Shown here in pieces: positions 1 to 64,000 of a stretch of 64,000 nucleotides of DNA. The stretch is from Candidatus Woesebacteria bacterium RBG_13_46_13 (lineage in GTDB: Bacteria > Patescibacteriota > Microgenomatia > UBA8517), in the NCBI GenBank assembly GCA_001791995.1, contig MGFR01000005.1, positions 26,895 through 90,894 of the forward strand. The letters run 5' to 3'. A model generated the notes under the pieces. It made no database searches, had not been told where the DNA came from, and was given only the letters and a program-made list of their open reading frames with translations. Position 1 is the stretch's first letter, and each line of letters begins with the position of its first letter. The translations under genes and the position numbers were made by a program.

Positions 1-742
1 ATGAGGCTACAATTTCCGGCTTCGGCCTAAAAAAAACTTCGGGAAAATAAAAGTCTTTCGGAAAGGGCCTACCAAGCTCGTATTTATATTTGATATCTCT
101 CTTGGGAACCTTACGGTCCTCCATAAGTCCGGAAGAGCGAATAAGATGGGTCAGGTGCATATACGACCGGTCGACAAACATCCTTTTTGCCGGGGTTCTC
201 CCCTGTATCAAGATATTGTTCTCGTCATAATACCCGTGCTGTCCGTGGGGTTTTGCAGTATAAAGGCCAGGAATACTCCTGTTAATAAATCTTATTGTCA
301 GATGTCCCACCCTCCCGTCTATTTTGTACATACCGGCTTCTTCTTCCTGATAATGATAAATGTCGCCTATTGGCAAAACCATCCTTACAACCACAGATTC
401 CATCCGATCGCCTTTTTCCTGAATTCTCCTTACAACTTCTTTAATCGATTCTTCCCACCAGACCTCATCCCCGTCCAATATCATAAACCAGTCCGAGGTT
501 GTCTCCTCGAGCATCTTTTGTCTTAAATCCGTATATCCCTGAGGGGTAACCTCACCAAACTCTTTAAAATCAATTTTTCCTGGATAGCGCTTTTGAATTT
601 CTTTGATTATTCTTGGAGTTTTATCCGTACTTCCCGTATCCCAAAGAAGAACTTTATCGACAAAATCGATTACACTTGTTACCGCATACCAGACATATCT
701 TTCTTCGTTTTTAACCAAAACATGGGCCCAGATACTCTTCAT
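1..742 (-). CDS. GT2-like glycosyltransferase, partial (3' end outside window); not in ORF track because no stop lies in the window
   Basis: Manual minus-strand translation from ATG at 742..740 reads MKSIWAHVLVKNEERYVWYAVTSVIDFVDKVLLWDTGSTDKTPRIIKEI...ILDGDEVWW with no stop down to position 1. GT2-like N-terminus (VxNEE, DTGSTD, DGDE/DxD). Start ATG overlaps the TGA stop of the upstream flippase gene (ATGA). Confidence 0.5.
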   Translation of the reverse strand, partial: MKSIWAHVLVKNEERYVWYAVTSVIDFVDKVLLWDTGSTDKTPRIIKEIQKRYPGKIDFKEFGEVTPQGYTDLRQKMLEETTSDWFMILDGDEVWWEESIKEVVRRIQEKGDRMESVVVRMVLPIGDIYHYQEEEAGMYKIDGRVGHLTIRFINRSIPGLYTAKPHGQHGYYDENNILIQGRTPAKRMFVDRSYMHLTHLIRSSGLMEDRKVPKRDIKYKYELGRPFPKDFYFPEVFFRPKPEIVAS

Positions 743-2019
743 TTATCAATCCAGTAGTATTTAACCACAATCGTCCAGGAATAGATCATCAAGATGGTAT
801 GAACCGCCCCGAAAGCAATCGTGGGACCTATCGGGCCATAAATTGGGATGAAGATGTAGTTCAGGGCAAAAATTGCGGCAAGCTGGAAAAAAGAGAAAAG
901 GCCGATGAATACGGTTTTTTTGAGCGCGTATATAATTGCCGTAACCGCAGGAACGGCAAGAAGATAGGGAATCATCGCGGCCGATAGGGCCTGGAAAACG
1001 GGGACGGACTCAATATATTTGACACCGAAAAGTAAAACAATGAACGGTTTCGCGATAATTATCCAAAATACTATCCCCACCGATGTCGCCAGAACCGCCA
1101 AGGTCGCCTTAATAAGGTAGCTTCTTTCCTTCTCCCTATTTTCGAAAGCTGCAAATCTCGGAGCCAGGACCGAAGAAAGACTGGAAGAAAGAACCACTAT
1201 GAAAGAGGATAGTTTTGCCGGTATCGAGTATATTCCTGTCGCAGCCGCTCCGGCTATCGCGGCAAGCATTTGAATATCAAGCTTCCCGGAAATTGAAGAA
1301 ATAATTCTATTTACTCCTAGCCAGCTGGAAAATTTCACCAACTTTAGGTATATGTCCTTCTTTGGTTTAGCTCTTAAAAAGCCAAGTCCTGTGAAGGCAA
1401 ATCCCACAATCCCTGCAATGGCAACGCTAATTGTAAAGGCGGCCAAGGTAGAATTGATTGTCAAAACTCCCGCTATTAAAAGAAAATAGGGGATAACCGC
1501 CTTAGGCAAGCTCAAGGAAACGTCGATAAGAACAGACTGCAGGAATTTCTTCTTCGCATGTAGGATCGAAGGGAGAAATCCCCAAATAACCGCAAGGAAG
1601 GATATGGCTGCCACCCAGTAGGAAATAGTTCTGTCGTTTGTTGCCAACCAACTTCTGGCAACAAAGGCGGCAAATAAAATCAAGAAAAGGACCAAAGGGA
1701 GAGTTGCGAGGACCTTTATCAAAAAGGCTGCTTTCGCATATTCATAGGCTTTGGCGATGTTGTCCCTCGAAAATTCTGCCGCCGCGAAGCTTATCAGCCC
1801 GGAGGAAATCCCCAAATCGGTAAGTGAAGAAACAATTACGATCAAGTTTGTGGCTGCGGAAAGTATTCCAAAATCCTCAACGCTCAAGGCTCTGGCAACG
1901 ATAACTGTAAAAACGAATCCCAAGAAAGCAGCAAATAAGTTGCCGCTGAATAAAATATATGTATCTCTGGCGGTTCCCGATCTAACAAGCCCGAATGCTC
2001 GACCGATATACTTTCTCAC
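739..2019 (-). CDS. Wzx-like oligosaccharide flippase (MOP/polysaccharide biosynthesis protein family)
   Basis: 426 aa, about 12 predicted TM helices. Overall composition and N-terminal region (RDTYILFSGNLFAAFLGFV...ARALSVEDFGI) are typical of the PST/Wzx family. Confidence 0.65.
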   Translation of the reverse strand: MRKYIGRAFGLVRSGTARDTYILFSGNLFAAFLGFVFTVIVARALSVEDFGILSAATNLIVIVSSLTDLGISSGLISFAAAEFSRDNIAKAYEYAKAAFLIKVLATLPLVLFLILFAAFVARSWLATNDRTISYWVAAISFLAVIWGFLPSILHAKKKFLQSVLIDVSLSLPKAVIPYFLLIAGVLTINSTLAAFTISVAIAGIVGFAFTGLGFLRAKPKKDIYLKLVKFSSWLGVNRIISSISGKLDIQMLAAIAGAAATGIYSIPAKLSSFIVVLSSSLSSVLAPRFAAFENREKERSYLIKATLAVLATSVGIVFWIIIAKPFIVLLFGVKYIESVPVFQALSAAMIPYLLAVPAVTAIIYALKKTVFIGLFSFFQLAAIFALNYIFIPIYGPIGPTIAFGAVHTILMIYSWTIVVKYYWIDK

Positions 2020-2762
2020 CTGATAATTTTACTACGAAATCCCCTCCCCCTTCTTAAGAGAAGTTTTGTAAGCTCCCGGAGGTACACAACAAGATTATCT
2101 AGATAGATAAGCACATATCCACGCTTCAATTTGTTTCTATTATTATTTACGAATTTTCTGTACTCCCCAATCAAGGAATGGAAATCCAAATCCTTTATTT
2201 CCTTGTACTTGATGTTGCCTTCCCAATAATGGACAAGCTCGGTCTCCCCCAACCATTTCTTAAAATGAAACTCGCCGCTATAAAGCAGCGGATAGTTCTT
2301 GGGCATAACAACCATCTTGCCGGTTTCCTTAAAGAATAACCACTTGTGATGTCCTAACCCCGGTACTCTTCTCGCCCCAGTTGCCCAGTCGGTAAAGTCC
2401 ACATGAGAAAAGACCATATCCGTCCCCATTGAGGGAGTAATTATCAATCCCCTTTTGGCAACCCGGCTCATTTCCTCTAGCGCTAAAAAGGGGTAAGGTA
2501 AATCCTCAAGTGTGTGACTGCAAATGCAAAAATCGAATTCCTTATCCTTAAAGGGAAATTTATATTTAACGATATCGAGCTTTACAAAATTCTTCGCAAG
2601 GAGCTTTGACCGACCATAGGGTGCATCCTCCGGTCGTATGACGTCAATTAGTGTATGCACCTTGAGGTCTTGATGTTGTTTCATGCTTCCGCCAACATCG
2701 AGAATTTTATCTGTTGGCTTAATCCTAAACTTTTCGATAATCTGTCTATCAGTTAACGGCAT
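2016..2762 (-). CDS. probable class I SAM-dependent methyltransferase
   Basis: Gly-rich motif ILDVGGS near the N-terminus and an acidic residue after beta2 (LIDVIRPED). 4-nt overlap with the downstream gene. Confidence 0.45.
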   Translation of the reverse strand: MPLTDRQIIEKFRIKPTDKILDVGGSMKQHQDLKVHTLIDVIRPEDAPYGRSKLLAKNFVKLDIVKYKFPFKDKEFDFCICSHTLEDLPYPFLALEEMSRVAKRGLIITPSMGTDMVFSHVDFTDWATGARRVPGLGHHKWLFFKETGKMVVMPKNYPLLYSGEFHFKKWLGETELVHYWEGNIKYKEIKDLDFHSLIGEYRKFVNNNRNKLKRGYVLIYLDNLVVYLRELTKLLLRRGRGFRSKIIR

Positions 2763-2764
2763 AT

Positions 2765-4363
2765 TTATTTTCTGACAAGAAGAACCGCTCGGCTACCCTG
2801 CTGTTCATAGGTTTCCGAAGATGACACCGAAAACTCTCCGGCGAGTTTATAATTTTCGGATATATATTTATCCTGGATATGTCTGGGGTTTTCTAATATC
2901 TGTCTCCATTCCTGTCCCATATAATAATTTTCGTCATCGATGAGATAATCCGTGATGTATATTGCGTCGACTCTTTCTCCAACATCCTTAAGCATTTCGG
3001 TCTTCAGAGGATACCAGATGGTTTTTCTTTCTCCATACCAGCTTCCCCACGTATCAAGATTCGTCAGAACAACATCGTCCGGTTTTGTGTTTTCCTTTAA
3101 AACCCGAGAGAGCTGTACATAAACCGGCGTTTTGTCTTTATTTAGGCTTTTCGATATAAATCTCGAGTCAAGAAATAGCACGCCCAACGTTTGCCCTACC
3201 ACAAAAAACAGAATTAAGAATGAGGAGGCGAAAGTTATGATTCCTGATTTGTGTTTGATCAATAGCGCTCTCGCCTTTCCATCCGCAACCGGCAGTGAGC
3301 TATCGATTGCTTTTCCGATAATCCAAACTAAAGTTGCTGTGGCTAAGAGATAGACCAATGGGACAACCGGGTGTATATAGCGATACAACGGAATAGTAAT
3401 AGCGCTGGCGGCAAAGGTTAACGCAACGATAATAATAGTTGTAACCTTAAACGAATTCTCTGCCCGCCCTCTTCCCCAAATCAAAATTCCGATGAAAAAT
3501 AGCGCCCACATATATGGAGAGGCGGTTTGGGGGAGAAGTTTATAAAAGTTGTACAGATTGTAAAGCAGCTTTTTAACAATTGCTAAGAAATTCACATCCT
3601 GCACAACTCCTCTGAGGGATACCGAGGAAGAAATCCCGGGTAGAGTCTGGGTTATTGCAAAAATACCCTGATAGGATTTGGCAAAAAAGACTAGAATTCC
3701 CAAGATAGAAACTACCACGAAATACTTAATCGCACTTTTCAAGGAGTAGTTAAGCAGAAAAAAGAAAAGCAAAAGACCAAATATAAATATTATCGATTGT
3801 GCTTTGGTGAAATACATTAAAACCAACACAAGTATTCCAATTAAATTTGCCCATCTTTTTCTCAATAAAATCAAATAAGCAGCTAGTAAGATCTCAAAAA
3901 TGAAAAGTGACTCCGATGCCCCACTGGTTGCATAACTTAAAAGGCTGACGTTAAAGCACCCCGCCACTGCGGAAAGAATCCCGACCCTCTCTCTAAACAA
4001 CCGTTTCCCGAGCAAATAAATAAGAACAATTGACCCTATGAAAAATATTGTCGAGACTGCAATCACTGACGAATCGGAGACGCCCAAAAAGGAGAACATT
4101 AGGGCAATTGCCAGGGGCATAACGGGAGGAACGTAGAGAGCTGAATATATACCCATTTCGGTAGTTGGAACAGGAGGGCTAAAAAAACGAAATGAAGACC
4201 CGTACCCTTTACCTTGGACAATATTTCTTGCAATATCTGCAAATTTTGCCCCATCGGAAAAAGTAAGATATGGACTCGAAGTGTATTTATGAAATATATA
4301 GGGGACGAAAACCGAGAGTATAATTATAAGAATCAACAGAACGTATTTTTTCCGAACAAACAT
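2765..4363 (-). CDS. polytopic membrane protein, GT-C-fold glycosyltransferase-like (ArnT/PMT-like topology) with C-terminal soluble domain
   Basis: 532 aa with more than 10 hydrophobic helices. First-loop acidic motif (TFSDGAKFADIARN); hydrophilic C-terminal 130 aa. Confidence 0.45.
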   Translation of the reverse strand: MFVRKKYVLLILIIILSVFVPYIFHKYTSSPYLTFSDGAKFADIARNIVQGKGYGSSFRFFSPPVPTTEMGIYSALYVPPVMPLAIALMFSFLGVSDSSVIAVSTIFFIGSIVLIYLLGKRLFRERVGILSAVAGCFNVSLLSYATSGASESLFIFEILLAAYLILLRKRWANLIGILVLVLMYFTKAQSIIFIFGLLLFFFLLNYSLKSAIKYFVVVSILGILVFFAKSYQGIFAITQTLPGISSSVSLRGVVQDVNFLAIVKKLLYNLYNFYKLLPQTASPYMWALFFIGILIWGRGRAENSFKVTTIIIVALTFAASAITIPLYRYIHPVVPLVYLLATATLVWIIGKAIDSSLPVADGKARALLIKHKSGIITFASSFLILFFVVGQTLGVLFLDSRFISKSLNKDKTPVYVQLSRVLKENTKPDDVVLTNLDTWGSWYGERKTIWYPLKTEMLKDVGERVDAIYITDYLIDDENYYMGQEWRQILENPRHIQDKYISENYKLAGEFSVSSSETYEQQGSRAVLLVRK

Positions 4364-4369
4364 GACTGA

Positions 4370-5056
4370 TTATATCATTGGAGTTGCCTGCTTTTCTGCC
4401 TCAAGAATTAAACCGTAATTCTTCTCGACCTTCGATATTCCGTCAATTCTGCTCGATAGACGCTTCTTTTTTAGAATATTCTTAAATCCGGCTTTTAACA
4501 GATGGTGCCGAAGCGAATCCTCGTCATACATCCATTTGTGTGTATGGAAATCCTGCAAACTTAGGAGTATTTGATAAAAAATGTTCCCGCTTCGTCTCGT
4601 CGGGGTCCTTAATCGCATTTTGTTCATCATAGAATCCGCCGCAGGAATTTCCTCTTCTTTCGTTTCGCCTAAATAAGACAAAACCTGTTTCCTTAGGTCA
4701 GGAACCATTAATCTTAATATCCCTCCCTTTATTAGGATTCTATGACAGTCTATTAGTAGTCTATCGGCATCATCGAGGTATAGATGTTCTAGTAGATGCG
4801 ATGAATAGATTGCTACAACTGAATTGTCTCGAAAGGGCAACCTCTTCCTAACATCGTGAATAATTATACTTTTGTTCCATTTAATATTAGCAATTTTTTG
4901 TGGAATAATACCGATAACGCCCAGCAATTTCCGGAGGCGTCTCATTCTCCCAAATCTCGCATTTAAAGAGCCATCAATATTAATCCACCCCGACGGAGTT
5001 ACCGTCCCGCAGCCCAAATGGATACGCAATCGTTTACTCTTGGACATAATGTTCAA
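4370..5056 (-). CDS. class I SAM-dependent methyltransferase (Methyltransf_11-like)
   Basis: Motif I HLGCGTVTPSGWINID; acidic motif SHLLEHL; LIKGGILRL. Confidence 0.6.
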   Translation of the reverse strand: MNIMSKSKRLRIHLGCGTVTPSGWINIDGSLNARFGRMRRLRKLLGVIGIIPQKIANIKWNKSIIIHDVRKRLPFRDNSVVAIYSSHLLEHLYLDDADRLLIDCHRILIKGGILRLMVPDLRKQVLSYLGETKEEEIPAADSMMNKMRLRTPTRRSGNIFYQILLSLQDFHTHKWMYDEDSLRHHLLKAGFKNILKKKRLSSRIDGISKVEKNYGLILEAEKQATPMI

Positions 5057-5127
5057 GCATTTTAGCTCTTGGCTTTAACAGTTCCAACTTTATATTTTAA
5101 GCCCATCGTGTTATTCTGTCGAATAAA
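5057..5127. promoter_or_regulatory. divergent intergenic region between methyltransferase genes (probable promoters)
   Basis: 71-bp AT-rich gap between divergently oriented CDSs; tatatttt/ttaag elements. Confidence 0.2.
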
Positions 5128-5841
5128 ATGAGGGTCAAGAATTTTTTTCGTTCTTCTCTATTTAATGACGTACTGGGCATTACCGGCCTAAGGCCTATTA
5201 TCACTGCTTTCAGGGTGTTGTTCAAACTTGAGCGTGATATGGGGCATTTTAAATCTTCTGCGAGGTGGTCCTCTGTCGACAAGTCAGGTAATCCCATACC
5301 TTGGTATTCTTATCCATCAATCGAGTTTCTAAAAACCCTGGATTTACGAAGAAAAAGTGTTTTCGAGTTCGGTTCCGGAAATTCCACTCTATACTTCTCA
5401 ACAAAGGCAAAGAAGGTTACAAGCGTGGAAAGCTCGGAAAGGTGGTATTTAAATATTAAGGAGAAAACCAGAAGAAGAAAAAATGTTACCCTCATTTACG
5501 CTCCATTAAAAAATGGGTACACAAATGCAATCTCTTCTAACAGAGCACGGTTTGACATTATTATAGTCGATGGAGCATTTCGAAAAAATACCGCAACTAT
5601 CGCTCTTAGGAAACTGAAAAGAGACGGTTTTATAATTCTTGATAACGCTGACTGGTTCCCCAATACTGCCGAATTTTTAAGGAGTAGGGGTCTGACGGAA
5701 GTTGACTTTACAGGATTTGGGCCAATCACCCCCTATCGCACTACAACAAGCATGTTCTTTTCAAGGCATACAATATTTAAGTATTTGGCGAAATCCCATC
5801 CTCCAACTCCTATCGGTGGCATCCACCAAATTACTGATTAG
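5128..5841 (+). CDS. SAM-dependent methyltransferase (TylF/CmcI-like class I fold), likely sugar O-methyltransferase
   Basis: Motif I VFEFGSGNSTLYF, then IIIVDGAF... and ILDNADWF. One of only four plus-strand genes. Confidence 0.5.
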   Translation: MRVKNFFRSSLFNDVLGITGLRPIITAFRVLFKLERDMGHFKSSARWSSVDKSGNPIPWYSYPSIEFLKTLDLRRKSVFEFGSGNSTLYFSTKAKKVTSVESSERWYLNIKEKTRRRKNVTLIYAPLKNGYTNAISSNRARFDIIIVDGAFRKNTATIALRKLKRDGFIILDNADWFPNTAEFLRSRGLTEVDFTGFGPITPYRTTTSMFFSRHTIFKYLAKSHPPTPIGGIHQITD

Positions 5842-5952
5842 CTTGTACCTTGAGTAAAACTTCTCCTGCGTATTTTCTCAATTCAGGAAGTGAACAACAA
5901 TAATCCTTAATCTATCAAGTCTGCCCCCAATAAATAGAACTAGAACATACCT

Positions 5953-7092
5953 TCAATTGGATTTTAATGAATGGACTTCTAAGGATTTGATAGTTTTTGC
6001 AACTCTTATCATTTGATTTTCTGTAATTGCTAATCCGGAAGGCAGGTATAGACCTCTAGTTGCGATGTCTTCGGCTATCGGAAAATTTTCAGTTTTATTC
6101 AAATATTTCTTTAACACTGGTTGATCTTTCGGAGGATAGAAGAAATCCCTCGTATCAATACCCTTTTCCTTAAGTCTATCCCTTAACTCATCCTTTGTAA
6201 TTCCGATCTTTTCCGGATCGACCAATACTGAATACATCCAGTAAACGTTGGTTGCGTACCTTTTGGTAATAGGAGTCCTTACTCCGGGAATATCTTTCAA
6301 TAGTAATCCGTAAAGATTAGCCATGTATTGTTTCTTAAGGAGATATTCTTCTACGTGTTCCAACTGGCCACACCCTAAGGCTGCCTGGAGATTTGTTAAT
6401 CGGTAATTAAAACCAACCCCGTCGTGAATAAAACGTTTTTCTGTCGAATGGTGTAAATCTTTAAATTTTCGAGCCGCCTCAGCTAACTTTTCATCATTGG
6501 TCACTACCATTCCACCCTCTCCCGTTGTCACAATTTTGTTCCCATAGAAACTGAAACAGTTAACTACTCCAAAAGAACCTACTTTCTTACCTCTGTAGGT
6601 GGCACCATGAGCTTCTGCCGCATCCTCGACAACAAAGAGCTTGTGCTTTTTTGCAATCTTCATTATCGGGTCCATATCTGCGGGATGTCCATAAATGTGT
6701 ACCGGCATTATGGCTTTCGTCTTTTTTGTAATTTTTTTTTCAATCAGTTTCGGGTCAATGCAATAAGTTTCGGGCTCACAGTCCACAAAAACAGGTTTGG
6801 CGCCGACAAATATTACTGCCAGCCAAGAGGCGGCCATGGTAAAGGCGGGGATAATTACTTCATCTCCGGGGCCTATTCCCAAAGAAAGAAGGGCTACGTG
6901 TAGTGCTGCAGTACCGTTAGAAACCGCTACCGCGTATTTTGTTCCGATATACTCTGCGAACTTCTCTTCAAAAAGGCCTACATACTTCCCGGCAGAGGAG
7001 ACCCACCCCGTATTGAGAGCGTCATTGACGTAAATCTTTGCTTCCTCGGAAATTACTGGTTCGTTAACTGGAATGAAATCATCCATGTTCAT
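5953..7092 (-). CDS. DegT/DnrJ/EryC1/StrS-family PLP-dependent sugar aminotransferase
   Basis: Strong family signature: DEVIIPAFT, HIYGHPADMD, VVEDAAEAHGATYRGKKVGSFG, and FYGNKIVTTGEGGMV (a K within 'FYGNK' is the likely PLP lysine). Confidence 0.85.
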   Translation of the reverse strand: MNMDDFIPVNEPVISEEAKIYVNDALNTGWVSSAGKYVGLFEEKFAEYIGTKYAVAVSNGTAALHVALLSLGIGPGDEVIIPAFTMAASWLAVIFVGAKPVFVDCEPETYCIDPKLIEKKITKKTKAIMPVHIYGHPADMDPIMKIAKKHKLFVVEDAAEAHGATYRGKKVGSFGVVNCFSFYGNKIVTTGEGGMVVTNDEKLAEAARKFKDLHHSTEKRFIHDGVGFNYRLTNLQAALGCGQLEHVEEYLLKKQYMANLYGLLLKDIPGVRTPITKRYATNVYWMYSVLVDPEKIGITKDELRDRLKEKGIDTRDFFYPPKDQPVLKKYLNKTENFPIAEDIATRGLYLPSGLAITENQMIRVAKTIKSLEVHSLKSN

Positions 7093-7498
7093 GCTTTCTG
7101 TAGATTTTTGCCTTTTTTTCTCCGGGGTAAGGTCCTTGCTTTATTTCGATTAGTCTGCTCTTTTTAAGAATTTTCAAACCATGCCCTCCTGAAATAAAGA
7201 GAATAAAATCACCCGCTGAAAGAATTACCGATTTTACCTTTCTCCACTGCTCCGAATAAAGGTTCACGCGTACTTTGCCTTTTTCCAAATATAGGAATTC
7301 CTGCGTGGTATCCACCTTGTACTTGATATCTTGTCGGTGAATATGGTCTCTAATTATTTTGCCCGCGGGGTGCTCGATAAGCCCCAATTGAAGCGTATAG
7401 TCATCGGGGGTAAGAAAATTGACTCCATCTGCCCCTAGTTCCTTTCGAAAGATGTGGGCAATTACCTTACCTTTATATTCAATTGTTTCTTGTAGCAT
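7079..7498 (-). CDS. small cupin-fold protein (WxcM/WbuC-like, sugar-nucleotide modifying accessory protein?)
   Basis: 139 aa; cupin motif HPAGKIIRDHIH...; sits between the DegT aminotransferase and a GT4. Confidence 0.4.
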   Translation of the reverse strand: MLQETIEYKGKVIAHIFRKELGADGVNFLTPDDYTLQLGLIEHPAGKIIRDHIHRQDIKYKVDTTQEFLYLEKGKVRVNLYSEQWRKVKSVILSAGDFILFISGGHGLKILKKSRLIEIKQGPYPGEKKAKIYRKHEHG

Positions 7499-8735
7499 TT
7501 TCGTCTTTAAAATCTTTTAGCACACCACTTATTGTCCTTTCAAAGTCTTTATTGTCCCAAAGTTTGAGTCTTTCCCTCCCCTTCCTTGCTAAGTCTTTCC
7601 TTAATTTTGGACTAGTATAGACCTTAAGAATTCCATCGGCAATATCTTTTGGATTCTTTGGATTAATTAAAAGGCCTGCATTTCCTAATTGTTCTCTACA
7701 CCCCCTGATATCAGAATAAAGAACCGGTGTTCCCATGGTCCACGCCTCATATACGGGAATATTTGTTGGCCCTAATAAGGTTGGCATAACCATTGCGGTA
7801 GCATTTTTGTATATTACAGATAGCTCTTCATTATCAACATACCCGAGATAAATGATATCTTTCTCAAGTTTATTATTCTTGATAAATTTTATGACCTCTT
7901 CAAAAGTACTATAATCTGCTGCTTTTGAGCCTGTAAGAATTAACTTAATGTCTATGTGTTTTGTCTTTAATTGTTTGACAGCTTTTATCAAATTTATATG
8001 GTTTTTATGCGGCCAGAATTTTGCGGGGTAAAAAATATAAGAATCTGGAAGATTAAGTTTCTTTAATATATTCCTTTCTTGGTTTCTTGTAATTTTGATG
8101 TTTAAATAAGATGGCGGAATATAGGGAAGAACCACAATTTTATCGGTCTTGATTTTATAATATCGTTTCAAATTTTCCTTTAATGTACCTGAGTCTACAA
8201 ATATCTTGTACGCTTTTCGGGAAACATTAGTAAGACCATATTCACGGTATTCCCATCGACCACCTGCGGTTGCTTCTTTAAGCTTAGGTTTGTTTCTGTG
8301 ACCTAAGTCGTAAACGGTAACAACCGAAGGAATATCGACAAGAAAAGATAAATAAGTTAACGAAGGGAAAAATATGATATCCAGTTTGTGCTTTCCCAGA
8401 AGTGCAATCAAGCCTCGCTGGCTTATTTTATAGAGAAACTCTATTAATGGGAAAAGGCCCATTTTGTAAACAAAAGAAAAAAAATTAAAAGGGAGATTCC
8501 CCAAGATATTCGAAATCAATCCTCTTAATAGATATAGATTCCTTGGAGACTTACTATAGAGGTTTATTAATCTGACGTTTTTCCTCTTAAAAATATCTTG
8601 TGGATAATCTGGGGAAACCGAGTAGATGAAGTATTGATTATTTGGAATCTTTACTAAAGCCTCCACCATCGACACGCAATATTGATAGGCGCCACCTTGG
8701 CTTTTTTGGGGAGTAAAGAATATACCAACTCTCAT
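7479..8735 (-). CDS. GT4-family (GT-B) glycosyltransferase
   Basis: C-terminal GT-B half with ...ILTGSK..., YLGYVDNEEL, PTLLGPTNIPVYEAWTMGTPVLYSD (E-x7-E-like). Confidence 0.6.
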   Translation of the reverse strand: MRVGIFFTPQKSQGGAYQYCVSMVEALVKIPNNQYFIYSVSPDYPQDIFKRKNVRLINLYSKSPRNLYLLRGLISNILGNLPFNFFSFVYKMGLFPLIEFLYKISQRGLIALLGKHKLDIIFFPSLTYLSFLVDIPSVVTVYDLGHRNKPKLKEATAGGRWEYREYGLTNVSRKAYKIFVDSGTLKENLKRYYKIKTDKIVVLPYIPPSYLNIKITRNQERNILKKLNLPDSYIFYPAKFWPHKNHINLIKAVKQLKTKHIDIKLILTGSKAADYSTFEEVIKFIKNNKLEKDIIYLGYVDNEELSVIYKNATAMVMPTLLGPTNIPVYEAWTMGTPVLYSDIRGCREQLGNAGLLINPKNPKDIADGILKVYTSPKLRKDLARKGRERLKLWDNKDFERTISGVLKDFKDENATRNN

Positions 8736-9502
8736 TTAGTTTTTCTTGCTACCACGAAGATGTCCCACTTGTCGTCTGCAATTTTGGATTTTACCTCAAG
8801 AAAATTTGATACGTTTACCAATTCAAAACCCGCTTTCTCCAAAAAGTAACCAAGTTCGGGAATTGACCAGAATCTCATCGGGTGAACTTCTGTAACAACA
8901 TCTTTAAGCTCCGAGCCGACGATATCCATTACCTTAAACGAAATTTCAATTAGATTTTTTTCTAAATAGAGCTTGGAAGAAGTTAATCTGACGATATGTC
9001 TATCCCCAATAACTAACTCCTTAATCCGGTCGGTCGGACGATCCTTTAGAACAGCAGGTCCGTGCCAACAATCAAACATTAATAATCCCCCAATGTTCAA
9101 GCTTCTGTTTACGTTTTTAAGCATATTTTCAAACTGTTTATTTTCTGTCTGGTAACCAACTACATTAAACATAGATATTCCGCAGTCGAACTTACGTGAG
9201 GCTTTAAACTTACCAACATCTGCTTTTGTTAGTTGAACCCTTTTCCCCAACCTTTGTACGTCGATCTTCTTTTGAAAGGCCGACAGCATTGTCTCCGACC
9301 TGTCTATTCCTAAAATCTGATACCCTTTTTTTGCTAGTAAGACTTCGTGGTTTCCAGAACCGCATCCCAAACTGATGATGCTTGCTGCTTTTTTCTTGGA
9401 AAATCTTTTTATCATCTTCTGAATAAAATGAACCTCCTCGGGGTAATTCTTGTCCCTATATATCAAATCGTAGTATTGGGAATATTTGCCAAAATTACTC
9501 AT
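8732..9502 (-). CDS. class I SAM-dependent methyltransferase
   Basis: Motif I ISLGCGSGNHEVLLAKKGYQILGIDRSETML; 4-nt overlap with the upstream gene. Confidence 0.75.
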   Translation of the reverse strand: MSNFGKYSQYYDLIYRDKNYPEEVHFIQKMIKRFSKKKAASIISLGCGSGNHEVLLAKKGYQILGIDRSETMLSAFQKKIDVQRLGKRVQLTKADVGKFKASRKFDCGISMFNVVGYQTENKQFENMLKNVNRSLNIGGLLMFDCWHGPAVLKDRPTDRIKELVIGDRHIVRLTSSKLYLEKNLIEISFKVMDIVGSELKDVVTEVHPMRFWSIPELGYFLEKAGFELVNVSNFLEVKSKIADDKWDIFVVARKTK

Positions 9503-9999
9503 TTGCGTACTTTCCTCGATGAAATAAACTCGATATTGTTCCCATCTGGGTCCTTAGCATAGACCATATATCTTCCTTTATTCGGACCTGCTGGAATAAC
9601 AAGCGGATCGGAAATAATTAATCCACCTTGAAGCTTAAAACGGACGATGAAGTTTAAAAAATCATTAACTTCAAAACAGATATGTGCACTTCCTATGTTA
9701 TTTGTGGCGCTGTTTAGTTTTTTACCTTTTGGGTTAACGTATTCCACCAATTCGAGGTAACAATTCTCACCTTTTAAGTAGGCGATTTTCAGATGAGCAT
9801 TGGGTATCCCAGTGGCCTTACCCGCAAAAGAAGATTTTCTGTCAGAAATATCCATCAAGATAAGATTACATGCGGTTTCATAAAATCTAACAGATTTTCG
9901 CACACTACCTACCGTATAGCTTAAGTGATTTATTTTGTTAGGCATCCTGGTAGGTAAGGGTCTCGCTTTTGAGTAAACTAGCACAATTCTTTCGACCAT
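9499..9999 (-). CDS. VOC-family (glyoxalase/bleomycin-resistance fold) protein
   Basis: Beta-alpha-beta-beta-beta modules (INHLSYTVGSVRKSVRFYE..., GSAHICFEVNDF..., DPDGNNIEF). Real start is probably the internal ATG near 9945 (MPNKINHL...), giving a short overlap with the cyclase gene. Confidence 0.6.
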   Translation of the reverse strand: MVERIVLVYSKARPLPTRMPNKINHLSYTVGSVRKSVRFYETACNLILMDISDRKSSFAGKATGIPNAHLKIAYLKGENCYLELVEYVNPKGKKLNSATNNIGSAHICFEVNDFLNFIVRFKLQGGLIISDPLVIPAGPNKGRYMVYAKDPDGNNIEFISSRKVRK

Positions 10000-11080
10000 A
10001 AGGATATTCCTCGATAAAGTTTTTTAAGAAATTCCTAGCTTTTCTCGGTTCCAGCTTATAGAAAAAGGAGTCTTTGCTCCTATACGGCACGCCGATGTCT
10101 CTGAGAAGTACTAAATTTAAATATTTTCCTGTCGATTTCTTGTCACGCATCATAATCTTTAACAAATCGTCTACATCAAGGTTTTTCTCAACATAAATGT
10201 TGAGGCCAAGCTTTTTCATCATGGAAATAATATTTTCCACCGAAGAAGATTTGGTTAATCCCATCATCTTTCCAAGCTCAAGGGCAATTACACTACCGGC
10301 CGAAATGGCGTCGCCGTGAAGAATTCGATAATTACTGAGCTTTTCAATAGCGTGGCCAAAAGTATGCCCGAGATTACTAGCCTGGGGATGCACTTTCCTA
10401 ATCGTTATTCTAACCCTGATTGTTTCTTCTATCATCGAGGTTAAATCGCTTTTCTTTCTTGATTTGATATACCAACCCATCGTCGTAATCAATTTTTTCG
10501 ATCCCAAAAGGCCATATTTAAAGACTTCCGATAAACCCTGGCGGTGAAAGTGGGGCAGATTGGTATCTAAGAAATAGATATTGCAATAAACGAAAAGTGG
10601 ATAATAGAATGTCCCCAATAAATTTTTCGAGTATTCTGTATTTAAGCAGGTTTTACCTGCCGTTGAGGCGTCAACCATTCCGATTAATGTAGTCGCAATT
10701 ACTGCAAACGGTAACCCTCGCATATAGGTTGAGCAGGTAAAACCGACCAAATCGATAACCGTTCCTCCACCAACACAAATTACTAAATCGGCAAGGTTAC
10801 AATTATTTTTTTCTAAAAAGGAGACTAATTTAGGGTAGAAGGACAAAGATTTACTTGCTTCATTGGCGTTTACTTCGAATGTGATAATTTCTTTCTTGTG
10901 TCGCTTGAGCTGTAATCTTATTTTTGTCCCATAAATTCGTTTCACCTTCCTGTCTATTACCAATATCATTCGATTATATTTCTCGGAGTTGAAATTACCA
11001 ATCCAGCCCATTTTGGGCTTATCGTCGATAATAAACTCTATTCTGTTTTTTGTATGATAGGTTGTTTGTAAAGTTTTCAT
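9938..11080 (-). CDS. 3-dehydroquinate synthase-family sugar-phosphate cyclase (DHQS/EEVS/DOIS superfamily)
   Basis: Aligns by eye with AroB: VICVGGGTVIDLVGFTCSTYMRGLPFAVIATTLIGMVDASTAGKTCLN...NLLGTFYYP versus [46 protein letters not shown]...NMIGAFYQP. Later ...LGHTFGHAIE... metal-binding His pair. Confidence 0.8.
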   Translation of the reverse strand: MKTLQTTYHTKNRIEFIIDDKPKMGWIGNFNSEKYNRMILVIDRKVKRIYGTKIRLQLKRHKKEIITFEVNANEASKSLSFYPKLVSFLEKNNCNLADLVICVGGGTVIDLVGFTCSTYMRGLPFAVIATTLIGMVDASTAGKTCLNTEYSKNLLGTFYYPLFVYCNIYFLDTNLPHFHRQGLSEVFKYGLLGSKKLITTMGWYIKSRKKSDLTSMIEETIRVRITIRKVHPQASNLGHTFGHAIEKLSNYRILHGDAISAGSVIALELGKMMGLTKSSSVENIISMMKKLGLNIYVEKNLDVDDLLKIMMRDKKSTGKYLNLVLLRDIGVPYRSKDSFFYKLEPRKARNFLKNFIEEYPYGRKNCASLLKSETLTYQDA

Positions 11081-11083
11081 TTT

Positions 11084-11842
11084 CTATTTTTGGTCAAGGT
11101 TTTGAACAAGTAGTTTACCACCAGATATTTCAACATCGGCACCGGTGATGTATGCGGATGCTTCAGACGCAAGAAATAAAATGCCCTTTGCCACATCTTC
11201 CGGTTTTCCTACTCTTTTCATAGCTATCTGAGAAGTTACCACCTTGCTTTTTTCGCGAGCAAGTTTTTTTGTCATGTCTGTAAGAATAAATCCCGGAGAA
11301 TAGGAATTTACTCTTATTCCATATTTTGCCCATTCGGCAGCCATAATTTTTGTAAGGCCAAGTACGGCAATTTTACTCACCGAATAAACGCTTCTATTAA
11401 GAGACGGTATTTTTGCTGCCAAGGAACCAGCATTAATTATTACACCATGTCTGATTTTTCTCATGTGTTCTGCAATTTTTTTTGAGGCAAAAAAAAGAGA
11501 TTTAAGATTTGTATTCATAATCATATCCCACTCTTCTTCTGTGGTATTCGATAGCAAACCTTCGGGGTATATCCCTGCGTTATTTATCCAAATATCTATA
11601 TCTTTTTTTTGGGTAAACTCTGAGATCCATTTTTCAATTCCTGCGATATCATTGACGTCCAGCGTTACCGATAGAAAATTTTTAGATCGAATATTTACAG
11701 GTTTGGTCCTTGATAAATTTACCACTGACGCCCCTGCGTCAAGAAAGGCACTGGCAACGGCATTACCGATTCCCCTCGAGGCTCCGGTTATTACAACGGT
11801 CTTTCCTCGAAAATTGTATTTTATTTCTGGGCTTTTTTTCAT
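11084..11842 (-). CDS. SDR-family NAD(P)-dependent oxidoreductase
   Basis: TVVITGASRGIGNAVA (TGxxxGxG), NNAG, catalytic YSVSK (YxxxK). Confidence 0.85.
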   Translation of the reverse strand: MKKSPEIKYNFRGKTVVITGASRGIGNAVASAFLDAGASVVNLSRTKPVNIRSKNFLSVTLDVNDIAGIEKWISEFTQKKDIDIWINNAGIYPEGLLSNTTEEEWDMIMNTNLKSLFFASKKIAEHMRKIRHGVIINAGSLAAKIPSLNRSVYSVSKIAVLGLTKIMAAEWAKYGIRVNSYSPGFILTDMTKKLAREKSKVVTSQIAMKRVGKPEDVAKGILFLASEASAYITGADVEISGGKLLVQNLDQK

Positions 11843-13170
11843 TTTTGTAAATACAGATGGACATCCCCAACCCCGGTTCCGGTTGGTTTCATTTTGATTA
11901 ATGAACCCAACTTTGAATGAAAAACATAGCTATCATTGTTTTGCAGATATTTTTCGACTTTCAGCTTCATAAGCGAAATCCTTTCCAAATCTTCGTTGTC
12001 AACCATCGCGCCCCCAATGCCCTTGATGAAATCGATGCCGTCAGTCCCCAAACCAGCCATGACAAATCTTTTCTCCTTAGGCAATTTTTTGGTCAAATTA
12101 GCAACAAGCTCCTGATTCCTTCCTCCCCTTCCTGTCCCTTTTACCTTCACCGAAATCTCACTATTAAATAATATTGCGATAGGCCTAGAGCTATCTTCTG
12201 ACAAGGCCCTTATTATAGAGGCAATTTTTTCGGACGCAAAATCCATTTTCCCCACAACCGGGGGTTTATTAATAATCACAGCATATCCTAACTCTTTGGC
12301 CCTTTTGGCCATGGCTGATAGAGCAGTTGTCGAATCGGCCAAAATATAATTGTGGACATTTTTAAATATTGGGTCCCCTGGTTTAGGAGTCTCATCGACT
12401 TCTCCCCGAACTCCCTTTTTCAGATGACGCTTGATTGATCCAGGAATTTTGCTATAGAGACTATGTTTCCTCAAAATTCTGTCTGCGTCTGAATAGGTAG
12501 AAGTGTCGGGCTCCGTGGGACCGCCGGCAACAACATCCTTGGGGTCAATGAGGTCAGAGATGGTTATGCATATTATTCTCGCCGGCTGAAAACTTTTAGC
12601 TAGCTGTCCTCCCTGAATTCGAGAAAGGTGTTTCCTAACTATCTGAATTTCCCTCGTAGGAACACCTCCTTTGGTCATTAATTCGACAGTTTTCCGCATA
12701 TCCCCAAGCGATATGCCTTCCTGGGGAGAAAACATGGATGCGGATCCACCTCCCGAAAGCAAGCAGATCACCGTGTCTTCCTTGTCAATTCTTGTCGCAG
12801 CCTTCAATATTGTTTCCATTCCTCTTATTGCCCCCGCCGATGGCAGCGGATGGGTTACTTTTTGTATCTTAATCTTGGTCGTTTTAACAACGTTCGGAGA
12901 ATTGACTAACCCGAAGTATATCTTTCCTTTTGGAAATTTCTTTTCCAATTGACTAGCCATATTGGCTGAAGCTTTTCCGCCCCCGATTATAAATAACCTT
13001 CCTTTGGCCAAATCAAACCTATCCCCTTCGATAATGAGCTTATTGTTTTGATAATGTATTTTTCCCGATATCGCCACCGCTGGGGTTACACTTATGAGTC
13101 CTGCCTTAAGGATATCCAAGGCCTCCTTTTTTAAACCTTTGGAATATTTTGAACGAAAGATATCTTTCAC
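11839..13170 (-). CDS. MOFRL/DUF4147-family kinase (glycerate 2-kinase GckA-like)
   Basis: N-terminal IIGGGKASANMA; C-terminal MOFRL signature KGTGRGGRNQELVANL and GTDGIDF. Confidence 0.7.
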   Translation of the reverse strand: MKDIFRSKYSKGLKKEALDILKAGLISVTPAVAISGKIHYQNNKLIIEGDRFDLAKGRLFIIGGGKASANMASQLEKKFPKGKIYFGLVNSPNVVKTTKIKIQKVTHPLPSAGAIRGMETILKAATRIDKEDTVICLLSGGGSASMFSPQEGISLGDMRKTVELMTKGGVPTREIQIVRKHLSRIQGGQLAKSFQPARIICITISDLIDPKDVVAGGPTEPDTSTYSDADRILRKHSLYSKIPGSIKRHLKKGVRGEVDETPKPGDPIFKNVHNYILADSTTALSAMAKRAKELGYAVIINKPPVVGKMDFASEKIASIIRALSEDSSRPIAILFNSEISVKVKGTGRGGRNQELVANLTKKLPKEKRFVMAGLGTDGIDFIKGIGGAMVDNEDLERISLMKLKVEKYLQNNDSYVFHSKLGSLIKMKPTGTGVGDVHLYLQK

Positions 13171-13886
13171 TTGATAATTTTTAACAGTTTGTTTTCGGCG
13201 ATTGTCAAATCATTCTGGTCGTCTATTTCCTGCCACGGGATACCTTTAATGTCCAATACAAAAAGGTGTTCCGTCTTAAGAAATTCTTTAATGGGCTTTT
13301 CAATCTGTACTCCTTCTCCCCTCGCTTTTTTCACTACATCTTCGGCAATCTGGAAATATTTCAGGGCTCCCTCTTTTGAAAACTTATACATCCCCAAAAC
13401 TCGTTTACTCTTCTCTTTTAGTCCCCTCCCCATTTCAAGAACTTGATGCCCTTTTATCCTGACATTCATCGAATTTGTTTCCACGACCCCAGATGAGTCA
13501 ACCACGGTAACGTTTTGACGTGGATCTTTGATTAACTTGGTTAAAATCTTTTTATTAAACAGAACGTCTCCATTAACAAGAATGAATTCGCCATCCAGAT
13601 CCTTCCTCGCTATGAATAAAGAGTTTAAGTTGTCGGTAGAAGAATATTTCTTGTTCAGTCGATAAATTAATCGACATTGATTATATTTTTGTCCGAGTAT
13701 TTTTCTAAACATCGTCCCCCTATAACCCACCACGACAACGACCTCGCTAAACCCCATCTCTGAAAAATTATCTAATAAGTAAGCAATTAGCGGTTTACTT
13801 CGGATACGAACTAAAGATTTGGGGCAATTTTTTGTATAAGGGAGAAGTCGCCTCCCTGTTCCTGCTGCCAAGATTACTGCTTTCAT
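13167..13886 (-). CDS. sugar/polyol-phosphate nucleotidyltransferase (NTP_transferase fold; LicC/IPCT/ValB-like cytidylyl- or guanylyltransferase)
   Basis: MKAVILAAGTGRRLLPYTKNCPKSLV (G-x-G-T-R-L motif), ...LVNGDVLF... Confidence 0.8.
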   Translation of the reverse strand: MKAVILAAGTGRRLLPYTKNCPKSLVRIRSKPLIAYLLDNFSEMGFSEVVVVVGYRGTMFRKILGQKYNQCRLIYRLNKKYSSTDNLNSLFIARKDLDGEFILVNGDVLFNKKILTKLIKDPRQNVTVVDSSGVVETNSMNVRIKGHQVLEMGRGLKEKSKRVLGMYKFSKEGALKYFQIAEDVVKKARGEGVQIEKPIKEFLKTEHLFVLDIKGIPWQEIDDQNDLTIAENKLLKIIK

Positions 13887-13991
13887 CGAATAATATACCT
13901 CTTACAATGCTATAGAATACTAAATTATCCAGGCTATAACAAATAAGGCCCTGCGTAGACAAAATAGGAAGCCAGTGATAACATCTTCGTT
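13887..13991. promoter_or_regulatory. divergent intergenic region (105 bp) between the nucleotidyltransferase operon (-) and the GAPDH-like/CDP-alcohol phosphotransferase pair (+); probable bidirectional promoter
   Basis: One of only three non-coding gaps over 90 bp in the window. AT-rich with -10-like hexamers (tagaat, tacaat). Confidence 0.3.
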
Positions 13992-15038
13992 ATGAACAAG
14001 CTTAGAATAGGCATTAATGGGTTTGGGCGTATCGGTCGGGCAATATATCGGATAAACCACCTCAAACATTTATTCGATATTGTAGCAATCAACGACATTA
14101 ATCCAGATAATCACAACATAGCTTATCTTCTTCAATATGATTCCACCTACGGTAAATTTCCCGAAAAAGTCCGAGACGATAAAAAGCATTTAATGATCGG
14201 GGGTAAAAAGATTTACGTATATCATCAGGATAATATTTCCGACGTGCCCTGGGACAAACACGGTGTGGATATCGTAATAGAAAGTTCAGGGGTAAGGACA
14301 AATTTAGACAATTTGGATAAGCTACGAGACAAAATTAAAAACGTAATAGCAACGTATGATCCCGGCAATATTGCTAAAAGCATTATTCTTGGGGTTAATG
14401 AAAAATCTGTAAACCCTTCTACTAATTTCCTATTCTCTGCTAGCATTTGCGATGCCGTGGCTCTGGCTCCTATTGTAGATATCATCCTCAAATCAAATAA
14501 TATAGTATCGGGTTTTTTAACGACAATTCATCCTTGGTTATCATATCAAAACCTTCTTGATGGTCCATCTAAATCGTGGACGCATCCTGGAGATGTTTTT
14601 TCCCATTATGCTTTAGGAAGATCTTCTGTCTCGAATATTATCCCCAAATCGACTTCTGCTGTCCAAGCAACTGAAAAAGTTATACCTAAATTAAATAATA
14701 AGATAATATCTTTTTCTTTCCGTAGCCCGACAAACATCGTCTCGGGCGCAGTGCTCACCCTATTACTTAAAAAACCAACTACGTATAACAGGTTCGTTTC
14801 GATATTTAAGAGATCTGAAAAAAAGCAAAAATATAACATTTTAAAGAATTCTGTCGAGCCATTAACTTCGATTGATTACATAGGAGAAGAGTATTCTGCA
14901 ATAATTGATCATCGGTGGACGAAGGTCAACAACAAACGGCACGTGGAATTAGTCTATTGGTATGATAATGAATGGGGCTACGGCAATAAAGTGATAGAAT
15001 TAATTTCTTTGATAGGCAAAAGGTACAAATCTAGATAA
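13992..15038 (+). CDS. divergent glyceraldehyde-3-phosphate dehydrogenase-family dehydrogenase (GAPDH/E4PDH-like)
   Basis: INGFGRIGR Rossmann motif, YDSTYGKF, catalytic region SASICDAVALAP (Cys retained with a one-residue insertion relative to ASCTTNCLAP), TTIHPW (His retained), VSNIIPKSTSAVQA, WYDNEWGYGNKVIELI. Confidence 0.8.
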   Translation: MNKLRIGINGFGRIGRAIYRINHLKHLFDIVAINDINPDNHNIAYLLQYDSTYGKFPEKVRDDKKHLMIGGKKIYVYHQDNISDVPWDKHGVDIVIESSGVRTNLDNLDKLRDKIKNVIATYDPGNIAKSIILGVNEKSVNPSTNFLFSASICDAVALAPIVDIILKSNNIVSGFLTTIHPWLSYQNLLDGPSKSWTHPGDVFSHYALGRSSVSNIIPKSTSAVQATEKVIPKLNNKIISFSFRSPTNIVSGAVLTLLLKKPTTYNRFVSIFKRSEKKQKYNILKNSVEPLTSIDYIGEEYSAIIDHRWTKVNNKRHVELVYWYDNEWGYGNKVIELISLIGKRYKSR

Positions 15039-15042
15039 TCAT

Positions 15043-15801
15043 ATGAACAAAGTGCCCTCAGTTAAAGAACTGTATAAAAAAATAAGTAAAAATGTTCTTA
15101 CCCCCAATACCGCATTCACTTACGAATTGTGGTATTCCCGACTTATCGGAAGACGGCTTTCAATATACTTTACGTGGTTATTTCTTCATACAAACCTCAG
15201 CCCAAATAATGTCACATTAATCCACACCATTTTTAGTCTAGGCGGATCTGCCTTGTTAGCCATACCCAATAAGACAGCTCTTCTTGTTGGCGCACTTTTC
15301 TTTAACCTCTATCTTATCTTAGATAGCACCGACGGTGAGATGGCAAGGTATAAGAAACAAACAAGTGCATTGGGTGGCTATCTCGATACTCTCTCGCACA
15401 TCGCAATTTACGGCACATTATATCTTGCACTTGGTGTTAATCTTTACTTAAGAACGGGTAATGTTTGGGCTGTCTCGATGGGAACAGCCACCGCGTTTTT
15501 CTTCGCTTTTGCTTCAGCCGTACATCACCTTGATCCTCTCTTAAACAAGATGTCTTATCTAAAGATGAGGGAACGAGAAAATAAACTCATTTTCATATCT
15601 ACTAATATTTATCAGTTTGTAACCGAAGATTTAACAATTGTGGCGTATATCCTCATCTTTGGATTACTTGGTTATCCTAAAATACTCGGTTACGACCCAT
15701 ACACTCTTTTTCTATACCTGAATTTCTTTGCGATTGTGTTTGGGGGAATTCTATTTAATATTGTGAAGAAAATCATGGATCCGAGATACCATAGATCTTA
15801 A
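15043..15801 (+). CDS. CDP-alcohol phosphotransferase-family integral membrane enzyme
   Basis: DSTDGEMARYKKQTSALGGYLDTLSH matches D-G-x2-A-R-x8-G-x3-D-x3-[D->H]. About 6 TM helices. 4-nt convergent overlap with the minus-strand GT4. Confidence 0.6.
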   Translation: MNKVPSVKELYKKISKNVLTPNTAFTYELWYSRLIGRRLSIYFTWLFLHTNLSPNNVTLIHTIFSLGGSALLAIPNKTALLVGALFFNLYLILDSTDGEMARYKKQTSALGGYLDTLSHIAIYGTLYLALGVNLYLRTGNVWAVSMGTATAFFFAFASAVHHLDPLLNKMSYLKMRERENKLIFISTNIYQFVTEDLTIVAYILIFGLLGYPKILGYDPYTLFLYLNFFAIVFGGILFNIVKKIMDPRYHRS

Positions 15802-16955
15802 TCCTCCTTTTGCCTTACAGAATAAATACTTTTGAGAATGGCTTCGACCAACTGATCGATTCCGAAAGAGTTAATTATTCTACGACTCTCCATGCCAAAT
15901 CTTACTCTTTTCGATCGATCCTTAAGTAATTTTTCTATTGCAGTAACCATTTTATTAATATTTCCCGAAGGGAATATATATCCATTGACCCCGCTCTTTA
16001 TCAAATCCGCTCCAGCTCCAACCTTATCCCCTGTAATTACCGGTAGACCGCTAGCCATTGCTTCATTAATAACCATCCCCCAGGTTTCTTCTCTGGATGG
16101 TAAAACAAAAATATCAGAAATTCCGTAATATTTTGGTAATAATTTATTGTCCACGAAGCCTGTTAGGATTACCTTTTTTGTTAATCTATTATCTCTAATA
16201 TATTTTTCTATTCCTAACATTTCCATACCGTAGCCAACCATTAACAAGGTCGCATTCGGAAATGATAATAGAATCTTCTTGAAAGCTTCAAGCAAGTCGT
16301 AAACACCTTTCCTTATAATTAGTTGGCCATTAAACATCACAACTCTGTCTTTGGGGCCGATGCCCAACTTTTTTCTCAGTGCTACCTTTTCCGCCCAACT
16401 GGCTTTTGAAACTAGAGAGAAAAGCTTAACATCTATTGCCGAATATCCGACAAATATTTTTTCCTTTTTAGCCCCCAATTTAACTAGGTAGTTCTTGGCT
16501 CTTGTCCCCGCAGCAATATAAGCATCGGCACAATTAACCATAAATTTCGTTAGAGGCATAAACACTTTTCTTCTCCAATTATCTTCGTAAACTGTGCTTT
16601 CGGAACGGAGAATCAGTTTTTTACCGAACAGTTTGCAATATATTGCCGATACATATGATGGAAAGTCTGCCCAACCCGGGGCAATAACAACATTCGGCTT
16701 TGAAATTAGCAATTTTTTCAAAAAATTGAAGGAAACAGTAAATGGAATATAGTCATTTTTCCCAAAAGGTATATCGAAGGATTTCAGGATCTGGTATTTA
16801 AATTTGATGGTTTTTCGGTTAACCTGCCACCTTCTATTTTTCGCAGATATGGAATAGAAAAAAACCATAAGATCTATTCCTGGTTCCCTAGAGAGATCCT
16901 TTAAAATGGGGATTGCCCGGGGAGGAATAGTCGGGTTAAGAAGAAGAACTTTCAT
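15798..16955 (-). CDS. GT4-family glycosyltransferase
   Basis: PSREETWGMVINEAMASGLPVITGD (EX7E motif); GT-B layout. Confidence 0.8.
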   Translation of the reverse strand: MKVLLLNPTIPPRAIPILKDLSREPGIDLMVFFYSISAKNRRWQVNRKTIKFKYQILKSFDIPFGKNDYIPFTVSFNFLKKLLISKPNVVIAPGWADFPSYVSAIYCKLFGKKLILRSESTVYEDNWRRKVFMPLTKFMVNCADAYIAAGTRAKNYLVKLGAKKEKIFVGYSAIDVKLFSLVSKASWAEKVALRKKLGIGPKDRVVMFNGQLIIRKGVYDLLEAFKKILLSFPNATLLMVGYGMEMLGIEKYIRDNRLTKKVILTGFVDNKLLPKYYGISDIFVLPSREETWGMVINEAMASGLPVITGDKVGAGADLIKSGVNGYIFPSGNINKMVTAIEKLLKDRSKRVRFGMESRRIINSFGIDQLVEAILKSIYSVRQKED

Positions 16956-18337
16956 CGTTTTCGAAAAAACATCATATTAGCTATCCTGGCAAAAATATCT
17001 GTGGAACCTATATAAAAGATAAATAATGGACTAAAAAACATTGCCATTCTCCGAGCCGAATCAGGAATGTGATCCCAACCAGGATAATTTAGGCTAAATA
17101 GATAAGTACCAACTATCAATATGACAAAGTTTGCAGCAATGATAAGTAAAAGGGTACTTCTCCCCGCTTTAGATTTCTGTACAAAACTCACTACGGCAAT
17201 CGTAATGAAGATGGGAAATAAAATTCCCCAGCTAATTATCACGCTACTATAAACAAACGAAAGGATTTCTTTAATCCTATCTGGGTCAAGTTTCTGAACT
17301 AATTCTACGGCTGCTCCGGACAGCTGGTTGGCTACTCCCCTTGCCTTTCCAAAAAACTTTACCATAAGAAATCTCCACGGAAGCTGAATTGCAAAAAAAG
17401 GGACCGAATAAATAAACGGGTAAAAGTATTTCCGTTTCCATACTGCGTAAACAACAAGAACAATGAGGCCCGCAAGCCAGAAGGGTTCGACGTCTCTCGC
17501 CCAAGTACTTAACCCCACCATAAGTCCGGATAAAATTAAGTAACGTTTTTTCTGCTTTTCCATAGACAAAAAGAGATATATCATCCCTAAAACGAAATAA
17601 ATTGTGTATGGAAGGTTTGTATAAGAAATCGTAGAGTGCTTAAGAAGAATTGGGGTTGAAACGACGAGAAGAGTTGCCAGCAAACTTGCACGCCTGGTTG
17701 TAAATCTTCGCAATGATGCGCCGAAAATCATTACAAAAGAGAGAAATTGCATGCTATAAACAAATTGAGGATTATGACCATTAAAAATATATACGATCGC
17801 ATGAAGGAGAGAAGTTAATAAAGGGTAATGTGCAAAATATGAATAATTACTGGCAACTTGGACGAAGTAACCCGTCCGAGTGATAACTTTAGCGCGAAAA
17901 TCGTATAGAGCTAATGCGTCCCATTCATTAACTGGCCAATAGAGGGTAGAGAGAAGACTCATCAAGATAAATCCAGCAATTACAATTGTTAGAGTTTTTT
18001 CCCCGAAAGGGAAGTTAGAGAAAGATCTTATTAGAGATAAGAACTTATGTCGAAAATTGCCCCTCTTCCTCCGAAGAGTCGCCTTCAAGAAATAAATAAA
18101 ACCAGCGGCCACAACTAAAATAGAAGGGCCGGTAATCTTCATCCCGAAGAGAGACAATACAAAGAGGATAAACGTAAATAAACCAGTCCCAAGTAGATAA
18201 GAAAAACCCAAATGCTCGAGCATTTCCGCGTCGGGATTTATTAACGAACTAGCAAGATGTCCAAACCAGCAAATAAGTAGAATTATTATCAATACCTGCA
18301 TAATATTAGTTATGTTTTGATTTTGATTACTCCCCAA
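16952..18337 (-). CDS. polytopic membrane protein, family 'A' (unknown; candidate GT-C or polymerase/ligase-like)
   Basis: 461 aa, about 12 TM. Shared motifs with 19313..20611: WDALALYDFRAK, SYTNLPYTIYFVLG, STWARDVEPFW. Confidence 0.45.
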   Translation of the reverse strand: MGSNQNQNITNIMQVLIIILLICWFGHLASSLINPDAEMLEHLGFSYLLGTGLFTFILFVLSLFGMKITGPSILVVAAGFIYFLKATLRRKRGNFRHKFLSLIRSFSNFPFGEKTLTIVIAGFILMSLLSTLYWPVNEWDALALYDFRAKVITRTGYFVQVASNYSYFAHYPLLTSLLHAIVYIFNGHNPQFVYSMQFLSFVMIFGASLRRFTTRRASLLATLLVVSTPILLKHSTISYTNLPYTIYFVLGMIYLFLSMEKQKKRYLILSGLMVGLSTWARDVEPFWLAGLIVLVVYAVWKRKYFYPFIYSVPFFAIQLPWRFLMVKFFGKARGVANQLSGAAVELVQKLDPDRIKEILSFVYSSVIISWGILFPIFITIAVVSFVQKSKAGRSTLLLIIAANFVILIVGTYLFSLNYPGWDHIPDSARRMAMFFSPLFIFYIGSTDIFARIANMMFFRKR

Positions 18338-19335
18338 ACTTTTTTATTAACAAAATCCTTGTAGTGATAATCCCCGTCTTTCGTAAATATCCTTCCACTT
18401 TCATCATAAAAGACTACCCATTCAGCCGGCACATCGAATTTTGGCCAACCGTGTGTATAGCCATATTCCGTGCTTTCCGTTTCTCCCCATGATAACAATA
18501 CGTAAGATATCCCCTTACTCTTATAATCAATTCCTGGTTCATATTCTTTACCGCTCGTCCCCTCCCTGGGATAAATAAAATATCTTATATAGCCATAGTT
18601 CCCACTTTGCGGCCAAGGAAACCCCTGTGGGGGAATTAATATTTTTGCATCTTCCGGAACATACTTATTCACGAATACAACATAATCATAAAAAATTGGC
18701 GTAACTTTCTTGCGTAGTCTTTCCTCCATAGATATACTCGGGTTTCTTATCATAAACTTAAAGTCGCTCAAAAAATTCTTTAAATTAGTGGAGGTGTTAA
18801 CAAAAAACATTATTATAAGAGCTATAAATATTACAAATGAAATATAATGCAGCTCTTTAAAATAATCATGAATTTCTTCTATTTTCTTACTCCGCCCCAG
18901 TGGCGCAATCAATCTCTGCTCCCTATAACCAACAATTAAAAGCGCCGTGCTTAATCCGAGAGGCCAAATCAATGCATTCGGATGTAGGTGAAAAGTACTA
19001 AATACATAATTTGGGTAAATCAGCAGCTCCATAATTGAGAAAAATAGGTATCCGATAACGCTCAACAAAGAAAGGAGCTTCCCAAAACTGAAAGCCAGAT
19101 AACTGTTTGTATATCGTTCGTTGAAGTTGAGAACTTTGAATAATACAAGAAGAAAAAACACAACGCCATAGACGGGATAGACTGATACGTTTAAATTGGT
19201 CATAAACACACCTGGGTATATTATCGCTTCGGTGATACTCATTAGAAACGCTATTCCCCACACAAAGTAAAAAAGATATTTAATCAGTATTGTTGCAGGT
19301 TTTATGAACGCTTTATTTCGTCTTATTCGTTTCAT
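18310..19335 (-). CDS. membrane protein, family 'B' (N-terminal TM region plus C-terminal extracytoplasmic domain)
   Basis: 341 aa. C-terminal motif ILIPPQGFPWPQSGNYGYIRYFIYPR is shared with 20601..21569. Confidence 0.4.
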   Translation of the reverse strand: MKRIRRNKAFIKPATILIKYLFYFVWGIAFLMSITEAIIYPGVFMTNLNVSVYPVYGVVFFLLVLFKVLNFNERYTNSYLAFSFGKLLSLLSVIGYLFFSIMELLIYPNYVFSTFHLHPNALIWPLGLSTALLIVGYREQRLIAPLGRSKKIEEIHDYFKELHYISFVIFIALIIMFFVNTSTNLKNFLSDFKFMIRNPSISMEERLRKKVTPIFYDYVVFVNKYVPEDAKILIPPQGFPWPQSGNYGYIRYFIYPREGTSGKEYEPGIDYKSKGISYVLLSWGETESTEYGYTHGWPKFDVPAEWVVFYDESGRIFTKDGDYHYKDFVNKKVWGVIKIKT

Positions 19336-20611
19336 GTCTTGAGTATCTATCTTTAAACAAATAACTAAGAAGTAAATATCCGCTGATGGGAATTAGAAAA
19401 GTTGAACTGCGCACTAGCGAATTTCCCAATTCATCCCACCAGTCGGACTGAAAGGAAACGAAATAAAGACCTGCAAAATATATGAAAATACAACCTGTAA
19501 TAAAAACCTTGAGAAATAGTATCTGGGGAATTCTCATCGATTTCTTTAAATCGACGAGCAGAGACCCGATATATACCAATAATATTATTCCCCATGATTT
19601 CACAAAAAATATAAAGATTTTCAGCATCGTACCCGTAAATGTACCGATTATGGGTTCCGAGACCTTCAAGAAATCTATGGCAATTATTTGGGGACTTTTG
19701 GCCATCTGGTTCACAAAGTAGCTCCAAGATAAAAACTCTATTAACCCGAAAAGCAGGAATCCCCCACTAAAGATAAGGCCTCTCCTTAGTTTTTTGTCGC
19801 TGTAGCAAGCTATGGCATAAGCTACGGCCGCGGAAATCCATAAGGGCTCGAGAAATCTAATCCATTGGGAAGAAATAACGAGACCAACTCCGAATAATAG
19901 TTTCCATGTTTCCTTTGTCTTTAAATAAGACATTAATAGAAAGACCCCCAGTAATATATAAAGAGAATAAGGCAAGTTTGTATATTCTACCAAAGAAGAT
20001 TCAAAAATCGTGTTGTTGGATAAGGTCGCAAATACCAAAACGGTGCTAAGATTTACCCCCAAATCCTCTTTTGTTGCTAAAAATACTACAAGTCCGAAAA
20101 GTAAATAAATTAGCCAGTAAAATAAACCTATGGGCAGAGCCCTAAAAAGTCCTGACCACAAAAAATGAGCTATCGATGTAAAGGGTGGGTACAAACTATA
20201 ATAGTAACCGTTCTGTGTATCATATTTAGATAAAGAATTCATTTCGGAAAACTTAATCCCTTCTTTTAGATACTTCGCCCTGGCATCGTATAAAGCCACG
20301 GCATCCCACCCGAGAGAGGTTTTCTGATAATTTAAATAAAACGACACCGAAACGATAAATAGGGTTATGACAAGAGCTAATATTCCTATTCTTGAGAGCT
20401 TAGTGGTCTCGCTCGGCCTTTTTTGAATTTTTTTCTTAAAGGCAAAGCTTAATATCCCCACCACAAACAGCATTATTAATACTAAAAAGGGGGTTACCGT
20501 AGAGAGATGTTTTAAAATTAACGGCTCAATTTGCAAAAAAATTAGCTTTTCTGCTATCATCACCCCCAGCAAGACTGTTGAGATAATAAATAATCCCATT
20601 TTACGGCTCAA
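19313..20611 (-). CDS. polytopic membrane protein, family 'A' paralog
   Basis: WDAVALYDARAK, EYTNLPYSLYILLG, SQWIRFLEPLW; paralogous to 16952..18337. Confidence 0.45.
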   Translation of the reverse strand: MSRKMGLFIISTVLLGVMIAEKLIFLQIEPLILKHLSTVTPFLVLIMLFVVGILSFAFKKKIQKRPSETTKLSRIGILALVITLFIVSVSFYLNYQKTSLGWDAVALYDARAKYLKEGIKFSEMNSLSKYDTQNGYYYSLYPPFTSIAHFLWSGLFRALPIGLFYWLIYLLFGLVVFLATKEDLGVNLSTVLVFATLSNNTIFESSLVEYTNLPYSLYILLGVFLLMSYLKTKETWKLLFGVGLVISSQWIRFLEPLWISAAVAYAIACYSDKKLRRGLIFSGGFLLFGLIEFLSWSYFVNQMAKSPQIIAIDFLKVSEPIIGTFTGTMLKIFIFFVKSWGIILLVYIGSLLVDLKKSMRIPQILFLKVFITGCIFIYFAGLYFVSFQSDWWDELGNSLVRSSTFLIPISGYLLLSYLFKDRYSRHETNKTK

Positions 20612-21569
20612 TATAAAATATTTTTATACCTTTATCCTCTGAAAACAACTTTATTTTAGAGAAAGTAAGTACTTTATTTTCCCCCATGGTCAAGGTTTTA
20701 TCGTGTAAACTAATCCCTGGCCAATACTTTGACCTTAGCGCTTCGTTTACTTCAACAAAGTACACCCTTCCTATTTCATTGAAAGTTTTTTGATCTAATA
20801 CATTTGCGCTGACTAAAATCCTGGGGTAAAGAAAATATCGTACCACGGGAGGATTACCCAATGCCGGCCAGATACTATTGCTTTGCGGGGGCAATACGAT
20901 ATTGGCGTTTTTAGGTGTTTTTATCCTTAGGGCTTCAATGTATTCAAAAAGTTCAAACCTCTGATCATAGTCCTGCGAGGCATAGTTAGAATATCCTGGC
21001 AAGTTAATAAAGGTAAACGCCGAATGCCATCCCAAAATCGTAAGACCTCCGATAATAATAAGGCTATTAAACCAGCCGAGTTTGCCAAAAAGATTTACGG
21101 GAGAGGTATCTGTAGATTTAATTTTTAGTTTCCTGGAAAAATCCGGTGCACAGAAATATAAAAACGATAGGATTAGACCAGCTTCCAATATATTACTTAG
21201 GAGCGGGATTTTTAATCCATATGTTGAATAGAGAAAATTATGATAGTTCTTCGCCTCGAGGTTCATTAGGTACATAATACCGACAAAGGATACAATTGCC
21301 GTTATCCCAACTGCGTGCAATTCAAGCTTGCGCATTTTCTTTCCTCGTGAATATTTCCAAACCCATGCGAGTATAGAAACGGCCAAAAGCAGAAATAAAA
21401 AGATAGAGCTTTTCTCTCCGAGAGAAAGTGCGAATTTTAAAGGCTCGAAAACTTCTTTGACACTAGTAATATAAAGGTATTTTAACGATCCAAAAATGGG
21501 GGTAACAAGAATACTCGCCCAAATAACAAACAAGACCCCAGCTTTCGAAAATATATTAAGTATTCTCAT
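20601..21569 (-). CDS. membrane protein, family 'B' paralog
   Basis: IVLPPQSNSIWPALGNPPVVRYFLYPR; paralogous to 18310..19335. Confidence 0.4.
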   Translation of the reverse strand: MRILNIFSKAGVLFVIWASILVTPIFGSLKYLYITSVKEVFEPLKFALSLGEKSSIFLFLLLAVSILAWVWKYSRGKKMRKLELHAVGITAIVSFVGIMYLMNLEAKNYHNFLYSTYGLKIPLLSNILEAGLILSFLYFCAPDFSRKLKIKSTDTSPVNLFGKLGWFNSLIIIGGLTILGWHSAFTFINLPGYSNYASQDYDQRFELFEYIEALRIKTPKNANIVLPPQSNSIWPALGNPPVVRYFLYPRILVSANVLDQKTFNEIGRVYFVEVNEALRSKYWPGISLHDKTLTMGENKVLTFSKIKLFSEDKGIKIFYIEP

Positions 21570-23203
21570 TTAAATTTCCTTATTTCCCAATATAGAGATA
21601 TCGAATCACCCAAGTATTCGTTGGTATCTATAATCGTCTTGAGGGGGTGCATAGTAAATGATTCTCTAAAAAAAAGCGGATTAATTTGTGGAATTTTATA
21701 GGAAAAGCTTTCTATCAGTTCCATTTTAGATAACTCGTTTTTAGACAACAAAGGAATAACCGCTGTTCTACTAAATAAATATTTGCATCTGTCTTGGTTG
21801 TTTTCTAATACATAGAAGTTCGGGGTTGTGTTGTATAAATAACGAAGGGCTTTCGGGATGCTAAGATATATTTCGGAATTATCCAACATATAACCGGAGT
21901 TAATACAAACCCCCTTACTATTAAATGATTTGATAGCCTCAACCTGCTCTTTTTCAAAATACAGAAAGGATTCAAAAAATCTACTATAGTTAATAGATCT
22001 CGCTAAGTTCAGAGGAAATCCCCTAAAGAAAAGATTACTTAATATTAGTAGTACCACTGCTTGAATTACATATTTTGAATATGGATTTGTAGTTTTGAGT
22101 TTTAAAATCGCTAAAATATTTTCGTATAGTATTTTAAGGAGATATGTTGATACTATCGCGATTGCCCAGATGGCCATCAATTGATATCTGTCCAGGATGT
22201 ACTTCCAAGGAAAAAGTACTACCGTAAAGAAAAATAGGAATGCAATCCAATACCAGAATCGATTATCAAATGAGGTCTTTCTATGTTTTAATAAAACCCA
22301 GTTTAAAAGAATTAGGGGTATGATTAATTTTAAAAACGGCATTGTCGAGTTAGAAATAATATTCATTATTGCCTTCCCGTTATCTATAAAGATTGGCAAG
22401 GACAAAACATAATAAGATGTGTACCCACTTATTTTATCCTGCGTCAAATTCTTGCCGGTATACGACCAAATCATACTCATGCCCCAAAACATGAAGGGAA
22501 TAATAATTAAACCCCAATCCATCTTCCTTATTCTTAACCTAACTCTAAATGCTTCGTAGATAAAGATTGCTGGAATAACGACAAAGGTGTTTTCTTTTAT
22601 AAAAAGAGTAATTATCAATATAACTAAAAGTCCGGCGTAGTAAATCTTTTTCGGTATCTTATATTTGGATATTATTTTTTCTTTTTCAAGAAACAAAAGA
22701 GAGAAAATCCCCAACAAAAAAACGGAATATGGCTCATTCGGTCCCAACCTAATAATGTTTTCTGTAAATGAAAAATTGGTGAAATAAATTAAACTAGCCA
22801 GAACGAGAAATAATCCCCCCATGCCCATCGATATGCACGTTAAAGCCAGTGTGATTACCGACAGGAAGCCAATGCCATAAGCTCTAAATAAATGTTCGGT
22901 GGTAGGATTCTCCCCCAGCCCGGTATGCGTCAGGGCACCGATAACCCACCAGGCAGGTCTTAACCTCCGGCTCCCTATATCAAATACACGACTAAGGGCA
23001 TCATTGCACTCTTTTTTGTAAATACATTTTTTCAGGTATTCAGAGGTTTCAACCTGGTTTGTTATATCATCGATAAGAGAAATACGGTTAAATACCTGAG
23101 GTCGAAGAATAAAATACGAGTACCCAAAATAGAGCAGAGTAATTATTCCCAGAAGCATTGCCCTCCCGAAGGTTGCTTTAATATTTACGGCTTTTTTAGA
23201 CAT
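21566..23203 (-). CDS. polytopic membrane protein, putative GT-C-fold glycosyltransferase (unassigned family)
   Basis: 545 aa with more than 10 TM; first-loop acidic motif (SLIDDITNQ); hydrophilic C-terminal about 150 aa. Confidence 0.4.
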   Translation of the reverse strand: MSKKAVNIKATFGRAMLLGIITLLYFGYSYFILRPQVFNRISLIDDITNQVETSEYLKKCIYKKECNDALSRVFDIGSRRLRPAWWVIGALTHTGLGENPTTEHLFRAYGIGFLSVITLALTCISMGMGGLFLVLASLIYFTNFSFTENIIRLGPNEPYSVFLLGIFSLLFLEKEKIISKYKIPKKIYYAGLLVILIITLFIKENTFVVIPAIFIYEAFRVRLRIRKMDWGLIIIPFMFWGMSMIWSYTGKNLTQDKISGYTSYYVLSLPIFIDNGKAIMNIISNSTMPFLKLIIPLILLNWVLLKHRKTSFDNRFWYWIAFLFFFTVVLFPWKYILDRYQLMAIWAIAIVSTYLLKILYENILAILKLKTTNPYSKYVIQAVVLLILSNLFFRGFPLNLARSINYSRFFESFLYFEKEQVEAIKSFNSKGVCINSGYMLDNSEIYLSIPKALRYLYNTTPNFYVLENNQDRCKYLFSRTAVIPLLSKNELSKMELIESFSYKIPQINPLFFRESFTMHPLKTIIDTNEYLGDSISLYWEIRKFK

Positions 23204-24642
23204 AGCTGAACGGATCCTCCGATGTATCTAAAGAGAGGCCATCTTGTAAATCTTGCGGTTATTCTATCAAGAAAAACTAATAATTTATCTGGTAATATCT
23301 CTAACGGAAAAAGATATTCTGACTGCGTAATTTTTATAACTTCTAATCCTGGGAAGTATTTATCAGTTTTTAATGGATTAATACCCCATTCTCCAGGAGA
23401 ATCGCCAACCTTTTTCTTTAGAAAAGGTGTGGATTTTATTAGAAATACAATCGGATTGAGTATGTTAGGTTCGTAAAAGAATACTATTCCGCCAGGTTTG
23501 ATTAATCTTTCAACTTCTTCGTTGGTACGTCTGATGTTAAGGTGATGAAGGACGTAAAAGCCGCAAATTACTTCGACTGACTCTTCTCTCAGTGGGACTT
23601 TATAGGCTGAAGCATTCAAGAAATCTATATTTTTCAGTTTTCTACATTTGAGCCTAGCGCGTACAAGAACCTTCGAAGAGATATCGAGTGCAACAATCTT
23701 TGCCTTGGGAAGCATGGCAGCGATGTGGCGCGTATACTCTCCGGTACCACAACCCAGCTCGAGAATTCGCGAATTTTCTAAATTATTTTGTTTGACAAAC
23801 TTTACAAATTCTCGACATTTTTTTGTTATTTTATATTTGGTGAATTTTTGATCATACCCGTAGGTTTTGTCGTATATATCTGCCCCTGAATCAAAATGTT
23901 CCTTTTCTTCAAGCTCCTGTGAAAGAATTGGTGTAGGCTTTGCGAGGCTGCCCCTTTCATCTCTTTTCCGTAGTGCCCGGGAGAGCTCAAATAAGTCAAT
24001 AAATGTTTGGAGAGACCTGCTTCCAAATCTTGGCGGTCTTTTTTCCGAGATATTAACGGGTAGGTCAACCCTTTTAAAATTTTGTCTTTCACTTTTGAGA
24101 ATAAACTCCGTATCGAATATCCCGCTTGTTGTTGAGCATTTGGGTAAAACTTCATCGATGGCTGTTTTTCTGATTAGTTTAATTCCGTGGGTGTCGGTTC
24201 CCTTAAAACCATAGAAAATCTTCAAATAGTAATTGAACATTAAAGAAACAAGGTGCCTTAAAAATGGCCTCTCGTCTTTTGCACCTTTGGCCAGCTTTGA
24301 ACCGATAATGATATCGTTGCCCTTCATGTCCACATCGACGTAGTCGATAAGTCTAAAATCATAAAAATCGACATTGTAAATAATCACATAGTCCCCTTTT
24401 GCTTCTTTAAGGCCCTTCCTGGATGCATATCCGTAACCAGGCTTGGATTTGAGAATTTTGACTTGGGGAATTCTTCGGATAATTCTGAGGAGGATCTCTT
24501 CGGTTGCATCCTCCGAACCATTGACAACTACAAGGATTTCGAACGAATAACCTCTCTTCTTTATGTATCCTGCTATGTCCTTTACGGTTTTTTCAATCAG
24601 CTCCTGCTCGTTTCTTGCCGGTAAAATTACGGATACTTTCAT
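23185..24642 (-). CDS. bifunctional GT2 glycosyltransferase (N-terminal) + class I SAM methyltransferase (C-terminal) fusion
   Basis: N-terminal MKVSVILPARNEQELIEKTV...ILVVVNGSEDAT...IIYNVDFYDF (GT2, DxD-like). C-terminal ILELGCGTGEYTRHIAAML...IVALDIS...IKPGGIVFF (methyltransferase motifs I-III). Confidence 0.75.
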   Translation of the reverse strand: MKVSVILPARNEQELIEKTVKDIAGYIKKRGYSFEILVVVNGSEDATEEILLRIIRRIPQVKILKSKPGYGYASRKGLKEAKGDYVIIYNVDFYDFRLIDYVDVDMKGNDIIIGSKLAKGAKDERPFLRHLVSLMFNYYLKIFYGFKGTDTHGIKLIRKTAIDEVLPKCSTTSGIFDTEFILKSERQNFKRVDLPVNISEKRPPRFGSRSLQTFIDLFELSRALRKRDERGSLAKPTPILSQELEEKEHFDSGADIYDKTYGYDQKFTKYKITKKCREFVKFVKQNNLENSRILELGCGTGEYTRHIAAMLPKAKIVALDISSKVLVRARLKCRKLKNIDFLNASAYKVPLREESVEVICGFYVLHHLNIRRTNEEVERLIKPGGIVFFYEPNILNPIVFLIKSTPFLKKKVGDSPGEWGINPLKTDKYFPGLEVIKITQSEYLFPLEILPDKLLVFLDRITARFTRWPLFRYIGGSVQLCLKKP

Positions 24643-24643
24643 A

Positions 24644-26125
24644 TCAGTAGCCTAAAAATTGCCTCGCCCAAATGTATACTCCTTCCCCTCCCGGATAACT
24701 CTCTTTGCCGTACCACGCCCGGTATTTACCCGAGAAAAAGGCCTGAAAAAAGTTGTTGTCCGAAAGAGAAGTTTTCACAACGGTTGTCGGAAGCCAAGGT
24801 AGGGTGTTATCCTCTGGCATGTCAAAGAAAACGATGTTGCTAAAGACAGAAAAGTTTTTCTCGTTACTCTTTAGGAATTCGTAGACATTCTTAGAAATTT
24901 CCTCTCCTCGGGTTATCCAGCTTGTCTTTGCGGTTAGGTTAAGAGTGAGAATCGAAAGGGTAAACCAAATGGCAAGAAAAGAGTAAGTTGCGAAGCGCTG
25001 GCGATTAGATAAAAGTAGGCAGGCGATAAGGACTACGATACCGAATTGTGGAACCGTTAGGTAAAAGCTAAATTTATGAATCGGCAAAAACAAAACCGGG
25101 ATAAGTGTGCCGACAAACCACAATCCACAAAAAGCCAGGATTTTCCCCTTTTCTGTTTTGAGTTCCCCATTTTTGTTCGTTATAAACCTAAAAAGAGAAT
25201 AAGCCAAAAGAACTATCTGTGCTCCGAACAAGACAAATATGGGAATAATTTCTTTCGAATAGTGCTTAAACAAACTCGGTAGAAACTTTAGTCCCGGACC
25301 CACAAAATCCACAAGCATCTCCGGAATGTTTAAAGACCAAAGAGAATACCAACCCAGGCTGTTGATTATTCTTTTTGGCTCAAATGCCCAAAGGTAGCTA
25401 TCCCCCTTGGCAAAACCGTAGTGGAAGAACCTCATATAGAGGTACCCCGCCAAAACGGCAAAAAATGGAGCAAGGGAATACAAAATCGTTTTTGTAGCCA
25501 CCTTAGTTAGTTTAGTTAATCTGAAATATAGATAGATAAGCGTCAAAACAAAAGGCAGTGTTACGGCAGGCTCTTTACTGGCCAGGCAAAGGACAAAAAA
25601 GAGAAAAGAAAGAATAAGATTTCGTAAGGACCACCTTTTAAGTAGATAAACAAAAGACAAAACACAGGCAAAAAAGAAAAATCCGTAGATTATCTCTTGT
25701 GTTGCCACAAAATAGAGTTGCCCGAAGTGTGTTGCCGAGACGGCATAAAGAAAAGCAGCGGTTAAGACGACTTGGTTCTTAATTTTTGATTTAAGATCGG
25801 GAAATAACTCCTGGGTCAGGCGGTAGACAAAGTAAATGATTCCGAAAAAGAGAATAAAAAGCACAATGTGCATCGGCAAGGGGTTTAGATTGAAAAGCTT
25901 GGCATCGAGAAAGTAAAATACCTGTGTAGCCATTGGCCGATAATTGGGAAATCCTGTAACCGGAGCTGCTAAATTAAAAAAATTAAGGAAATCTTTCAAA
26001 CTGGTAGCTTTTGAAACTACAAAATGAAAAAAATCGTCGTTGGTGAAAAACACAAAAAGGGAACGGAAATAAAGAACAAAAGAAATTAAAAATGTTGCTA
26101 AAAGAAATTTGTGTTTTTTTACCAT
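24644..26125 (-). CDS. polytopic membrane protein, putative GT-C-like (unassigned)
   Basis: 493 aa, 12-13 TM. N-terminal loop motif FTNDDFFHF and YRPMATQVFYF. Confidence 0.4.
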   Translation of the reverse strand: MVKKHKFLLATFLISFVLYFRSLFVFFTNDDFFHFVVSKATSLKDFLNFFNLAAPVTGFPNYRPMATQVFYFLDAKLFNLNPLPMHIVLFILFFGIIYFVYRLTQELFPDLKSKIKNQVVLTAAFLYAVSATHFGQLYFVATQEIIYGFFFFACVLSFVYLLKRWSLRNLILSFLFFVLCLASKEPAVTLPFVLTLIYLYFRLTKLTKVATKTILYSLAPFFAVLAGYLYMRFFHYGFAKGDSYLWAFEPKRIINSLGWYSLWSLNIPEMLVDFVGPGLKFLPSLFKHYSKEIIPIFVLFGAQIVLLAYSLFRFITNKNGELKTEKGKILAFCGLWFVGTLIPVLFLPIHKFSFYLTVPQFGIVVLIACLLLSNRQRFATYSFLAIWFTLSILTLNLTAKTSWITRGEEISKNVYEFLKSNEKNFSVFSNIVFFDMPEDNTLPWLPTTVVKTSLSDNNFFQAFFSGKYRAWYGKESYPGGEGVYIWARQFLGY

Positions 26126-26904
26126 TAATTTGAATAGACCAAAAGCGTCCTCGCTATGTTGTGCAGGTAATGTAGGGCCAAAATCACCGGATTGTCGGTA
26201 TACTTCTCCACAATTTTATCATCAGCCCTTAGCGTTTCCCTAAAGGCAGTCGAGGAAATATTGTCACCCGACATACGAAAGCCAGAAAGACATTTATTTA
26301 CTCGCTTGGGCATCTGGACCCTGCCCAGTTTCAGCCAAAGATCGTATTCCATAACCGAAGTTTTGGTTCCGCTAAAGGGACCGTATTTGTCGTAAGCCCT
26401 ACGGGATAAGAAAACCGACGGTTGCATCAGATAGTTGACCATCAAAAGCACCCAATAACGGTTCTTGCTTAAAAGAAAATTCTTGTATTCGGAAACCCAG
26501 GAGGAGATGGTCTTTCCTTTGCTATCAATAACCTTTCCTCTACCTGCCAGCCAAAGAGTTTGAGGGTGTTTGACAAAATACTCCCCGACCCTTTTTAGGG
26601 CACCTTCGCAGTAAATATCGTCAGCGTTTAGGTATGCGAGTACCTCCCCCGTTGCCTTTTTCAGACCTTTGTTGATTGCATCGGTCTGGCCGTTATCTCT
26701 CTTCGATTCCCACCTAATTATTTTCGGATATCTCTTCGCATATTTTCCAATGGCTGCTACCGTTGCGTCTGTTGAACCTCCGTCCTGGATTATTACTTCA
26801 AGCCTTGGATACTTCTGGGTGATGATCGACTGGAGGGTCTTGCCTATATACTCCGCTTTATTGTATGAAGGAATTACGATTGAAATTTTGGGGAGATGTT
26901 CCAT
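26125..26904 (-). CDS. GT2-family glycosyltransferase
   Basis: ISIVIPSYNKAEYIGKTLQSIITQKYPRLEVIIQDGGSTDAT; YLNADDIY (DxD). Confidence 0.8.
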   Translation of the reverse strand: MEHLPKISIVIPSYNKAEYIGKTLQSIITQKYPRLEVIIQDGGSTDATVAAIGKYAKRYPKIIRWESKRDNGQTDAINKGLKKATGEVLAYLNADDIYCEGALKRVGEYFVKHPQTLWLAGRGKVIDSKGKTISSWVSEYKNFLLSKNRYWVLLMVNYLMQPSVFLSRRAYDKYGPFSGTKTSVMEYDLWLKLGRVQMPKRVNKCLSGFRMSGDNISSTAFRETLRADDKIVEKYTDNPVILALHYLHNIARTLLVYSN

Positions 26905-26907
26905 TCA

Positions 26908-27246
26908 TTATTTTTTCTTCTTGGTATCCCTTAGAGCCAGTTTTCTGACCAGCTCTTCAAGTTTTTTCTCCGTTCTTTTGGATCTAACGTAGGCAGCCGA
27001 AACCAAAGAGATTACAAGAATAAATCCTCCCAGGACCATAAGGTCAAAAACTCTGGTCACAAAAAACGTTCTGGCATAGGTTCTAAGAATTTCAGGGAAA
27101 GCCACCACAAACATTGCCGCTATCCAGATGATTATCCAGGAAAGGATCTCTGTCCCGTTTAGCTGCCCTTTTTTATAGTGAATCAGGGCAAAATAAATCA
27201 TAACCAGAGAAAATATAATGGCGGTAAGCTGTAACCCTAATATCAT
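26908..27246 (-). CDS. small membrane protein (DUF2304-like partner of the polyprenyl-phosphate GT2)
   Basis: 112 aa, 3 TM plus a basic C-terminal tail. Lies immediately downstream of a GtrB/DPM1-like GT2, the usual context for DUF2304. Confidence 0.4.
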   Translation of the reverse strand: MILGLQLTAIIFSLVMIYFALIHYKKGQLNGTEILSWIIIWIAAMFVVAFPEILRTYARTFFVTRVFDLMVLGGFILVISLVSAAYVRSKRTEKKLEELVRKLALRDTKKKK

Positions 27247-27902
27247 CTTTTTAGCCTCCAGCGGAAAACATCCAAGAGAATACCCAAAGCGTCAAGAATG
27301 GAAACTCCCTTGAACTTGTCATAGTATACGGTAGCCACGGGAACCTCGCAATGCGTAAGCCCGAGCCTCCCGCATTTGACCACAGTTTCGGTTTCTACCC
27401 CATAGCCGGTTGATTCCCAGTCAAGCTTTTGAAATGCTCTTTTGGTTAGTCCCCTATAGCCGCAAATCAAGTCGGACACATAAATGTTAAAAAGGAGATT
27501 AACCAAAATTGAGGCCAGTTTATTTCCCACATAGCGCTCAATGGGCACTCCCATGTTCAAATTTCTCGAGCCGAAAACAATATCGTATTTGCCTGTATTT
27601 AGGGCCCGGATAAATTTAGGCAAATCCTCAATCTTGTGTTGCCCATCCGAATCCAAAAAAACCACAGCCTGGGCTCCCATTGAAAAAGCCGCCTCACAAC
27701 CTGTTTTTAGGGCCGAGCCTTTTCCCAAATTTATTCTGTGTCTAAGAAGAGTAACCTTGAATTTCTTTGCCACCTCGCACGTCTTATCCGTCGAACCGTC
27801 GTCGACAACGACGATAGGCAACTTGGTCTTTACGGCATCCGCCAAAACCGCACCGATTCTCTTGGCTTCGTTGTGTGCAGGAATAACAATAAAAATACGC
27901 AT
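27243..27902 (-). CDS. GT2 polyprenyl-phosphate sugar synthase (DPM1/GtrB-like)
   Basis: MRIFIVIPAHNEAKRIGAVL...IVVVDDGSTDKT...VVFLDSDGQH...DIVFGSR. Confidence 0.7.
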   Translation of the reverse strand: MRIFIVIPAHNEAKRIGAVLADAVKTKLPIVVVDDGSTDKTCEVAKKFKVTLLRHRINLGKGSALKTGCEAAFSMGAQAVVFLDSDGQHKIEDLPKFIRALNTGKYDIVFGSRNLNMGVPIERYVGNKLASILVNLLFNIYVSDLICGYRGLTKRAFQKLDWESTGYGVETETVVKCGRLGLTHCEVPVATVYYDKFKGVSILDALGILLDVFRWRLKR

Positions 27903-27905
27903 TAT

Positions 27906-29093
27906 TTAAGCTACCCAATAGCCTCGGGTAAAAAGGCCAATAAGTATAACCCCCAGAAGGATAAAGACAAAGACTAGGGGGACAAGAAGCTTTCTTCTCT
28001 GGACGAGAAGAGGCAGCAAAAGAAATCCCATCAGGGAATATCGGGGCATTGAGGAAAATGTTCCTGTCAGTGTTGGAATCAAAAGGGTACCCAAACTAAA
28101 AATCCAATAACTTAACCTCATCTTTTTCCAGAAAATAACCAGAAGAGCTAAAGGAATAAGGGCGAAAAGAAATTCTATCGAGGCATTAAAAAATTCGATG
28201 GAGAAAACAGGAAGGGAAGCAAATATCTTCAAGTACCTATAAATTACCTGGGGAAAAAGGATGAAGCGTTCCGCGCTCCTTTGGGCCCCGAACGGGGCCT
28301 GGGCGGAGAGAAAATAAAAGTAACTGCCGATTGTTGCCTTTAGATATATCATATACATCAAGGTCCCCATGGAAGCGATTACAATCCCTATTAAGGCGTT
28401 AAGCCTTTCTCTGATTTCAAGTTTTTTGCCCCTTGCCCAAAGATAAATCTCCATGGCCATCAGGGGAACGAGCATTAGACCCAATATCCTTGTGGCGGAA
28501 GCCAGGGCGGCGAATATTCCGGCCAAAAGAAAGTTATTCTTTCGGCTCAGATAGATGGAAAGAACAGCAAGAAGCAAAAACAAAGATTCCGTATAGACAG
28601 CACCGAAATAAAAAGAGGTAGGAAAAACCAAAAGCAAAATTAAAGACCAAAATGAGACTTTCTGGTCAAAATCCAAACGCAAGAGTTTGTAGAAGAAATA
28701 AAGAGCGAGAAGAAAAAACAAACCGGAAAGGATAGTGGCGGTATAGAAATACGACGGATCTACAAATAAAGCCGTGTCTAAGGCAGGGTTCTTGGGAAAA
28801 ACGTTTAATATTCTTACCAGAATCGGATATAGGGGAAAAAAGACCTGGGTATTCGCAGCCGCATATCCGTCCTGGGCAATTCTTAAATAGTGAACCCCAT
28901 CAAAGTTGCCGAAGCCCCAAATCCAAGAAGGCAGACCGGTCGGTACAAGCACTCTCTCCGCATAAGGGAATCTTCCTCCCCATTTGGGAATCAGGTAGAG
29001 TGCAAAAAAAGCAACTACAAAGAGCAAGACTCTCCAGCTTAGAAATAAAGCAACAATCTTCCCGGTTTCACTTGAGAATTTCTTTATAAACAT
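27906..29093 (-). CDS. polytopic membrane protein, GT-C-like (mannosyltransferase-like)
   Basis: 395 aa, about 10 TM. Loop-1 motif GNFDGVHYLRIAQDGY. Confidence 0.4.
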   Translation of the reverse strand: MFIKKFSSETGKIVALFLSWRVLLFVVAFFALYLIPKWGGRFPYAERVLVPTGLPSWIWGFGNFDGVHYLRIAQDGYAAANTQVFFPLYPILVRILNVFPKNPALDTALFVDPSYFYTATILSGLFFLLALYFFYKLLRLDFDQKVSFWSLILLLVFPTSFYFGAVYTESLFLLLAVLSIYLSRKNNFLLAGIFAALASATRILGLMLVPLMAMEIYLWARGKKLEIRERLNALIGIVIASMGTLMYMIYLKATIGSYFYFLSAQAPFGAQRSAERFILFPQVIYRYLKIFASLPVFSIEFFNASIEFLFALIPLALLVIFWKKMRLSYWIFSLGTLLIPTLTGTFSSMPRYSLMGFLLLPLLVQRRKLLVPLVFVFILLGVILIGLFTRGYWVA

Positions 29094-30114
29094 TGTGAGT
29101 CTCGCGGGCTACCTTATCCCAAGAATATTTTCTGACCAAGATCTTGCCTGTTTCTATTAGCTGGCTCCTAAGCGTAACGTCTTTTAAAACCATCGCTATT
29201 TTTTCGGCAATATCTTTGGGGTCCTTGGGGTCGGCAAAAAGCGCAGCCGGTTCGGCTATCTCCACCAGGGCTTGGGTCTTAGCTGCAACTACCGGAGACC
29301 CCGAGGCAAAGGCTTCAAGTACAGGCAAGCCAAAGCCTTCGTAGAAAGAGGGTTGGCAATAGACAGAGGCAAGATTGTAAATCCCCACCAAATCTTCATC
29401 CGGCACAAATCCAAGCCTTATTATGTCCTTATCATCCCCATATACCTTGAGAAGCTTGGCAAGGGGTTTATTTTCCGGATGACCTCTGTCGAAATCTTCG
29501 CTTATTGACTGTTTGCCTGCAATTACCAAAGGGGTTTTGGCCATCTTAGCGGCTTCACAGAGTCCCAAAACATTCTTGTTGTAGTTCACATCCCCCACAT
29601 ACAACACAAATTTGTCGGGCAGTCCGTACTTTATCTTTATGCCTTTTAAAAGCGTCCTGTTTCCTATTGGCTTAAAGATCTCGCGAGGAGCTAGGTAGAC
29701 TACATGAATTTTCTCATGGGGAATCCCCAAAAACCTTACGATGTCTTTTTTGGAGGTTTCCGAAATCGTAATTATCGCATCGGATTTGTTAATAAGTAAT
29801 TTCTGAATCCAGAACCTGAGTCTGCCTTTAATTCCTGCCGGGTATTTCTTCGGATAGATTAGATAGATAAGGTCGTGGATGGTAAGTACCGTCTTGGTTT
29901 TCTTGGAAAAAGGAATGCTGAAAAAATACGGGTGAAATTTCTGGTAGTGAGCAATATCGTAACGGGACAAGTCCGTCTTGGAGAAATCAACCACATCGAC
30001 ATCCAAATCCTTTAGTAAACGCAGATGCTTAACTAAATTTACGGTGTGAACTCCGATTCCCCTTAAGGCATCTCCGCTTTTTGCAGGACCGGAATTAATG
30101 GCTACTTTAATCAT
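29068..30114 (-). CDS. GT4-family glycosyltransferase
   Basis: SFYEGFGLPVLEAFASGSPVVAAK (EX7E). Confidence 0.8.
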   Translation of the reverse strand: MIKVAINSGPAKSGDALRGIGVHTVNLVKHLRLLKDLDVDVVDFSKTDLSRYDIAHYQKFHPYFFSIPFSKKTKTVLTIHDLIYLIYPKKYPAGIKGRLRFWIQKLLINKSDAIITISETSKKDIVRFLGIPHEKIHVVYLAPREIFKPIGNRTLLKGIKIKYGLPDKFVLYVGDVNYNKNVLGLCEAAKMAKTPLVIAGKQSISEDFDRGHPENKPLAKLLKVYGDDKDIIRLGFVPDEDLVGIYNLASVYCQPSFYEGFGLPVLEAFASGSPVVAAKTQALVEIAEPAALFADPKDPKDIAEKIAMVLKDVTLRSQLIETGKILVRKYSWDKVARETHNVYKEILK

Positions 30115-30976
30115 GTCTTAGATACCGCCAATATGCTCTGGGGAATCTCAAAGCGGAAAAGAAAGAAAAAACAATTCCCTGCCAGCCATCGAGAATCCCT
30201 TTGTGCCTTATCTGGGTCAAGAAAAACCACCAAACTGGTTTTACCAGAAAATAGTTTAATCCCTGGATAAAACTCTTTTGGACTTTCTGCTTTCTCAAAT
30301 CCTTGGCCAAGAGGTCGATATAGTAGCTGTTCCTGGCAAGGTATCTAGTAAAGGTCGGGTCGGCCATGTGTACCAAATCGTTTGCCAGCCAGCCTACCCG
30401 ACCGTCAACTTCCAGCTGCTCGTGTACGCTTTTCGCAGGGAACGTCGCTCTACCTTTTTTAACCAGCCGGATCACTCCGTCCGGATATACCCCGCCGTAG
30501 CGAAGGTATCTTCCCAAGAAATAATTAAGTCGGGGAATAAAAAATGCCACATAAGCTCCACCGGTGGTACCTACGGGCTCATCCCTCTCGGCAACAATTC
30601 TCTGATGGCGCAGAAAAAGTTTTCTTTTGGGGAGGGTTTTTTGGTACTGCTCCAACTCAACTGGCGTCAGAGAAAGAACTTTCTTAATTTCTTTGGCCAG
30701 ATACGGGGTAACCCTCTCGTCGGCATCAAGTTGGAGTATCCAATCGCCGGTTGCCAAATCCATGGCTTTTTGCTTGGTCTTGTGGAAAATCGGCTCGTGT
30801 TGGACAATCTTAACCTTGGCTTCGTAATCTCTGGCTATCTCGACGGTTTTATCCTCCGAGGACTCATCGACAACAATAATCTCGTTGGCTAGGTTTCTAA
30901 CTGAAGCCAAACAATCACCAATATTGGCTTCTTCGTTTCGGGTGGCAAGAACTACAGAGAGAGTCGGCATACCCAA
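30107..30976 (-). CDS. GT2-family glycosyltransferase (WaaE/KdtX-like subgroup)
   Basis: LSVVLATRNEEANIGDCLASVRNLANEIIVVDESSEDKTVEIA...LQLDADERV. Paralogous to 59311..60135 and 60988..61902. Confidence 0.75.
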   Translation of the reverse strand: MGMPTLSVVLATRNEEANIGDCLASVRNLANEIIVVDESSEDKTVEIARDYEAKVKIVQHEPIFHKTKQKAMDLATGDWILQLDADERVTPYLAKEIKKVLSLTPVELEQYQKTLPKRKLFLRHQRIVAERDEPVGTTGGAYVAFFIPRLNYFLGRYLRYGGVYPDGVIRLVKKGRATFPAKSVHEQLEVDGRVGWLANDLVHMADPTFTRYLARNSYYIDLLAKDLRKQKVQKSFIQGLNYFLVKPVWWFFLTQIRHKGILDGWQGIVFSFFSALRFPRAYWRYLRHD

Positions 30977-30985
30977 GTATAAGGT

Positions 30986-32260
30986 TTATCCGATAAGCTC
31001 GGCAACTTTTTCCCCCAATTCCACGGCGTAGTTGGTGCCCCTGTCCCAGGGGTAAACCTGCTGGATATTCGCCAGATATAACCCCTTAATCGGAGTTTTT
31101 AAGGCAGGAATTTTCTTCGAATAATTAAGCGTGACAATGGGCTGAGCGAAATTGGTTTTGAACACTTCCGCCTTTTTAATCCAGCTCTTCTTAAAATCCG
31201 GGTTTATCTTGGTCAGGTAGGGCACAAACTCTTCCGTGAGCTCTTTGGCCGACAGTTTAAAGAAGGGGTGGCCTGCCTCCAGGTAGTTACCTATATAGGC
31301 AATCTTGTCTCCTTTATAGTGGGCAGGGCTTATCAGATTCGTATGTTCCACAAACGCCAAAAAAGGAAAATCGTCTAAGCCTACATTTAGCCAGTAAACA
31401 TCCTTCAATACACTCTTTTTAAGGGTTAATACCAAAGTAACCGCCCCTATTCCCTTAAGTCTCCCGAGGCTTTTTACATAATCCGAAGGAAGAGTCGGTG
31501 TAACATTGGCAAATAGTACCGATGGAAGGGTACAAACAACTTTATCGAAAACATATTCTTTTCCTTCATTCGTCCTTAGGTGTATATTACCGTATTTTCT
31601 GCTAATTCGATTGATTGAAGTATTAAAGTGAAATTCCCCTCCGAACCTCTTGATGTGTTTTACCGCCTTATCGGCAAGTCCCGTAAATCCACCAATAGGA
31701 TAACCTAACTTTTTGCTTCTTTTTTTGATCCTGGCCCAAAACCACGAAGCCGGAACTCCCTTATGAAATCTTCCGAATTTCTTTTCGAACAGGCTTTGCC
31801 ACAATACTTTCCATGCCCTGTCACCCATCCAGTCTCTCAGATAACGCTCCGCTTTTACCCGCTCCAGAGGCTTCCAGACGGGGGTTAGCCTCAAATAACC
31901 GATACATATTCCGACTCTGATTTTATCCAGCAGGCTAAGCCCAGGAAAACGCAGGAGAGAGATGGGCGTATCCAAAGGATAAATACCTTCGGAAGTAATA
32001 GATGAGGTTGTTGCAACTATAAACGTGATTTTGTGCTTCAGCTCGGAGGCAAAATTGATAATCGCCCGATCGGATTCGAAGATGTGGTGGTAGTGTTTTT
32101 CCAAGGGCCACTTCCAGCCCTTTTGCCTAAATCCAGCTGCGAGGCCCCCAGGGACAGGTGAAGACTCAAAAACCTCTACTTGATACCCTCTCTTCAGAAG
32201 CTGATTGGCTGCGGCCAGGCCAGTAAAGCCTGCTCCGATTATCCCGATTCTCATGGGCAA
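30986..32260 (-). CDS. FAD/NAD(P)-binding oxidoreductase (amine-oxidase/PPOX/phytoene-desaturase-like fold)
   Basis: N-terminal dinucleotide-binding motif MRIGIIGAGFTGLAAANQLLKRGYQVEVFE...PGGLAAGF. Confidence 0.65.
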   Translation of the reverse strand: MPMRIGIIGAGFTGLAAANQLLKRGYQVEVFESSPVPGGLAAGFRQKGWKWPLEKHYHHIFESDRAIINFASELKHKITFIVATTSSITSEGIYPLDTPISLLRFPGLSLLDKIRVGICIGYLRLTPVWKPLERVKAERYLRDWMGDRAWKVLWQSLFEKKFGRFHKGVPASWFWARIKKRSKKLGYPIGGFTGLADKAVKHIKRFGGEFHFNTSINRISRKYGNIHLRTNEGKEYVFDKVVCTLPSVLFANVTPTLPSDYVKSLGRLKGIGAVTLVLTLKKSVLKDVYWLNVGLDDFPFLAFVEHTNLISPAHYKGDKIAYIGNYLEAGHPFFKLSAKELTEEFVPYLTKINPDFKKSWIKKAEVFKTNFAQPIVTLNYSKKIPALKTPIKGLYLANIQQVYPWDRGTNYAVELGEKVAELIG

Positions 32261-32265
32261 TTGTA

Positions 32266-33876
32266 CTATTTCGCGGTGACTATATAAAATGCATCGCTTC
32301 CGTTGGGGTATAAAACTTTCTTTTTAACCTCAAAATCTTTCTTGTAGAAAAGACCTGTATACTCAGATCCCGTCAAAACATAATAGATTCCGTAAGCAGG
32401 ATACGAATAGGCAAATTCCATATCTCCCAAAAAGTGGTATTTGCCGAAGGACGAAACCGTACTATAGCTTTTACTTTTCGTTTCGTTATACCTTACCGTC
32501 TGCAAATACTGCGGCAGAGGCGTTTTAAGATGGTAAAGCAGAAAAATATACGGCTGTTGGCGAATATCGGTCATGTAGACTGCTCCAACGTTTTTCTGGC
32601 TTTTCAGATAGTAGGCAATATCCTTCATTCCGTATTGCCATTCAATCGCGCTTCTGGCTGCGTAAGATTGGTAATAGTCCTTTAGATACAAAGCCATAAA
32701 GTATCCCAGCCCGCCAAGACCCAACAGAACAATCAGAGTCCGGACGACTCTGTTCCGGAAAACGGTAATCAGAAAGTAAAAACCCAAAGCGGCAATCATG
32801 TGCCAACTTCCGGTCATAAACATGGCCCGGGCCGCATGGGGAGCTTCATTAACCGCTGCGGCAGGGATAGGCCCCAAAAGAGCCCAAGCTGGCAGAACCA
32901 GTAAGTTCCATTTCTTTTTGATAAGTATTTGCCAAAAGAGGAAAGTGGTTCCCACAATCAAAAATACTAAATCAATTTTGTAAAACTCACCAACCGCTTG
33001 TGTTGAATGTCTGGGATTTGAATCCCCCGACACAAATAGATATTTATAGGAAAAATGAGCGAGGTATTGCCTGGTGGCTATCTCCATGGTCCCTAAAAAT
33101 TTGCTGTTGGTTCTTGTGAACATCTGAGTTTTCGTAATTTCTTCTTCGGAGAAAGACGTCTGTTTTATCCTGGCAAAACCCAGCAGGTTTTTATTGGAAA
33201 TCACCAGAATGGCAAAAAGGGCAAGAACGCAAAGTCCAATAGCAAGTTGTTTCTTCACCAAGGATAACTCTTTAAGGCTTGTAAGTATTAACAAAACAAT
33301 TAGGGGTGGTACGACGATTTTTGCACTGTGGTAGGAAATAAAGCTTAGACCGAAAGAAAAGAAAGACAGGGACAATAAGTAATTCTTTTTTTTGACTCCC
33401 CGCAAAAATAGAAACATCCCCAGCATCAGAAAAAATACCGCGAAGTTCAGTTCATGGTTAAACCGGGAAAACTGGAGGTTATATGGAGAGACGGCCAAAA
33501 ATAGTGCTGCGATAAGTCCCAATAATTTGCTTTTGAAAAGCTCCCGAGCTAGAAAAAAGACAACAATCACATTGGCTACGCCGAATAGAGCTGCCGGAAA
33601 CCTGGTCGAAAACTCCGAAAGTCCAAAAAGTTTTACGGAGATTGCCGTCGCATAGATGTGGACAGGGTGTTTATAGTCCTCGAAGGATTTAAACACTACC
33701 GGGAAAGTCTTACCCCATTCATCTTTCCCCCAATTGGCAATCGTATAAGCGTTATAGCCTACTGCGGTTTCGTCCCAAGAAAGAGACGGCGGCACCTGGG
33801 AAAGTTTATAAAACCTCAGAAATGCCGCCAGTAATATTACCGCACCGAGGAAAAAGTAAATTAAGTATTTCTTCAC
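32266..33876 (-). CDS. PMT/ArnT-like GT-C glycosyltransferase (GT39/GT83-like, polyprenyl-phosphate-sugar dependent)
   Basis: LRFYKLSQVPPSLSWDETAVGYNAYTIANWGKDEWG first-loop DE motif; 11-13 TM; C-terminal soluble domain. Confidence 0.7.
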   Translation of the reverse strand: MKKYLIYFFLGAVILLAAFLRFYKLSQVPPSLSWDETAVGYNAYTIANWGKDEWGKTFPVVFKSFEDYKHPVHIYATAISVKLFGLSEFSTRFPAALFGVANVIVVFFLARELFKSKLLGLIAALFLAVSPYNLQFSRFNHELNFAVFFLMLGMFLFLRGVKKKNYLLSLSFFSFGLSFISYHSAKIVVPPLIVLLILTSLKELSLVKKQLAIGLCVLALFAILVISNKNLLGFARIKQTSFSEEEITKTQMFTRTNSKFLGTMEIATRQYLAHFSYKYLFVSGDSNPRHSTQAVGEFYKIDLVFLIVGTTFLFWQILIKKKWNLLVLPAWALLGPIPAAAVNEAPHAARAMFMTGSWHMIAALGFYFLITVFRNRVVRTLIVLLGLGGLGYFMALYLKDYYQSYAARSAIEWQYGMKDIAYYLKSQKNVGAVYMTDIRQQPYIFLLYHLKTPLPQYLQTVRYNETKSKSYSTVSSFGKYHFLGDMEFAYSYPAYGIYYVLTGSEYTGLFYKKDFEVKKKVLYPNGSDAFYIVTAK

Positions 33877-35387
33877 TGTTTATAAACCTTAAGAGCTTCC
33901 GTACCGTTAAGAAACTTTATGCCTGAAGAGGCAGTTCCCTTAATGGCATCCTCATCCGAGGCAAAGACCAGAGTTTTCCCCACATAATCCTGGCTGGTAA
34001 TCTTTTTAAAAACGTATTTGTCGAACTTTTCTACCGAGGAAAAGCCCCATCTGTCCGGCGTAGTTCGCACCGCTTCCTTTTGAAATCGTAACGGGTCGTA
34101 CTTCAAATAAAAGAGGGCGAAAATATAGGGTTGGGCATACTTTTCGGAAACGATTACCTTGTCATAATTTGAAAATTCTTCTTGGTGCTGGGTAAATACT
34201 ATTTTGTAGCCGTATTGCCAATCTGAAGAGGATTGGATGGGATAAAGGTTGAAAAAACCCTGGATATACGTCTCAAAAAACGCAAGGTAGGCAATCACCA
34301 CAGTCCCGACAGCTATATTCTTGTATTTCGGAAGCATAGATGAAATAAAGGCAACCCCGGCTCCGGAAATCATCGCCAGAAAAGGCAGCATGGTAATTGC
34401 CCTTAAGGCATGGGGAGATTCCCGAGTGATTGCGGCAGGGATCGGTGCCAATAAAAGAAGCGCTAGGGGCAAAAAGAACAGTTTTTTCCGGCTCTTGAGT
34501 ATAAATATAGTGCCGGCAAGTAGAAACGGCAGTTCTATAAAGTATAGTTGGCCCACTCCCGGCATTTGGCTTCTAAGATTTGCATCGCCCCGGCTAAATA
34601 GAAATCTGAAAGAATAATGTGACAAGTAATTGGAGATAAACTCCGAGGGGGATCTTACCGAAACGGTATTAAAACGGGCAGCCCCCACATCTTTTGTGTA
34701 AAGCCTGGCTATTGGAAAAGCAGAGACTCCGAGGATAAACAAAGAAACAAGGATAACTTTGATATATTTTCCAACATTTAGCCTAATTTCCCTGAAAAAA
34801 TAAATTATTAACAAGAGAGCCGTTAGCGGAATTACAATCCTGAATGCGTTGTAGCTGTAGATCGAGGCAATCCAGACAAGTGTACCGGCCAGAAAGAAAA
34901 CAGTCTTCTTGCCTTCCAACAAGAAAAGATAAAGCCCGAGAAGGAAGAACGCCAGCCCGGCTGTTGCCTCATAGCCGGTCCTGGAAAAGATAAAAAGCCA
35001 GGGAGACAAGGCCATAGAAAGAGCTGAGATAATTGCCGCCAAATCGTTTTTAAAAATCCTGCGGGCCAAAAGAAAAGTAAGGAAAACTGCCCCCAAAGAA
35101 AACATTACGGCAGGCAGCCTGACTGCAATTTCGGAAAGACCGAAAAAAACTTCCATTAGGGCTACCGAGTAAATATAAACCGGAAGCTTAAACTCTCCGA
35201 AGGCCCTAAAATGTAGAGGCAGAAATTCTCCCCACTCGTCCTTACCTGTCTTTAAAACCGAATAGGCGTTATAACCGATCGAGGCCTCGTCCCAATAAAC
35301 CGACGGTGGAACTGAAGAAATCTTAACCAGGCGGGACAATAAGAAAATTGCCGCAATAGCCGCCAAAGCCAGGTAAATCTTCTTCAT
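33873..35387 (-). CDS. PMT/ArnT-like GT-C glycosyltransferase (paralog)
   Basis: SSVPPSVYWDEASIGYNAYSVLKTGKDEWGEFLPLHF. Confidence 0.7.
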   Translation of the reverse strand: MKKIYLALAAIAAIFLLSRLVKISSVPPSVYWDEASIGYNAYSVLKTGKDEWGEFLPLHFRAFGEFKLPVYIYSVALMEVFFGLSEIAVRLPAVMFSLGAVFLTFLLARRIFKNDLAAIISALSMALSPWLFIFSRTGYEATAGLAFFLLGLYLFLLEGKKTVFFLAGTLVWIASIYSYNAFRIVIPLTALLLIIYFFREIRLNVGKYIKVILVSLFILGVSAFPIARLYTKDVGAARFNTVSVRSPSEFISNYLSHYSFRFLFSRGDANLRSQMPGVGQLYFIELPFLLAGTIFILKSRKKLFFLPLALLLLAPIPAAITRESPHALRAITMLPFLAMISGAGVAFISSMLPKYKNIAVGTVVIAYLAFFETYIQGFFNLYPIQSSSDWQYGYKIVFTQHQEEFSNYDKVIVSEKYAQPYIFALFYLKYDPLRFQKEAVRTTPDRWGFSSVEKFDKYVFKKITSQDYVGKTLVFASDEDAIKGTASSGIKFLNGTEALKVYKQ

Positions 35388-37036
35388 TTGGCCTCTACTA
35401 TCTCGAAGGCGTGAGTTCCGTCCAGAAAATCGATTGTCTTAAGTATGGCCATGTTTTCCGGAAAATCCCCGTGTTTGCCGATGAAAAGAATTTTCTTTCC
35501 GGGATAATCTTTCTTGATATCCTCAAACCTTGTTCCTGCATCCCCCAAATCCGGAAAGTAAAACTTATCAAAGGCCAGGACCCTTATCCAGTCGAAGGTT
35601 TCAAACCTCACCAGATTGGGATCGCTCATAAATTTGGCGGGATCATAGCCAAGGTAAAAAAGCGTGAACATATGCGGCTCTCCGTAGTGGCGGCTAAAAA
35701 CAATTAAATCGTAGTCTGAATAATGGTCCTTGATATAGGCAACTACCTGCTTATTGCCGTACTGCCAATCGCGGGAATAGGCAACAGGATAAATCTTGTA
35801 GTACCTGCCGAGATATGAGGCAAAACTGATAATTAGGATTAATCCCGTCGTCCCCCAAAGGAAATATGATGCGAGCTTACCTTTGGGTTTGACCAAAACA
35901 TAGACCCAATAGACCCCAAGGGCGGTAATAATCTGATATGCAGGGGCGGCAATTAAAGTTCTTAGGGCGTTGGGGATACTGTCGTTCGTGGTGGCAACCG
36001 GGACAAAAGTTATCAAAAGCCAAGATATGATAAGCCAGCGAAACTTGGATTTCTTCTTAAACAGATAGTAAAGTCCCAACAAAACAAACGGCGCCTGTAT
36101 CGCATAAAGTTCTCCCACCCCCTGAACATGGTGCTGTTTATGCGGGGCACCGCCAACAAAGAGAAAATCGGGAGAAAAATGTGCCAGATAATTCTGAGCA
36201 AAGTAAAAGCCCACATAGGTAACCCTGTTATGGATAAGATTGGTAAGAAGCGGCGGCAGCTTTGATAAATTCCTTCTCTCTTCAATCCTGGGGATGAGTC
36301 CAGCATCATCGGTGATGCTTACCAGCTTGTAGCGCGCCTTGGCCTCGCCGGAGACGACAAAGGGGATGAGAGGAAGCATCAAGACAGTAAATACAACTCC
36401 GGAAAGAATTGCCTCTTTTTTGTGCTTCCAGATTTCCTTTCTGAAGATTAATGCTGTTGCCAACAGAAAAAGCGGGGTAAAAACCCTGGCGCTATTGTAG
36501 GTATAAACCGAGACAGCAAAAGTAATCGTGGCCAAAACCCACCAGAGAGGTTTTTTAAATCCCTTAACCAAAAACCAAAGACCCATAACCACCCAAAAGA
36601 CGGAGAAAGACGATTCAAGCGATGCCCTGGTAAGTTGAATATGCCAGGGGGAGATAGCCAAAAGAAAGCTGGAGGTTAGGGCTATAAATTCGTTTGCGAA
36701 AAGCGCCCTGGTAAGGAAATATAAAAGCAGAACCGTCAGGGTTCCGTAGACAACCGGAGTTATCCTTACCCCCAGCTCATTTAGTCCGAATACGGCAATT
36801 CCCGGAACTGACGCATAAATTTGAGCAGGTAGTTTATATTCCCCGTAAGACTTGAAATGAAGCGGCAAGAACTTACCCCATTCGTCTCTTCCTGTTTTGA
36901 GAATCGAGTATGCATTGTAGCCGATAGAGACTTCGTCCCAATTTAAGGAAGGTGGAATTTGGGTAACCTTATAGATACGCAGTAAAAAGGCGAGGATAAT
37001 TATTATGCCTAACAAGAACCATTTCAGCTTCTTCAT
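35384..37036 (-). CDS. PMT/ArnT-like GT-C glycosyltransferase (paralog)
   Basis: TQIPPSLNWDEVSIGYNAYSILKTGRDEWGKFLPLHF. Confidence 0.7.
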   Translation of the reverse strand: MKKLKWFLLGIIIILAFLLRIYKVTQIPPSLNWDEVSIGYNAYSILKTGRDEWGKFLPLHFKSYGEYKLPAQIYASVPGIAVFGLNELGVRITPVVYGTLTVLLLYFLTRALFANEFIALTSSFLLAISPWHIQLTRASLESSFSVFWVVMGLWFLVKGFKKPLWWVLATITFAVSVYTYNSARVFTPLFLLATALIFRKEIWKHKKEAILSGVVFTVLMLPLIPFVVSGEAKARYKLVSITDDAGLIPRIEERRNLSKLPPLLTNLIHNRVTYVGFYFAQNYLAHFSPDFLFVGGAPHKQHHVQGVGELYAIQAPFVLLGLYYLFKKKSKFRWLIISWLLITFVPVATTNDSIPNALRTLIAAPAYQIITALGVYWVYVLVKPKGKLASYFLWGTTGLILIISFASYLGRYYKIYPVAYSRDWQYGNKQVVAYIKDHYSDYDLIVFSRHYGEPHMFTLFYLGYDPAKFMSDPNLVRFETFDWIRVLAFDKFYFPDLGDAGTRFEDIKKDYPGKKILFIGKHGDFPENMAILKTIDFLDGTHAFEIVEAK

Positions 37037-37082
37037 GGGATAATCTTTATCTTAACAAGTAGACCGAATCTAGTCCAATAAT

Positions 37083-38684
37083 CTATTTCCGTGTTTTACA
37101 ATCTGTTGGGGGGTTTGTAGAGTACCCAAAAAGGGCTGGATTATAATCAACATCCTGAACTTCAAATTCCAAACTCAAATTGTGAATTGTCACTTGTTCC
37201 GGAGAAATAGCCAGGCTATCCCCAACCAAGATGGAATTTGGACTACATCCATCTTTCCCCCATATAATCGGCCTTACTTCCACATTACCGATGCGATATT
37301 CTTCGTTCGCATTGACCACTCCACTATAGTAGGAGGTTTGCAGTTGAGACCTCATTTGTTTTTGAATTATGGCGGGGTCTATCTTCCAAAAATAAGCTAT
37401 TCTTAACCCTTCGGCCGTGTCCCTCCCTGTATCGATTACTATCTGTCTGTCGCGATATTTGTCTAAATAATCCAAAAGCTTTATATACTGATAGGTATAA
37501 TACTTTGCGCTTTCGAACTTAAAAAGAACAAAATATGAAGTAAAAAAAGTAAATAGTGAATAGGAGGTAAGGAAAACTAAGATTATAAGAACGGTTTTGT
37601 TGGCTCTGGCAACCAAATAGTAAATGCCGAGGGAGATGACAATGGTGACAATCCATAGAAACTCAAGAGTTCTTAAGGGATAGAAAAGGTCTCCCGTAAG
37701 AGAAGCTGGAATAAGTGAAATTGCTCCTAAAAAAACAAGCTGCACAGACAAACTTTTATCTCTCAATGTACTTAAAAACTTTAGGCCGAGCAAGAAAGGT
37801 ATAAACAGCCAGCTAAAGAAAGGTCCCATTTCTGGTATTAGTCTTCCCAAGCTTTCTCCCGCATCGCTAAATAAATATTTTGGAGAAAGATAAATTAAAA
37901 ATTGATTAAGAAAAGTTTTGATAACATTTCCTCCCTCCTTAATATATCCAACTTGATCTAGTCTCCTTGAAAAAGCTCCACTAAATAAAATTATGAGGTG
38001 CGGAATCTGGATAATGAAAAACAGAACAATACCCAAGAGAACCAGCCTTTTGCTTCTCCATAATATCTTTCTATACCATAGGATGAAAAACAGAAAGAAA
38101 AGCAATCCTATTATTCTTTCGCTGTAATAGGCATGAGTGGAAAACCCCATAACTATAGCTGCAAAAGGAAAAAAACGTATATTGTTCAATGATTTGAGCA
38201 ACAAGAAATATCCAAGAAGAAAAACCGTCAGGGCCAAATTTGCCTCAACGGGCCTGTGACTAAAATATATTGCCCAAGGGGAGATTGCCAACATTAAAGA
38301 AGCCAGCAAGCCAATTCTGTTATCCTTTTTTAAACGGAAAAGGTTCGAGATTATTAAATAAGTTAAGACCACACCCAAAACCCCCGAGAATGCCGAAACA
38401 AAACGGGCGGAAAAAATAGTATTCCCGAACAACATAATCGGAATTACTGTTAAATATGTATATAGAGGAGGTTGGTAAGAACCGAAAGCGCGAAACAAAA
38501 TCGGGAAATTCTCACCGTATAAGTCTTTCCCTGTATGAAGGATAGAAAAAGCATTATAAGCCTGAGAAAAGGCATCTGGAAGCATACCCAGAGGTACTTC
38601 ACTCAGTTTGTAAAACCTAAAGGCAATAGAAATGATAAGAATCAGAAAAAGCAGAATATAGGTTTTTTTATTATTCTTTATCAT
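37083..38684 (-). CDS. PMT/ArnT-like GT-C glycosyltransferase (divergent paralog)
   Basis: FYKLSEVPLGMLPDAFSQAYNAFSILHTGKDLYGENFPILF; same topology. Confidence 0.55.
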   Translation of the reverse strand: MIKNNKKTYILLFLILIISIAFRFYKLSEVPLGMLPDAFSQAYNAFSILHTGKDLYGENFPILFRAFGSYQPPLYTYLTVIPIMLFGNTIFSARFVSAFSGVLGVVLTYLIISNLFRLKKDNRIGLLASLMLAISPWAIYFSHRPVEANLALTVFLLGYFLLLKSLNNIRFFPFAAIVMGFSTHAYYSERIIGLLFFLFFILWYRKILWRSKRLVLLGIVLFFIIQIPHLIILFSGAFSRRLDQVGYIKEGGNVIKTFLNQFLIYLSPKYLFSDAGESLGRLIPEMGPFFSWLFIPFLLGLKFLSTLRDKSLSVQLVFLGAISLIPASLTGDLFYPLRTLEFLWIVTIVISLGIYYLVARANKTVLIILVFLTSYSLFTFFTSYFVLFKFESAKYYTYQYIKLLDYLDKYRDRQIVIDTGRDTAEGLRIAYFWKIDPAIIQKQMRSQLQTSYYSGVVNANEEYRIGNVEVRPIIWGKDGCSPNSILVGDSLAISPEQVTIHNLSLEFEVQDVDYNPALFGYSTNPPTDCKTRK

Positions 38685-39291
38685 TTTTTAGAATCTTATA
38701 GACCCCTAAAGCAATCGCTCCGTTAATAAAAGGGTAATAAAAAATATAACCGGCTTCTTTTAGATGAACAGCGCCCTGAATAAAAAAGGACAAAAGAAGG
38801 ATGGCAAAGATAAATTTATTCGCAGATTTCAACAAATGGATTAAACCTACAACGAAAAATGGGAAAAGAATTAGACGGTAATCTGCAAAATACCAAGTAA
38901 AATCCAGGCCCGAATATAATCTTTGCGTGTATTTGTCGAAAAGAGGTTTTATTTTGTCAAAATATATTTTTCCGTATCTATTCCAGTAGTACCAATTCAG
39001 CTCCGTTTTGTAATAGAGTTGTCTACGTTCGACTTTTAAAGTCTCTGGGGTTGAACTGGGAAACTTAATTATTCCTAAATCGAAATCTTTAATCGAAATG
39101 AGAGTATAGAAAGCAAATACGACAAAGATCAGGGCCACTAGGCTTTTTTTGTTTTTCTTTATCAGAGCAAGGTAGAAAATTACAGTTTGGGCAACCAGAA
39201 GAAATACAAGTAGTCCTGAAGTTTGATAAATCCTGTATGTCCAGGAGTTGATAATCGCAACCAGCAAGGGCAGAACTATTAAGAAAAACAT
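38671..39291 (-). CDS. small membrane protein of unknown function
   Basis: 206 aa with N- and C-terminal TM helices; lies immediately downstream of a DPM1-like GT2. Confidence 0.35.
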   Translation of the reverse strand: MFFLIVLPLLVAIINSWTYRIYQTSGLLVFLLVAQTVIFYLALIKKNKKSLVALIFVVFAFYTLISIKDFDLGIIKFPSSTPETLKVERRQLYYKTELNWYYWNRYGKIYFDKIKPLFDKYTQRLYSGLDFTWYFADYRLILFPFFVVGLIHLLKSANKFIFAILLLSFFIQGAVHLKEAGYIFYYPFINGAIALGVYKILKNDKE

Positions 39292-39294
39292 TCT

Positions 39295-40047
39295 TTATTT
39301 CCTCGGAGCAAAATATTTACTTTTTTTAATTCCCCAAAGGTGAAGTAAGTAAACGGCAATAACCCAGTATGTCTCAAGCAAAAACTTCGCGCCTCTTAAG
39401 AATTTAATAGAGGAGGCTCTATCGTGATAGCGGGTTTCGATAGGGATCTCGCCTATCTTAAAACCATAGCTAATCGCGGCAACTTTCATCTGTTGGTCAA
39501 AAACAAAGTCGTTGGAAAATCTTTGAAAAGGAACGGTGAGCAAGAGCTTCTTCGAAAAAGCCCTGTAGCCGGAAAAATGTTCGCTGAAATTAACCCCCAA
39601 AAGGATATTCTCCAAAATTGTATCCAGTCTATTGAGGAAATATTTCAGCTTTGGCATGCCACCGGCCAATGCCCCACCGCGAGTCAGAATACGACTACCA
39701 AACATATAATCGCGCTTTCCCCTTAAGATCGGTTCTATCAAGTCTCCGATAACGGTTCCGTCATATTGATAATCGGGGTGAAGCATAACAACAACGTCGG
39801 GATTGAATTTTAATGCTTCCCAGTAACAGGTTTTTTGGTTTCCTCCGTAGCCGGTGTTGTTGGGGTGGGCATAAACCGTAATGCCCAACTTTTTTGCAAC
39901 CTCCACCGTATTATCACGGCTCTCATCGTCAACCAAAATCACGTGTTTTCTGTACTTCGGTTCAATTTCCTCCAAAGTATCCTTAACGGTCCGGGCTGCA
40001 TTGTAGGCAGGCATCACTACTACCACTGTGGGGTTTTTCTTGCTCAT
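39295..40047 (-). CDS. GT2 polyprenyl-phosphate sugar synthase (DPM1/Ppm1/GtrB-like)
   Basis: VVVVMPAYNAARTVKDTLEEI...ILVDDESRDNTVEVA...VVVMLHPDYQYDG...YMFGSR. Confidence 0.75.
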   Translation of the reverse strand: MSKKNPTVVVVMPAYNAARTVKDTLEEIEPKYRKHVILVDDESRDNTVEVAKKLGITVYAHPNNTGYGGNQKTCYWEALKFNPDVVVMLHPDYQYDGTVIGDLIEPILRGKRDYMFGSRILTRGGALAGGMPKLKYFLNRLDTILENILLGVNFSEHFSGYRAFSKKLLLTVPFQRFSNDFVFDQQMKVAAISYGFKIGEIPIETRYHDRASSIKFLRGAKFLLETYWVIAVYLLHLWGIKKSKYFAPRK

Positions 40048-41663
40048 GTTTTAATAATATAAAAAGCTGGTGCTGTTGTTCTGAAATAAATAATTTTCAA
40101 TATTTTAGCCTTTTCCTTCTGTTCAAAATCGGCCGGCAGACTCCAATGGCTGGCAATTATCAGCGTATTTTTCAGATATTGATCCTTCGGCCAATAGACG
40201 GCGCGAATATCAAATTTACCGAACGTCGTCTCTCTCTTTGCCTGATCGCCTATCTCAAACTCCTCCTGCATATTCTCTGGGGGGTACTTTCCGTAAAAAC
40301 CCAGATAATAATGCGTACCCGTTGCTATCCAAGGTTTAAACTCACCAAATTTGGGATCGAAAACGATTGTCTCGTATTTATCGTAATTCTCCCAAGCATA
40401 TTGGGCAACCTCACGAAAAGGATACTGCAACATCTCGCTTCTCTCAATAGGATAGTTGAGGGTGTATCTTTTCAGGAAGAAGCCCAGGTTTATCCCAAAA
40501 AGAACAAGCAAAACCAAGATGGCCACCTTGCCAAATTTCTTATAAAACCAGAATATGCCGAAGGCAGAAACGATATTGAGCATCGTAAAGGCCATTATTG
40601 CCCGATGGGGACTGTAATCTTCGAAAGTCAACCCGCTAGGAATAAACCCTACCAGTATCCAGGTTAAGATAAACAACTTTCCCTCAACAAGTTTTTTGTC
40701 CTTGGCCAAAAGATAGATCCCGGCAAGCAAAAACGGAATGGAAACCGCAAAAAGCGGACCGACATCTCTCTTGCCTTCGGTCATATTCAAGCCCTCGAAA
40801 AATAAATATTTGGGAGAAAATTGACGGACATATCTTACCGCACTATAGCCGGCGATGGTAAAAAGCTTTCCGAGTTGGCTTTTTTGGACAACCAGTTTTT
40901 CCGCCAGACGTGCATCCTGGGTTATAAATACTTTCGAAGTGCGGTCGCGCGTGGCGGGATTAACAAAAATCATATAGTAAAGAGGGGCTGCCACCAGAAG
41001 GAATAGAATGATCGGACCTATCTTAAGGGGTTTAAACTTTTTCCAAAAAATAACGATGAATGAGATCAAAAGAATGGGAATAATAACCGCTTGGGCGAAA
41101 TAGACGTAAGAAGCGATTCCCAAAATAACTGCACCCGCGTAGAAATATTTTATCTTCTTCTCCCTTAAGTAGATCGCCAGCAAAGAAAATGCGGTAAGCA
41201 TCAAAAATATTCCCGTCTGGTTTTCAAAACTTTTTCGGGAATAGAAAATTTCAAAAGGAGAAATGGCGGTAAGGCCGGCCGCAATTAGGGCAATACTTTT
41301 TTTGCGGATGAGCTTGTCTACAAAAAGGTAGACTCCGACGATTAGTAGCGTCCCGAAGAAAGCTCCCGTAATCCTAACGGTTACCTCCTGCCAACCGAAT
41401 ATTTTATAGACCATCGCTGTCGCATAGGTGTAAAACGGAGGTTTAAAATCGTTTACGGACGGAAAGATAAAAGGAAGTTTATTCCCGTAAATATCTTTTC
41501 CCGTTCTGACAATCGAAATCGCATCATAAAGCTGTGTCACCTCGTCATGGCTAAGCTGAATAGGAAATAAGGAAAGCTTACAGAAACGCAGGAAAGCTCC
41601 GAGTGAAACTATGAGCAGGAGTATAACTGCCGGTTTGCTAAATATTCTTAAAAGTCTCTTCAT
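40044..41663 (-). CDS. PMT/ArnT-like GT-C glycosyltransferase (paralog)
   Basis: LSHDEVTQLYDAISIVRTGKDIYGNKLPFIF. Confidence 0.65.
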   Translation of the reverse strand: MKRLLRIFSKPAVILLLIVSLGAFLRFCKLSLFPIQLSHDEVTQLYDAISIVRTGKDIYGNKLPFIFPSVNDFKPPFYTYATAMVYKIFGWQEVTVRITGAFFGTLLIVGVYLFVDKLIRKKSIALIAAGLTAISPFEIFYSRKSFENQTGIFLMLTAFSLLAIYLREKKIKYFYAGAVILGIASYVYFAQAVIIPILLISFIVIFWKKFKPLKIGPIILFLLVAAPLYYMIFVNPATRDRTSKVFITQDARLAEKLVVQKSQLGKLFTIAGYSAVRYVRQFSPKYLFFEGLNMTEGKRDVGPLFAVSIPFLLAGIYLLAKDKKLVEGKLFILTWILVGFIPSGLTFEDYSPHRAIMAFTMLNIVSAFGIFWFYKKFGKVAILVLLVLFGINLGFFLKRYTLNYPIERSEMLQYPFREVAQYAWENYDKYETIVFDPKFGEFKPWIATGTHYYLGFYGKYPPENMQEEFEIGDQAKRETTFGKFDIRAVYWPKDQYLKNTLIIASHWSLPADFEQKEKAKILKIIYFRTTAPAFYIIKT

Positions 41664-43129
41664 TCCTTCAGAAAAATGCTTTGAGCAAAAGAATTGGTAT
41701 ATATTTCTTTAAGACCGCTCTTTTCTTTCGGGCTTAACAGGTCAGGATAAGCTAAGAGTGCGCTTTTGGGCAATATTTCCTCCCCCTTCCTCCATTCGCT
41801 AAAGGTAAAAAGGTAGGCGGCCTGAAAAAATTTGATATCTTCTCTTCCTCCCGCCATATCTGTCAGTAGATATATTTTATATCCCTCTTTGTACTTTTCG
41901 CTAAGAACCTTATAAATAGAATGCCAGGGGCTAGAGAATGATTTAATCGCCCTCTCGGGATACGAATACCAATAGTCTTTAGCAAAGCTCACGTAATTAA
42001 AAACAATCAATATTATGACACCCACTATTCCCAATAATTTAAACGCTCTGGACTTTATGGTTGTAAGGTACACAAAACCCAAGGTTGAGATAAGTATATA
42101 AAACGGGATAAGAGCCAAAAGCCTGCTGGCCCGGTAGCTTTCGCCGACGAACACATAAAGGATTGGTGCGAGAAGAAAACAAATCAGCAAAAAGCGGTAA
42201 ATGTTACTCTTTTCTCTTATTCCCTTGACTACCCCCAAGACAAAAAGAGGAAGGCTGGCCAAGAGAAACATTCCCGTTGTTCCGGTTGAATGATAAATGG
42301 TTGCGTCTCCTTTTAAGAATAGGAAAACAGGGTCAAAAATCGAAAGATACGGCAGAATAAATTGTTGATAAGAAGTTATTGGAATAAATGAGTTATTCCC
42401 GAATACCGCTCCCGGATAGTGAAAATAGGCCCAAGCAAGAAGAAGAATAAAGGGAGCGGTGCCGCCTAAAAATGATAAGACTGCCCTAGTCTTTCTGATA
42501 TACACGATGGTCATTGCTGCCAAAACAGGAACAATAAGCCGCATCCCGTAATAGGAAAAAATTCCGGCCCCAAGGGCAATCCCCGCAAAGACCAGATATT
42601 TCGTGTCCGCCTTTTTGGTGTATTTGATAAGCATCCAGAGCCAAATGGTGACAAAAGGAAGCGGGGCGATGTTCTCAAGCGCCAAATGGGACTGAATCAA
42701 TATTATCGGGGTCGAAACAAAAAGAAGTATCGCTACTATCCCGGCACTCACCCCCAGCAATTGTTTTGCCAGGAAGAAAAGTAAGACCGCCCCCGTAAGT
42801 GCAATAAAAACGCTTACTCCCCGAAGCACCTCATATGAGGGACCGAAGATTTTAAAGGCCGCGACAGTCAAATAAAAAGTCGCAGGCTGTTTCCAGTCGG
42901 AGCCCGTAGCAATAAAGAGAGGAAATCTATTACCAGCCTCGACCCTACCGGAGTCGGCAAGCAAAACCGCATTGTAAGCAATCGACGCTTCGTCGCCGTT
43001 TATTCCCGGAGGAACCTGGGTTATTTTGTAAGAGAAAAGAAGAAACGAAGCAGCAAGAATCAATAAAACCAACCAAATGCTTTTCATTAGAAAGTCCCGG
43101 GTGTATATATCAGTGGAAGCTTCCCCCAA
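41660..43129 (-). CDS. PMT/ArnT-like GT-C glycosyltransferase (paralog)
   Basis: TQVPPGINGDEASIAYNAVLLADSGRVEAGNRFPLF. Confidence 0.65.
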   Translation of the reverse strand: MGEASTDIYTRDFLMKSIWLVLLILAASFLLFSYKITQVPPGINGDEASIAYNAVLLADSGRVEAGNRFPLFIATGSDWKQPATFYLTVAAFKIFGPSYEVLRGVSVFIALTGAVLLFFLAKQLLGVSAGIVAILLFVSTPIILIQSHLALENIAPLPFVTIWLWMLIKYTKKADTKYLVFAGIALGAGIFSYYGMRLIVPVLAAMTIVYIRKTRAVLSFLGGTAPFILLLAWAYFHYPGAVFGNNSFIPITSYQQFILPYLSIFDPVFLFLKGDATIYHSTGTTGMFLLASLPLFVLGVVKGIREKSNIYRFLLICFLLAPILYVFVGESYRASRLLALIPFYILISTLGFVYLTTIKSRAFKLLGIVGVIILIVFNYVSFAKDYWYSYPERAIKSFSSPWHSIYKVLSEKYKEGYKIYLLTDMAGGREDIKFFQAAYLFTFSEWRKGEEILPKSALLAYPDLLSPKEKSGLKEIYTNSFAQSIFLKE

Positions 43130-44592
43130 TTGTCCAGAATAAAGAATAAAGATCTGCGGTTAAGAAGGGTCAGGGTCAATAGCAATAGTATTACGCCCCA
43201 AAACCACACCTTCTTAAATCTCTTGCTCTTTTTATAGAATGCCCAAAATGCTCCAGCCCCGACAAAGATTAAAAACAAAAGCCTATATATTCCGAAAGGC
43301 TGGTTCTTCTGAAAAACTCCATATCCCCAATAGAAACTGCTGGAAATAAATACCAAGAACGCCAAAAGAATGGACGAAAATGTCGGAGATGTTGCCAGAT
43401 TATAGAAGAAAAGGGCAATGGCAATAGAGACAAAAGGAATAAGCGGAATAAAATACCAGGGGAAATTTGCCCCCACCAGCCAAAGCGCCGAAAAAAGAGT
43501 CGCAACGATACTAAATAACATTGGCATATACTCACGCTTTTTGGGAATAAGAAGAAGGGCAATAAAGCCACCGAGCCACCAGCCGTCTACGGGGAAATTA
43601 AAAATGCTGACCTTAAAAGCAGTTACCAAAAGATTGATTGAACCGATAAATCCTCTTTCGATACTTTGAAAAAGGAATAAATCCAAAAACAATTTGGGTG
43701 CCAGCCAAAGTCCCCAGACAAAAGAGAGCGATCCGACAACCACAGCCGGAATCAAATAACACAAAATATCTTTGATTTTAAATTTCCAGTAGATCAGAAG
43801 AGCCGCGAAGGCAAGTACAAATACCCAACCCGCAAGTTTTGTCAGGGCCAAAAGCCCCCCAACCACTCCCGCCGCTACCAATAAACCCCTTGAGGGTTTG
43901 GCTTTAGCAAAAACTAATATGATTAAGGCCAAAAGGATAAGCGGAGCCATAACGTTTTCCAACAAGGCATACCTCTCCACTAATAGATATGAAGGAACCG
44001 TTCCGTAGACCGTCGAGGCGATAAGCCCGACGAGAGGTTTCCTGCTCATCTGCAAAGCCAAAACAAATATTAAAAATTGCGTCAGTATCCCCAGATAGAT
44101 TGCAGAGCGTCTCATGTCGTAGCTTGAGACATCTCCGAAAGTTTTGGCGTCTTTATTCACAAACAAGCTAAGAACTAAGGCACCGAACGGAGGATGGTCC
44201 AAATAAGGCTGGACCATCCGTGTATGGGAAAGACCCCGACCGAAATCGTATTCGGCAACGCCGATTGCCGGTTTGGGGTAGCTGGAAAAATTGCCCAAAG
44301 AGGGTTTTATGTCCGCCACAGTCAGGTTAAATCCGTCAATCCTTCCTCCGGCACCGGTTTTTTGGGAGTCGACCATATAGGCATTAAGTATCGACCATGC
44401 TGCAGGAACACCGCTACTCCTGATACTTAATCCGTGCCAAACATTTGTATGTTCATCCAGGATAATAAACGGGTCCGGCTTAACGCTAAAGCCGACCGAG
44501 CGAAGATCAGCTCCCAGCTTAAGGGAAAAAACTAGAAGAATAGCCCAAAAGACAATCGAATATTTACGAGCCAAGGCAATAAGGGCTTTCAC
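43087..44592 (-). CDS. PMT-like GT-C membrane protein with extended N-terminal loop
   Basis: LDHPPFGALVL resembles the conserved HPP(L) loop motif of PMT-family enzymes; about 11 TM. The ORF track uses a GTG start; 43-nt overlap with the downstream gene suggests a shorter true start. Confidence 0.5.
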   Translation of the reverse strand: MKALIALARKYSIVFWAILLVFSLKLGADLRSVGFSVKPDPFIILDEHTNVWHGLSIRSSGVPAAWSILNAYMVDSQKTGAGGRIDGFNLTVADIKPSLGNFSSYPKPAIGVAEYDFGRGLSHTRMVQPYLDHPPFGALVLSLFVNKDAKTFGDVSSYDMRRSAIYLGILTQFLIFVLALQMSRKPLVGLIASTVYGTVPSYLLVERYALLENVMAPLILLALIILVFAKAKPSRGLLVAAGVVGGLLALTKLAGWVFVLAFAALLIYWKFKIKDILCYLIPAVVVGSLSFVWGLWLAPKLFLDLFLFQSIERGFIGSINLLVTAFKVSIFNFPVDGWWLGGFIALLLIPKKREYMPMLFSIVATLFSALWLVGANFPWYFIPLIPFVSIAIALFFYNLATSPTFSSILLAFLVFISSSFYWGYGVFQKNQPFGIYRLLFLIFVGAGAFWAFYKKSKRFKKVWFWGVILLLLTLTLLNRRSLFFILDNWGKLPLIYTPGTF

Positions 44593-44616
44593 TAGTGATT
44601 ATTATATAATCAAAAA
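44593..44616. promoter_or_regulatory. very short divergent gap containing a ttatataat -10-like element
   Basis: 24 bp between a GTG-start minus gene and the plus-strand 662-aa membrane protein. The true start of the minus gene is probably further in. Confidence 0.2.
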
Positions 44617-46605
44617 ATGCAGGGTGCATACTTCATCCTCAATTTGCTGCTCTTTGTGGGAACATCCTTCGTATTTTTCGTCATCCCGGGAGTCTATATT
44701 CTTGCAATAGCCTTTCCTAAACTTTCCCCTTGGGAAAAATTCATTTACGGAACGGTTGTCGGCCTGGTTTTATTTACTCTGGTTTCTTATCTTTTGCTGC
44801 TTATAAATTTCCCCTTGGCTATTTTTGTGGTGTATGCAATTTTTGACCTCGTTGCGGCCAAACAGACTCTGGCTCTATTTAAACAGCTGACACTGCCATC
44901 CAAAAAATGGGGCATGGTCATTGTTTTGGTGTTTGCGTTGGGAATCCTCGGACAACTGTTAGTTATTGCACCCAGCGGGACATTCGTTGAAGGTGCTCTT
45001 GTTTTCTGGGGTTCCCATGCCCACGACGCTTCCTGGCATATTGCTCTGATGAATGAAATGAACAAAGGCTTCCCCCTGCAAAATCCCGTATTCGCCGGAG
45101 AAAGACTTATTAATTATCACTTCTTCTCGGATGTCGCTCCAGCAATCTTTAATAAATTCTTGAAACTTCCCGCCTTAGACTTATATTTTCGTTTTTTCCC
45201 GCTGCTTGAGTCGCTGCTTTTGGGAGCCAGTGCCTACTTTCTAACCAAAAAGCTAGGCAAAAGTACTCTTGCCGGAATATGGGGAGTGATATTTGTCTAC
45301 TTCGGGGGTAGTTTCGGATACATGGTAACGCTTCTGCAAGGAAGGGGAGTTGGGGGAGAAAGCCTTTTTTGGGCTACCCAAATTCAAAGCTCGATCGCAA
45401 ACCCTCCCCAGATAATTTCTGATTTCTTGGTATTAACCGTCCTTTTCCTATTGATATCGTTTCTGGCCAAACCAAAACTGCTACCAGGAATCGTAATCGC
45501 TTTGGCTGTCGGGGTTCTGGCAACTTTTAAGGTCTATGCTGCAATCCCAGTGTTGGGCGCATTGGCAATTGCTTCGGTTTGGAGATTGGCCAGGGAGAAA
45601 AAAATCGATCTTTTTGCCGTAACTCTGACGGCCGGCGCGCTTACTGCAGGTTTGTATCTTCCCAATACCAAAGCCAGTACCGCCTTTCTTATTTTCCAGC
45701 CCTGGTGGTTTGTCAGAACCATGGTCGTCGAGCCTTCCCGGCTTAACTGGATTGATTTGGAACTAAGAAGGCAGTTTTATCTGGACAGAGGAGGAGTCAG
45801 ATCAATCTTAAGAATAATCGAATACGAATCAGTTGCCCTGATTATTTTCTTTTTCGGCAACCTGGGAACGCGGGCCTTGGGTTTTTGGCAAGCGATTGGC
45901 TCCGCCAAGAATTACTTCTCCGACTACTTCAGCCAAATATTTGCATCCATCATGATAATTTCTTTTATCCTTCCTCTCCTTTTCCTGCAAAAGGGAGTGG
46001 CTGGCAATACCGCACAGTTTCTACAATATTTTCTGCTCTTGTTCGGTATCTCGGCTGCCATTGCCATCAGTAAGTTCTTGGGTAAAATCAAAAATCCCAT
46101 TCTGGGTTTGGCTATTTCTTTGGCAATTATCGCCCTTTCGGCCCCAACACAGATGGCACAGATCGTTGATTTTTACAAAAGAGCACCTTTTGCCAAGATT
46201 TCCCCGGAAGAGCTTAGTGCCCTCTCCCTAATCAAAAAAGATTTCAAAAGCGACACTGTGGTCATGACTCCACCTTATAACCAATACGTCGATTTAAAAA
46301 CAGCGATACCCGATATCTGGGACTGGTCCGACTCCGGCTATGTTTCGGCCTTTTCCGGTAAAGAAACTTACATTTCCGATATCGAACAGGTCGATGTCAT
46401 GGGTTACGATTACAAAGAGAGATTATCTTTCCAAGAAAAAATATTTCTAGAGCCCTCCGCCCAGGTACTGGCGGAAAAACTTAAGGAAAAGGGAATAAGC
46501 GTCTTGTATTTTCCCCAACAATTAAAACCTAAGGCGGATTATGACACTAAATTCTTCGATAAAATTGTGGAAAATCGAAAAGTTGAAGTATGGATAGTTA
46601 AATAG
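44617..46605 (+). CDS. large polytopic membrane protein (unknown family; paralog of 48395..50338)
   Basis: 662 aa. Shared motifs HDASWHIALMNEM / HDGVWHQALVNQL and YFGGSFGYM / YFGGSFGYI. Confidence 0.5.
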   Translation: MQGAYFILNLLLFVGTSFVFFVIPGVYILAIAFPKLSPWEKFIYGTVVGLVLFTLVSYLLLLINFPLAIFVVYAIFDLVAAKQTLALFKQLTLPSKKWGMVIVLVFALGILGQLLVIAPSGTFVEGALVFWGSHAHDASWHIALMNEMNKGFPLQNPVFAGERLINYHFFSDVAPAIFNKFLKLPALDLYFRFFPLLESLLLGASAYFLTKKLGKSTLAGIWGVIFVYFGGSFGYMVTLLQGRGVGGESLFWATQIQSSIANPPQIISDFLVLTVLFLLISFLAKPKLLPGIVIALAVGVLATFKVYAAIPVLGALAIASVWRLAREKKIDLFAVTLTAGALTAGLYLPNTKASTAFLIFQPWWFVRTMVVEPSRLNWIDLELRRQFYLDRGGVRSILRIIEYESVALIIFFFGNLGTRALGFWQAIGSAKNYFSDYFSQIFASIMIISFILPLLFLQKGVAGNTAQFLQYFLLLFGISAAIAISKFLGKIKNPILGLAISLAIIALSAPTQMAQIVDFYKRAPFAKISPEELSALSLIKKDFKSDTVVMTPPYNQYVDLKTAIPDIWDWSDSGYVSAFSGKETYISDIEQVDVMGYDYKERLSFQEKIFLEPSAQVLAEKLKEKGISVLYFPQQLKPKADYDTKFFDKIVENRKVEVWIVK

Positions 46606-47206
46606 TTTTGCCTTTTCCAAACACTATATAGCCAAACCCCAGAGAGATTATCCCGAAATAAAACAAGGCAAAAGTTCTGTCTTCCCAGAACCTCATGTTC
46701 AAGTTCGTATAGATATCCCTTATAAGAATGAGTGCCGATAGAGGTTTATAATAGGTTACCGAAGCAGCTGTATCGGAGTCTCTGGATAGATAGACCTCCA
46801 ACGCTTCTTCTTTCCTGCTCGAGGGGGAGGTTAACATTAGATCATATTTTCTCCCTTTCGAGTCTGTGATGGGTTCGAACATAAATCTTACAAACCCCCC
46901 ATCCGGGATGTTCCACCCACTTAGCGTTATCGTTCTTGCCAACTGCCCATTCTCGTTGATAATCTTCAGGATAATTTCCTCTTTGTTTTGAAGATTAGGA
47001 TTCTTAAAACTAAAGCCTATCCCGTTGAAGTTGTTGTAGGGTACCGTTACTTTATCCTCTATGGCTACGTTTTCATAGAATTTTTTGGTAACACCAAGCG
47101 GGGGTTGATCCTCTACCGGCAAATAACGAATCCCGAATGACAACAACGCCGGTAAGGTAAAAAGGGTCAATACAAAAAGGAAAAGGGCAATTTTAGGTTT
47201 GTTCAT
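46598..47206 (-). CDS. small membrane-anchored protein with extracytoplasmic domain
   Basis: 202 aa with N-terminal signal-anchor and C-terminal TM helix. 8-nt convergent overlap with 44617..46605. Confidence 0.35.
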   Translation of the reverse strand: MNKPKIALFLFVLTLFTLPALLSFGIRYLPVEDQPPLGVTKKFYENVAIEDKVTVPYNNFNGIGFSFKNPNLQNKEEIILKIINENGQLARTITLSGWNIPDGGFVRFMFEPITDSKGRKYDLMLTSPSSRKEEALEVYLSRDSDTAASVTYYKPLSALILIRDIYTNLNMRFWEDRTFALFYFGIISLGFGYIVFGKGKTI

Positions 47207-48398
47207 TTTTATATCCTTTTAGCAATTTCCAAATTAGGCCAAGAGAACACCCCACAAAAATACTGTGAATCAAACCTTGAATAAGATAGGGGTCTCCCAA
47301 TCTTTGAACTATCGCAAAAGGAGCGGGAATTAGGCCAAACCATCTACTAATAGGGGTTAAGAGTGACACACTCATGAATTTGTCGTTATAAAGAAAAGGA
47401 ACCGCAAACGCAGAAACGGAGGCTAAAACAAGAAGCCAGGAATATCTGTTTTCCTCTGCCCAAAGAATTACGAAGGACGGCATAATCCAGAGTAGCCATT
47501 GGATATGGAAATGGATAAAGGGAATTACAATGAGCAAAGCCGACAAATAATATTTCCAAAGGGCAGTTTTGGGACGGAACCAGGAAAACAGATACAAACC
47601 CACAAGAGCAACGGGAACGACCAGAATCTTCTCTCCACCGGAGATGCTAATCCCCGCCTCCAATATCCGTGTAGTCAGTCCCGAGGCAAATGAAGACGCC
47701 ACAAATGCCGGAGACCAAAAAGGAAGGATAATCACGGCCAAAGTCGCCAAAAATACCAAAGAGGCGGTTATCCTTTCTGACCATTTTTCCATCTTGGCCA
47801 GGAGAAACGGAAAGAAAAGAACTGGATACGCCTTAAATCCTACGGCCAGCCCCATGAGGACAGAGGCACCCAGCGGCTTGTTCTTTTTCATTGCCAAAAG
47901 AGAGGCAAGAACCAGAAAGACCGGAATGATATCTACGTTGGAAAAGAAATAGAGAAGAATCAGGGTAAAGGGGTTGAAAAGCCAAATGGTAAAAACCTTC
48001 TTTTTGTCTTCCTGTTTTTCGAAAAACCCCATCAATAGGTAGGCTATCGCAATATCCAAAACCAAGTAAGGAAGTTTCAGGACAAAAAGATAGCGGAATA
48101 TCCCGGGGGATTCTACTCCCCGACCGGTCGCATCGGAAAGCCAGGCCGTAAAATTCTCTCCAAGCAGGGGAGAGACTAAGGCCTGATATCCTCCCAGGAA
48201 AAAATAAGTTAAAGGGAAATAGACAAACTCTTCCTTGAGGGGAAGCTTCTCCCTATTGTCTATCAGGTAAGGATAGATATTGACCACTCCCTGCCTTAGA
48301 AACGAGGCCTGGAAATGGTAGGTCTTAATATCCGGATGAAAGAAAAACGGCATGATCAGAAGCCTGAGAAGGATTGCCAGAACCAAGAGTTTTTTCAT
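47193..48398 (-). CDS. polytopic membrane protein, DUF2029/GT87-like (putative mannosyltransferase); paralog of 50335..51594
   Basis: 401 aa, about 11 TM. FVLKLPYLVLDIAIAYLL is shared with LKLPYFAFDIAVAYLL in the paralog. Confidence 0.4.
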   Translation of the reverse strand: MKKLLVLAILLRLLIMPFFFHPDIKTYHFQASFLRQGVVNIYPYLIDNREKLPLKEEFVYFPLTYFFLGGYQALVSPLLGENFTAWLSDATGRGVESPGIFRYLFVLKLPYLVLDIAIAYLLMGFFEKQEDKKKVFTIWLFNPFTLILLYFFSNVDIIPVFLVLASLLAMKKNKPLGASVLMGLAVGFKAYPVLFFPFLLAKMEKWSERITASLVFLATLAVIILPFWSPAFVASSFASGLTTRILEAGISISGGEKILVVPVALVGLYLFSWFRPKTALWKYYLSALLIVIPFIHFHIQWLLWIMPSFVILWAEENRYSWLLVLASVSAFAVPFLYNDKFMSVSLLTPISRWFGLIPAPFAIVQRLGDPYLIQGLIHSIFVGCSLGLIWKLLKGYKNEQT

Positions 48399-50338
48399 TG
48401 TCTGACTTTAAATATCTCCGCTTCAGAATTTGAAAATATTTTTTCTACCCCCAAGAGGCCCTCGTTAAGGTTTAATTTGTAAAGAGTGGGTAAATAAATA
48501 TAGCTAATTTTATTTTCCAAAAGGAAAGCCTTATCCCAACCATAGTCTTTCCCGTAAAAGAATTTATTCGAATCCGCCAGTCTTCCTTTGTAATCGTTCT
48601 GAAATATCTCCTGCTGAAACTCATCCTCGACAAATGTTTCTTTTTTGGAAAACGCCGAAACGTAGGCGCTGGTTTCATAAACCGCCAGTGGGAAAGGTGA
48701 AGAATATTTGCTCCTTAGGTCCTTATTAAACGGATGTGTCAGAACCACTCCGTCCAGCTGGATCCCAAGAAAGCTCAGGGCTGCCGCTTCATCAGGGGTA
48801 ACTCTGGCCGGGGCTCCCTGAAAAGCACTCCTGAAAGTCGAGAGGGAGCTTAAGGGTGTTGCCAAAAACACGAGAGCCACCGCCAAAATGGCCAGATATT
48901 TAGGCAGGCTCTTGGCCAAAACAACAAGACCAAGCCCGGCAAAGACGGCGCAGAAATACAAGAAGTAATAGATAAACTGAATAGTGTTCCAGGGGTTTCC
49001 TTTTTGAATGAATAATAGGGTCGGGATAAAAGAAGAAGCGGATAAAAATGCAATGAAAAGCAAGGTTGGACTTTTCCAAAACTTCTTTTTGAAAAGCCCG
49101 GGAAGCCCCACAAGCGCAACCACTCTCGTTCCCAAATTCCCTACCACAAATATCGCCAATGCCAATATTTCGGCCAATACATACTTTGGCCAGAGGCCCA
49201 CCGAAAGATAACTAGCCCTCGCTTGCGACAGTCTAACCCAGCCGACCCTATCCGCAAAATCGACCATCGAGTCCACTAGCCAAAACGGTGAGAAGACGAT
49301 AAGTCCCGCGGAAGCGGAGTTGTTGGGAAGAAAAACCAACAGAGCCAAGATAAGCGCCGGAACAAAAACTTTTAAGTAAGCAAAATCCTTCTTAACCGCA
49401 CGAACCAAAGCGATGGCTCCCAGGGAAAAAAGGGCAACTGCCCCCGCGTAAACCTTAAATTCGATAAGGGTGCCGGAAACCAGTATCAACGCCAATCCCG
49501 ACGCCAGATTTCTTTTTTCCTCGAAAATCTGAAACAAGATAACCAGTGCCACCAAAAGAACCAAAGAAACCGCAAAAGGGGGGTTGAGGTTCATCGAAAC
49601 CGGTTGGTTTGCCCAAAATGCCGACTCCCCTCCCCAAAACCCACCCTTTATCCATTCGAGAATATAGCCGAAGCTCCCGCCGAAATAGACAAAAAACAAA
49701 GAAGCTGCCCCGACGTACCATTTATTAAACAGGGCCTTACAAAGCAGGTAAGTTCCAAGCCCCAACAGGAATGAAAAGAGTATCGGATAAAACCTGAAGA
49801 TTAAATCCGCCACCGGAACCCCGGACATGTGGGCAGTTGTGGCCACCAGGAGGTCATAAAAGTAGTGGTAGTTGGACAGCGTCGTTCCCGAAAGCCCCGG
49901 GTTTCCCGGTGGAGTTGCCTTAATAAGTTGATTAACCAGAGCCTGGTGCCAAACCCCGTCGTGTCCCAACGGTCCCCAATAGCCGATTCCGAAATCATAA
50001 ACAGTTCCCGACTTAAACGTCAGTGCGTTTTGAAAAATTATCCCGCCTAGAATAATTACGGCGATTATTAGGGTGGCCGGATTAACTTTCTGTCTGAAAT
50101 TCTTTAATTCGTTTAGGTCAAGTCCCCGGATATAAAAATAAGAAGATGCCGCGGCGAGCGCCAGCACCAGATAAATATTTACAAACGCGGCAAGGGTGGT
50201 AATTACTATTCCCAAGGACAGCGCCAAGAAAATAGCCAAGGCCCCGTTTAGTTTTAACCTGTTTACCAAAACGCTGCCCGTAACAAAGATAGCAAAAAAA
50301 AGAAAAATGGAGAATTTAAGTATTTCTAGGATAATCAT
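48395..50338 (-). CDS. large polytopic membrane protein (paralog of 44617..46605)
   Basis: 647 aa; motifs as above. Confidence 0.5.
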   Translation of the reverse strand: MIILEILKFSIFLFFAIFVTGSVLVNRLKLNGALAIFLALSLGIVITTLAAFVNIYLVLALAAASSYFYIRGLDLNELKNFRQKVNPATLIIAVIILGGIIFQNALTFKSGTVYDFGIGYWGPLGHDGVWHQALVNQLIKATPPGNPGLSGTTLSNYHYFYDLLVATTAHMSGVPVADLIFRFYPILFSFLLGLGTYLLCKALFNKWYVGAASLFFVYFGGSFGYILEWIKGGFWGGESAFWANQPVSMNLNPPFAVSLVLLVALVILFQIFEEKRNLASGLALILVSGTLIEFKVYAGAVALFSLGAIALVRAVKKDFAYLKVFVPALILALLVFLPNNSASAGLIVFSPFWLVDSMVDFADRVGWVRLSQARASYLSVGLWPKYVLAEILALAIFVVGNLGTRVVALVGLPGLFKKKFWKSPTLLFIAFLSASSFIPTLLFIQKGNPWNTIQFIYYFLYFCAVFAGLGLVVLAKSLPKYLAILAVALVFLATPLSSLSTFRSAFQGAPARVTPDEAAALSFLGIQLDGVVLTHPFNKDLRSKYSSPFPLAVYETSAYVSAFSKKETFVEDEFQQEIFQNDYKGRLADSNKFFYGKDYGWDKAFLLENKISYIYLPTLYKLNLNEGLLGVEKIFSNSEAEIFKVRQ

Positions 50339-51594
50339 TCCTTAGCCTCTTGGCTTTTGGGGAAAAGAATATATAAATAGTAAAAAGCAACTCCAACAAA
50401 AAGACTCTGGAAGATACTGCGCATCTGGTTTATATCCGGACTAACCCCAACAAGCTGCCAAATTCCGGGAAGTCCATAAAGCTTGGGCCAGATGGGAGCA
50501 AATAACCAAACCGAAAGACCCGGATCAAAAAAGCTCACCAGGAAAACAAAACTCACCAGGGAAAGGGCAACCATTACCCAATGTTTCAGATGTTTTACCA
50601 AATCGATAATCATAAACGGGGTTAGCCAGAGAAACCACTGGGGGTGGTAATGGGTAAAGATAAAGAAAATCAGCATCATGATAAAAAATCTCTTCCACAA
50701 AAGCTCAACCGTTGAGGTCTTGAAAAGAAACACCAGGTAGAAAAAAATGACAAAAACCAGAAATAACATAATCGACTCTCCTCCCGAAAGAGGAATTTGG
50801 GCATAAAGGCTTTTGGTCGTCTGGCCTGCCAAAAGAGCGGTTGTTCTAAATCCTTTTGAGGCAATGAAAGGCAGAATGGTGGCTATATAAGCCAAAACGC
50901 CTACGGTGACAATCTTGATCCTTTCCAACCAACTTTTCTTTAAAGATGCCAAAGGAACAAGAAAAAGCAGAGGAAAGATTTTAAAGGCTCCGCCAAGACC
51001 CAAAAGCAAAGCCTCCAATAGCAAACTCTTTTGGCCTACGTCTTTCTTTTTAACAACCAAGTAAAGACACAAAACCGAGAAGAAAACAGGGATAATATCA
51101 AACTGCCCCACCATGTAGGTAGCGTAGAGATTTACGGGATTAAATATCCAAAACGAGAATCCCAAGAGTTTCTCCCTATCCGTCTTAAATAAGGCCATCA
51201 GAAGATAGGCAACTGCGATATCGAAAGCAAAATAAGGAAGCTTTAATAACAGAAGCAGCAGGTTTAACTGCCAATTGCCCAGGGTCGAGCTGAAATTAAG
51301 AATAAAGTTGGCATGGACCGCCGGATCAACTATCCAGCTAACTACTCTAGTGGCGGGTCCCAGAAAAAAGTAAACGGCCGGGGGGTAGTTAAATAAGTTT
51401 TTGGGGTAAACGGCTAGGATAGGACTATCCTGGGGAAGATTCCACAAGTAATCATAGAAGTTTGCGATATTCCCTTTGGCAATTATTCCACCCGCAAAAT
51501 CAAATGGTGCAACATCCGAATGATAGGTGGCCAAGGATAGGATAATCCGCAGAACTATCCCTATCAGCAGAATCTTGATTATTTTACTTTTCAT
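50335..51594 (-). CDS. polytopic membrane protein, DUF2029/GT87-like paralog
   Basis: 419 aa; motifs shared with 47193..48398. Confidence 0.4.
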   Translation of the reverse strand: MKSKIIKILLIGIVLRIILSLATYHSDVAPFDFAGGIIAKGNIANFYDYLWNLPQDSPILAVYPKNLFNYPPAVYFFLGPATRVVSWIVDPAVHANFILNFSSTLGNWQLNLLLLLLKLPYFAFDIAVAYLLMALFKTDREKLLGFSFWIFNPVNLYATYMVGQFDIIPVFFSVLCLYLVVKKKDVGQKSLLLEALLLGLGGAFKIFPLLFLVPLASLKKSWLERIKIVTVGVLAYIATILPFIASKGFRTTALLAGQTTKSLYAQIPLSGGESIMLFLVFVIFFYLVFLFKTSTVELLWKRFFIMMLIFFIFTHYHPQWFLWLTPFMIIDLVKHLKHWVMVALSLVSFVFLVSFFDPGLSVWLFAPIWPKLYGLPGIWQLVGVSPDINQMRSIFQSLFVGVAFYYLYILFPKSQEAKE

Positions 51595-53257
51595 TTTTTC
51601 TTTTAATTACCAGAAACATTGCAGTTGTAATCGCTCCCAAAGAAACAAAATTAGTTACTTTCCTCAACGGAGCCTCGCGATACTCAACGACCACCTCATG
51701 GGTCCCTCCCGGCACCTTCAGGGATATTTGCCCGTATGGTACGCCGCTTAAGATATCGGTGCCAACTCCATCTATTTTAGCAACCCACCCTGGGAAATTG
51801 TATTTGTTGTAGGAAAGAATAAATTCCTCCGGGTAGTTAGTCACAATTCTCGCATCCAGTGGGTTAATTTCTTCAATTATCAGGTTGGCCCTAACGTTCG
51901 AGTAGGCGCGGGGGTAAACCATGGAAGGCCTGACCAGATTGTCTTTGGGCAAACGCAAATACTCCTCAGATGTCCGGCGATATTCGGCACTTGCCGCGGG
52001 ATATGGAATATACCTGTCGACATAATACTCGTCGGCCCTGCCCAAAAACTTTTCCGGTTTGAAGTAAAGAAAGTTCAGGGCAATTGCGGCTACAATAATT
52101 ACCCCAGCCACAATCCTGGCGTGTTTAAATTTGGAAAATCCAATCAAAAATAAAGGAGAAGAAAACACTATCATTGTCAGAAAGCGCCAGGGAAACTGAA
52201 AATATGGCAAAAGGGGGATAGATTTCCAGAGAATATCCGAGCGGTGGTTCATCATAAAGATGCTTAGTACAAAGATGCCGATAGCCCAAATCAGAACTGT
52301 CTTTTCCTTTACCCCAAAGCCCTTCCAGCTCTTTATAGCCAAGGCTCCTCCCACTACAACTGTCAACAAGCCTATGATGCCGATATAAAAAGACATGCCG
52401 TCATATGGCCCTGGAACGGATGCGCCGTAGCCGAAATAGGGGGTAATAAGCTGCTTAAGTGTGGCGAAGTGGTCAAAATAGTTATAAACGGTCGAATATT
52501 TAACTAACCCGCTCTCATAAATGGCCGGAAACCAAAAATACGCGGATGCCAAAAGTCCCAAAATAATTGCCCAAAAAGACCTGAGCAAATAGGTGATTTT
52601 ATCCTGCTTGGCAGAGATGATAAGCACCACAAGTAGGATAAGGGCAAAGGGAAAAAACATATAAGCCAAAATATTGTGCGACAATACAAGAGCGGCAATT
52701 GAAAGTGCCGAAATTCCTATCCATTTTATCCCCGAATCTTTTTGGGTCAGCCGGATAAAAGAAAGGGCAACCAAAGGAATAAAAACAAAGGCTACTATCT
52801 CCCCTATCGCTCCCCTAACAAAAATTTCGGTTGCCCGGTAAGGAGCGTAAACATAAAGTACGGCTCCAGCCAGACTTAGGGGCTTATCAACCAATTCCCT
52901 GAGGAGTTTGTACATGAAGTACATCGAGAAAGGAATGCTTAAACCAAAAACAAGTTTGGCTGCATCCACCAAAGAAAAACCAAAAAGGTGGAAGATCTCT
53001 CCGATATAAAAGGGCAAGGGATAAACGAAATTAAACAAGGGATAGCCGAATCCGAAACTTAAGTCGGGAACAAACCTGGGAGGAATCTGAAACATTTTCA
53101 CTGCCCTGTCCATCTCATAAAGCCAACCTATCAGGGTGTCATCCGACACGCCGAAAAATCCGGGCACTACAAGCGTCCAAACGGCCGGGAGCGACAGGGC
53201 CAGTACAACAAGAAAGATATGTTTAGCGAAAAATCTTTTTACTTTTTCCATAGACAA
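51584..53257 (-). CDS. GT-C-like polytopic membrane protein with C-terminal 'PGW-x-VDG' beta-domain (YfhO/PTPS-related-like)
   Basis: N-terminal loop VPGFFGVSDDTLIGWLYEMDR...FQIPPRFVPD; C-terminal FPGWVAKIDGVGTD. Paralogous to the next two genes. Confidence 0.45.
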   Translation of the reverse strand: MSMEKVKRFFAKHIFLVVLALSLPAVWTLVVPGFFGVSDDTLIGWLYEMDRAVKMFQIPPRFVPDLSFGFGYPLFNFVYPLPFYIGEIFHLFGFSLVDAAKLVFGLSIPFSMYFMYKLLRELVDKPLSLAGAVLYVYAPYRATEIFVRGAIGEIVAFVFIPLVALSFIRLTQKDSGIKWIGISALSIAALVLSHNILAYMFFPFALILLVVLIISAKQDKITYLLRSFWAIILGLLASAYFWFPAIYESGLVKYSTVYNYFDHFATLKQLITPYFGYGASVPGPYDGMSFYIGIIGLLTVVVGGALAIKSWKGFGVKEKTVLIWAIGIFVLSIFMMNHRSDILWKSIPLLPYFQFPWRFLTMIVFSSPLFLIGFSKFKHARIVAGVIIVAAIALNFLYFKPEKFLGRADEYYVDRYIPYPAASAEYRRTSEEYLRLPKDNLVRPSMVYPRAYSNVRANLIIEEINPLDARIVTNYPEEFILSYNKYNFPGWVAKIDGVGTDILSGVPYGQISLKVPGGTHEVVVEYREAPLRKVTNFVSLGAITTAMFLVIKRKNEK

Positions 53258-54956
53258 GAGCAGTTAGAAACAACAGCGCCGAAACCAAAGATACCGCATT
53301 GGCCACGGCCCTTATCGGAGTATTTGTAAAATTTCCTGCTACTGTGTGGCTACCCCTTTCCAAATTAACCGCTATCCGTCCCAGAAGGTTCTGGTGATAA
53401 ACCGCTTCCTCTTTGCCGTCCACCTGCACCTTCCAGCCGGGAAAGTAAAAAACGGAAAGCTCGATCTGGGAAGTCCTGGCAACCTCGGCTTTAAAGCTAA
53501 ATCCGTTTGATTTATTGATAAAATCCTTAACGCTGGCCATTCCGCTGACAACAAAAGGTGCTACTGGGGCTTTTTCTTTCGGTTCTGAAGCGGTTCTGGG
53601 CAGATAGTCCAAGATTGCCCCCTTCTGCTGTTCTTCCCAAGCCGCCCCGGTTAATTTTTGGTTATCGGAAAGCCCGTAATAAAAATCCCGGGGTGCAAAA
53701 TATTCCCAGTTTAGGACAAACGCCAAAACAATTATTAAAACCGAAGCCGTAAGTTTCCATCTTTCCCCCAGGGCAGATACGGCAAATCCCGCCAGGAGCG
53801 ATGCCGAAAATATGCTCAAGGATAAAAATCTCCAAGGGAACTGAAAGAACTTGAGGATAGAGATCCGTTCCCAGATAAACGCCGACTTATTATGTGTCAT
53901 GAATATCGAAAAAGTAAAAAGGCCTAAAAGTATTAGCGCTAAAAGCTTGTGTTCCCTTTTTACTTTTTTAAGGAAAAGTACAGCGGCTGCCGCAAGCACA
54001 GTCCACCATAAAGGCCAGCCGATTTGGAAGGAGATTGTATCCCCCGTTCCCAAGATCGAAGCCCCGTAGCCCCAGGTTCTATCCAAAAATAATTGCTTTA
54101 TTGAAACAAAGTGTGCCCTGAAGTCCAATTCAAACCTGGTTAAGGCCTCCGTCTGAACCAAGGATTTCTCCAAGAAAGCGGGCAGGATAAAAAATGCAGC
54201 AAGTCCGAAACCCAGTACCGTCGCAACAATGACCCCTTTAAGGTTATTGAATTTTTCCTGCCAAAGCCAAAATATTACGAATATTGCCAATACGGGGGTA
54301 AAGAGAATAGTCATAATATTGTGCGTAATCAAAAATGCGGCCAGGAAAAGTGTGGCCAGGACAAACGAGGATTTGCTGCGCTCTTTGATGAATTTATAGA
54401 AGAACAGCAAGACAAAGGGCACCAAACTCATGGCAAAAAGCTCGGCTACCGCTCCCCTGACATAGGCATCCAAGGCCCTATAAGGGGCCAGTAGATATAA
54501 AGAACCAGCAACTAAAGCAGGATTTACCCCGAATAACTTTTTGACCAGAAAATAGATCCCGAGTCCCCCGCCCAAAAGCGAAACAAGAAATAAGAATTTG
54601 GCGGAAGCGATGTAGCCCGCCACAAAACTAACCAGTGCTCCGAGATAATAAGGCAGAACACCGTAGAAATTAAAAAGCGGAAATCCGTTGCCGTAACCCA
54701 TATCCGGTACCCAACGGCAGGGAATCTGAAAATCGGTAAGGCAGCGCCGCATCTCGAAAATTCTGATTACCTGCAAATCGTCATGGTGGGGAAAATAACC
54801 CCGAACAAAAAGTGGCCAACAGATAGAAATTCCCAAAACCAGCAAAAGCACTATCTGCCAGTTTTTTTTGAGAAGATTAAAGACCTTCATTTTCTTCTGA
54901 GCCAGACCGCAACTACGAATCCGACGGTAACCAGGGAGATGATATCCCCTACCCAT
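53223..54956 (-). CDS. GT-C-like membrane protein, same family (paralog)
   Basis: YFPHHDDLQVIRIFEMRRCLTDFQIPCRWVPDMGYGNGFPLF; C-terminal YFPGWKVQVDGKE. Confidence 0.45.
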   Translation of the reverse strand: MGRGYHLPGYRRIRSCGLAQKKMKVFNLLKKNWQIVLLLVLGISICWPLFVRGYFPHHDDLQVIRIFEMRRCLTDFQIPCRWVPDMGYGNGFPLFNFYGVLPYYLGALVSFVAGYIASAKFLFLVSLLGGGLGIYFLVKKLFGVNPALVAGSLYLLAPYRALDAYVRGAVAELFAMSLVPFVLLFFYKFIKERSKSSFVLATLFLAAFLITHNIMTILFTPVLAIFVIFWLWQEKFNNLKGVIVATVLGFGLAAFFILPAFLEKSLVQTEALTRFELDFRAHFVSIKQLFLDRTWGYGASILGTGDTISFQIGWPLWWTVLAAAAVLFLKKVKREHKLLALILLGLFTFSIFMTHNKSAFIWERISILKFFQFPWRFLSLSIFSASLLAGFAVSALGERWKLTASVLIIVLAFVLNWEYFAPRDFYYGLSDNQKLTGAAWEEQQKGAILDYLPRTASEPKEKAPVAPFVVSGMASVKDFINKSNGFSFKAEVARTSQIELSVFYFPGWKVQVDGKEEAVYHQNLLGRIAVNLERGSHTVAGNFTNTPIRAVANAVSLVSALLFLTALVYGKSKKIFR

Positions 54957-57316
54957 CTCGCCGGAGTTCGTCCTAGCTTAACTTCAATTTTATGCATTCC
55001 CGGGGCAATATTAAAGCTCACGAGCCCCAAACAGTACTCTTGGCCCCTGCAATCGTTATTAACGTGGGCTACGACTTTTCCGTCAACCATGACCTTCATC
55101 CCGGGAAAATCGAAGATGGGGAGCCTAATTAACGCCTCTTTCGTAACCGTAACTTCTCCTGTTTGAAAATTGGATCCCTTTTCGTAACTAATAAAGTTGG
55201 CCTCCCCCTCCAAAACCTCCGGGATATCAGATGCTTTTGACGGTGGAGGAAGTTTGGCATATATCGGCAGATAGTCGAAAATGCTAATCGTCAGCTGTTT
55301 TTCCCAAGAGGCACCCGAGAATTTATCCGTATCGGTTATATTCAACCAAGCTTTGGGAACAAAGAAATTCGCATACAGGATAAAGGCTGCAATAACTGCT
55401 GCGATCCCCAACAGGTAGCGAAACTTCCCCGCGAAATAGACAGCCAATCCGGAAAGAATTGCCAACAAGAATATGCTGATCGACAAAAACCGCCAAGGAA
55501 ACTGCAACCAATGAAGAAAAGGCAGCTTTTCCCAGATAAAACTGGATTTAAGGTGCATCATAAAAAGGACCAGAAGTTCCGAGCCAACAAAGACAAAAGT
55601 CAGAGTGGCCAGTTTTCTCTCCTTCTTAAATCTGAATGCGGCAAGAACTCCCGCCAGGATTCCGATAAGCCATTGGACTATTCCGGTTGAAAGATTTAAT
55701 TTTTCGGCAGGAAAACCCGAAGAGCCGTAGCCCCACTCCATCGAGAGAAAAAGCTTGTAGACATTTACAAAATGGGCCCGGTAATCAAAATACCCGGAAA
55801 GAAGCGATTCCAAGTGTGCATACTTTCGCTCCAAGAGAAGAGGAATCAAGTAAAAAGCCGACAAACCAAGTCCCAAAAGCCCCGCCAGGATAATTTTTCC
55901 AACCACCTTCCACTTTTTCTCGGTATATATCCAATAACCTATCCAGACAAGCAGAAACGGAGCAAAAATCATCGAAATCAAGCTGTGTGTGGTCAAAAGC
56001 AGAAGAATCGAAATTGCGGTCCAGATTATATATCTTGTTTTTGCCTTTGTAGTGAGCCGGTAGGTCGCCCAAAATGCCAAGGGAAGAAACGCCAAAGACC
56101 AAAATTCATTTAAGGCTCCTCTGACAAAAACCTCAACGGCTTTATAAGGAACATAGGAATAGATGAGGGCCGCAACTACCCCCGGCCAATTCCCCAAGAA
56201 GGACTTAACCAGAACAAACATCGCCAGAGCCGAGGCAATATAGCCCAAAACGAAAAGAACCTTGACCGCGTCGATATATTGAAGTCCGATGCGGTGCAGA
56301 AGAGCCCCTACGTAGTAAACGGACGGCGGATAATAAATGAATTGGGGATATCCGTATTGATAGCCGGCATCCGGCACCCAGCGGCAGGGAATTTGGAAAT
56401 CGTCAAAGCATTTGTCCATCTGCTGGACCCTAAAGGCCTGCAAATCATCCTGCATCGGGAAAAAGCCGGGTCGGACAAGTCTAAAAAAGGTCGGGACAAT
56501 AAGGGCGGTGATTAAAAGAGCCAGCAGCAAGTTTCTGTTAAGCTTCTGCCCCAACCACATAATGGCTGTTATAATGAAGTGTTTTAACCTCCCGTGGTAA
56601 ATCTTGCTTGAAGGAATAAGCCGCCTCCACTGATTAGTATTCCCAGCTATCCCCTTTCCGCTTTCCCCGTGGTAATGGATAATTTCTGCCCGGGGCAGAT
56701 AGTAAGTTTTCAATCCGGCCCTTTTTACCTGCCTGCAATAATCCAAATCCTCAAAATACATAAAGTACCGGGAATCCAACTTCCCTACTTTTTTAAGGGC
56801 CTGTGGAGTAATTAAAAATGCAGCGCCGACTATGGCGTCTACTTTAGTGGGGCTTATCCCGACCGGAGCAAATTTATCGTAATGGCCTTCCTCGCCGAAC
56901 CAGTATTGCTTGAGTGCCCCGGCTATCCCCGGAAAATTGAAACACGAGGCCTGGACAGAGCCATCCTTATTTAACAGTTTTGCCCCAACCACTCCCGCAT
57001 CCGGGGTATCTTTGGCAAACTCCACGAGTTTATCGATGGCGCCCTTTCTAACCAGCGTATCCGAATTTAAAAGAAGGATATATGTTCCTTTTGATGCCTC
57101 AATCCCTTGATTGACTGCTTTGGCAAAGCCTAAATTCTCCTTGTTTATTATTAAGCGAAAATCCGCTGCCGGTAAGGTAAATCCGTCTTGGCTGCTATTT
57201 TCGACTACTATAATTTCGAAAGGAATGCTTGTATTTTTCTTAACGGAGGCGATGCAGTCCTCTACCAGTTTTCTGGTATTATAGTTGACTATTATTACCG
57301 AGATTGTGGGCTTCAC
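54887..57316 (-). CDS. fusion protein: N-terminal GT2 glycosyltransferase + C-terminal GT-C-like membrane domain of the 'PGW-x-VDG' family
   Basis: N-terminal MKPTISVIIVNYNTRKLVEDCIASV...IIVVENSSQDG...LLLNSDTLV (GT2). Then FFPMQDDLQAFRVQQMDKCFDDFQIPCRWVPDAGYQYGYPQF... and C-terminal FDFPGMKVMVDGK. 809 aa. Confidence 0.7.
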   Translation of the reverse strand: MKPTISVIIVNYNTRKLVEDCIASVKKNTSIPFEIIVVENSSQDGFTLPAADFRLIINKENLGFAKAVNQGIEASKGTYILLLNSDTLVRKGAIDKLVEFAKDTPDAGVVGAKLLNKDGSVQASCFNFPGIAGALKQYWFGEEGHYDKFAPVGISPTKVDAIVGAAFLITPQALKKVGKLDSRYFMYFEDLDYCRQVKRAGLKTYYLPRAEIIHYHGESGKGIAGNTNQWRRLIPSSKIYHGRLKHFIITAIMWLGQKLNRNLLLALLITALIVPTFFRLVRPGFFPMQDDLQAFRVQQMDKCFDDFQIPCRWVPDAGYQYGYPQFIYYPPSVYYVGALLHRIGLQYIDAVKVLFVLGYIASALAMFVLVKSFLGNWPGVVAALIYSYVPYKAVEVFVRGALNEFWSLAFLPLAFWATYRLTTKAKTRYIIWTAISILLLLTTHSLISMIFAPFLLVWIGYWIYTEKKWKVVGKIILAGLLGLGLSAFYLIPLLLERKYAHLESLLSGYFDYRAHFVNVYKLFLSMEWGYGSSGFPAEKLNLSTGIVQWLIGILAGVLAAFRFKKERKLATLTFVFVGSELLVLFMMHLKSSFIWEKLPFLHWLQFPWRFLSISIFLLAILSGLAVYFAGKFRYLLGIAAVIAAFILYANFFVPKAWLNITDTDKFSGASWEKQLTISIFDYLPIYAKLPPPSKASDIPEVLEGEANFISYEKGSNFQTGEVTVTKEALIRLPIFDFPGMKVMVDGKVVAHVNNDCRGQEYCLGLVSFNIAPGMHKIEVKLGRTPARWVGDIISLVTVGFVVAVWLRRK

Positions 57317-58212
57317 GTCGCGAATCTAGAAAATATTGCTTCGTCGGAAACTTGCGCCTCTTTCCTCTCTTTTCTTCTGGCTTTGACCACGGTGCCTAAT
57401 TTTAAAAGGGCCGAAAGAACAATTCTGGTGTAACCGGGGTGTCTTGCCATTCTCGAAAAAAGTGCGCTGAGGTGTTTCCTGAAAAGATTCTGGCTGGTGA
57501 TATTTTTCCAGATAAATAAAAGTTCGTTACGCTGTCTTATTCTTTGGGTATACGACTTATTCAGTGTCGATATCGTAGATTCATGATGGTGTTCAACCAA
57601 GGCAGCCGGCTCCCAAATCACCTTATAACCCCGTTTATAGGCCCGGTAAGAAAGGTCGATGTCTTCCCAATAAAAAGGCGAGAACAATTTCTCATCCATC
57701 CCGCCGAGAGCCAACCAGGTTTTCCTCCTGAAAACCGCGCTTCCTCCGCTGGCCCATAAAGACAAATGGGAACTGCCGGTCACCGGACCCGGAGAATGAT
57801 GCAAAAATCCTTGCTTGAAATCCCCTTTTGCCCAAGAATAGTCTTTTTCTTTGAAGGATACGGCAAATACACGCTCGTCCTCAAAATGTTTCAGGGCTTC
57901 TTGTAGGAATTCCCTAGAGGGGGCTACGTCGGTATTGATAAGCGCAACCAAGCTACCTTTGGCCATTCTGACCCCGGTATTTACTGCAGCTGAAAATCCC
58001 CTATTAACCTTATGTGTAATTATTTTTAGGGAAGGAAATCTTTCTTTTAAACCCGCAGCCTTCTCAACCGGCGAGCCGTCATCAACAACAATTATTTCGG
58101 AGATTGCGTTGGACTCAACCTCCTTGGCCTCAATTACTTTGGGTAAATTGGCCAACAGCAGTCCCTTGGTATTGTAGTAGGGAATAATTATTGAAACCGA
58201 TAAGTCTTTCAT
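57313..58212 (-). CDS. GT2-family glycosyltransferase
   Basis: VSIIIPYYNTKGLLLANLPKV...IIVVDDGSP...ALINTDV. Confidence 0.8.
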   Translation of the reverse strand: MKDLSVSIIIPYYNTKGLLLANLPKVIEAKEVESNAISEIIVVDDGSPVEKAAGLKERFPSLKIITHKVNRGFSAAVNTGVRMAKGSLVALINTDVAPSREFLQEALKHFEDERVFAVSFKEKDYSWAKGDFKQGFLHHSPGPVTGSSHLSLWASGGSAVFRRKTWLALGGMDEKLFSPFYWEDIDLSYRAYKRGYKVIWEPAALVEHHHESTISTLNKSYTQRIRQRNELLFIWKNITSQNLFRKHLSALFSRMARHPGYTRIVLSALLKLGTVVKARRKERKEAQVSDEAIFSRFAT

Positions 58213-58304
58213 TTTCTTACCCTGACCACATGCAACATTCCCAAATTAAATTTCTTGTCTACCTCCATGCCTATTTTAAACGAATGGGAGCCTGTAAGGA
58301 AGAG

Positions 58305-59330
58305 CTATAACAACGCAGACAGTTTTTCTGCGAAAACGTCGTAGCTATATTTCTTGCTGTCCAGCCTGGCCTCCCTGCCCAATTTTACCAAAAGACCTTT
58401 CGTTTCGATAAGAGTCCTGGTGTTTTTGAGAAGCTCCTGTGTACTTGCCCATAAAAATCCGTTTTCCCCCTCTCTGACAATTTCCTTATAACCTCCCCCC
58501 CTATAAACAAGCGGGGCTGCGCCTGCCGCCATTGCCTCAACTGCGGAGATACCAAAGTGCTCAAACTTTTCAGGTTCTTTTTCCTCCTTTGCCCCAAAGC
58601 CAACCGCCGACCAGAATATCTTTGCCCTCCCGTAGAGAGTGCAAATCTCTTTAAATGTCGGACTTTCAACAATCTCTATGGGGTAGCCGGAAGATATTTT
58701 TTTTATATTCTCCAAATACTCTTTTCCCCCTATCTCAGCGCCCCCGGCCAAAATAAGTTTCCACTCGGAGTATCCCGAGTCGTAAAGTCTTTTGAAGGCT
58801 TTTATTAAAACATCCTGGTTTTTGGCCTGTGTCAGCTGGGAAAATCTGCCCACGAAGGTAATAATATCCTCTTTAATCTTTGGTCTGATTTTCTCTATCG
58901 CTACAGGTGGATAGATGACAGCCGAATCTACCCCGTATTCCGCATCGATGAAACTCTTGGTAAAGCGGGAGTTACAGATAACCTTGGAAATCCTCCAAAG
59001 CTTCATTTTATTAAGCAGGGTTACGCCTTTTACGCCGTGGAAGGGAACCTGAAAGTGGAGAAGGTTTTTCCTGGCCTTCAGAGCCGGAATGGACCCGTCG
59101 GACACCCAAAAACAAAGATCGTACCCGTCTCCCCGGGCGATATCTTTAACAAAATTGATATCCGTCAGTTTAATTCCAAATCTATCCTCCAGCTTATTCT
59201 TGACTGAAGGGCTCCTCCACTGCACATCTACTTTATAGCCCTTATTTTGCAGAACAGTGGCAACGGCTAGGCTGTAGCGCTCTCCGCCTCCTAGGGTATC
59301 AAGATATGGATTATATATTGCGGCTCTCAT
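58305..59330 (-). CDS. GT4-family glycosyltransferase
   Basis: FEHFGISAVEAMAAGAAPLVYRGGG (EX7E). Confidence 0.75.
   Translation of the reverse strand: MRAAIYNPYLDTLGGGERYSLAVATVLQNKGYKVDVQWRSPSVKNKLEDRFGIKLTDINFVKDIARGDGYDLCFWVSDGSIPALKARKNLLHFQVPFHGVKGVTLLNKMKLWRISKVICNSRFTKSFIDAEYGVDSAVIYPPVAIEKIRPKIKEDIITFVGRFSQLTQAKNQDVLIKAFKRLYDSGYSEWKLILAGGAEIGGKEYLENIKKISSGYPIEIVESPTFKEICTLYGRAKIFWSAVGFGAKEEKEPEKFEHFGISAVEAMAAGAAPLVYRGGGYKEIVREGENGFLWASTQELLKNTRTLIETKGLLVKLGREARLDSKKYSYDVFAEKLSALL
58313..58331 (-). terminator. possible weak intrinsic terminator hairpin overlapping the last codons of the GT4 gene
   Basis: Minus-strand CGCAGA-aaaactg-TCTGCG (6-bp stem, 7-nt loop) followed by TTGTTATAG, then a 92-bp non-coding gap. 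Confidence 0.2.
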
Positions 59331-60135
59331 TCTTTTGCATCTCCCAAAGCTTTGCGTATGTTATCATGCGGGAAAACGTCTGGTAAATTATTTCGATCAC
59401 CCCCACCGCTCCGTCCAGAAATCCCAGTTTTAAAATCGCCCGATACCGAAATTCCCTGGCCGCAACGGAAATAAACCTCCACCAGACCATCTTGGGATGC
59501 CCTGATTCAAAAAGCAGTTTGGCTTCAATAGCCGACCATTCATTCGTTTTGGCAACCATCTCGGATAAACTCCTGTGGGAGATATGCGTAAGCGGATTTT
59601 TAAGCTTGCCCACTTCTCCTTTAATTGCCGGTTGTTCATGAAGCTCGCCTTTCCAACCCAAAAGGGCATCTTTTTTTATCAGTCTTAAAACATAGTCGGG
59701 CCACCAGCCCCCCCAACGCATGGGGTGACCCAAAAGAATATTCTTTCTGGGAATTGCGTAAGCATTATATTTCAGTTGATGATTGGTGATTAGGGATTGA
59801 ATTTCTTTTCGCAGTGCGGGGGTAACTCTCTCGTCGACATCGACATAGAGAAGCCAATCTCCACCGGCAACCTTTGCACCCAGATTTCTCCTGTCGGCAA
59901 AACTACCCTTAAGAGACTTAACGATTTTGGCACCTTTGCCTTTCGCAATTTCAACGGTTTTATCCGTACAGCCGTTATCGACAACAATTATCTCATCGAC
60001 CCAGGTAAGGGAAGCCAGGCAATCTCCAATCAGGGCTTCTTCGTTTTTAACCAAAATTACTGCCGAGGTTTTCATTTCCAGCTTCCTTTTTCCAGGCGGC
60101 CGAGGTAATAATCCCTGATGCCAGCCCTCTGCCAC
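59311..60135 (-). CDS. GT2-family glycosyltransferase (WaaE/KdtX-like subgroup paralog)
   Basis: TSAVILVKNEEALIGDCLASLTWVDEIIVVDNGCTDKTVEIA...LYVDVDERV. Confidence 0.75.
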   Translation of the reverse strand: MAEGWHQGLLPRPPGKRKLEMKTSAVILVKNEEALIGDCLASLTWVDEIIVVDNGCTDKTVEIAKGKGAKIVKSLKGSFADRRNLGAKVAGGDWLLYVDVDERVTPALRKEIQSLITNHQLKYNAYAIPRKNILLGHPMRWGGWWPDYVLRLIKKDALLGWKGELHEQPAIKGEVGKLKNPLTHISHRSLSEMVAKTNEWSAIEAKLLFESGHPKMVWWRFISVAAREFRYRAILKLGFLDGAVGVIEIIYQTFSRMITYAKLWEMQKNESRNI

Positions 60136-60995
60136 TTCCTGCCGCTGATAATGAGCCGCAGGCTTTCTCTAATTAAGGCCAGCTTGGTTCTTAGGGGAGC
60201 AAACTTAAATCCGAAGAGTAGTCTGTTGCGGGTGATAAAGTAGTCGTTGAGGTCCCCGCCAACCTTCGAGCTTTGGGAAACTTTGTGCCAGATCTGGGTT
60301 CTAGGGGTATAAACAATTTTAATTCCGGCCCTCTTTGCCCTTTCTGAGAGTTCGACATCCTCCAAATAGGCAAAATATTTGGGATTGAAAAGCCCCACTT
60401 TTTCAAAAACCCTCTTTTTGACAAACATACAGGCGCCGGTAGCAAAATCCGTCTCTTTTTCTTCATCGTATTGGCCACGATCAACATCATCAACCCCGTT
60501 ATTGGTTGCATATAGATTGCCCCAGTCGATATTCCCCCCTGCGGACCAGATAACCTTCCCGAGGACATACTTGGGGTATCTGTCTTTATGAAATTCAAAT
60601 CCCGGAGCAAAATAGATCTTCGGCACAAAGATCCCCGCATCCTTGTTTGCCCGCGCGGATTTTATAAGCTCGACAACCAAACTCCTGTCAACCAGAGTAT
60701 CGTTATTCAGAATCAGGACATAGTTGGCCCCTGTCGCCAGGGCCTCCTTTATCCCGACGTTGTTCCCTTCGGCAAAACCCAAATTTTCGGAATTCTTGAC
60801 AACCATGAAGGGAATATTCGTAATTTTGTTTAAGGCTTCGATGGAGCCGTCGCTTGAGGCATTATCGACCACAATTATACTTAGCTCATAACCCACTGTG
60901 GCTATCCGGCTTAAAGACTTGAGGCACTCAATCATGTCATCTTTTCTGTTCCAGTTAAGAACCACTATCGTTACTTTGGGAATTGTTTTACTCAT
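60072..60995 (-). CDS. GT2-family glycosyltransferase (WbbL/rhamnosyltransferase-like architecture)
   Basis: VTIVVLNWNRKDDMIECLKSL...IIVVDNASSDGS...LILNNDTLV. Confidence 0.75.
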   Translation of the reverse strand: MSKTIPKVTIVVLNWNRKDDMIECLKSLSRIATVGYELSIIVVDNASSDGSIEALNKITNIPFMVVKNSENLGFAEGNNVGIKEALATGANYVLILNNDTLVDRSLVVELIKSARANKDAGIFVPKIYFAPGFEFHKDRYPKYVLGKVIWSAGGNIDWGNLYATNNGVDDVDRGQYDEEKETDFATGACMFVKKRVFEKVGLFNPKYFAYLEDVELSERAKRAGIKIVYTPRTQIWHKVSQSSKVGGDLNDYFITRNRLLFGFKFAPLRTKLALIRESLRLIISGRKWQRAGIRDYYLGRLEKGSWK

Positions 60996-61902
60996 TGCCT
61001 AAAAAGATACGCCGATAAACCCGCTTGGGAAGCGAAGCAATAAAACTTCCCGACTTAATTAAGACCTCGATAATCCACCAGTTAATCTCCTTATTGGCTC
61101 TTTTTACCTCGGCTGCGAACTGCTGGGTAGAAACGGCCTGTGGGGTAAATTGTTCCGCCTGCCAAAGCTTAAGATAAAGGGCCAGTTCGGAAAAGGCCTG
61201 TAGGCAGGCCAAGGCCAATCCGTGCAGGCCGTCCTTATAGCCTTCTCCGGCAAAATAACGGCTCAAAAATTCCGCCAAAGGGCGCCTTATTACATCGTGC
61301 CAAACAAATTTGTATTCCTTCTGGACTAGCGCCCGCGCCTGAACATCGGTGTAGCGGTTCATCCTTTCGATAAATTTCGCAATCGAGGTGTAATTGTAAT
61401 GGGTAATTGCGTATTTCTCCTCAGCTGGAAGGTCAAGTCCTTTACCGATGGTCATCGGCACCGAATGGATAATCTCGTTCCAGGTAACGCTGCCTTTTTT
61501 GAAAAACCTGATATTGTAATCCGGCCACCAACGGGAGTTTTTAATCCAACGTTTGAAATTAATGTTTCTTCTCGGTAAGCGGTAATAGTCGGCCTGGGGA
61601 CTTTTGACAATCTGCTTAAGCTTTACCGCCAGGCTTTGGGGTATCTCCTCATCAGCATCCAAGACAAGCACCCAGTCTTTGGAGGCCTTATCGATGGCAA
61701 AATTTCTGGCCGGCTCAACGTATCCGACCTTTTCGTGATGAAAAACCTGGGCGCCGTAATCTTTGGCAATTGCCACGGTTTTATCCGTGGACTCCATATC
61801 CACAACCACTATCTCATCGGCAATATCCTTGACGGACTCCAAGGCCCGGGCGATATTTTCCTCCTCGTTGAGCGTATTGACAACAACCGAGATTGATCCC
61901 AC
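60988..61902 (-). CDS. GT2-family glycosyltransferase (WaaE/KdtX-like subgroup paralog)
   Basis: ISVVVNTLNEEENIARALESVKDIADEIVVVDMESTDKTVAIA...VLDADEEI. Confidence 0.75.
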   Translation of the reverse strand: MGSISVVVNTLNEEENIARALESVKDIADEIVVVDMESTDKTVAIAKDYGAQVFHHEKVGYVEPARNFAIDKASKDWVLVLDADEEIPQSLAVKLKQIVKSPQADYYRLPRRNINFKRWIKNSRWWPDYNIRFFKKGSVTWNEIIHSVPMTIGKGLDLPAEEKYAITHYNYTSIAKFIERMNRYTDVQARALVQKEYKFVWHDVIRRPLAEFLSRYFAGEGYKDGLHGLALACLQAFSELALYLKLWQAEQFTPQAVSTQQFAAEVKRANKEINWWIIEVLIKSGSFIASLPKRVYRRIFLGNE

Positions 61903-61921
61903 CAGCTTATTTTAACAGATG

Positions 61922-63409
61922 TTACTTGCCAAGAAGAGTTTTGAAGCCCTTTTGCACGTCCTCTTTAATCGAAATCCCGACCAATATATATATTGCAACC
62001 ATATAAACTGCGACTCCGGTGGCAACCATGATAAATACACTACTTGTGCTAACCGGGAGAATCCGCCTTAGAAATAGAAGCGTTCCTCCCATAACAGCAC
62101 TCGCCAGGAGGGGCTTAAGCGCGGACTGGGACAGCGAAAAATTCACAAACCTCTTGGCTACAAAAATCGCGATCAGAGAACTTGTCCCCACCAGAGCATA
62201 GCCCGCGGCGGCCCCGTTTACGCCGTATTTGATGGAAAGAATCGGTACAAATAACCAGGTAAGGACCGTCCACATAATCATCAGCTTAAAAGTAATTTTA
62301 ATTCTGCCCACGGCATTTAAGAGATTGGTCAGCTGTGTCGTCACGGCGGCAAAAAGCGTGTTGATCGCAATTAATCCCAAGGGCAAAAGGGCCGGCTCCC
62401 ACTTTCCGTAACGGGGAATTATCGCAACCAAGGTGGGGGCCAAAACCAGAAGCCCCGCTAGGCTGGGGAAAACCAGAAAACAGATGAAAAAGATGGAACG
62501 GGTAACCGATCTTTCCAGGTGCTCTTTGGCGTCCTGCATCCTTGAAAATGCCGGGAAGGTAACCTTAATCACATGGTCCATAAAAAACCTCAAAGGTGCC
62601 TGGCCCCATTTTTGGGCCCAACCCAAAAATCCTACCCCGGCCGGCCCCAAAATCCCTCCCAAAACCGCCGTCATCCCGTCGTCCTTGATTGTCGCCAAAA
62701 GGGTATTTGCCTGATAAGGGACACCGAATTTCAAAAGGCCACCCAAGGACTTCCTGGAAAAGGCAAATCCCGGCACCCACGGCTGTAGGATATAAATTGC
62801 GATAAGTCCCACCACTCCTCTGGCCAAGACGGCAACCGTAAAGCTGGTTATGCCAAAACCCTTCCAAGCCAAGATAACCGCCAAAAGACTATAAACCAGA
62901 TTTTCCAATACCTGGGGAATAACCAATTTGCCAAACTCAAGTTTGCGCTCAAGAAGCGCCGACGGAATTGTTTTTAGAGAGGAAAAAAAGAGCGAAAGAC
63001 CCAAGGCATAAAGCAGCATTCTTGCCTCAGACGTAAATCCATATATCCTGGAGAGGGTTGGGCTAACCAGAAAGATAATTACTAAAAGGGTAAGAACAAG
63101 AACCTGCTGAACGGTAAAGGTGGTTCTTAAATCGGCTTTGTCGGGGTTTTCCTTTTTTTGGATAAGGGCGGCGGCTAAGCCGACATCGCTAAAATAGGCA
63201 AGAAAATTAACGATTGCCGAAACAATCCAGAAGATACCAAATTCGGAAGGACTCAAAAAAACCGTCAAAAATCCCGTCGCCACCAGCGAAAGAACGCTTA
63301 GAAGAAAGGTCCTTCCGGTTAAAACCACTACCCCTTTAACGGCTCTAGATTTGACCGTATCGATGGTTATTTCGGCATTCGGATCCAGATGTTCCTGAGT
63401 TTCCTGCAT
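61922..63409 (-). CDS. Wzx-like oligosaccharide flippase (MOP/polysaccharide biosynthesis protein family)
   Basis: 495 aa, 12-14 TM, PST-family architecture: N-terminal cytoplasmic segment then SVLSLVATGFLTVFLSPSEFGIFWIVSAIVNF. Confidence 0.7.
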   Translation of the reverse strand: MQETQEHLDPNAEITIDTVKSRAVKGVVVLTGRTFLLSVLSLVATGFLTVFLSPSEFGIFWIVSAIVNFLAYFSDVGLAAALIQKKENPDKADLRTTFTVQQVLVLTLLVIIFLVSPTLSRIYGFTSEARMLLYALGLSLFFSSLKTIPSALLERKLEFGKLVIPQVLENLVYSLLAVILAWKGFGITSFTVAVLARGVVGLIAIYILQPWVPGFAFSRKSLGGLLKFGVPYQANTLLATIKDDGMTAVLGGILGPAGVGFLGWAQKWGQAPLRFFMDHVIKVTFPAFSRMQDAKEHLERSVTRSIFFICFLVFPSLAGLLVLAPTLVAIIPRYGKWEPALLPLGLIAINTLFAAVTTQLTNLLNAVGRIKITFKLMIMWTVLTWLFVPILSIKYGVNGAAAGYALVGTSSLIAIFVAKRFVNFSLSQSALKPLLASAVMGGTLLFLRRILPVSTSSVFIMVATGVAVYMVAIYILVGISIKEDVQKGFKTLLGK

Positions 63410-64000
63410 TTATTTTGTTACTTCAAAGAAAAGTAAATCCTCCCTTCTCCCCTCCGGCTTAGTAGCCTTGGGATAGGAGTTAATCAGTCTTAATCCCAGC
63501 TTGTCCGCATCTTCCAAAAGTCGCGTGCTATTGACCACCAAATAGGTTTTATTTCCATAAGCGCGGGATTCGGCAAGAGGAGTGGGAATCTTGTCTATCC
63601 CCAACCCAACCCCCACAACAATTATCTGGGGCATATCGTTAAGATACATTTGCAGCCCATCCGGTAGAGTTCCGAAGTATCCTTCCGTTCCGATGACTAT
63701 TTTCTTGCCCGGTTCGCGAGCAAACTCGGCCCTGACCAACTCGGAGACCTCTTTGATGCCAAAGCCTGCCGTCCAATCTTCCAAATAGCCAGACCTCTCG
63801 CTTCGGGGCAGTTGTGCTTTTTGAATATCAAAGAGTAGCCGTCTATTAACCATCAGGCTTTGCGAAAGAAAGAGAGCCAAGAGAATCATCCCGGCCCAAT
63901 ATAGGGATTTTTTGCCGGTAGGCAGTATGTTTCCGGCAAAAATCGCCAAATACGGCAGGGTAAAGAGAATATATCTTGCAGTATAGACCTTCGCATATTC
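63410..64000 (-). CDS. membrane-anchored protein, partial (5' end outside window)
   Basis: The reading frame stays open upstream of the TTG at 63949 to the window edge (...EYAKVYTARYILFTLPYLAIFAGN...). One TM segment then a soluble domain. Confidence 0.35.
   Translation of the reverse strand, partial: EYAKVYTARYILFTLPYLAIFAGNILPTGKKSLYWAGMILLALFLSQSLMVNRRLLFDIQKAQLPRSERSGYLEDWTAGFGIKEVSELVRAEFAREPGKKIVIGTEGYFGTLPDGLQMYLNDMPQIIVVGVGLGIDKIPTPLAESRAYGNKTYLVVNSTRLLEDADKLGLRLINSYPKATKPEGRREDLLFFEVTK

Follow-up and report, generated by a model that had tools for sequence, protein, structure and literature searches.

The closest described counterparts of the locus presented here are the multi-component systems for transmembrane glycosylation in Firmicutes (CsbB/GtcA/YfhO of B. 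subtilis and S. aureus; GacI/GacJ/GacK/GacL of S. pyogenes), in which the gene for a cytoplasmic GT-A (GT2) enzyme lies beside that for a polytopic GT-C enzyme and a flippase is encoded nearby (PMC8035078). In the lactococcal Wps pathway (WpsA/B, WpsC-F, flippase WpsG, WpsH, WpsJ), an oligosaccharide carried on C55-P is lengthened by cytosolic glycosyltransferases (GTs) and moved by a Wzx-type flippase, and the GT-C enzymes WpsH and WpsJ carry out its polymerisation and transfer (PMC10821137). Paralogous GT-C proteins that are encoded or act together include yeast Pmt1-Pmt2 and mycobacterial EmbA-EmbB. In mycobacterial Ppm1, a GT2 polyprenyl-phosphate-mannose synthase domain is fused to a polytopic membrane domain, with the fused or split state varying between species. 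To our knowledge, the PTPS_related/YfhO branch of GT-C enzymes has no solved structure and almost no biochemistry, and the envelopes of Microgenomates are chemically uncharacterised.

We analysed a 64,000-nt stretch of DNA (the window) from an uncultured Microgenomates (candidate phyla radiation, CPR) bacterium, in which three adjoining minus-strand genes encode related membrane sugar-transferases. Like the Firmicutes systems, the locus places a cytoplasmic GT2 enzyme beside polytopic GT-C proteins, here of a family related to YfhO within the Pfam GT-C clan, with an extracytoplasmic accessory domain, as proposed for YfhO, and a nearby flippase, here of the Wzx type as with GacK (PMC8035078). 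It differs from them in the covalent fusion of the GT-A enzyme in some lineages, in the number of its GT-C paralogs (three or four, in fixed order, against a single one), and in its host, a CPR bacterium with a putative envelope polymer. The three genes and the parts of the third are as follows:

51584..53257, minus strand: gene A, PTPS_related GT-C paralog, 557 aa from a TTG codon, exact start uncertain
53223..54890 (corrected start), minus strand: gene B, PTPS_related GT-C paralog, 555 aa
54887..57316, minus strand: gene C, 809 aa from a GTG start, GT2 + GT-C fusion (PF00535, PF13641, PF10131)
56642..57316, minus strand: GT2 catalytic domain of C (GT2C), residues 1-225 (Pfam, NCBIfam, Foldseek)
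56537..56641, minus strand: linker of C, two helices, residues 226-260, NQWRRLIPSSKIYHG...WLGQKL, joining GT2C directly to TM1
55220..56536, minus strand: GT-C transmembrane core of C, residues 261-699, TM1-TM11 (AF2, Foldseek)
56444..56449, minus strand: candidate catalytic acid(s) of C, DD motif (D290, D291), first extracytoplasmic loop
54974..55219, minus strand: extracytoplasmic beta-sandwich of C, residues 700-781, holding FPGMKVMVDGK (AF2, motif conservation)
54893..54964, minus strand: last TM helix of C, residues 785-808, with an RRK tail (AF2, hydropathy, K/R distribution)

As an ORF, gene B spans 53223..54956 (577 aa). Its start is most likely at 54890 (M23, 555 aa), because an ATGA stop/start overlap with C lies at 54890..54887 and the gene of the 94% ortholog is 555 aa long. 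The junction of C with its upstream gene (57313..58212) is a GTGA overlap.

The membrane modules of A, B and C align end to end with ~95 invariant columns, and pairwise BLAST identities were 35% for C-B (E 1e-103), 31% for A-B (5e-70) and 30% for A-C (4e-59), with an overall E range of 1e-55 to 1e-104. Judged by these alignments, the three are full-length paralogs with similarity far beyond chance. The common motifs noticed in the initial annotation recur in the three-way alignment, both the N-terminal loop (A, GFFGVSDD...FQIPPRFVPD; B, GYFPHHDDL...FQIPCRWVPD; C, GFFPMQDDL...FQIPCRWVPD) and the C-terminal FPGW-type motif (A, FPGWVAKIDG; B, FPGWKVQVDGK; C, FPGMKVMVDGK). All three proteins pass the Pfam gathering threshold (26.4 bits) of PTPS_related (PF10131, GT-C clan CL0111), with 30.2 (A), 58.8 (B) and 31.5 bits (C). 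Only profile positions 1 to ~310 of 621 were matched, and their C-terminal halves are therefore unlike the model. The YfhO model (PF09586, threshold 28.5 bits) matched B marginally in the Pfam scan (29.4 bits, no individually significant stretch) and matched neither A nor C. The YfhO/PTPS-related resemblance first proposed thus holds for PTPS_related in all three and only marginally, for B, with respect to YfhO, a further difference from the Firmicutes systems. As a separate observation, precomputed PF09586 matches exist for some orthologs of the family.

AF2 models of full-length C (pLDDT 83.5, pTM 0.84) and of its membrane module alone (pLDDT 83.2, pTM 0.87) were compared with known folds. 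The best 26 Foldseek matches of the membrane module in the PDB were all GT-C enzymes (E 1.8e-4 to 6e-2, probability 0.77-1.0, TM 0.25-0.44), including AglB (1.8e-4), STT3, PglB (TM 0.43), AftA, ALG12, Pmt4, EmbC and ArnT. This modelling shows a GT-C fold for the membrane module of C, and the GT-C character initially ascribed to it withstood the search; the membership of all three genes in a GT-C-type paralog family is supported as well. The Pmt1-Pmt2 and EmbA-EmbB proteins are also among the fold matches, at ~8-13% identity in the Foldseek alignments; unlike in those pairs, a complex here would be deduced from gene order and rare tandem fusions.

The predicted topology of C comprises 12 TM helices with both termini inside (AF2, hydropathy, K/R distribution), the final helix (785-808) bringing the C-terminus back to the cytoplasm. 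The DD motif comes after TM1, across the membrane from the cytoplasmic GT2, and like the beta-domain it points outward; the short K/R-rich loops and the GT2 face inward. This arrangement is coherent, and the proposed C-terminal beta-domain is seen in the AF2 strands (700-713, 717-735, 740-744, 765-770, 773-781). A DD motif in EL1 is an active-site hallmark of GT-C enzymes (PMC7801869). Every C-, B-, A- and fourth-type paralog compared (n = 80, 62, 54 and 26) has D290, and D291 is present in 91-98% of the C, B and A types; conservation in all paralog types is ~100% at D290, R312, D316, K352, R399, E404, H444, E496, W595 and QFPWR605-609. A, B and C are apparently active paralogs that have kept their active-site residues. 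The types diverge at positions 293 and 296, adjoining the DD motif, where A-type proteins have type-specific equivalents of H293 and W296; these are candidate specificity positions.

The ORF of C is uninterrupted across the GT2C/membrane junction. An independent assembly (ENA ERZ27248148, locus L082) carries the same 2430-nt gene as a 94%-identical, colinear ortholog free of indels. At 91% nucleotide identity, the two differ by 131 synonymous and 52 non-synonymous codon changes (2.5:1), of which 21 and 7, respectively, lie across the junction. The fusion is retained, with 50-62% identity and 97-100% coverage, in a further ~60 clusters (90% identity level) from JGI, ENA, NCBI and Logan. The linker is modelled as helices 226-241 and 243-258 (pLDDT 88-94), and W230, L233, S237, Y240 and G242 within it show no variation among fused orthologs. 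These comparisons mark the fusion as a real, conserved ORF and bear out the initial description of a membrane module joined to a complete GT2 domain, with no sign of a frameshift or assembly artefact among related genomes. An artefact (missed stop, frameshift or chimeric assembly) is extremely improbable: seven related loci do have the two parts as separate abutting genes, six of them in different frames, so that a single indel could interconvert the fused and split states, but the colinear ortholog, the ~60 clusters and the invariant linker residues effectively refute this explanation.

Across 80 Microgenomates loci, GT2C was fused in seven, a separate abutting gene in seven, a few kb upstream in ten and not found in 56, where 'not found' denotes none in the available upstream sequence and ten of the 56 loci have <5 kb upstream. 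All four states are scattered over one clade of the C-type tree, which shows the fusion to be evolutionarily unstable. The abutting pairs have proper stop/start overlaps of 22-49 nt, with a 3-nt gap in one case (L062). The architecture, initially called uncommon, is so only in a relative sense, being present in those ~60 clusters, in four full-length 50%-identity representatives and in 7/80 species-level loci. The order of C, B and A is conserved across the 80 loci (B-type orthologs in 62, A-type in 54).

Pfam assigns residues 3-228 of C to GT2 (PF00535, 86.8 bits; PF13641, 68.6 bits). In 47 fused orthologs, no variation is seen at D86 (in LLNSDT), E189 or H214 and little at D190 and D192 (≥90% conserved); catalytic roles may be ascribed to all five. 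With this Pfam score, a motif of the DxD type and a conserved acid in its C-terminal half, the domain has the sequence features of an inverting GT-A (GT2) enzyme. Comparison of the junctions with split orthologs showed that stand-alone GT2C proteins end at the linker region. The best NCBIfam matches were TuaG, rhamnosyltransferase TIGR01556, PgaC and MftF, all far below equivalog cut-offs; there was no NCBIfam match to PpgS, Dol-P-hexose transferase, ArnC or PgfS, and AglJ scored only 16.9 bits. Two other GT2 genes of the window matched these synthase families strongly:

27243..27902, minus strand: 219-aa GT2, candidate polyprenyl-phosphate-sugar synthase (PpgS 117.9, AglJ 97.5, Dol-P-hexose transferase 57.9 bits)
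39295..40047, minus strand: 250-aa GT2, second candidate polyprenyl-phosphate-sugar synthase (AglJ 76.5, PpgS 51.7, Dol-P-hexose transferase 45.3 bits)

Within-window BLAST gave 0 and 25 bits between GT2C and these two genes, and its nearest paralog was the rhamnosyl/GlfT1-like GT2 at 60072..60995 (105 bits). By structure, the best Foldseek matches of GT2C were ppGalNAc-T2 and the O-polysaccharide fucosyltransferase WrtF; DPMS, GtrB and ArnC were absent among the best 50, all of which were glycan- or peptide-acceptor GT-A enzymes. Synthases of the polyprenyl-phosphate-sugar class typically have DADLQ where GT2C has LLNSDT. Similarity thus shows GT2C to group with rhamnosyl/galactofuranosyl-transferase-like elongating GT2s and not with polyprenyl-phosphate-sugar synthases (the CsbB/GtrB/GacI/DPMS class), unlike the GT-A enzymes of the Firmicutes systems, although a GT2 subfamily assigned by similarity does not fix the acceptor.

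These results bear on the initial proposal of a single polypeptide that both synthesises a lipid-linked sugar at the inner face and transfers it at the outer face. In its explicit form, GT2C would make a polyprenyl-phosphate-monosaccharide that is flipped to serve as donor for its own GT-C module, C being a fused CsbB/YfhO- or GacI/GacL-type system. The tight GT-A/GT-C adjacency resembles the canonical pairs csbB-yfhO, ykoT-ykoS and ykcC-ykcB (PMC8035078), fused or translationally coupled GT2C/C junctions recur, and GT2C lacks its own TM helix and ends in amphipathic/hydrophobic helices, like GacI and WpsA, which need a membrane partner. In addition, a relative (P0134) carries a PgfS/ArnC/AglJ-like GT2 on the same GT-C family, which makes such coupling evolutionarily plausible. 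P0134 is also a positive control, however, since its class was readily recognised by the NCBIfam scan in which GT2C was not. Together with the BLAST and fold results and the motif difference, and with 46 of the 70 C-type loci having ≥5 kb upstream showing no GT2C in that available sequence, this speaks against the proposal, which we regard as unlikely. Mycobacterial Ppm1 is likewise a soluble GT2 fused to, or split from, a polytopic partner; it differs in domain order, in a membrane domain that is not GT-C and in a GT2 that is a true Pren-P-sugar synthase. Automatic annotation of a GT2/GT-C fusion as 'donor synthase plus transferase' is best avoided, and P0134 provides the contrast case of a true donor-synthase-like GT2 on the same family.

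The operon around A, B and C also includes the following genes:

57313..58212, minus strand: 299-aa GT2 directly upstream of C, conserved partner gene of GT2C (Pfam; NCBIfam MftF-like, 96 bits)
58305..61902, minus strand: cytosolic glycosyltransferase block of the same operon (Pfam, NCBIfam), comprising the next four genes
58305..59330, minus strand: GT4
59311..60135, minus strand: GT2
60072..60995, minus strand: GT2, rhamnosyl/GlfT1-like
60988..61902, minus strand: GT2
61922..63409, minus strand: Wzx-type flippase (Polysacc_synt_3; PF13440, 191 bits), head of the operon
47193..51594, minus strand: downstream polytopic membrane proteins of 419, 647 and 401 aa (Pfam)

The partner GT2 is 26% identical to GT2C (BLAST), and its ortholog directly precedes that of GT2C in most loci having GT2C. 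The cytosolic block has the same order in two other loci (L001 and L082), where the position of the Wzx-type gene is also conserved; this protein has the family features of a flippase.

Our preferred reading, to which we give a probability of roughly 0.5, is an elongating GT2 tethered to an outer-face GT-C trio within a Wzx-type operon. C, B and A are predicted to be catalytically competent PTPS_related/YfhO-like GT-C membrane glycosyltransferases that would work at the outer face of the cytoplasmic membrane with polyprenyl-phosphate-linked sugars or oligosaccharides as donors. They would belong to one tightly coupled operon of a Wzx flippase, four GT2s, one GT4, GT2C-C, B, A and three more polytopic proteins. 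At the inner face, a lipid-linked glycan would be built or lengthened by the cytosolic GT2/GT4 enzymes, including GT2C. The Wzx protein would then flip it, and C, B and A, with separate specificities, would extend it, polymerise it or attach it to a cell-surface acceptor. GT2C would act as an elongating rhamnosyl/galactofuranosyl-transferase-like enzyme, not as synthase of C's own lipid-sugar donor, and the fusion would hold this soluble enzyme at the membrane, probably at a C-B-A complex, linking the last cytosolic GT with the first outer-face transferase. The fusion may have arisen from the gene order, with GT2C closing the cytosolic block and C opening the membrane block. We infer the donor type, the order of action, the existence of a complex and the acceptor. 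Two Pren-P-sugar-synthase-like genes in the window are compatible with a polyprenyl-phosphate-linked donor for the GT-C enzymes, the one at 27243..27902 being a possible supplier.

By analogy, this tethered-GT2 operon is best read as comparable to the lactococcal Wps pathway, in which a single operon likewise brings together several cytosolic GTs, two or more GT-C enzymes and a Wzx-type flippase (PMC10821137). It differs in its GT-C family (PTPS_related), in the fusion of one cytosolic GT to a GT-C enzyme, in being known from genes alone and in that no WpsA/WpsB-like initiator was identified in the operon; family searches found no initiating phosphoglycosyltransferase in the window. Because GT2C is unlike the class that makes lipid-linked donors, the locus appears to be a modest variation on a known cell-surface glycosylation scheme, genuine though the fusion is. 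It nevertheless offers a conserved trio of apparently active paralogs with candidate catalytic residues and specificity positions, and concrete constructs for heterologous expression and cryo-EM.

Tandem forms of these modules also occur. This included the fusion of GT2C to two GT-C modules (P0060, 1387 aa), a B-type + A-type fusion (L019, 1094 aa) and further forms (P0128, P0144, P0180). Such natural 'Rosetta-stone' fusions, GT-A/GT-C and GT-C/GT-C, point to physical coupling of inner- and outer-face glycosylation. They would also suit another picture, in which C, B and A make up a heteromeric machine at the outer face, with GT2C docked to it, and add the sugars of a glycan one step at a time on a lipid carrier instead of acting as transferases on a finished polymer. 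The parallel would be the luminal phase of eukaryotic N-glycan synthesis (ALG3/9/12/6/8/10), and the fusions would then reflect an obligate complex. The conserved order with overlapping junctions, a 12-TM topology with both termini inside that permits concatenation, kept active-site residues beside type-specific positions, ALG12 among the fold matches and at least 14 recognisable GT-C genes in the window are in keeping with this. Yet gene order and fusion denote a functional link, from which neither a stable complex nor a lipid-linked acceptor necessarily follows, and tandem fusions are rare relative to separate genes; on balance we consider such a machine improbable. Its fullest extension is more doubtful again: GT2C-C-B-A, with the conserved downstream polytopic proteins, could form one physical trans-membrane glycan assembly line, in which GT-C enzymes act one after another on a lipid carrier at the outer face and are structurally coupled to the last elongation at the inner face. 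It would be a bacterial equivalent of the eukaryotic ALG pathway with its two phases, and the fusions GT2C-C, GT2C-C-C' and B-A would be snapshots of that complex.

The downstream proteins gave no significant hhalign match to the PTPS_related profile, and the 419-aa and 647-aa proteins had no family match in Pfam. Their genes are syntenic in L001 and L082, and Pfam identifies the 401-aa protein as a GT87/PIG-M-like GT-C.

The locus is a GT-C-based extracytoplasmic glycosylation system of a kind already known, distinguished by a conserved, ordered trio of PTPS_related enzymes and by the recurrent, unstable fusion of one of them to an elongating-type GT2. The three paralogous genes proposed in the initial annotation were all found as described:

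51584..53257, minus strand, gene A, ORF of 557 aa
53223..54956 as first called, minus strand, gene B, ORF of 577 aa
54887..57316, minus strand, gene C, ORF of 809 aa

Judged from the sequence, the start of B lies almost certainly at 54890 (protein of 555 aa), as an ATG there overlaps the TGA stop of C as ATGA and the gene of a 94% ortholog is called at 555 aa. The GTG start of C and the stop of the upstream GT2 gene also overlap, as GTGA, and the two overlaps indicate that these genes are translationally coupled. The membrane parts of A, B and C could be aligned end to end with ~95 invariant columns, and identity between paralogs was 30-35% (BLAST, E 4e-59 to 1e-103). Both motifs first noticed from the sequence alone, the N-terminal GFFPxxDDL...FQIPCRWVPD and the C-terminal FPG(W/M)xVxVDGK, fell within the conserved columns. 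All three proteins scored above the Pfam gathering threshold for PTPS_related (PF10131), a member of the GT-C clan (PMC7801869). The suggested likeness to PTPS-related enzymes held; the YfhO model was matched by B alone, and marginally. Residues 3-228 of C correspond to a GT2 domain (Pfam), hereafter GT2C. Database labels for these proteins read merely 'glycosyltransferase' or 'PTPS-related protein', and neither the fusion nor the paralog trio was found described in the literature on PF10131, GT2/GT-C fusions and Patescibacteria GT-C enzymes.

Structure prediction supported a GT-C fold for the membrane module. As a Foldseek search with the full-length AF2 model of C (pLDDT 83.5, pTM 0.84) gave matches solely to the GT2 domain, a second, membrane-only model (pLDDT 83.2, pTM 0.87) was compared with the PDB. 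The best 26 matches were all GT-C enzymes, among them AglB, STT3, PglB, AftA, ALG12, Pmt4, EmbC and ArnT, with AftD and DPY19 further down the list (E down to 1.8e-4; TM-scores 0.35-0.44). No close solved relative was found by PDB fold search or PDB sequence-profile search. Model helices and hydropathy gave an N-in/C-in arrangement of 12 TM helices. The model places D290/D291 (the DD motif) in the first outer loop, the short K/R-rich loops 466-470 and 561-567 facing inward, a beta-sandwich (residues 700-781) facing outward, and the RRK tail inside, following the final TM helix (785-808). This topology would leave the N-terminal GT2 cytoplasmic, such that the fusion needs no extra TM helix.

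The fusion is conserved in relatives. An ortholog from an independent ENA assembly (P0001) was 94% identical across all 809 residues of C, and its gene (locus L082) matched the window gene in length (2430 nt) and was 91.1% identical to it at the nucleotide level without any indel. Synonymous codon changes outnumbered non-synonymous ones by 131 to 52 overall and by 21 to 7 in codons 201-300, which span the junction. Some 60 further clusters from JGI, ENA, NCBI and Logan showed 50-62% identity at 97-100% query coverage, and a search of 50%-identity representatives returned fused full-length proteins at 59, 47, 40 and 34% identity. The two linker helices (pLDDT 88-94) hold invariant residues. The conserved clusters, together with the colinear, synonymous-rich L082 gene, led us to reject a frameshift or assembly error, and an artefactual origin is essentially excluded.

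We scanned GTDB species representatives and recovered 80 loci. Those with informative titles were Microgenomates-type CPR MAGs (Woesebacteria, Daviesbacteria, Shapirobacteria), with the exception of L073, titled Clostridia. Many TPA MAG records with a typical Microgenomates operon (L003, L004, L005 and others) were titled 'uncultured Gammaproteobacteria bacterium', apparently a placeholder or a mistaken taxonomic label. The order C-type, B-type, A-type (orthologs of the respective genes) was kept in nearly all loci, sometimes with a fourth paralog (ORF-level BLAST). The candidate catalytic or ligand residues D290, R312, D316, K352, R399, E404, H444, E496, W595 and QFPWR605-609 were ~100% conserved in every type (80 C, 62 B, 54 A and 26 fourth-type sequences). 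Positions 293 (Q/Q/H) and 296 (R/R/W), adjoining the DD motif, were type-specific. On this pattern of shared and type-specific residues, all three paralogs appear to be active and to differ in specificity.

The linkage of GT2C to the C type was more variable. The two were fused in 7/80 loci, whilst in another seven GT2C was a separate gene (271-287 aa) abutting the C-type start, overlapping it out of frame by 22-49 nt in six, with a 3-nt in-frame gap between the two in the seventh, L062. GT2C lay 0.4-7.6 kb upstream in ten loci and was not found upstream in 56, of which 46 had at least 5 kb (up to 10 kb) of upstream sequence searched and ten were ended by a contig edge. The stand-alone GT2C terminus (...WxGQKWxK*) coincides exactly with the point where the fused protein enters TM1, and stand-alone C-type proteins carry a short tail, then TM1. 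When the C-type modules were placed on a neighbour-joining tree, linkage to GT2C was restricted to one crown clade, within which the fused state occurred at five or more positions interspersed with abutting, nearby and not-found states. Such scatter points to recurrent fusion and fission. P0061, the unfused ortholog nearest to the window module (75% identity), lies in an operon with full synteny and no GT2C.

A striking claim of the initial annotation was that C makes its own lipid-linked donor inside and uses it outside. The adjacency of GT-A and GT-C enzymes is canonical in multi-component transmembrane glycosylation systems, and GT2C, like GacI and WpsA, has no TM helix of its own; both points agree with such a role. 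However, NCBIfam and within-window BLAST set GT2C apart from the two synthase-like GT2s of the window:

27243..27902, synthase-like GT2, NCBIfam PpgS 118 bits and AglJ 97.5 bits
39295..40047, synthase-like GT2 (AglJ/PpgS-like), 250 aa, NCBIfam AglJ 76.5 bits

The best NCBIfam matches of GT2C were TuaG, rhamnosyltransferase TIGR01556, PgaC and MftF; PpgS, Dol-P-hexose transferase, ArnC and PgfS were not among its matches. In all-against-all BLAST its best partner among the window GT2s was the rhamnosyl/GlfT1-like 60072..60995 (105 bits over 256 aa), with which it has an (I/L)LN(S/N)DT motif in common, compared to 58 bits with the upstream 299-aa GT2 and 0 and 25 bits with the synthase-like pair. 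Foldseek matches included ppGalNAc-T2, T. gondii GalNAc-T3, 6p61 and WrtF, the last an O-polysaccharide fucosyltransferase (PMC12595478). Donor synthesis and transfer by the one polypeptide is thus unlikely here: the fusion itself is a solid observation that gives testable constructs, and the mechanistic claim attached to it was unsupported. A natural positive control is provided by P0134 (821 aa, from the search of representatives and not in the window), an independent fusion in which a GT-C module of this family, 41% identical to the membrane part of C, is joined to a different, donor-synthase-like GT2 class (PgfS 72, ArnC 60, AglJ 58, Dol-P-hexose transferase 45 bits). The imagined architecture thus does occur in this family, but is probably not that of the window protein.

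Two other roles for the membrane module were considered. That it serves as a mere anchor or activator of the GT2 (GacJ/WpsB-like) was rejected, since the module keeps the DD motif and QFPWR intact also in the numerous genomes in which a nearby GT2C was not detected. A processive synthase, pairing a cellulose-synthase-like GT2 with a channel, was not preferred, as both the conserved acidic loop and the accessory domain lie on the extracytoplasmic side and the module mostly occurs unfused.

The operon runs from a Wzx gene through four GT2s and one GT4, the GT2C-C fusion, B and A to the 419-aa, 647-aa, GT87-like and 202-aa proteins, an order shared with L001 and L082:

61922..63409, Wzx flippase gene
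57313..61902, four GT2 genes and one GT4 gene

This order puts GT2C at the boundary between the cytosolic-GT and membrane-GT-C blocks. In the mechanism we propose (probability about 0.5), the cytosolic GTs, including GT2C, would work at the inner face to assemble or lengthen a glycan carried on a lipid, and the Wzx protein would flip this glycan. On the outer face, C, B and A would follow, each with a specificity of its own, using lipid-phosphate-linked donors; synthase-like GT2s from other parts of the locus may supply these. Through the fusion, the last GT of the cytosolic block would be tied to the first GT-C enzyme and probably also to an assembly of C, B and A. Among described pathways, the logic comes closest to that of lactococcal Wps (PMC10821137), set in the broader scheme of multi-component transmembrane glycosylation systems (PMC8035078).

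Tandem fusions suggest that the paralogs function as one complex. P0060 (1387 aa) carries GT2C and two GT-C modules in a single chain, and a single ORF of 1094 aa in L019 (13359..16643) joins B-type and A-type modules. In the representatives search, P0128, P0144, P0180 and P0165 (1060-3329 aa) had two matched stretches each, P0165 with several GT-C-type Pfam matches. Such concatenation is made possible by the N-in/C-in topology. The stronger reading of an obligate heteromeric assembly line, which overlaps with the proposed build, flip and outer-face sequence, seems unlikely.

The entire 64-kb window is one glycan megalocus, nearly all on the minus strand, in which no tRNA or Rfam features were found. 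Its GT2 and GT4 genes number about a dozen, and it also encodes two Wzx-like flippases, several unclassified polytopic proteins and sugar-modifying enzymes. At least 14 GT-C genes were recognisable: nine whose PMT_2 matches reached the gathering score, a weaker PMT_2-like gene below that threshold (33873..35387), a PIG-V-like gene, a GT87-like gene and the PTPS_related trio. Seven PMT_2-type genes (489-550 aa) form a run at 32266..44592, broken by 39295..40047 and 38671..39291. Other membrane-protein genes were:

38671..39291, 206-aa protein, ~5 TM helices, no family match
44617..46605, plus strand, 662-aa polytopic protein, no Pfam/NCBIfam match
48395..50338, minus strand, 647-aa polytopic protein, no Pfam/NCBIfam match, syntenic in L001 and L082
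50335..51594, minus strand, 419-aa polytopic protein, no Pfam/NCBIfam match, syntenic in L001 and L082

The 206-aa protein is possibly a small flippase or GT-A partner. Compared by hhalign with the PTPS_related profile, the 662-, 647- and 419-aa proteins (9-12 hydrophobic segments) gave no significant match; they may be GT-C-like enzymes that have escaped recognition. Five multi-TM ORFs without a family (322-545 aa) lie amid glycosyltransferase genes at 18310..23203 and 24644..26125, and 23185..24642 encodes a GT2 fused to a SAM-methyltransferase. A sub-cluster at 5953..15801 comprises a DegT-type aminotransferase, a 3-dehydroquinate-synthase-like enzyme, an SDR, a glyoxalase-fold protein, methyltransferases, a DUF4147/MOFRL (glycerate-kinase-like) protein, a nucleotidyltransferase, a CDP-alcohol phosphatidyltransferase and GAPDH. 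Such gene content suggests a pathway to an unusual activated head group, and could point to a cyclitol or aminosugar-phosphate substituent. Finally, L082 carries an additional 801-aa YfhO-family gene (6695..9100), absent from the window, between a GT4 and the 299/313-aa GT2; its presence in a 94%-identical locus points to rapid turnover of GT-C gene content between close relatives.
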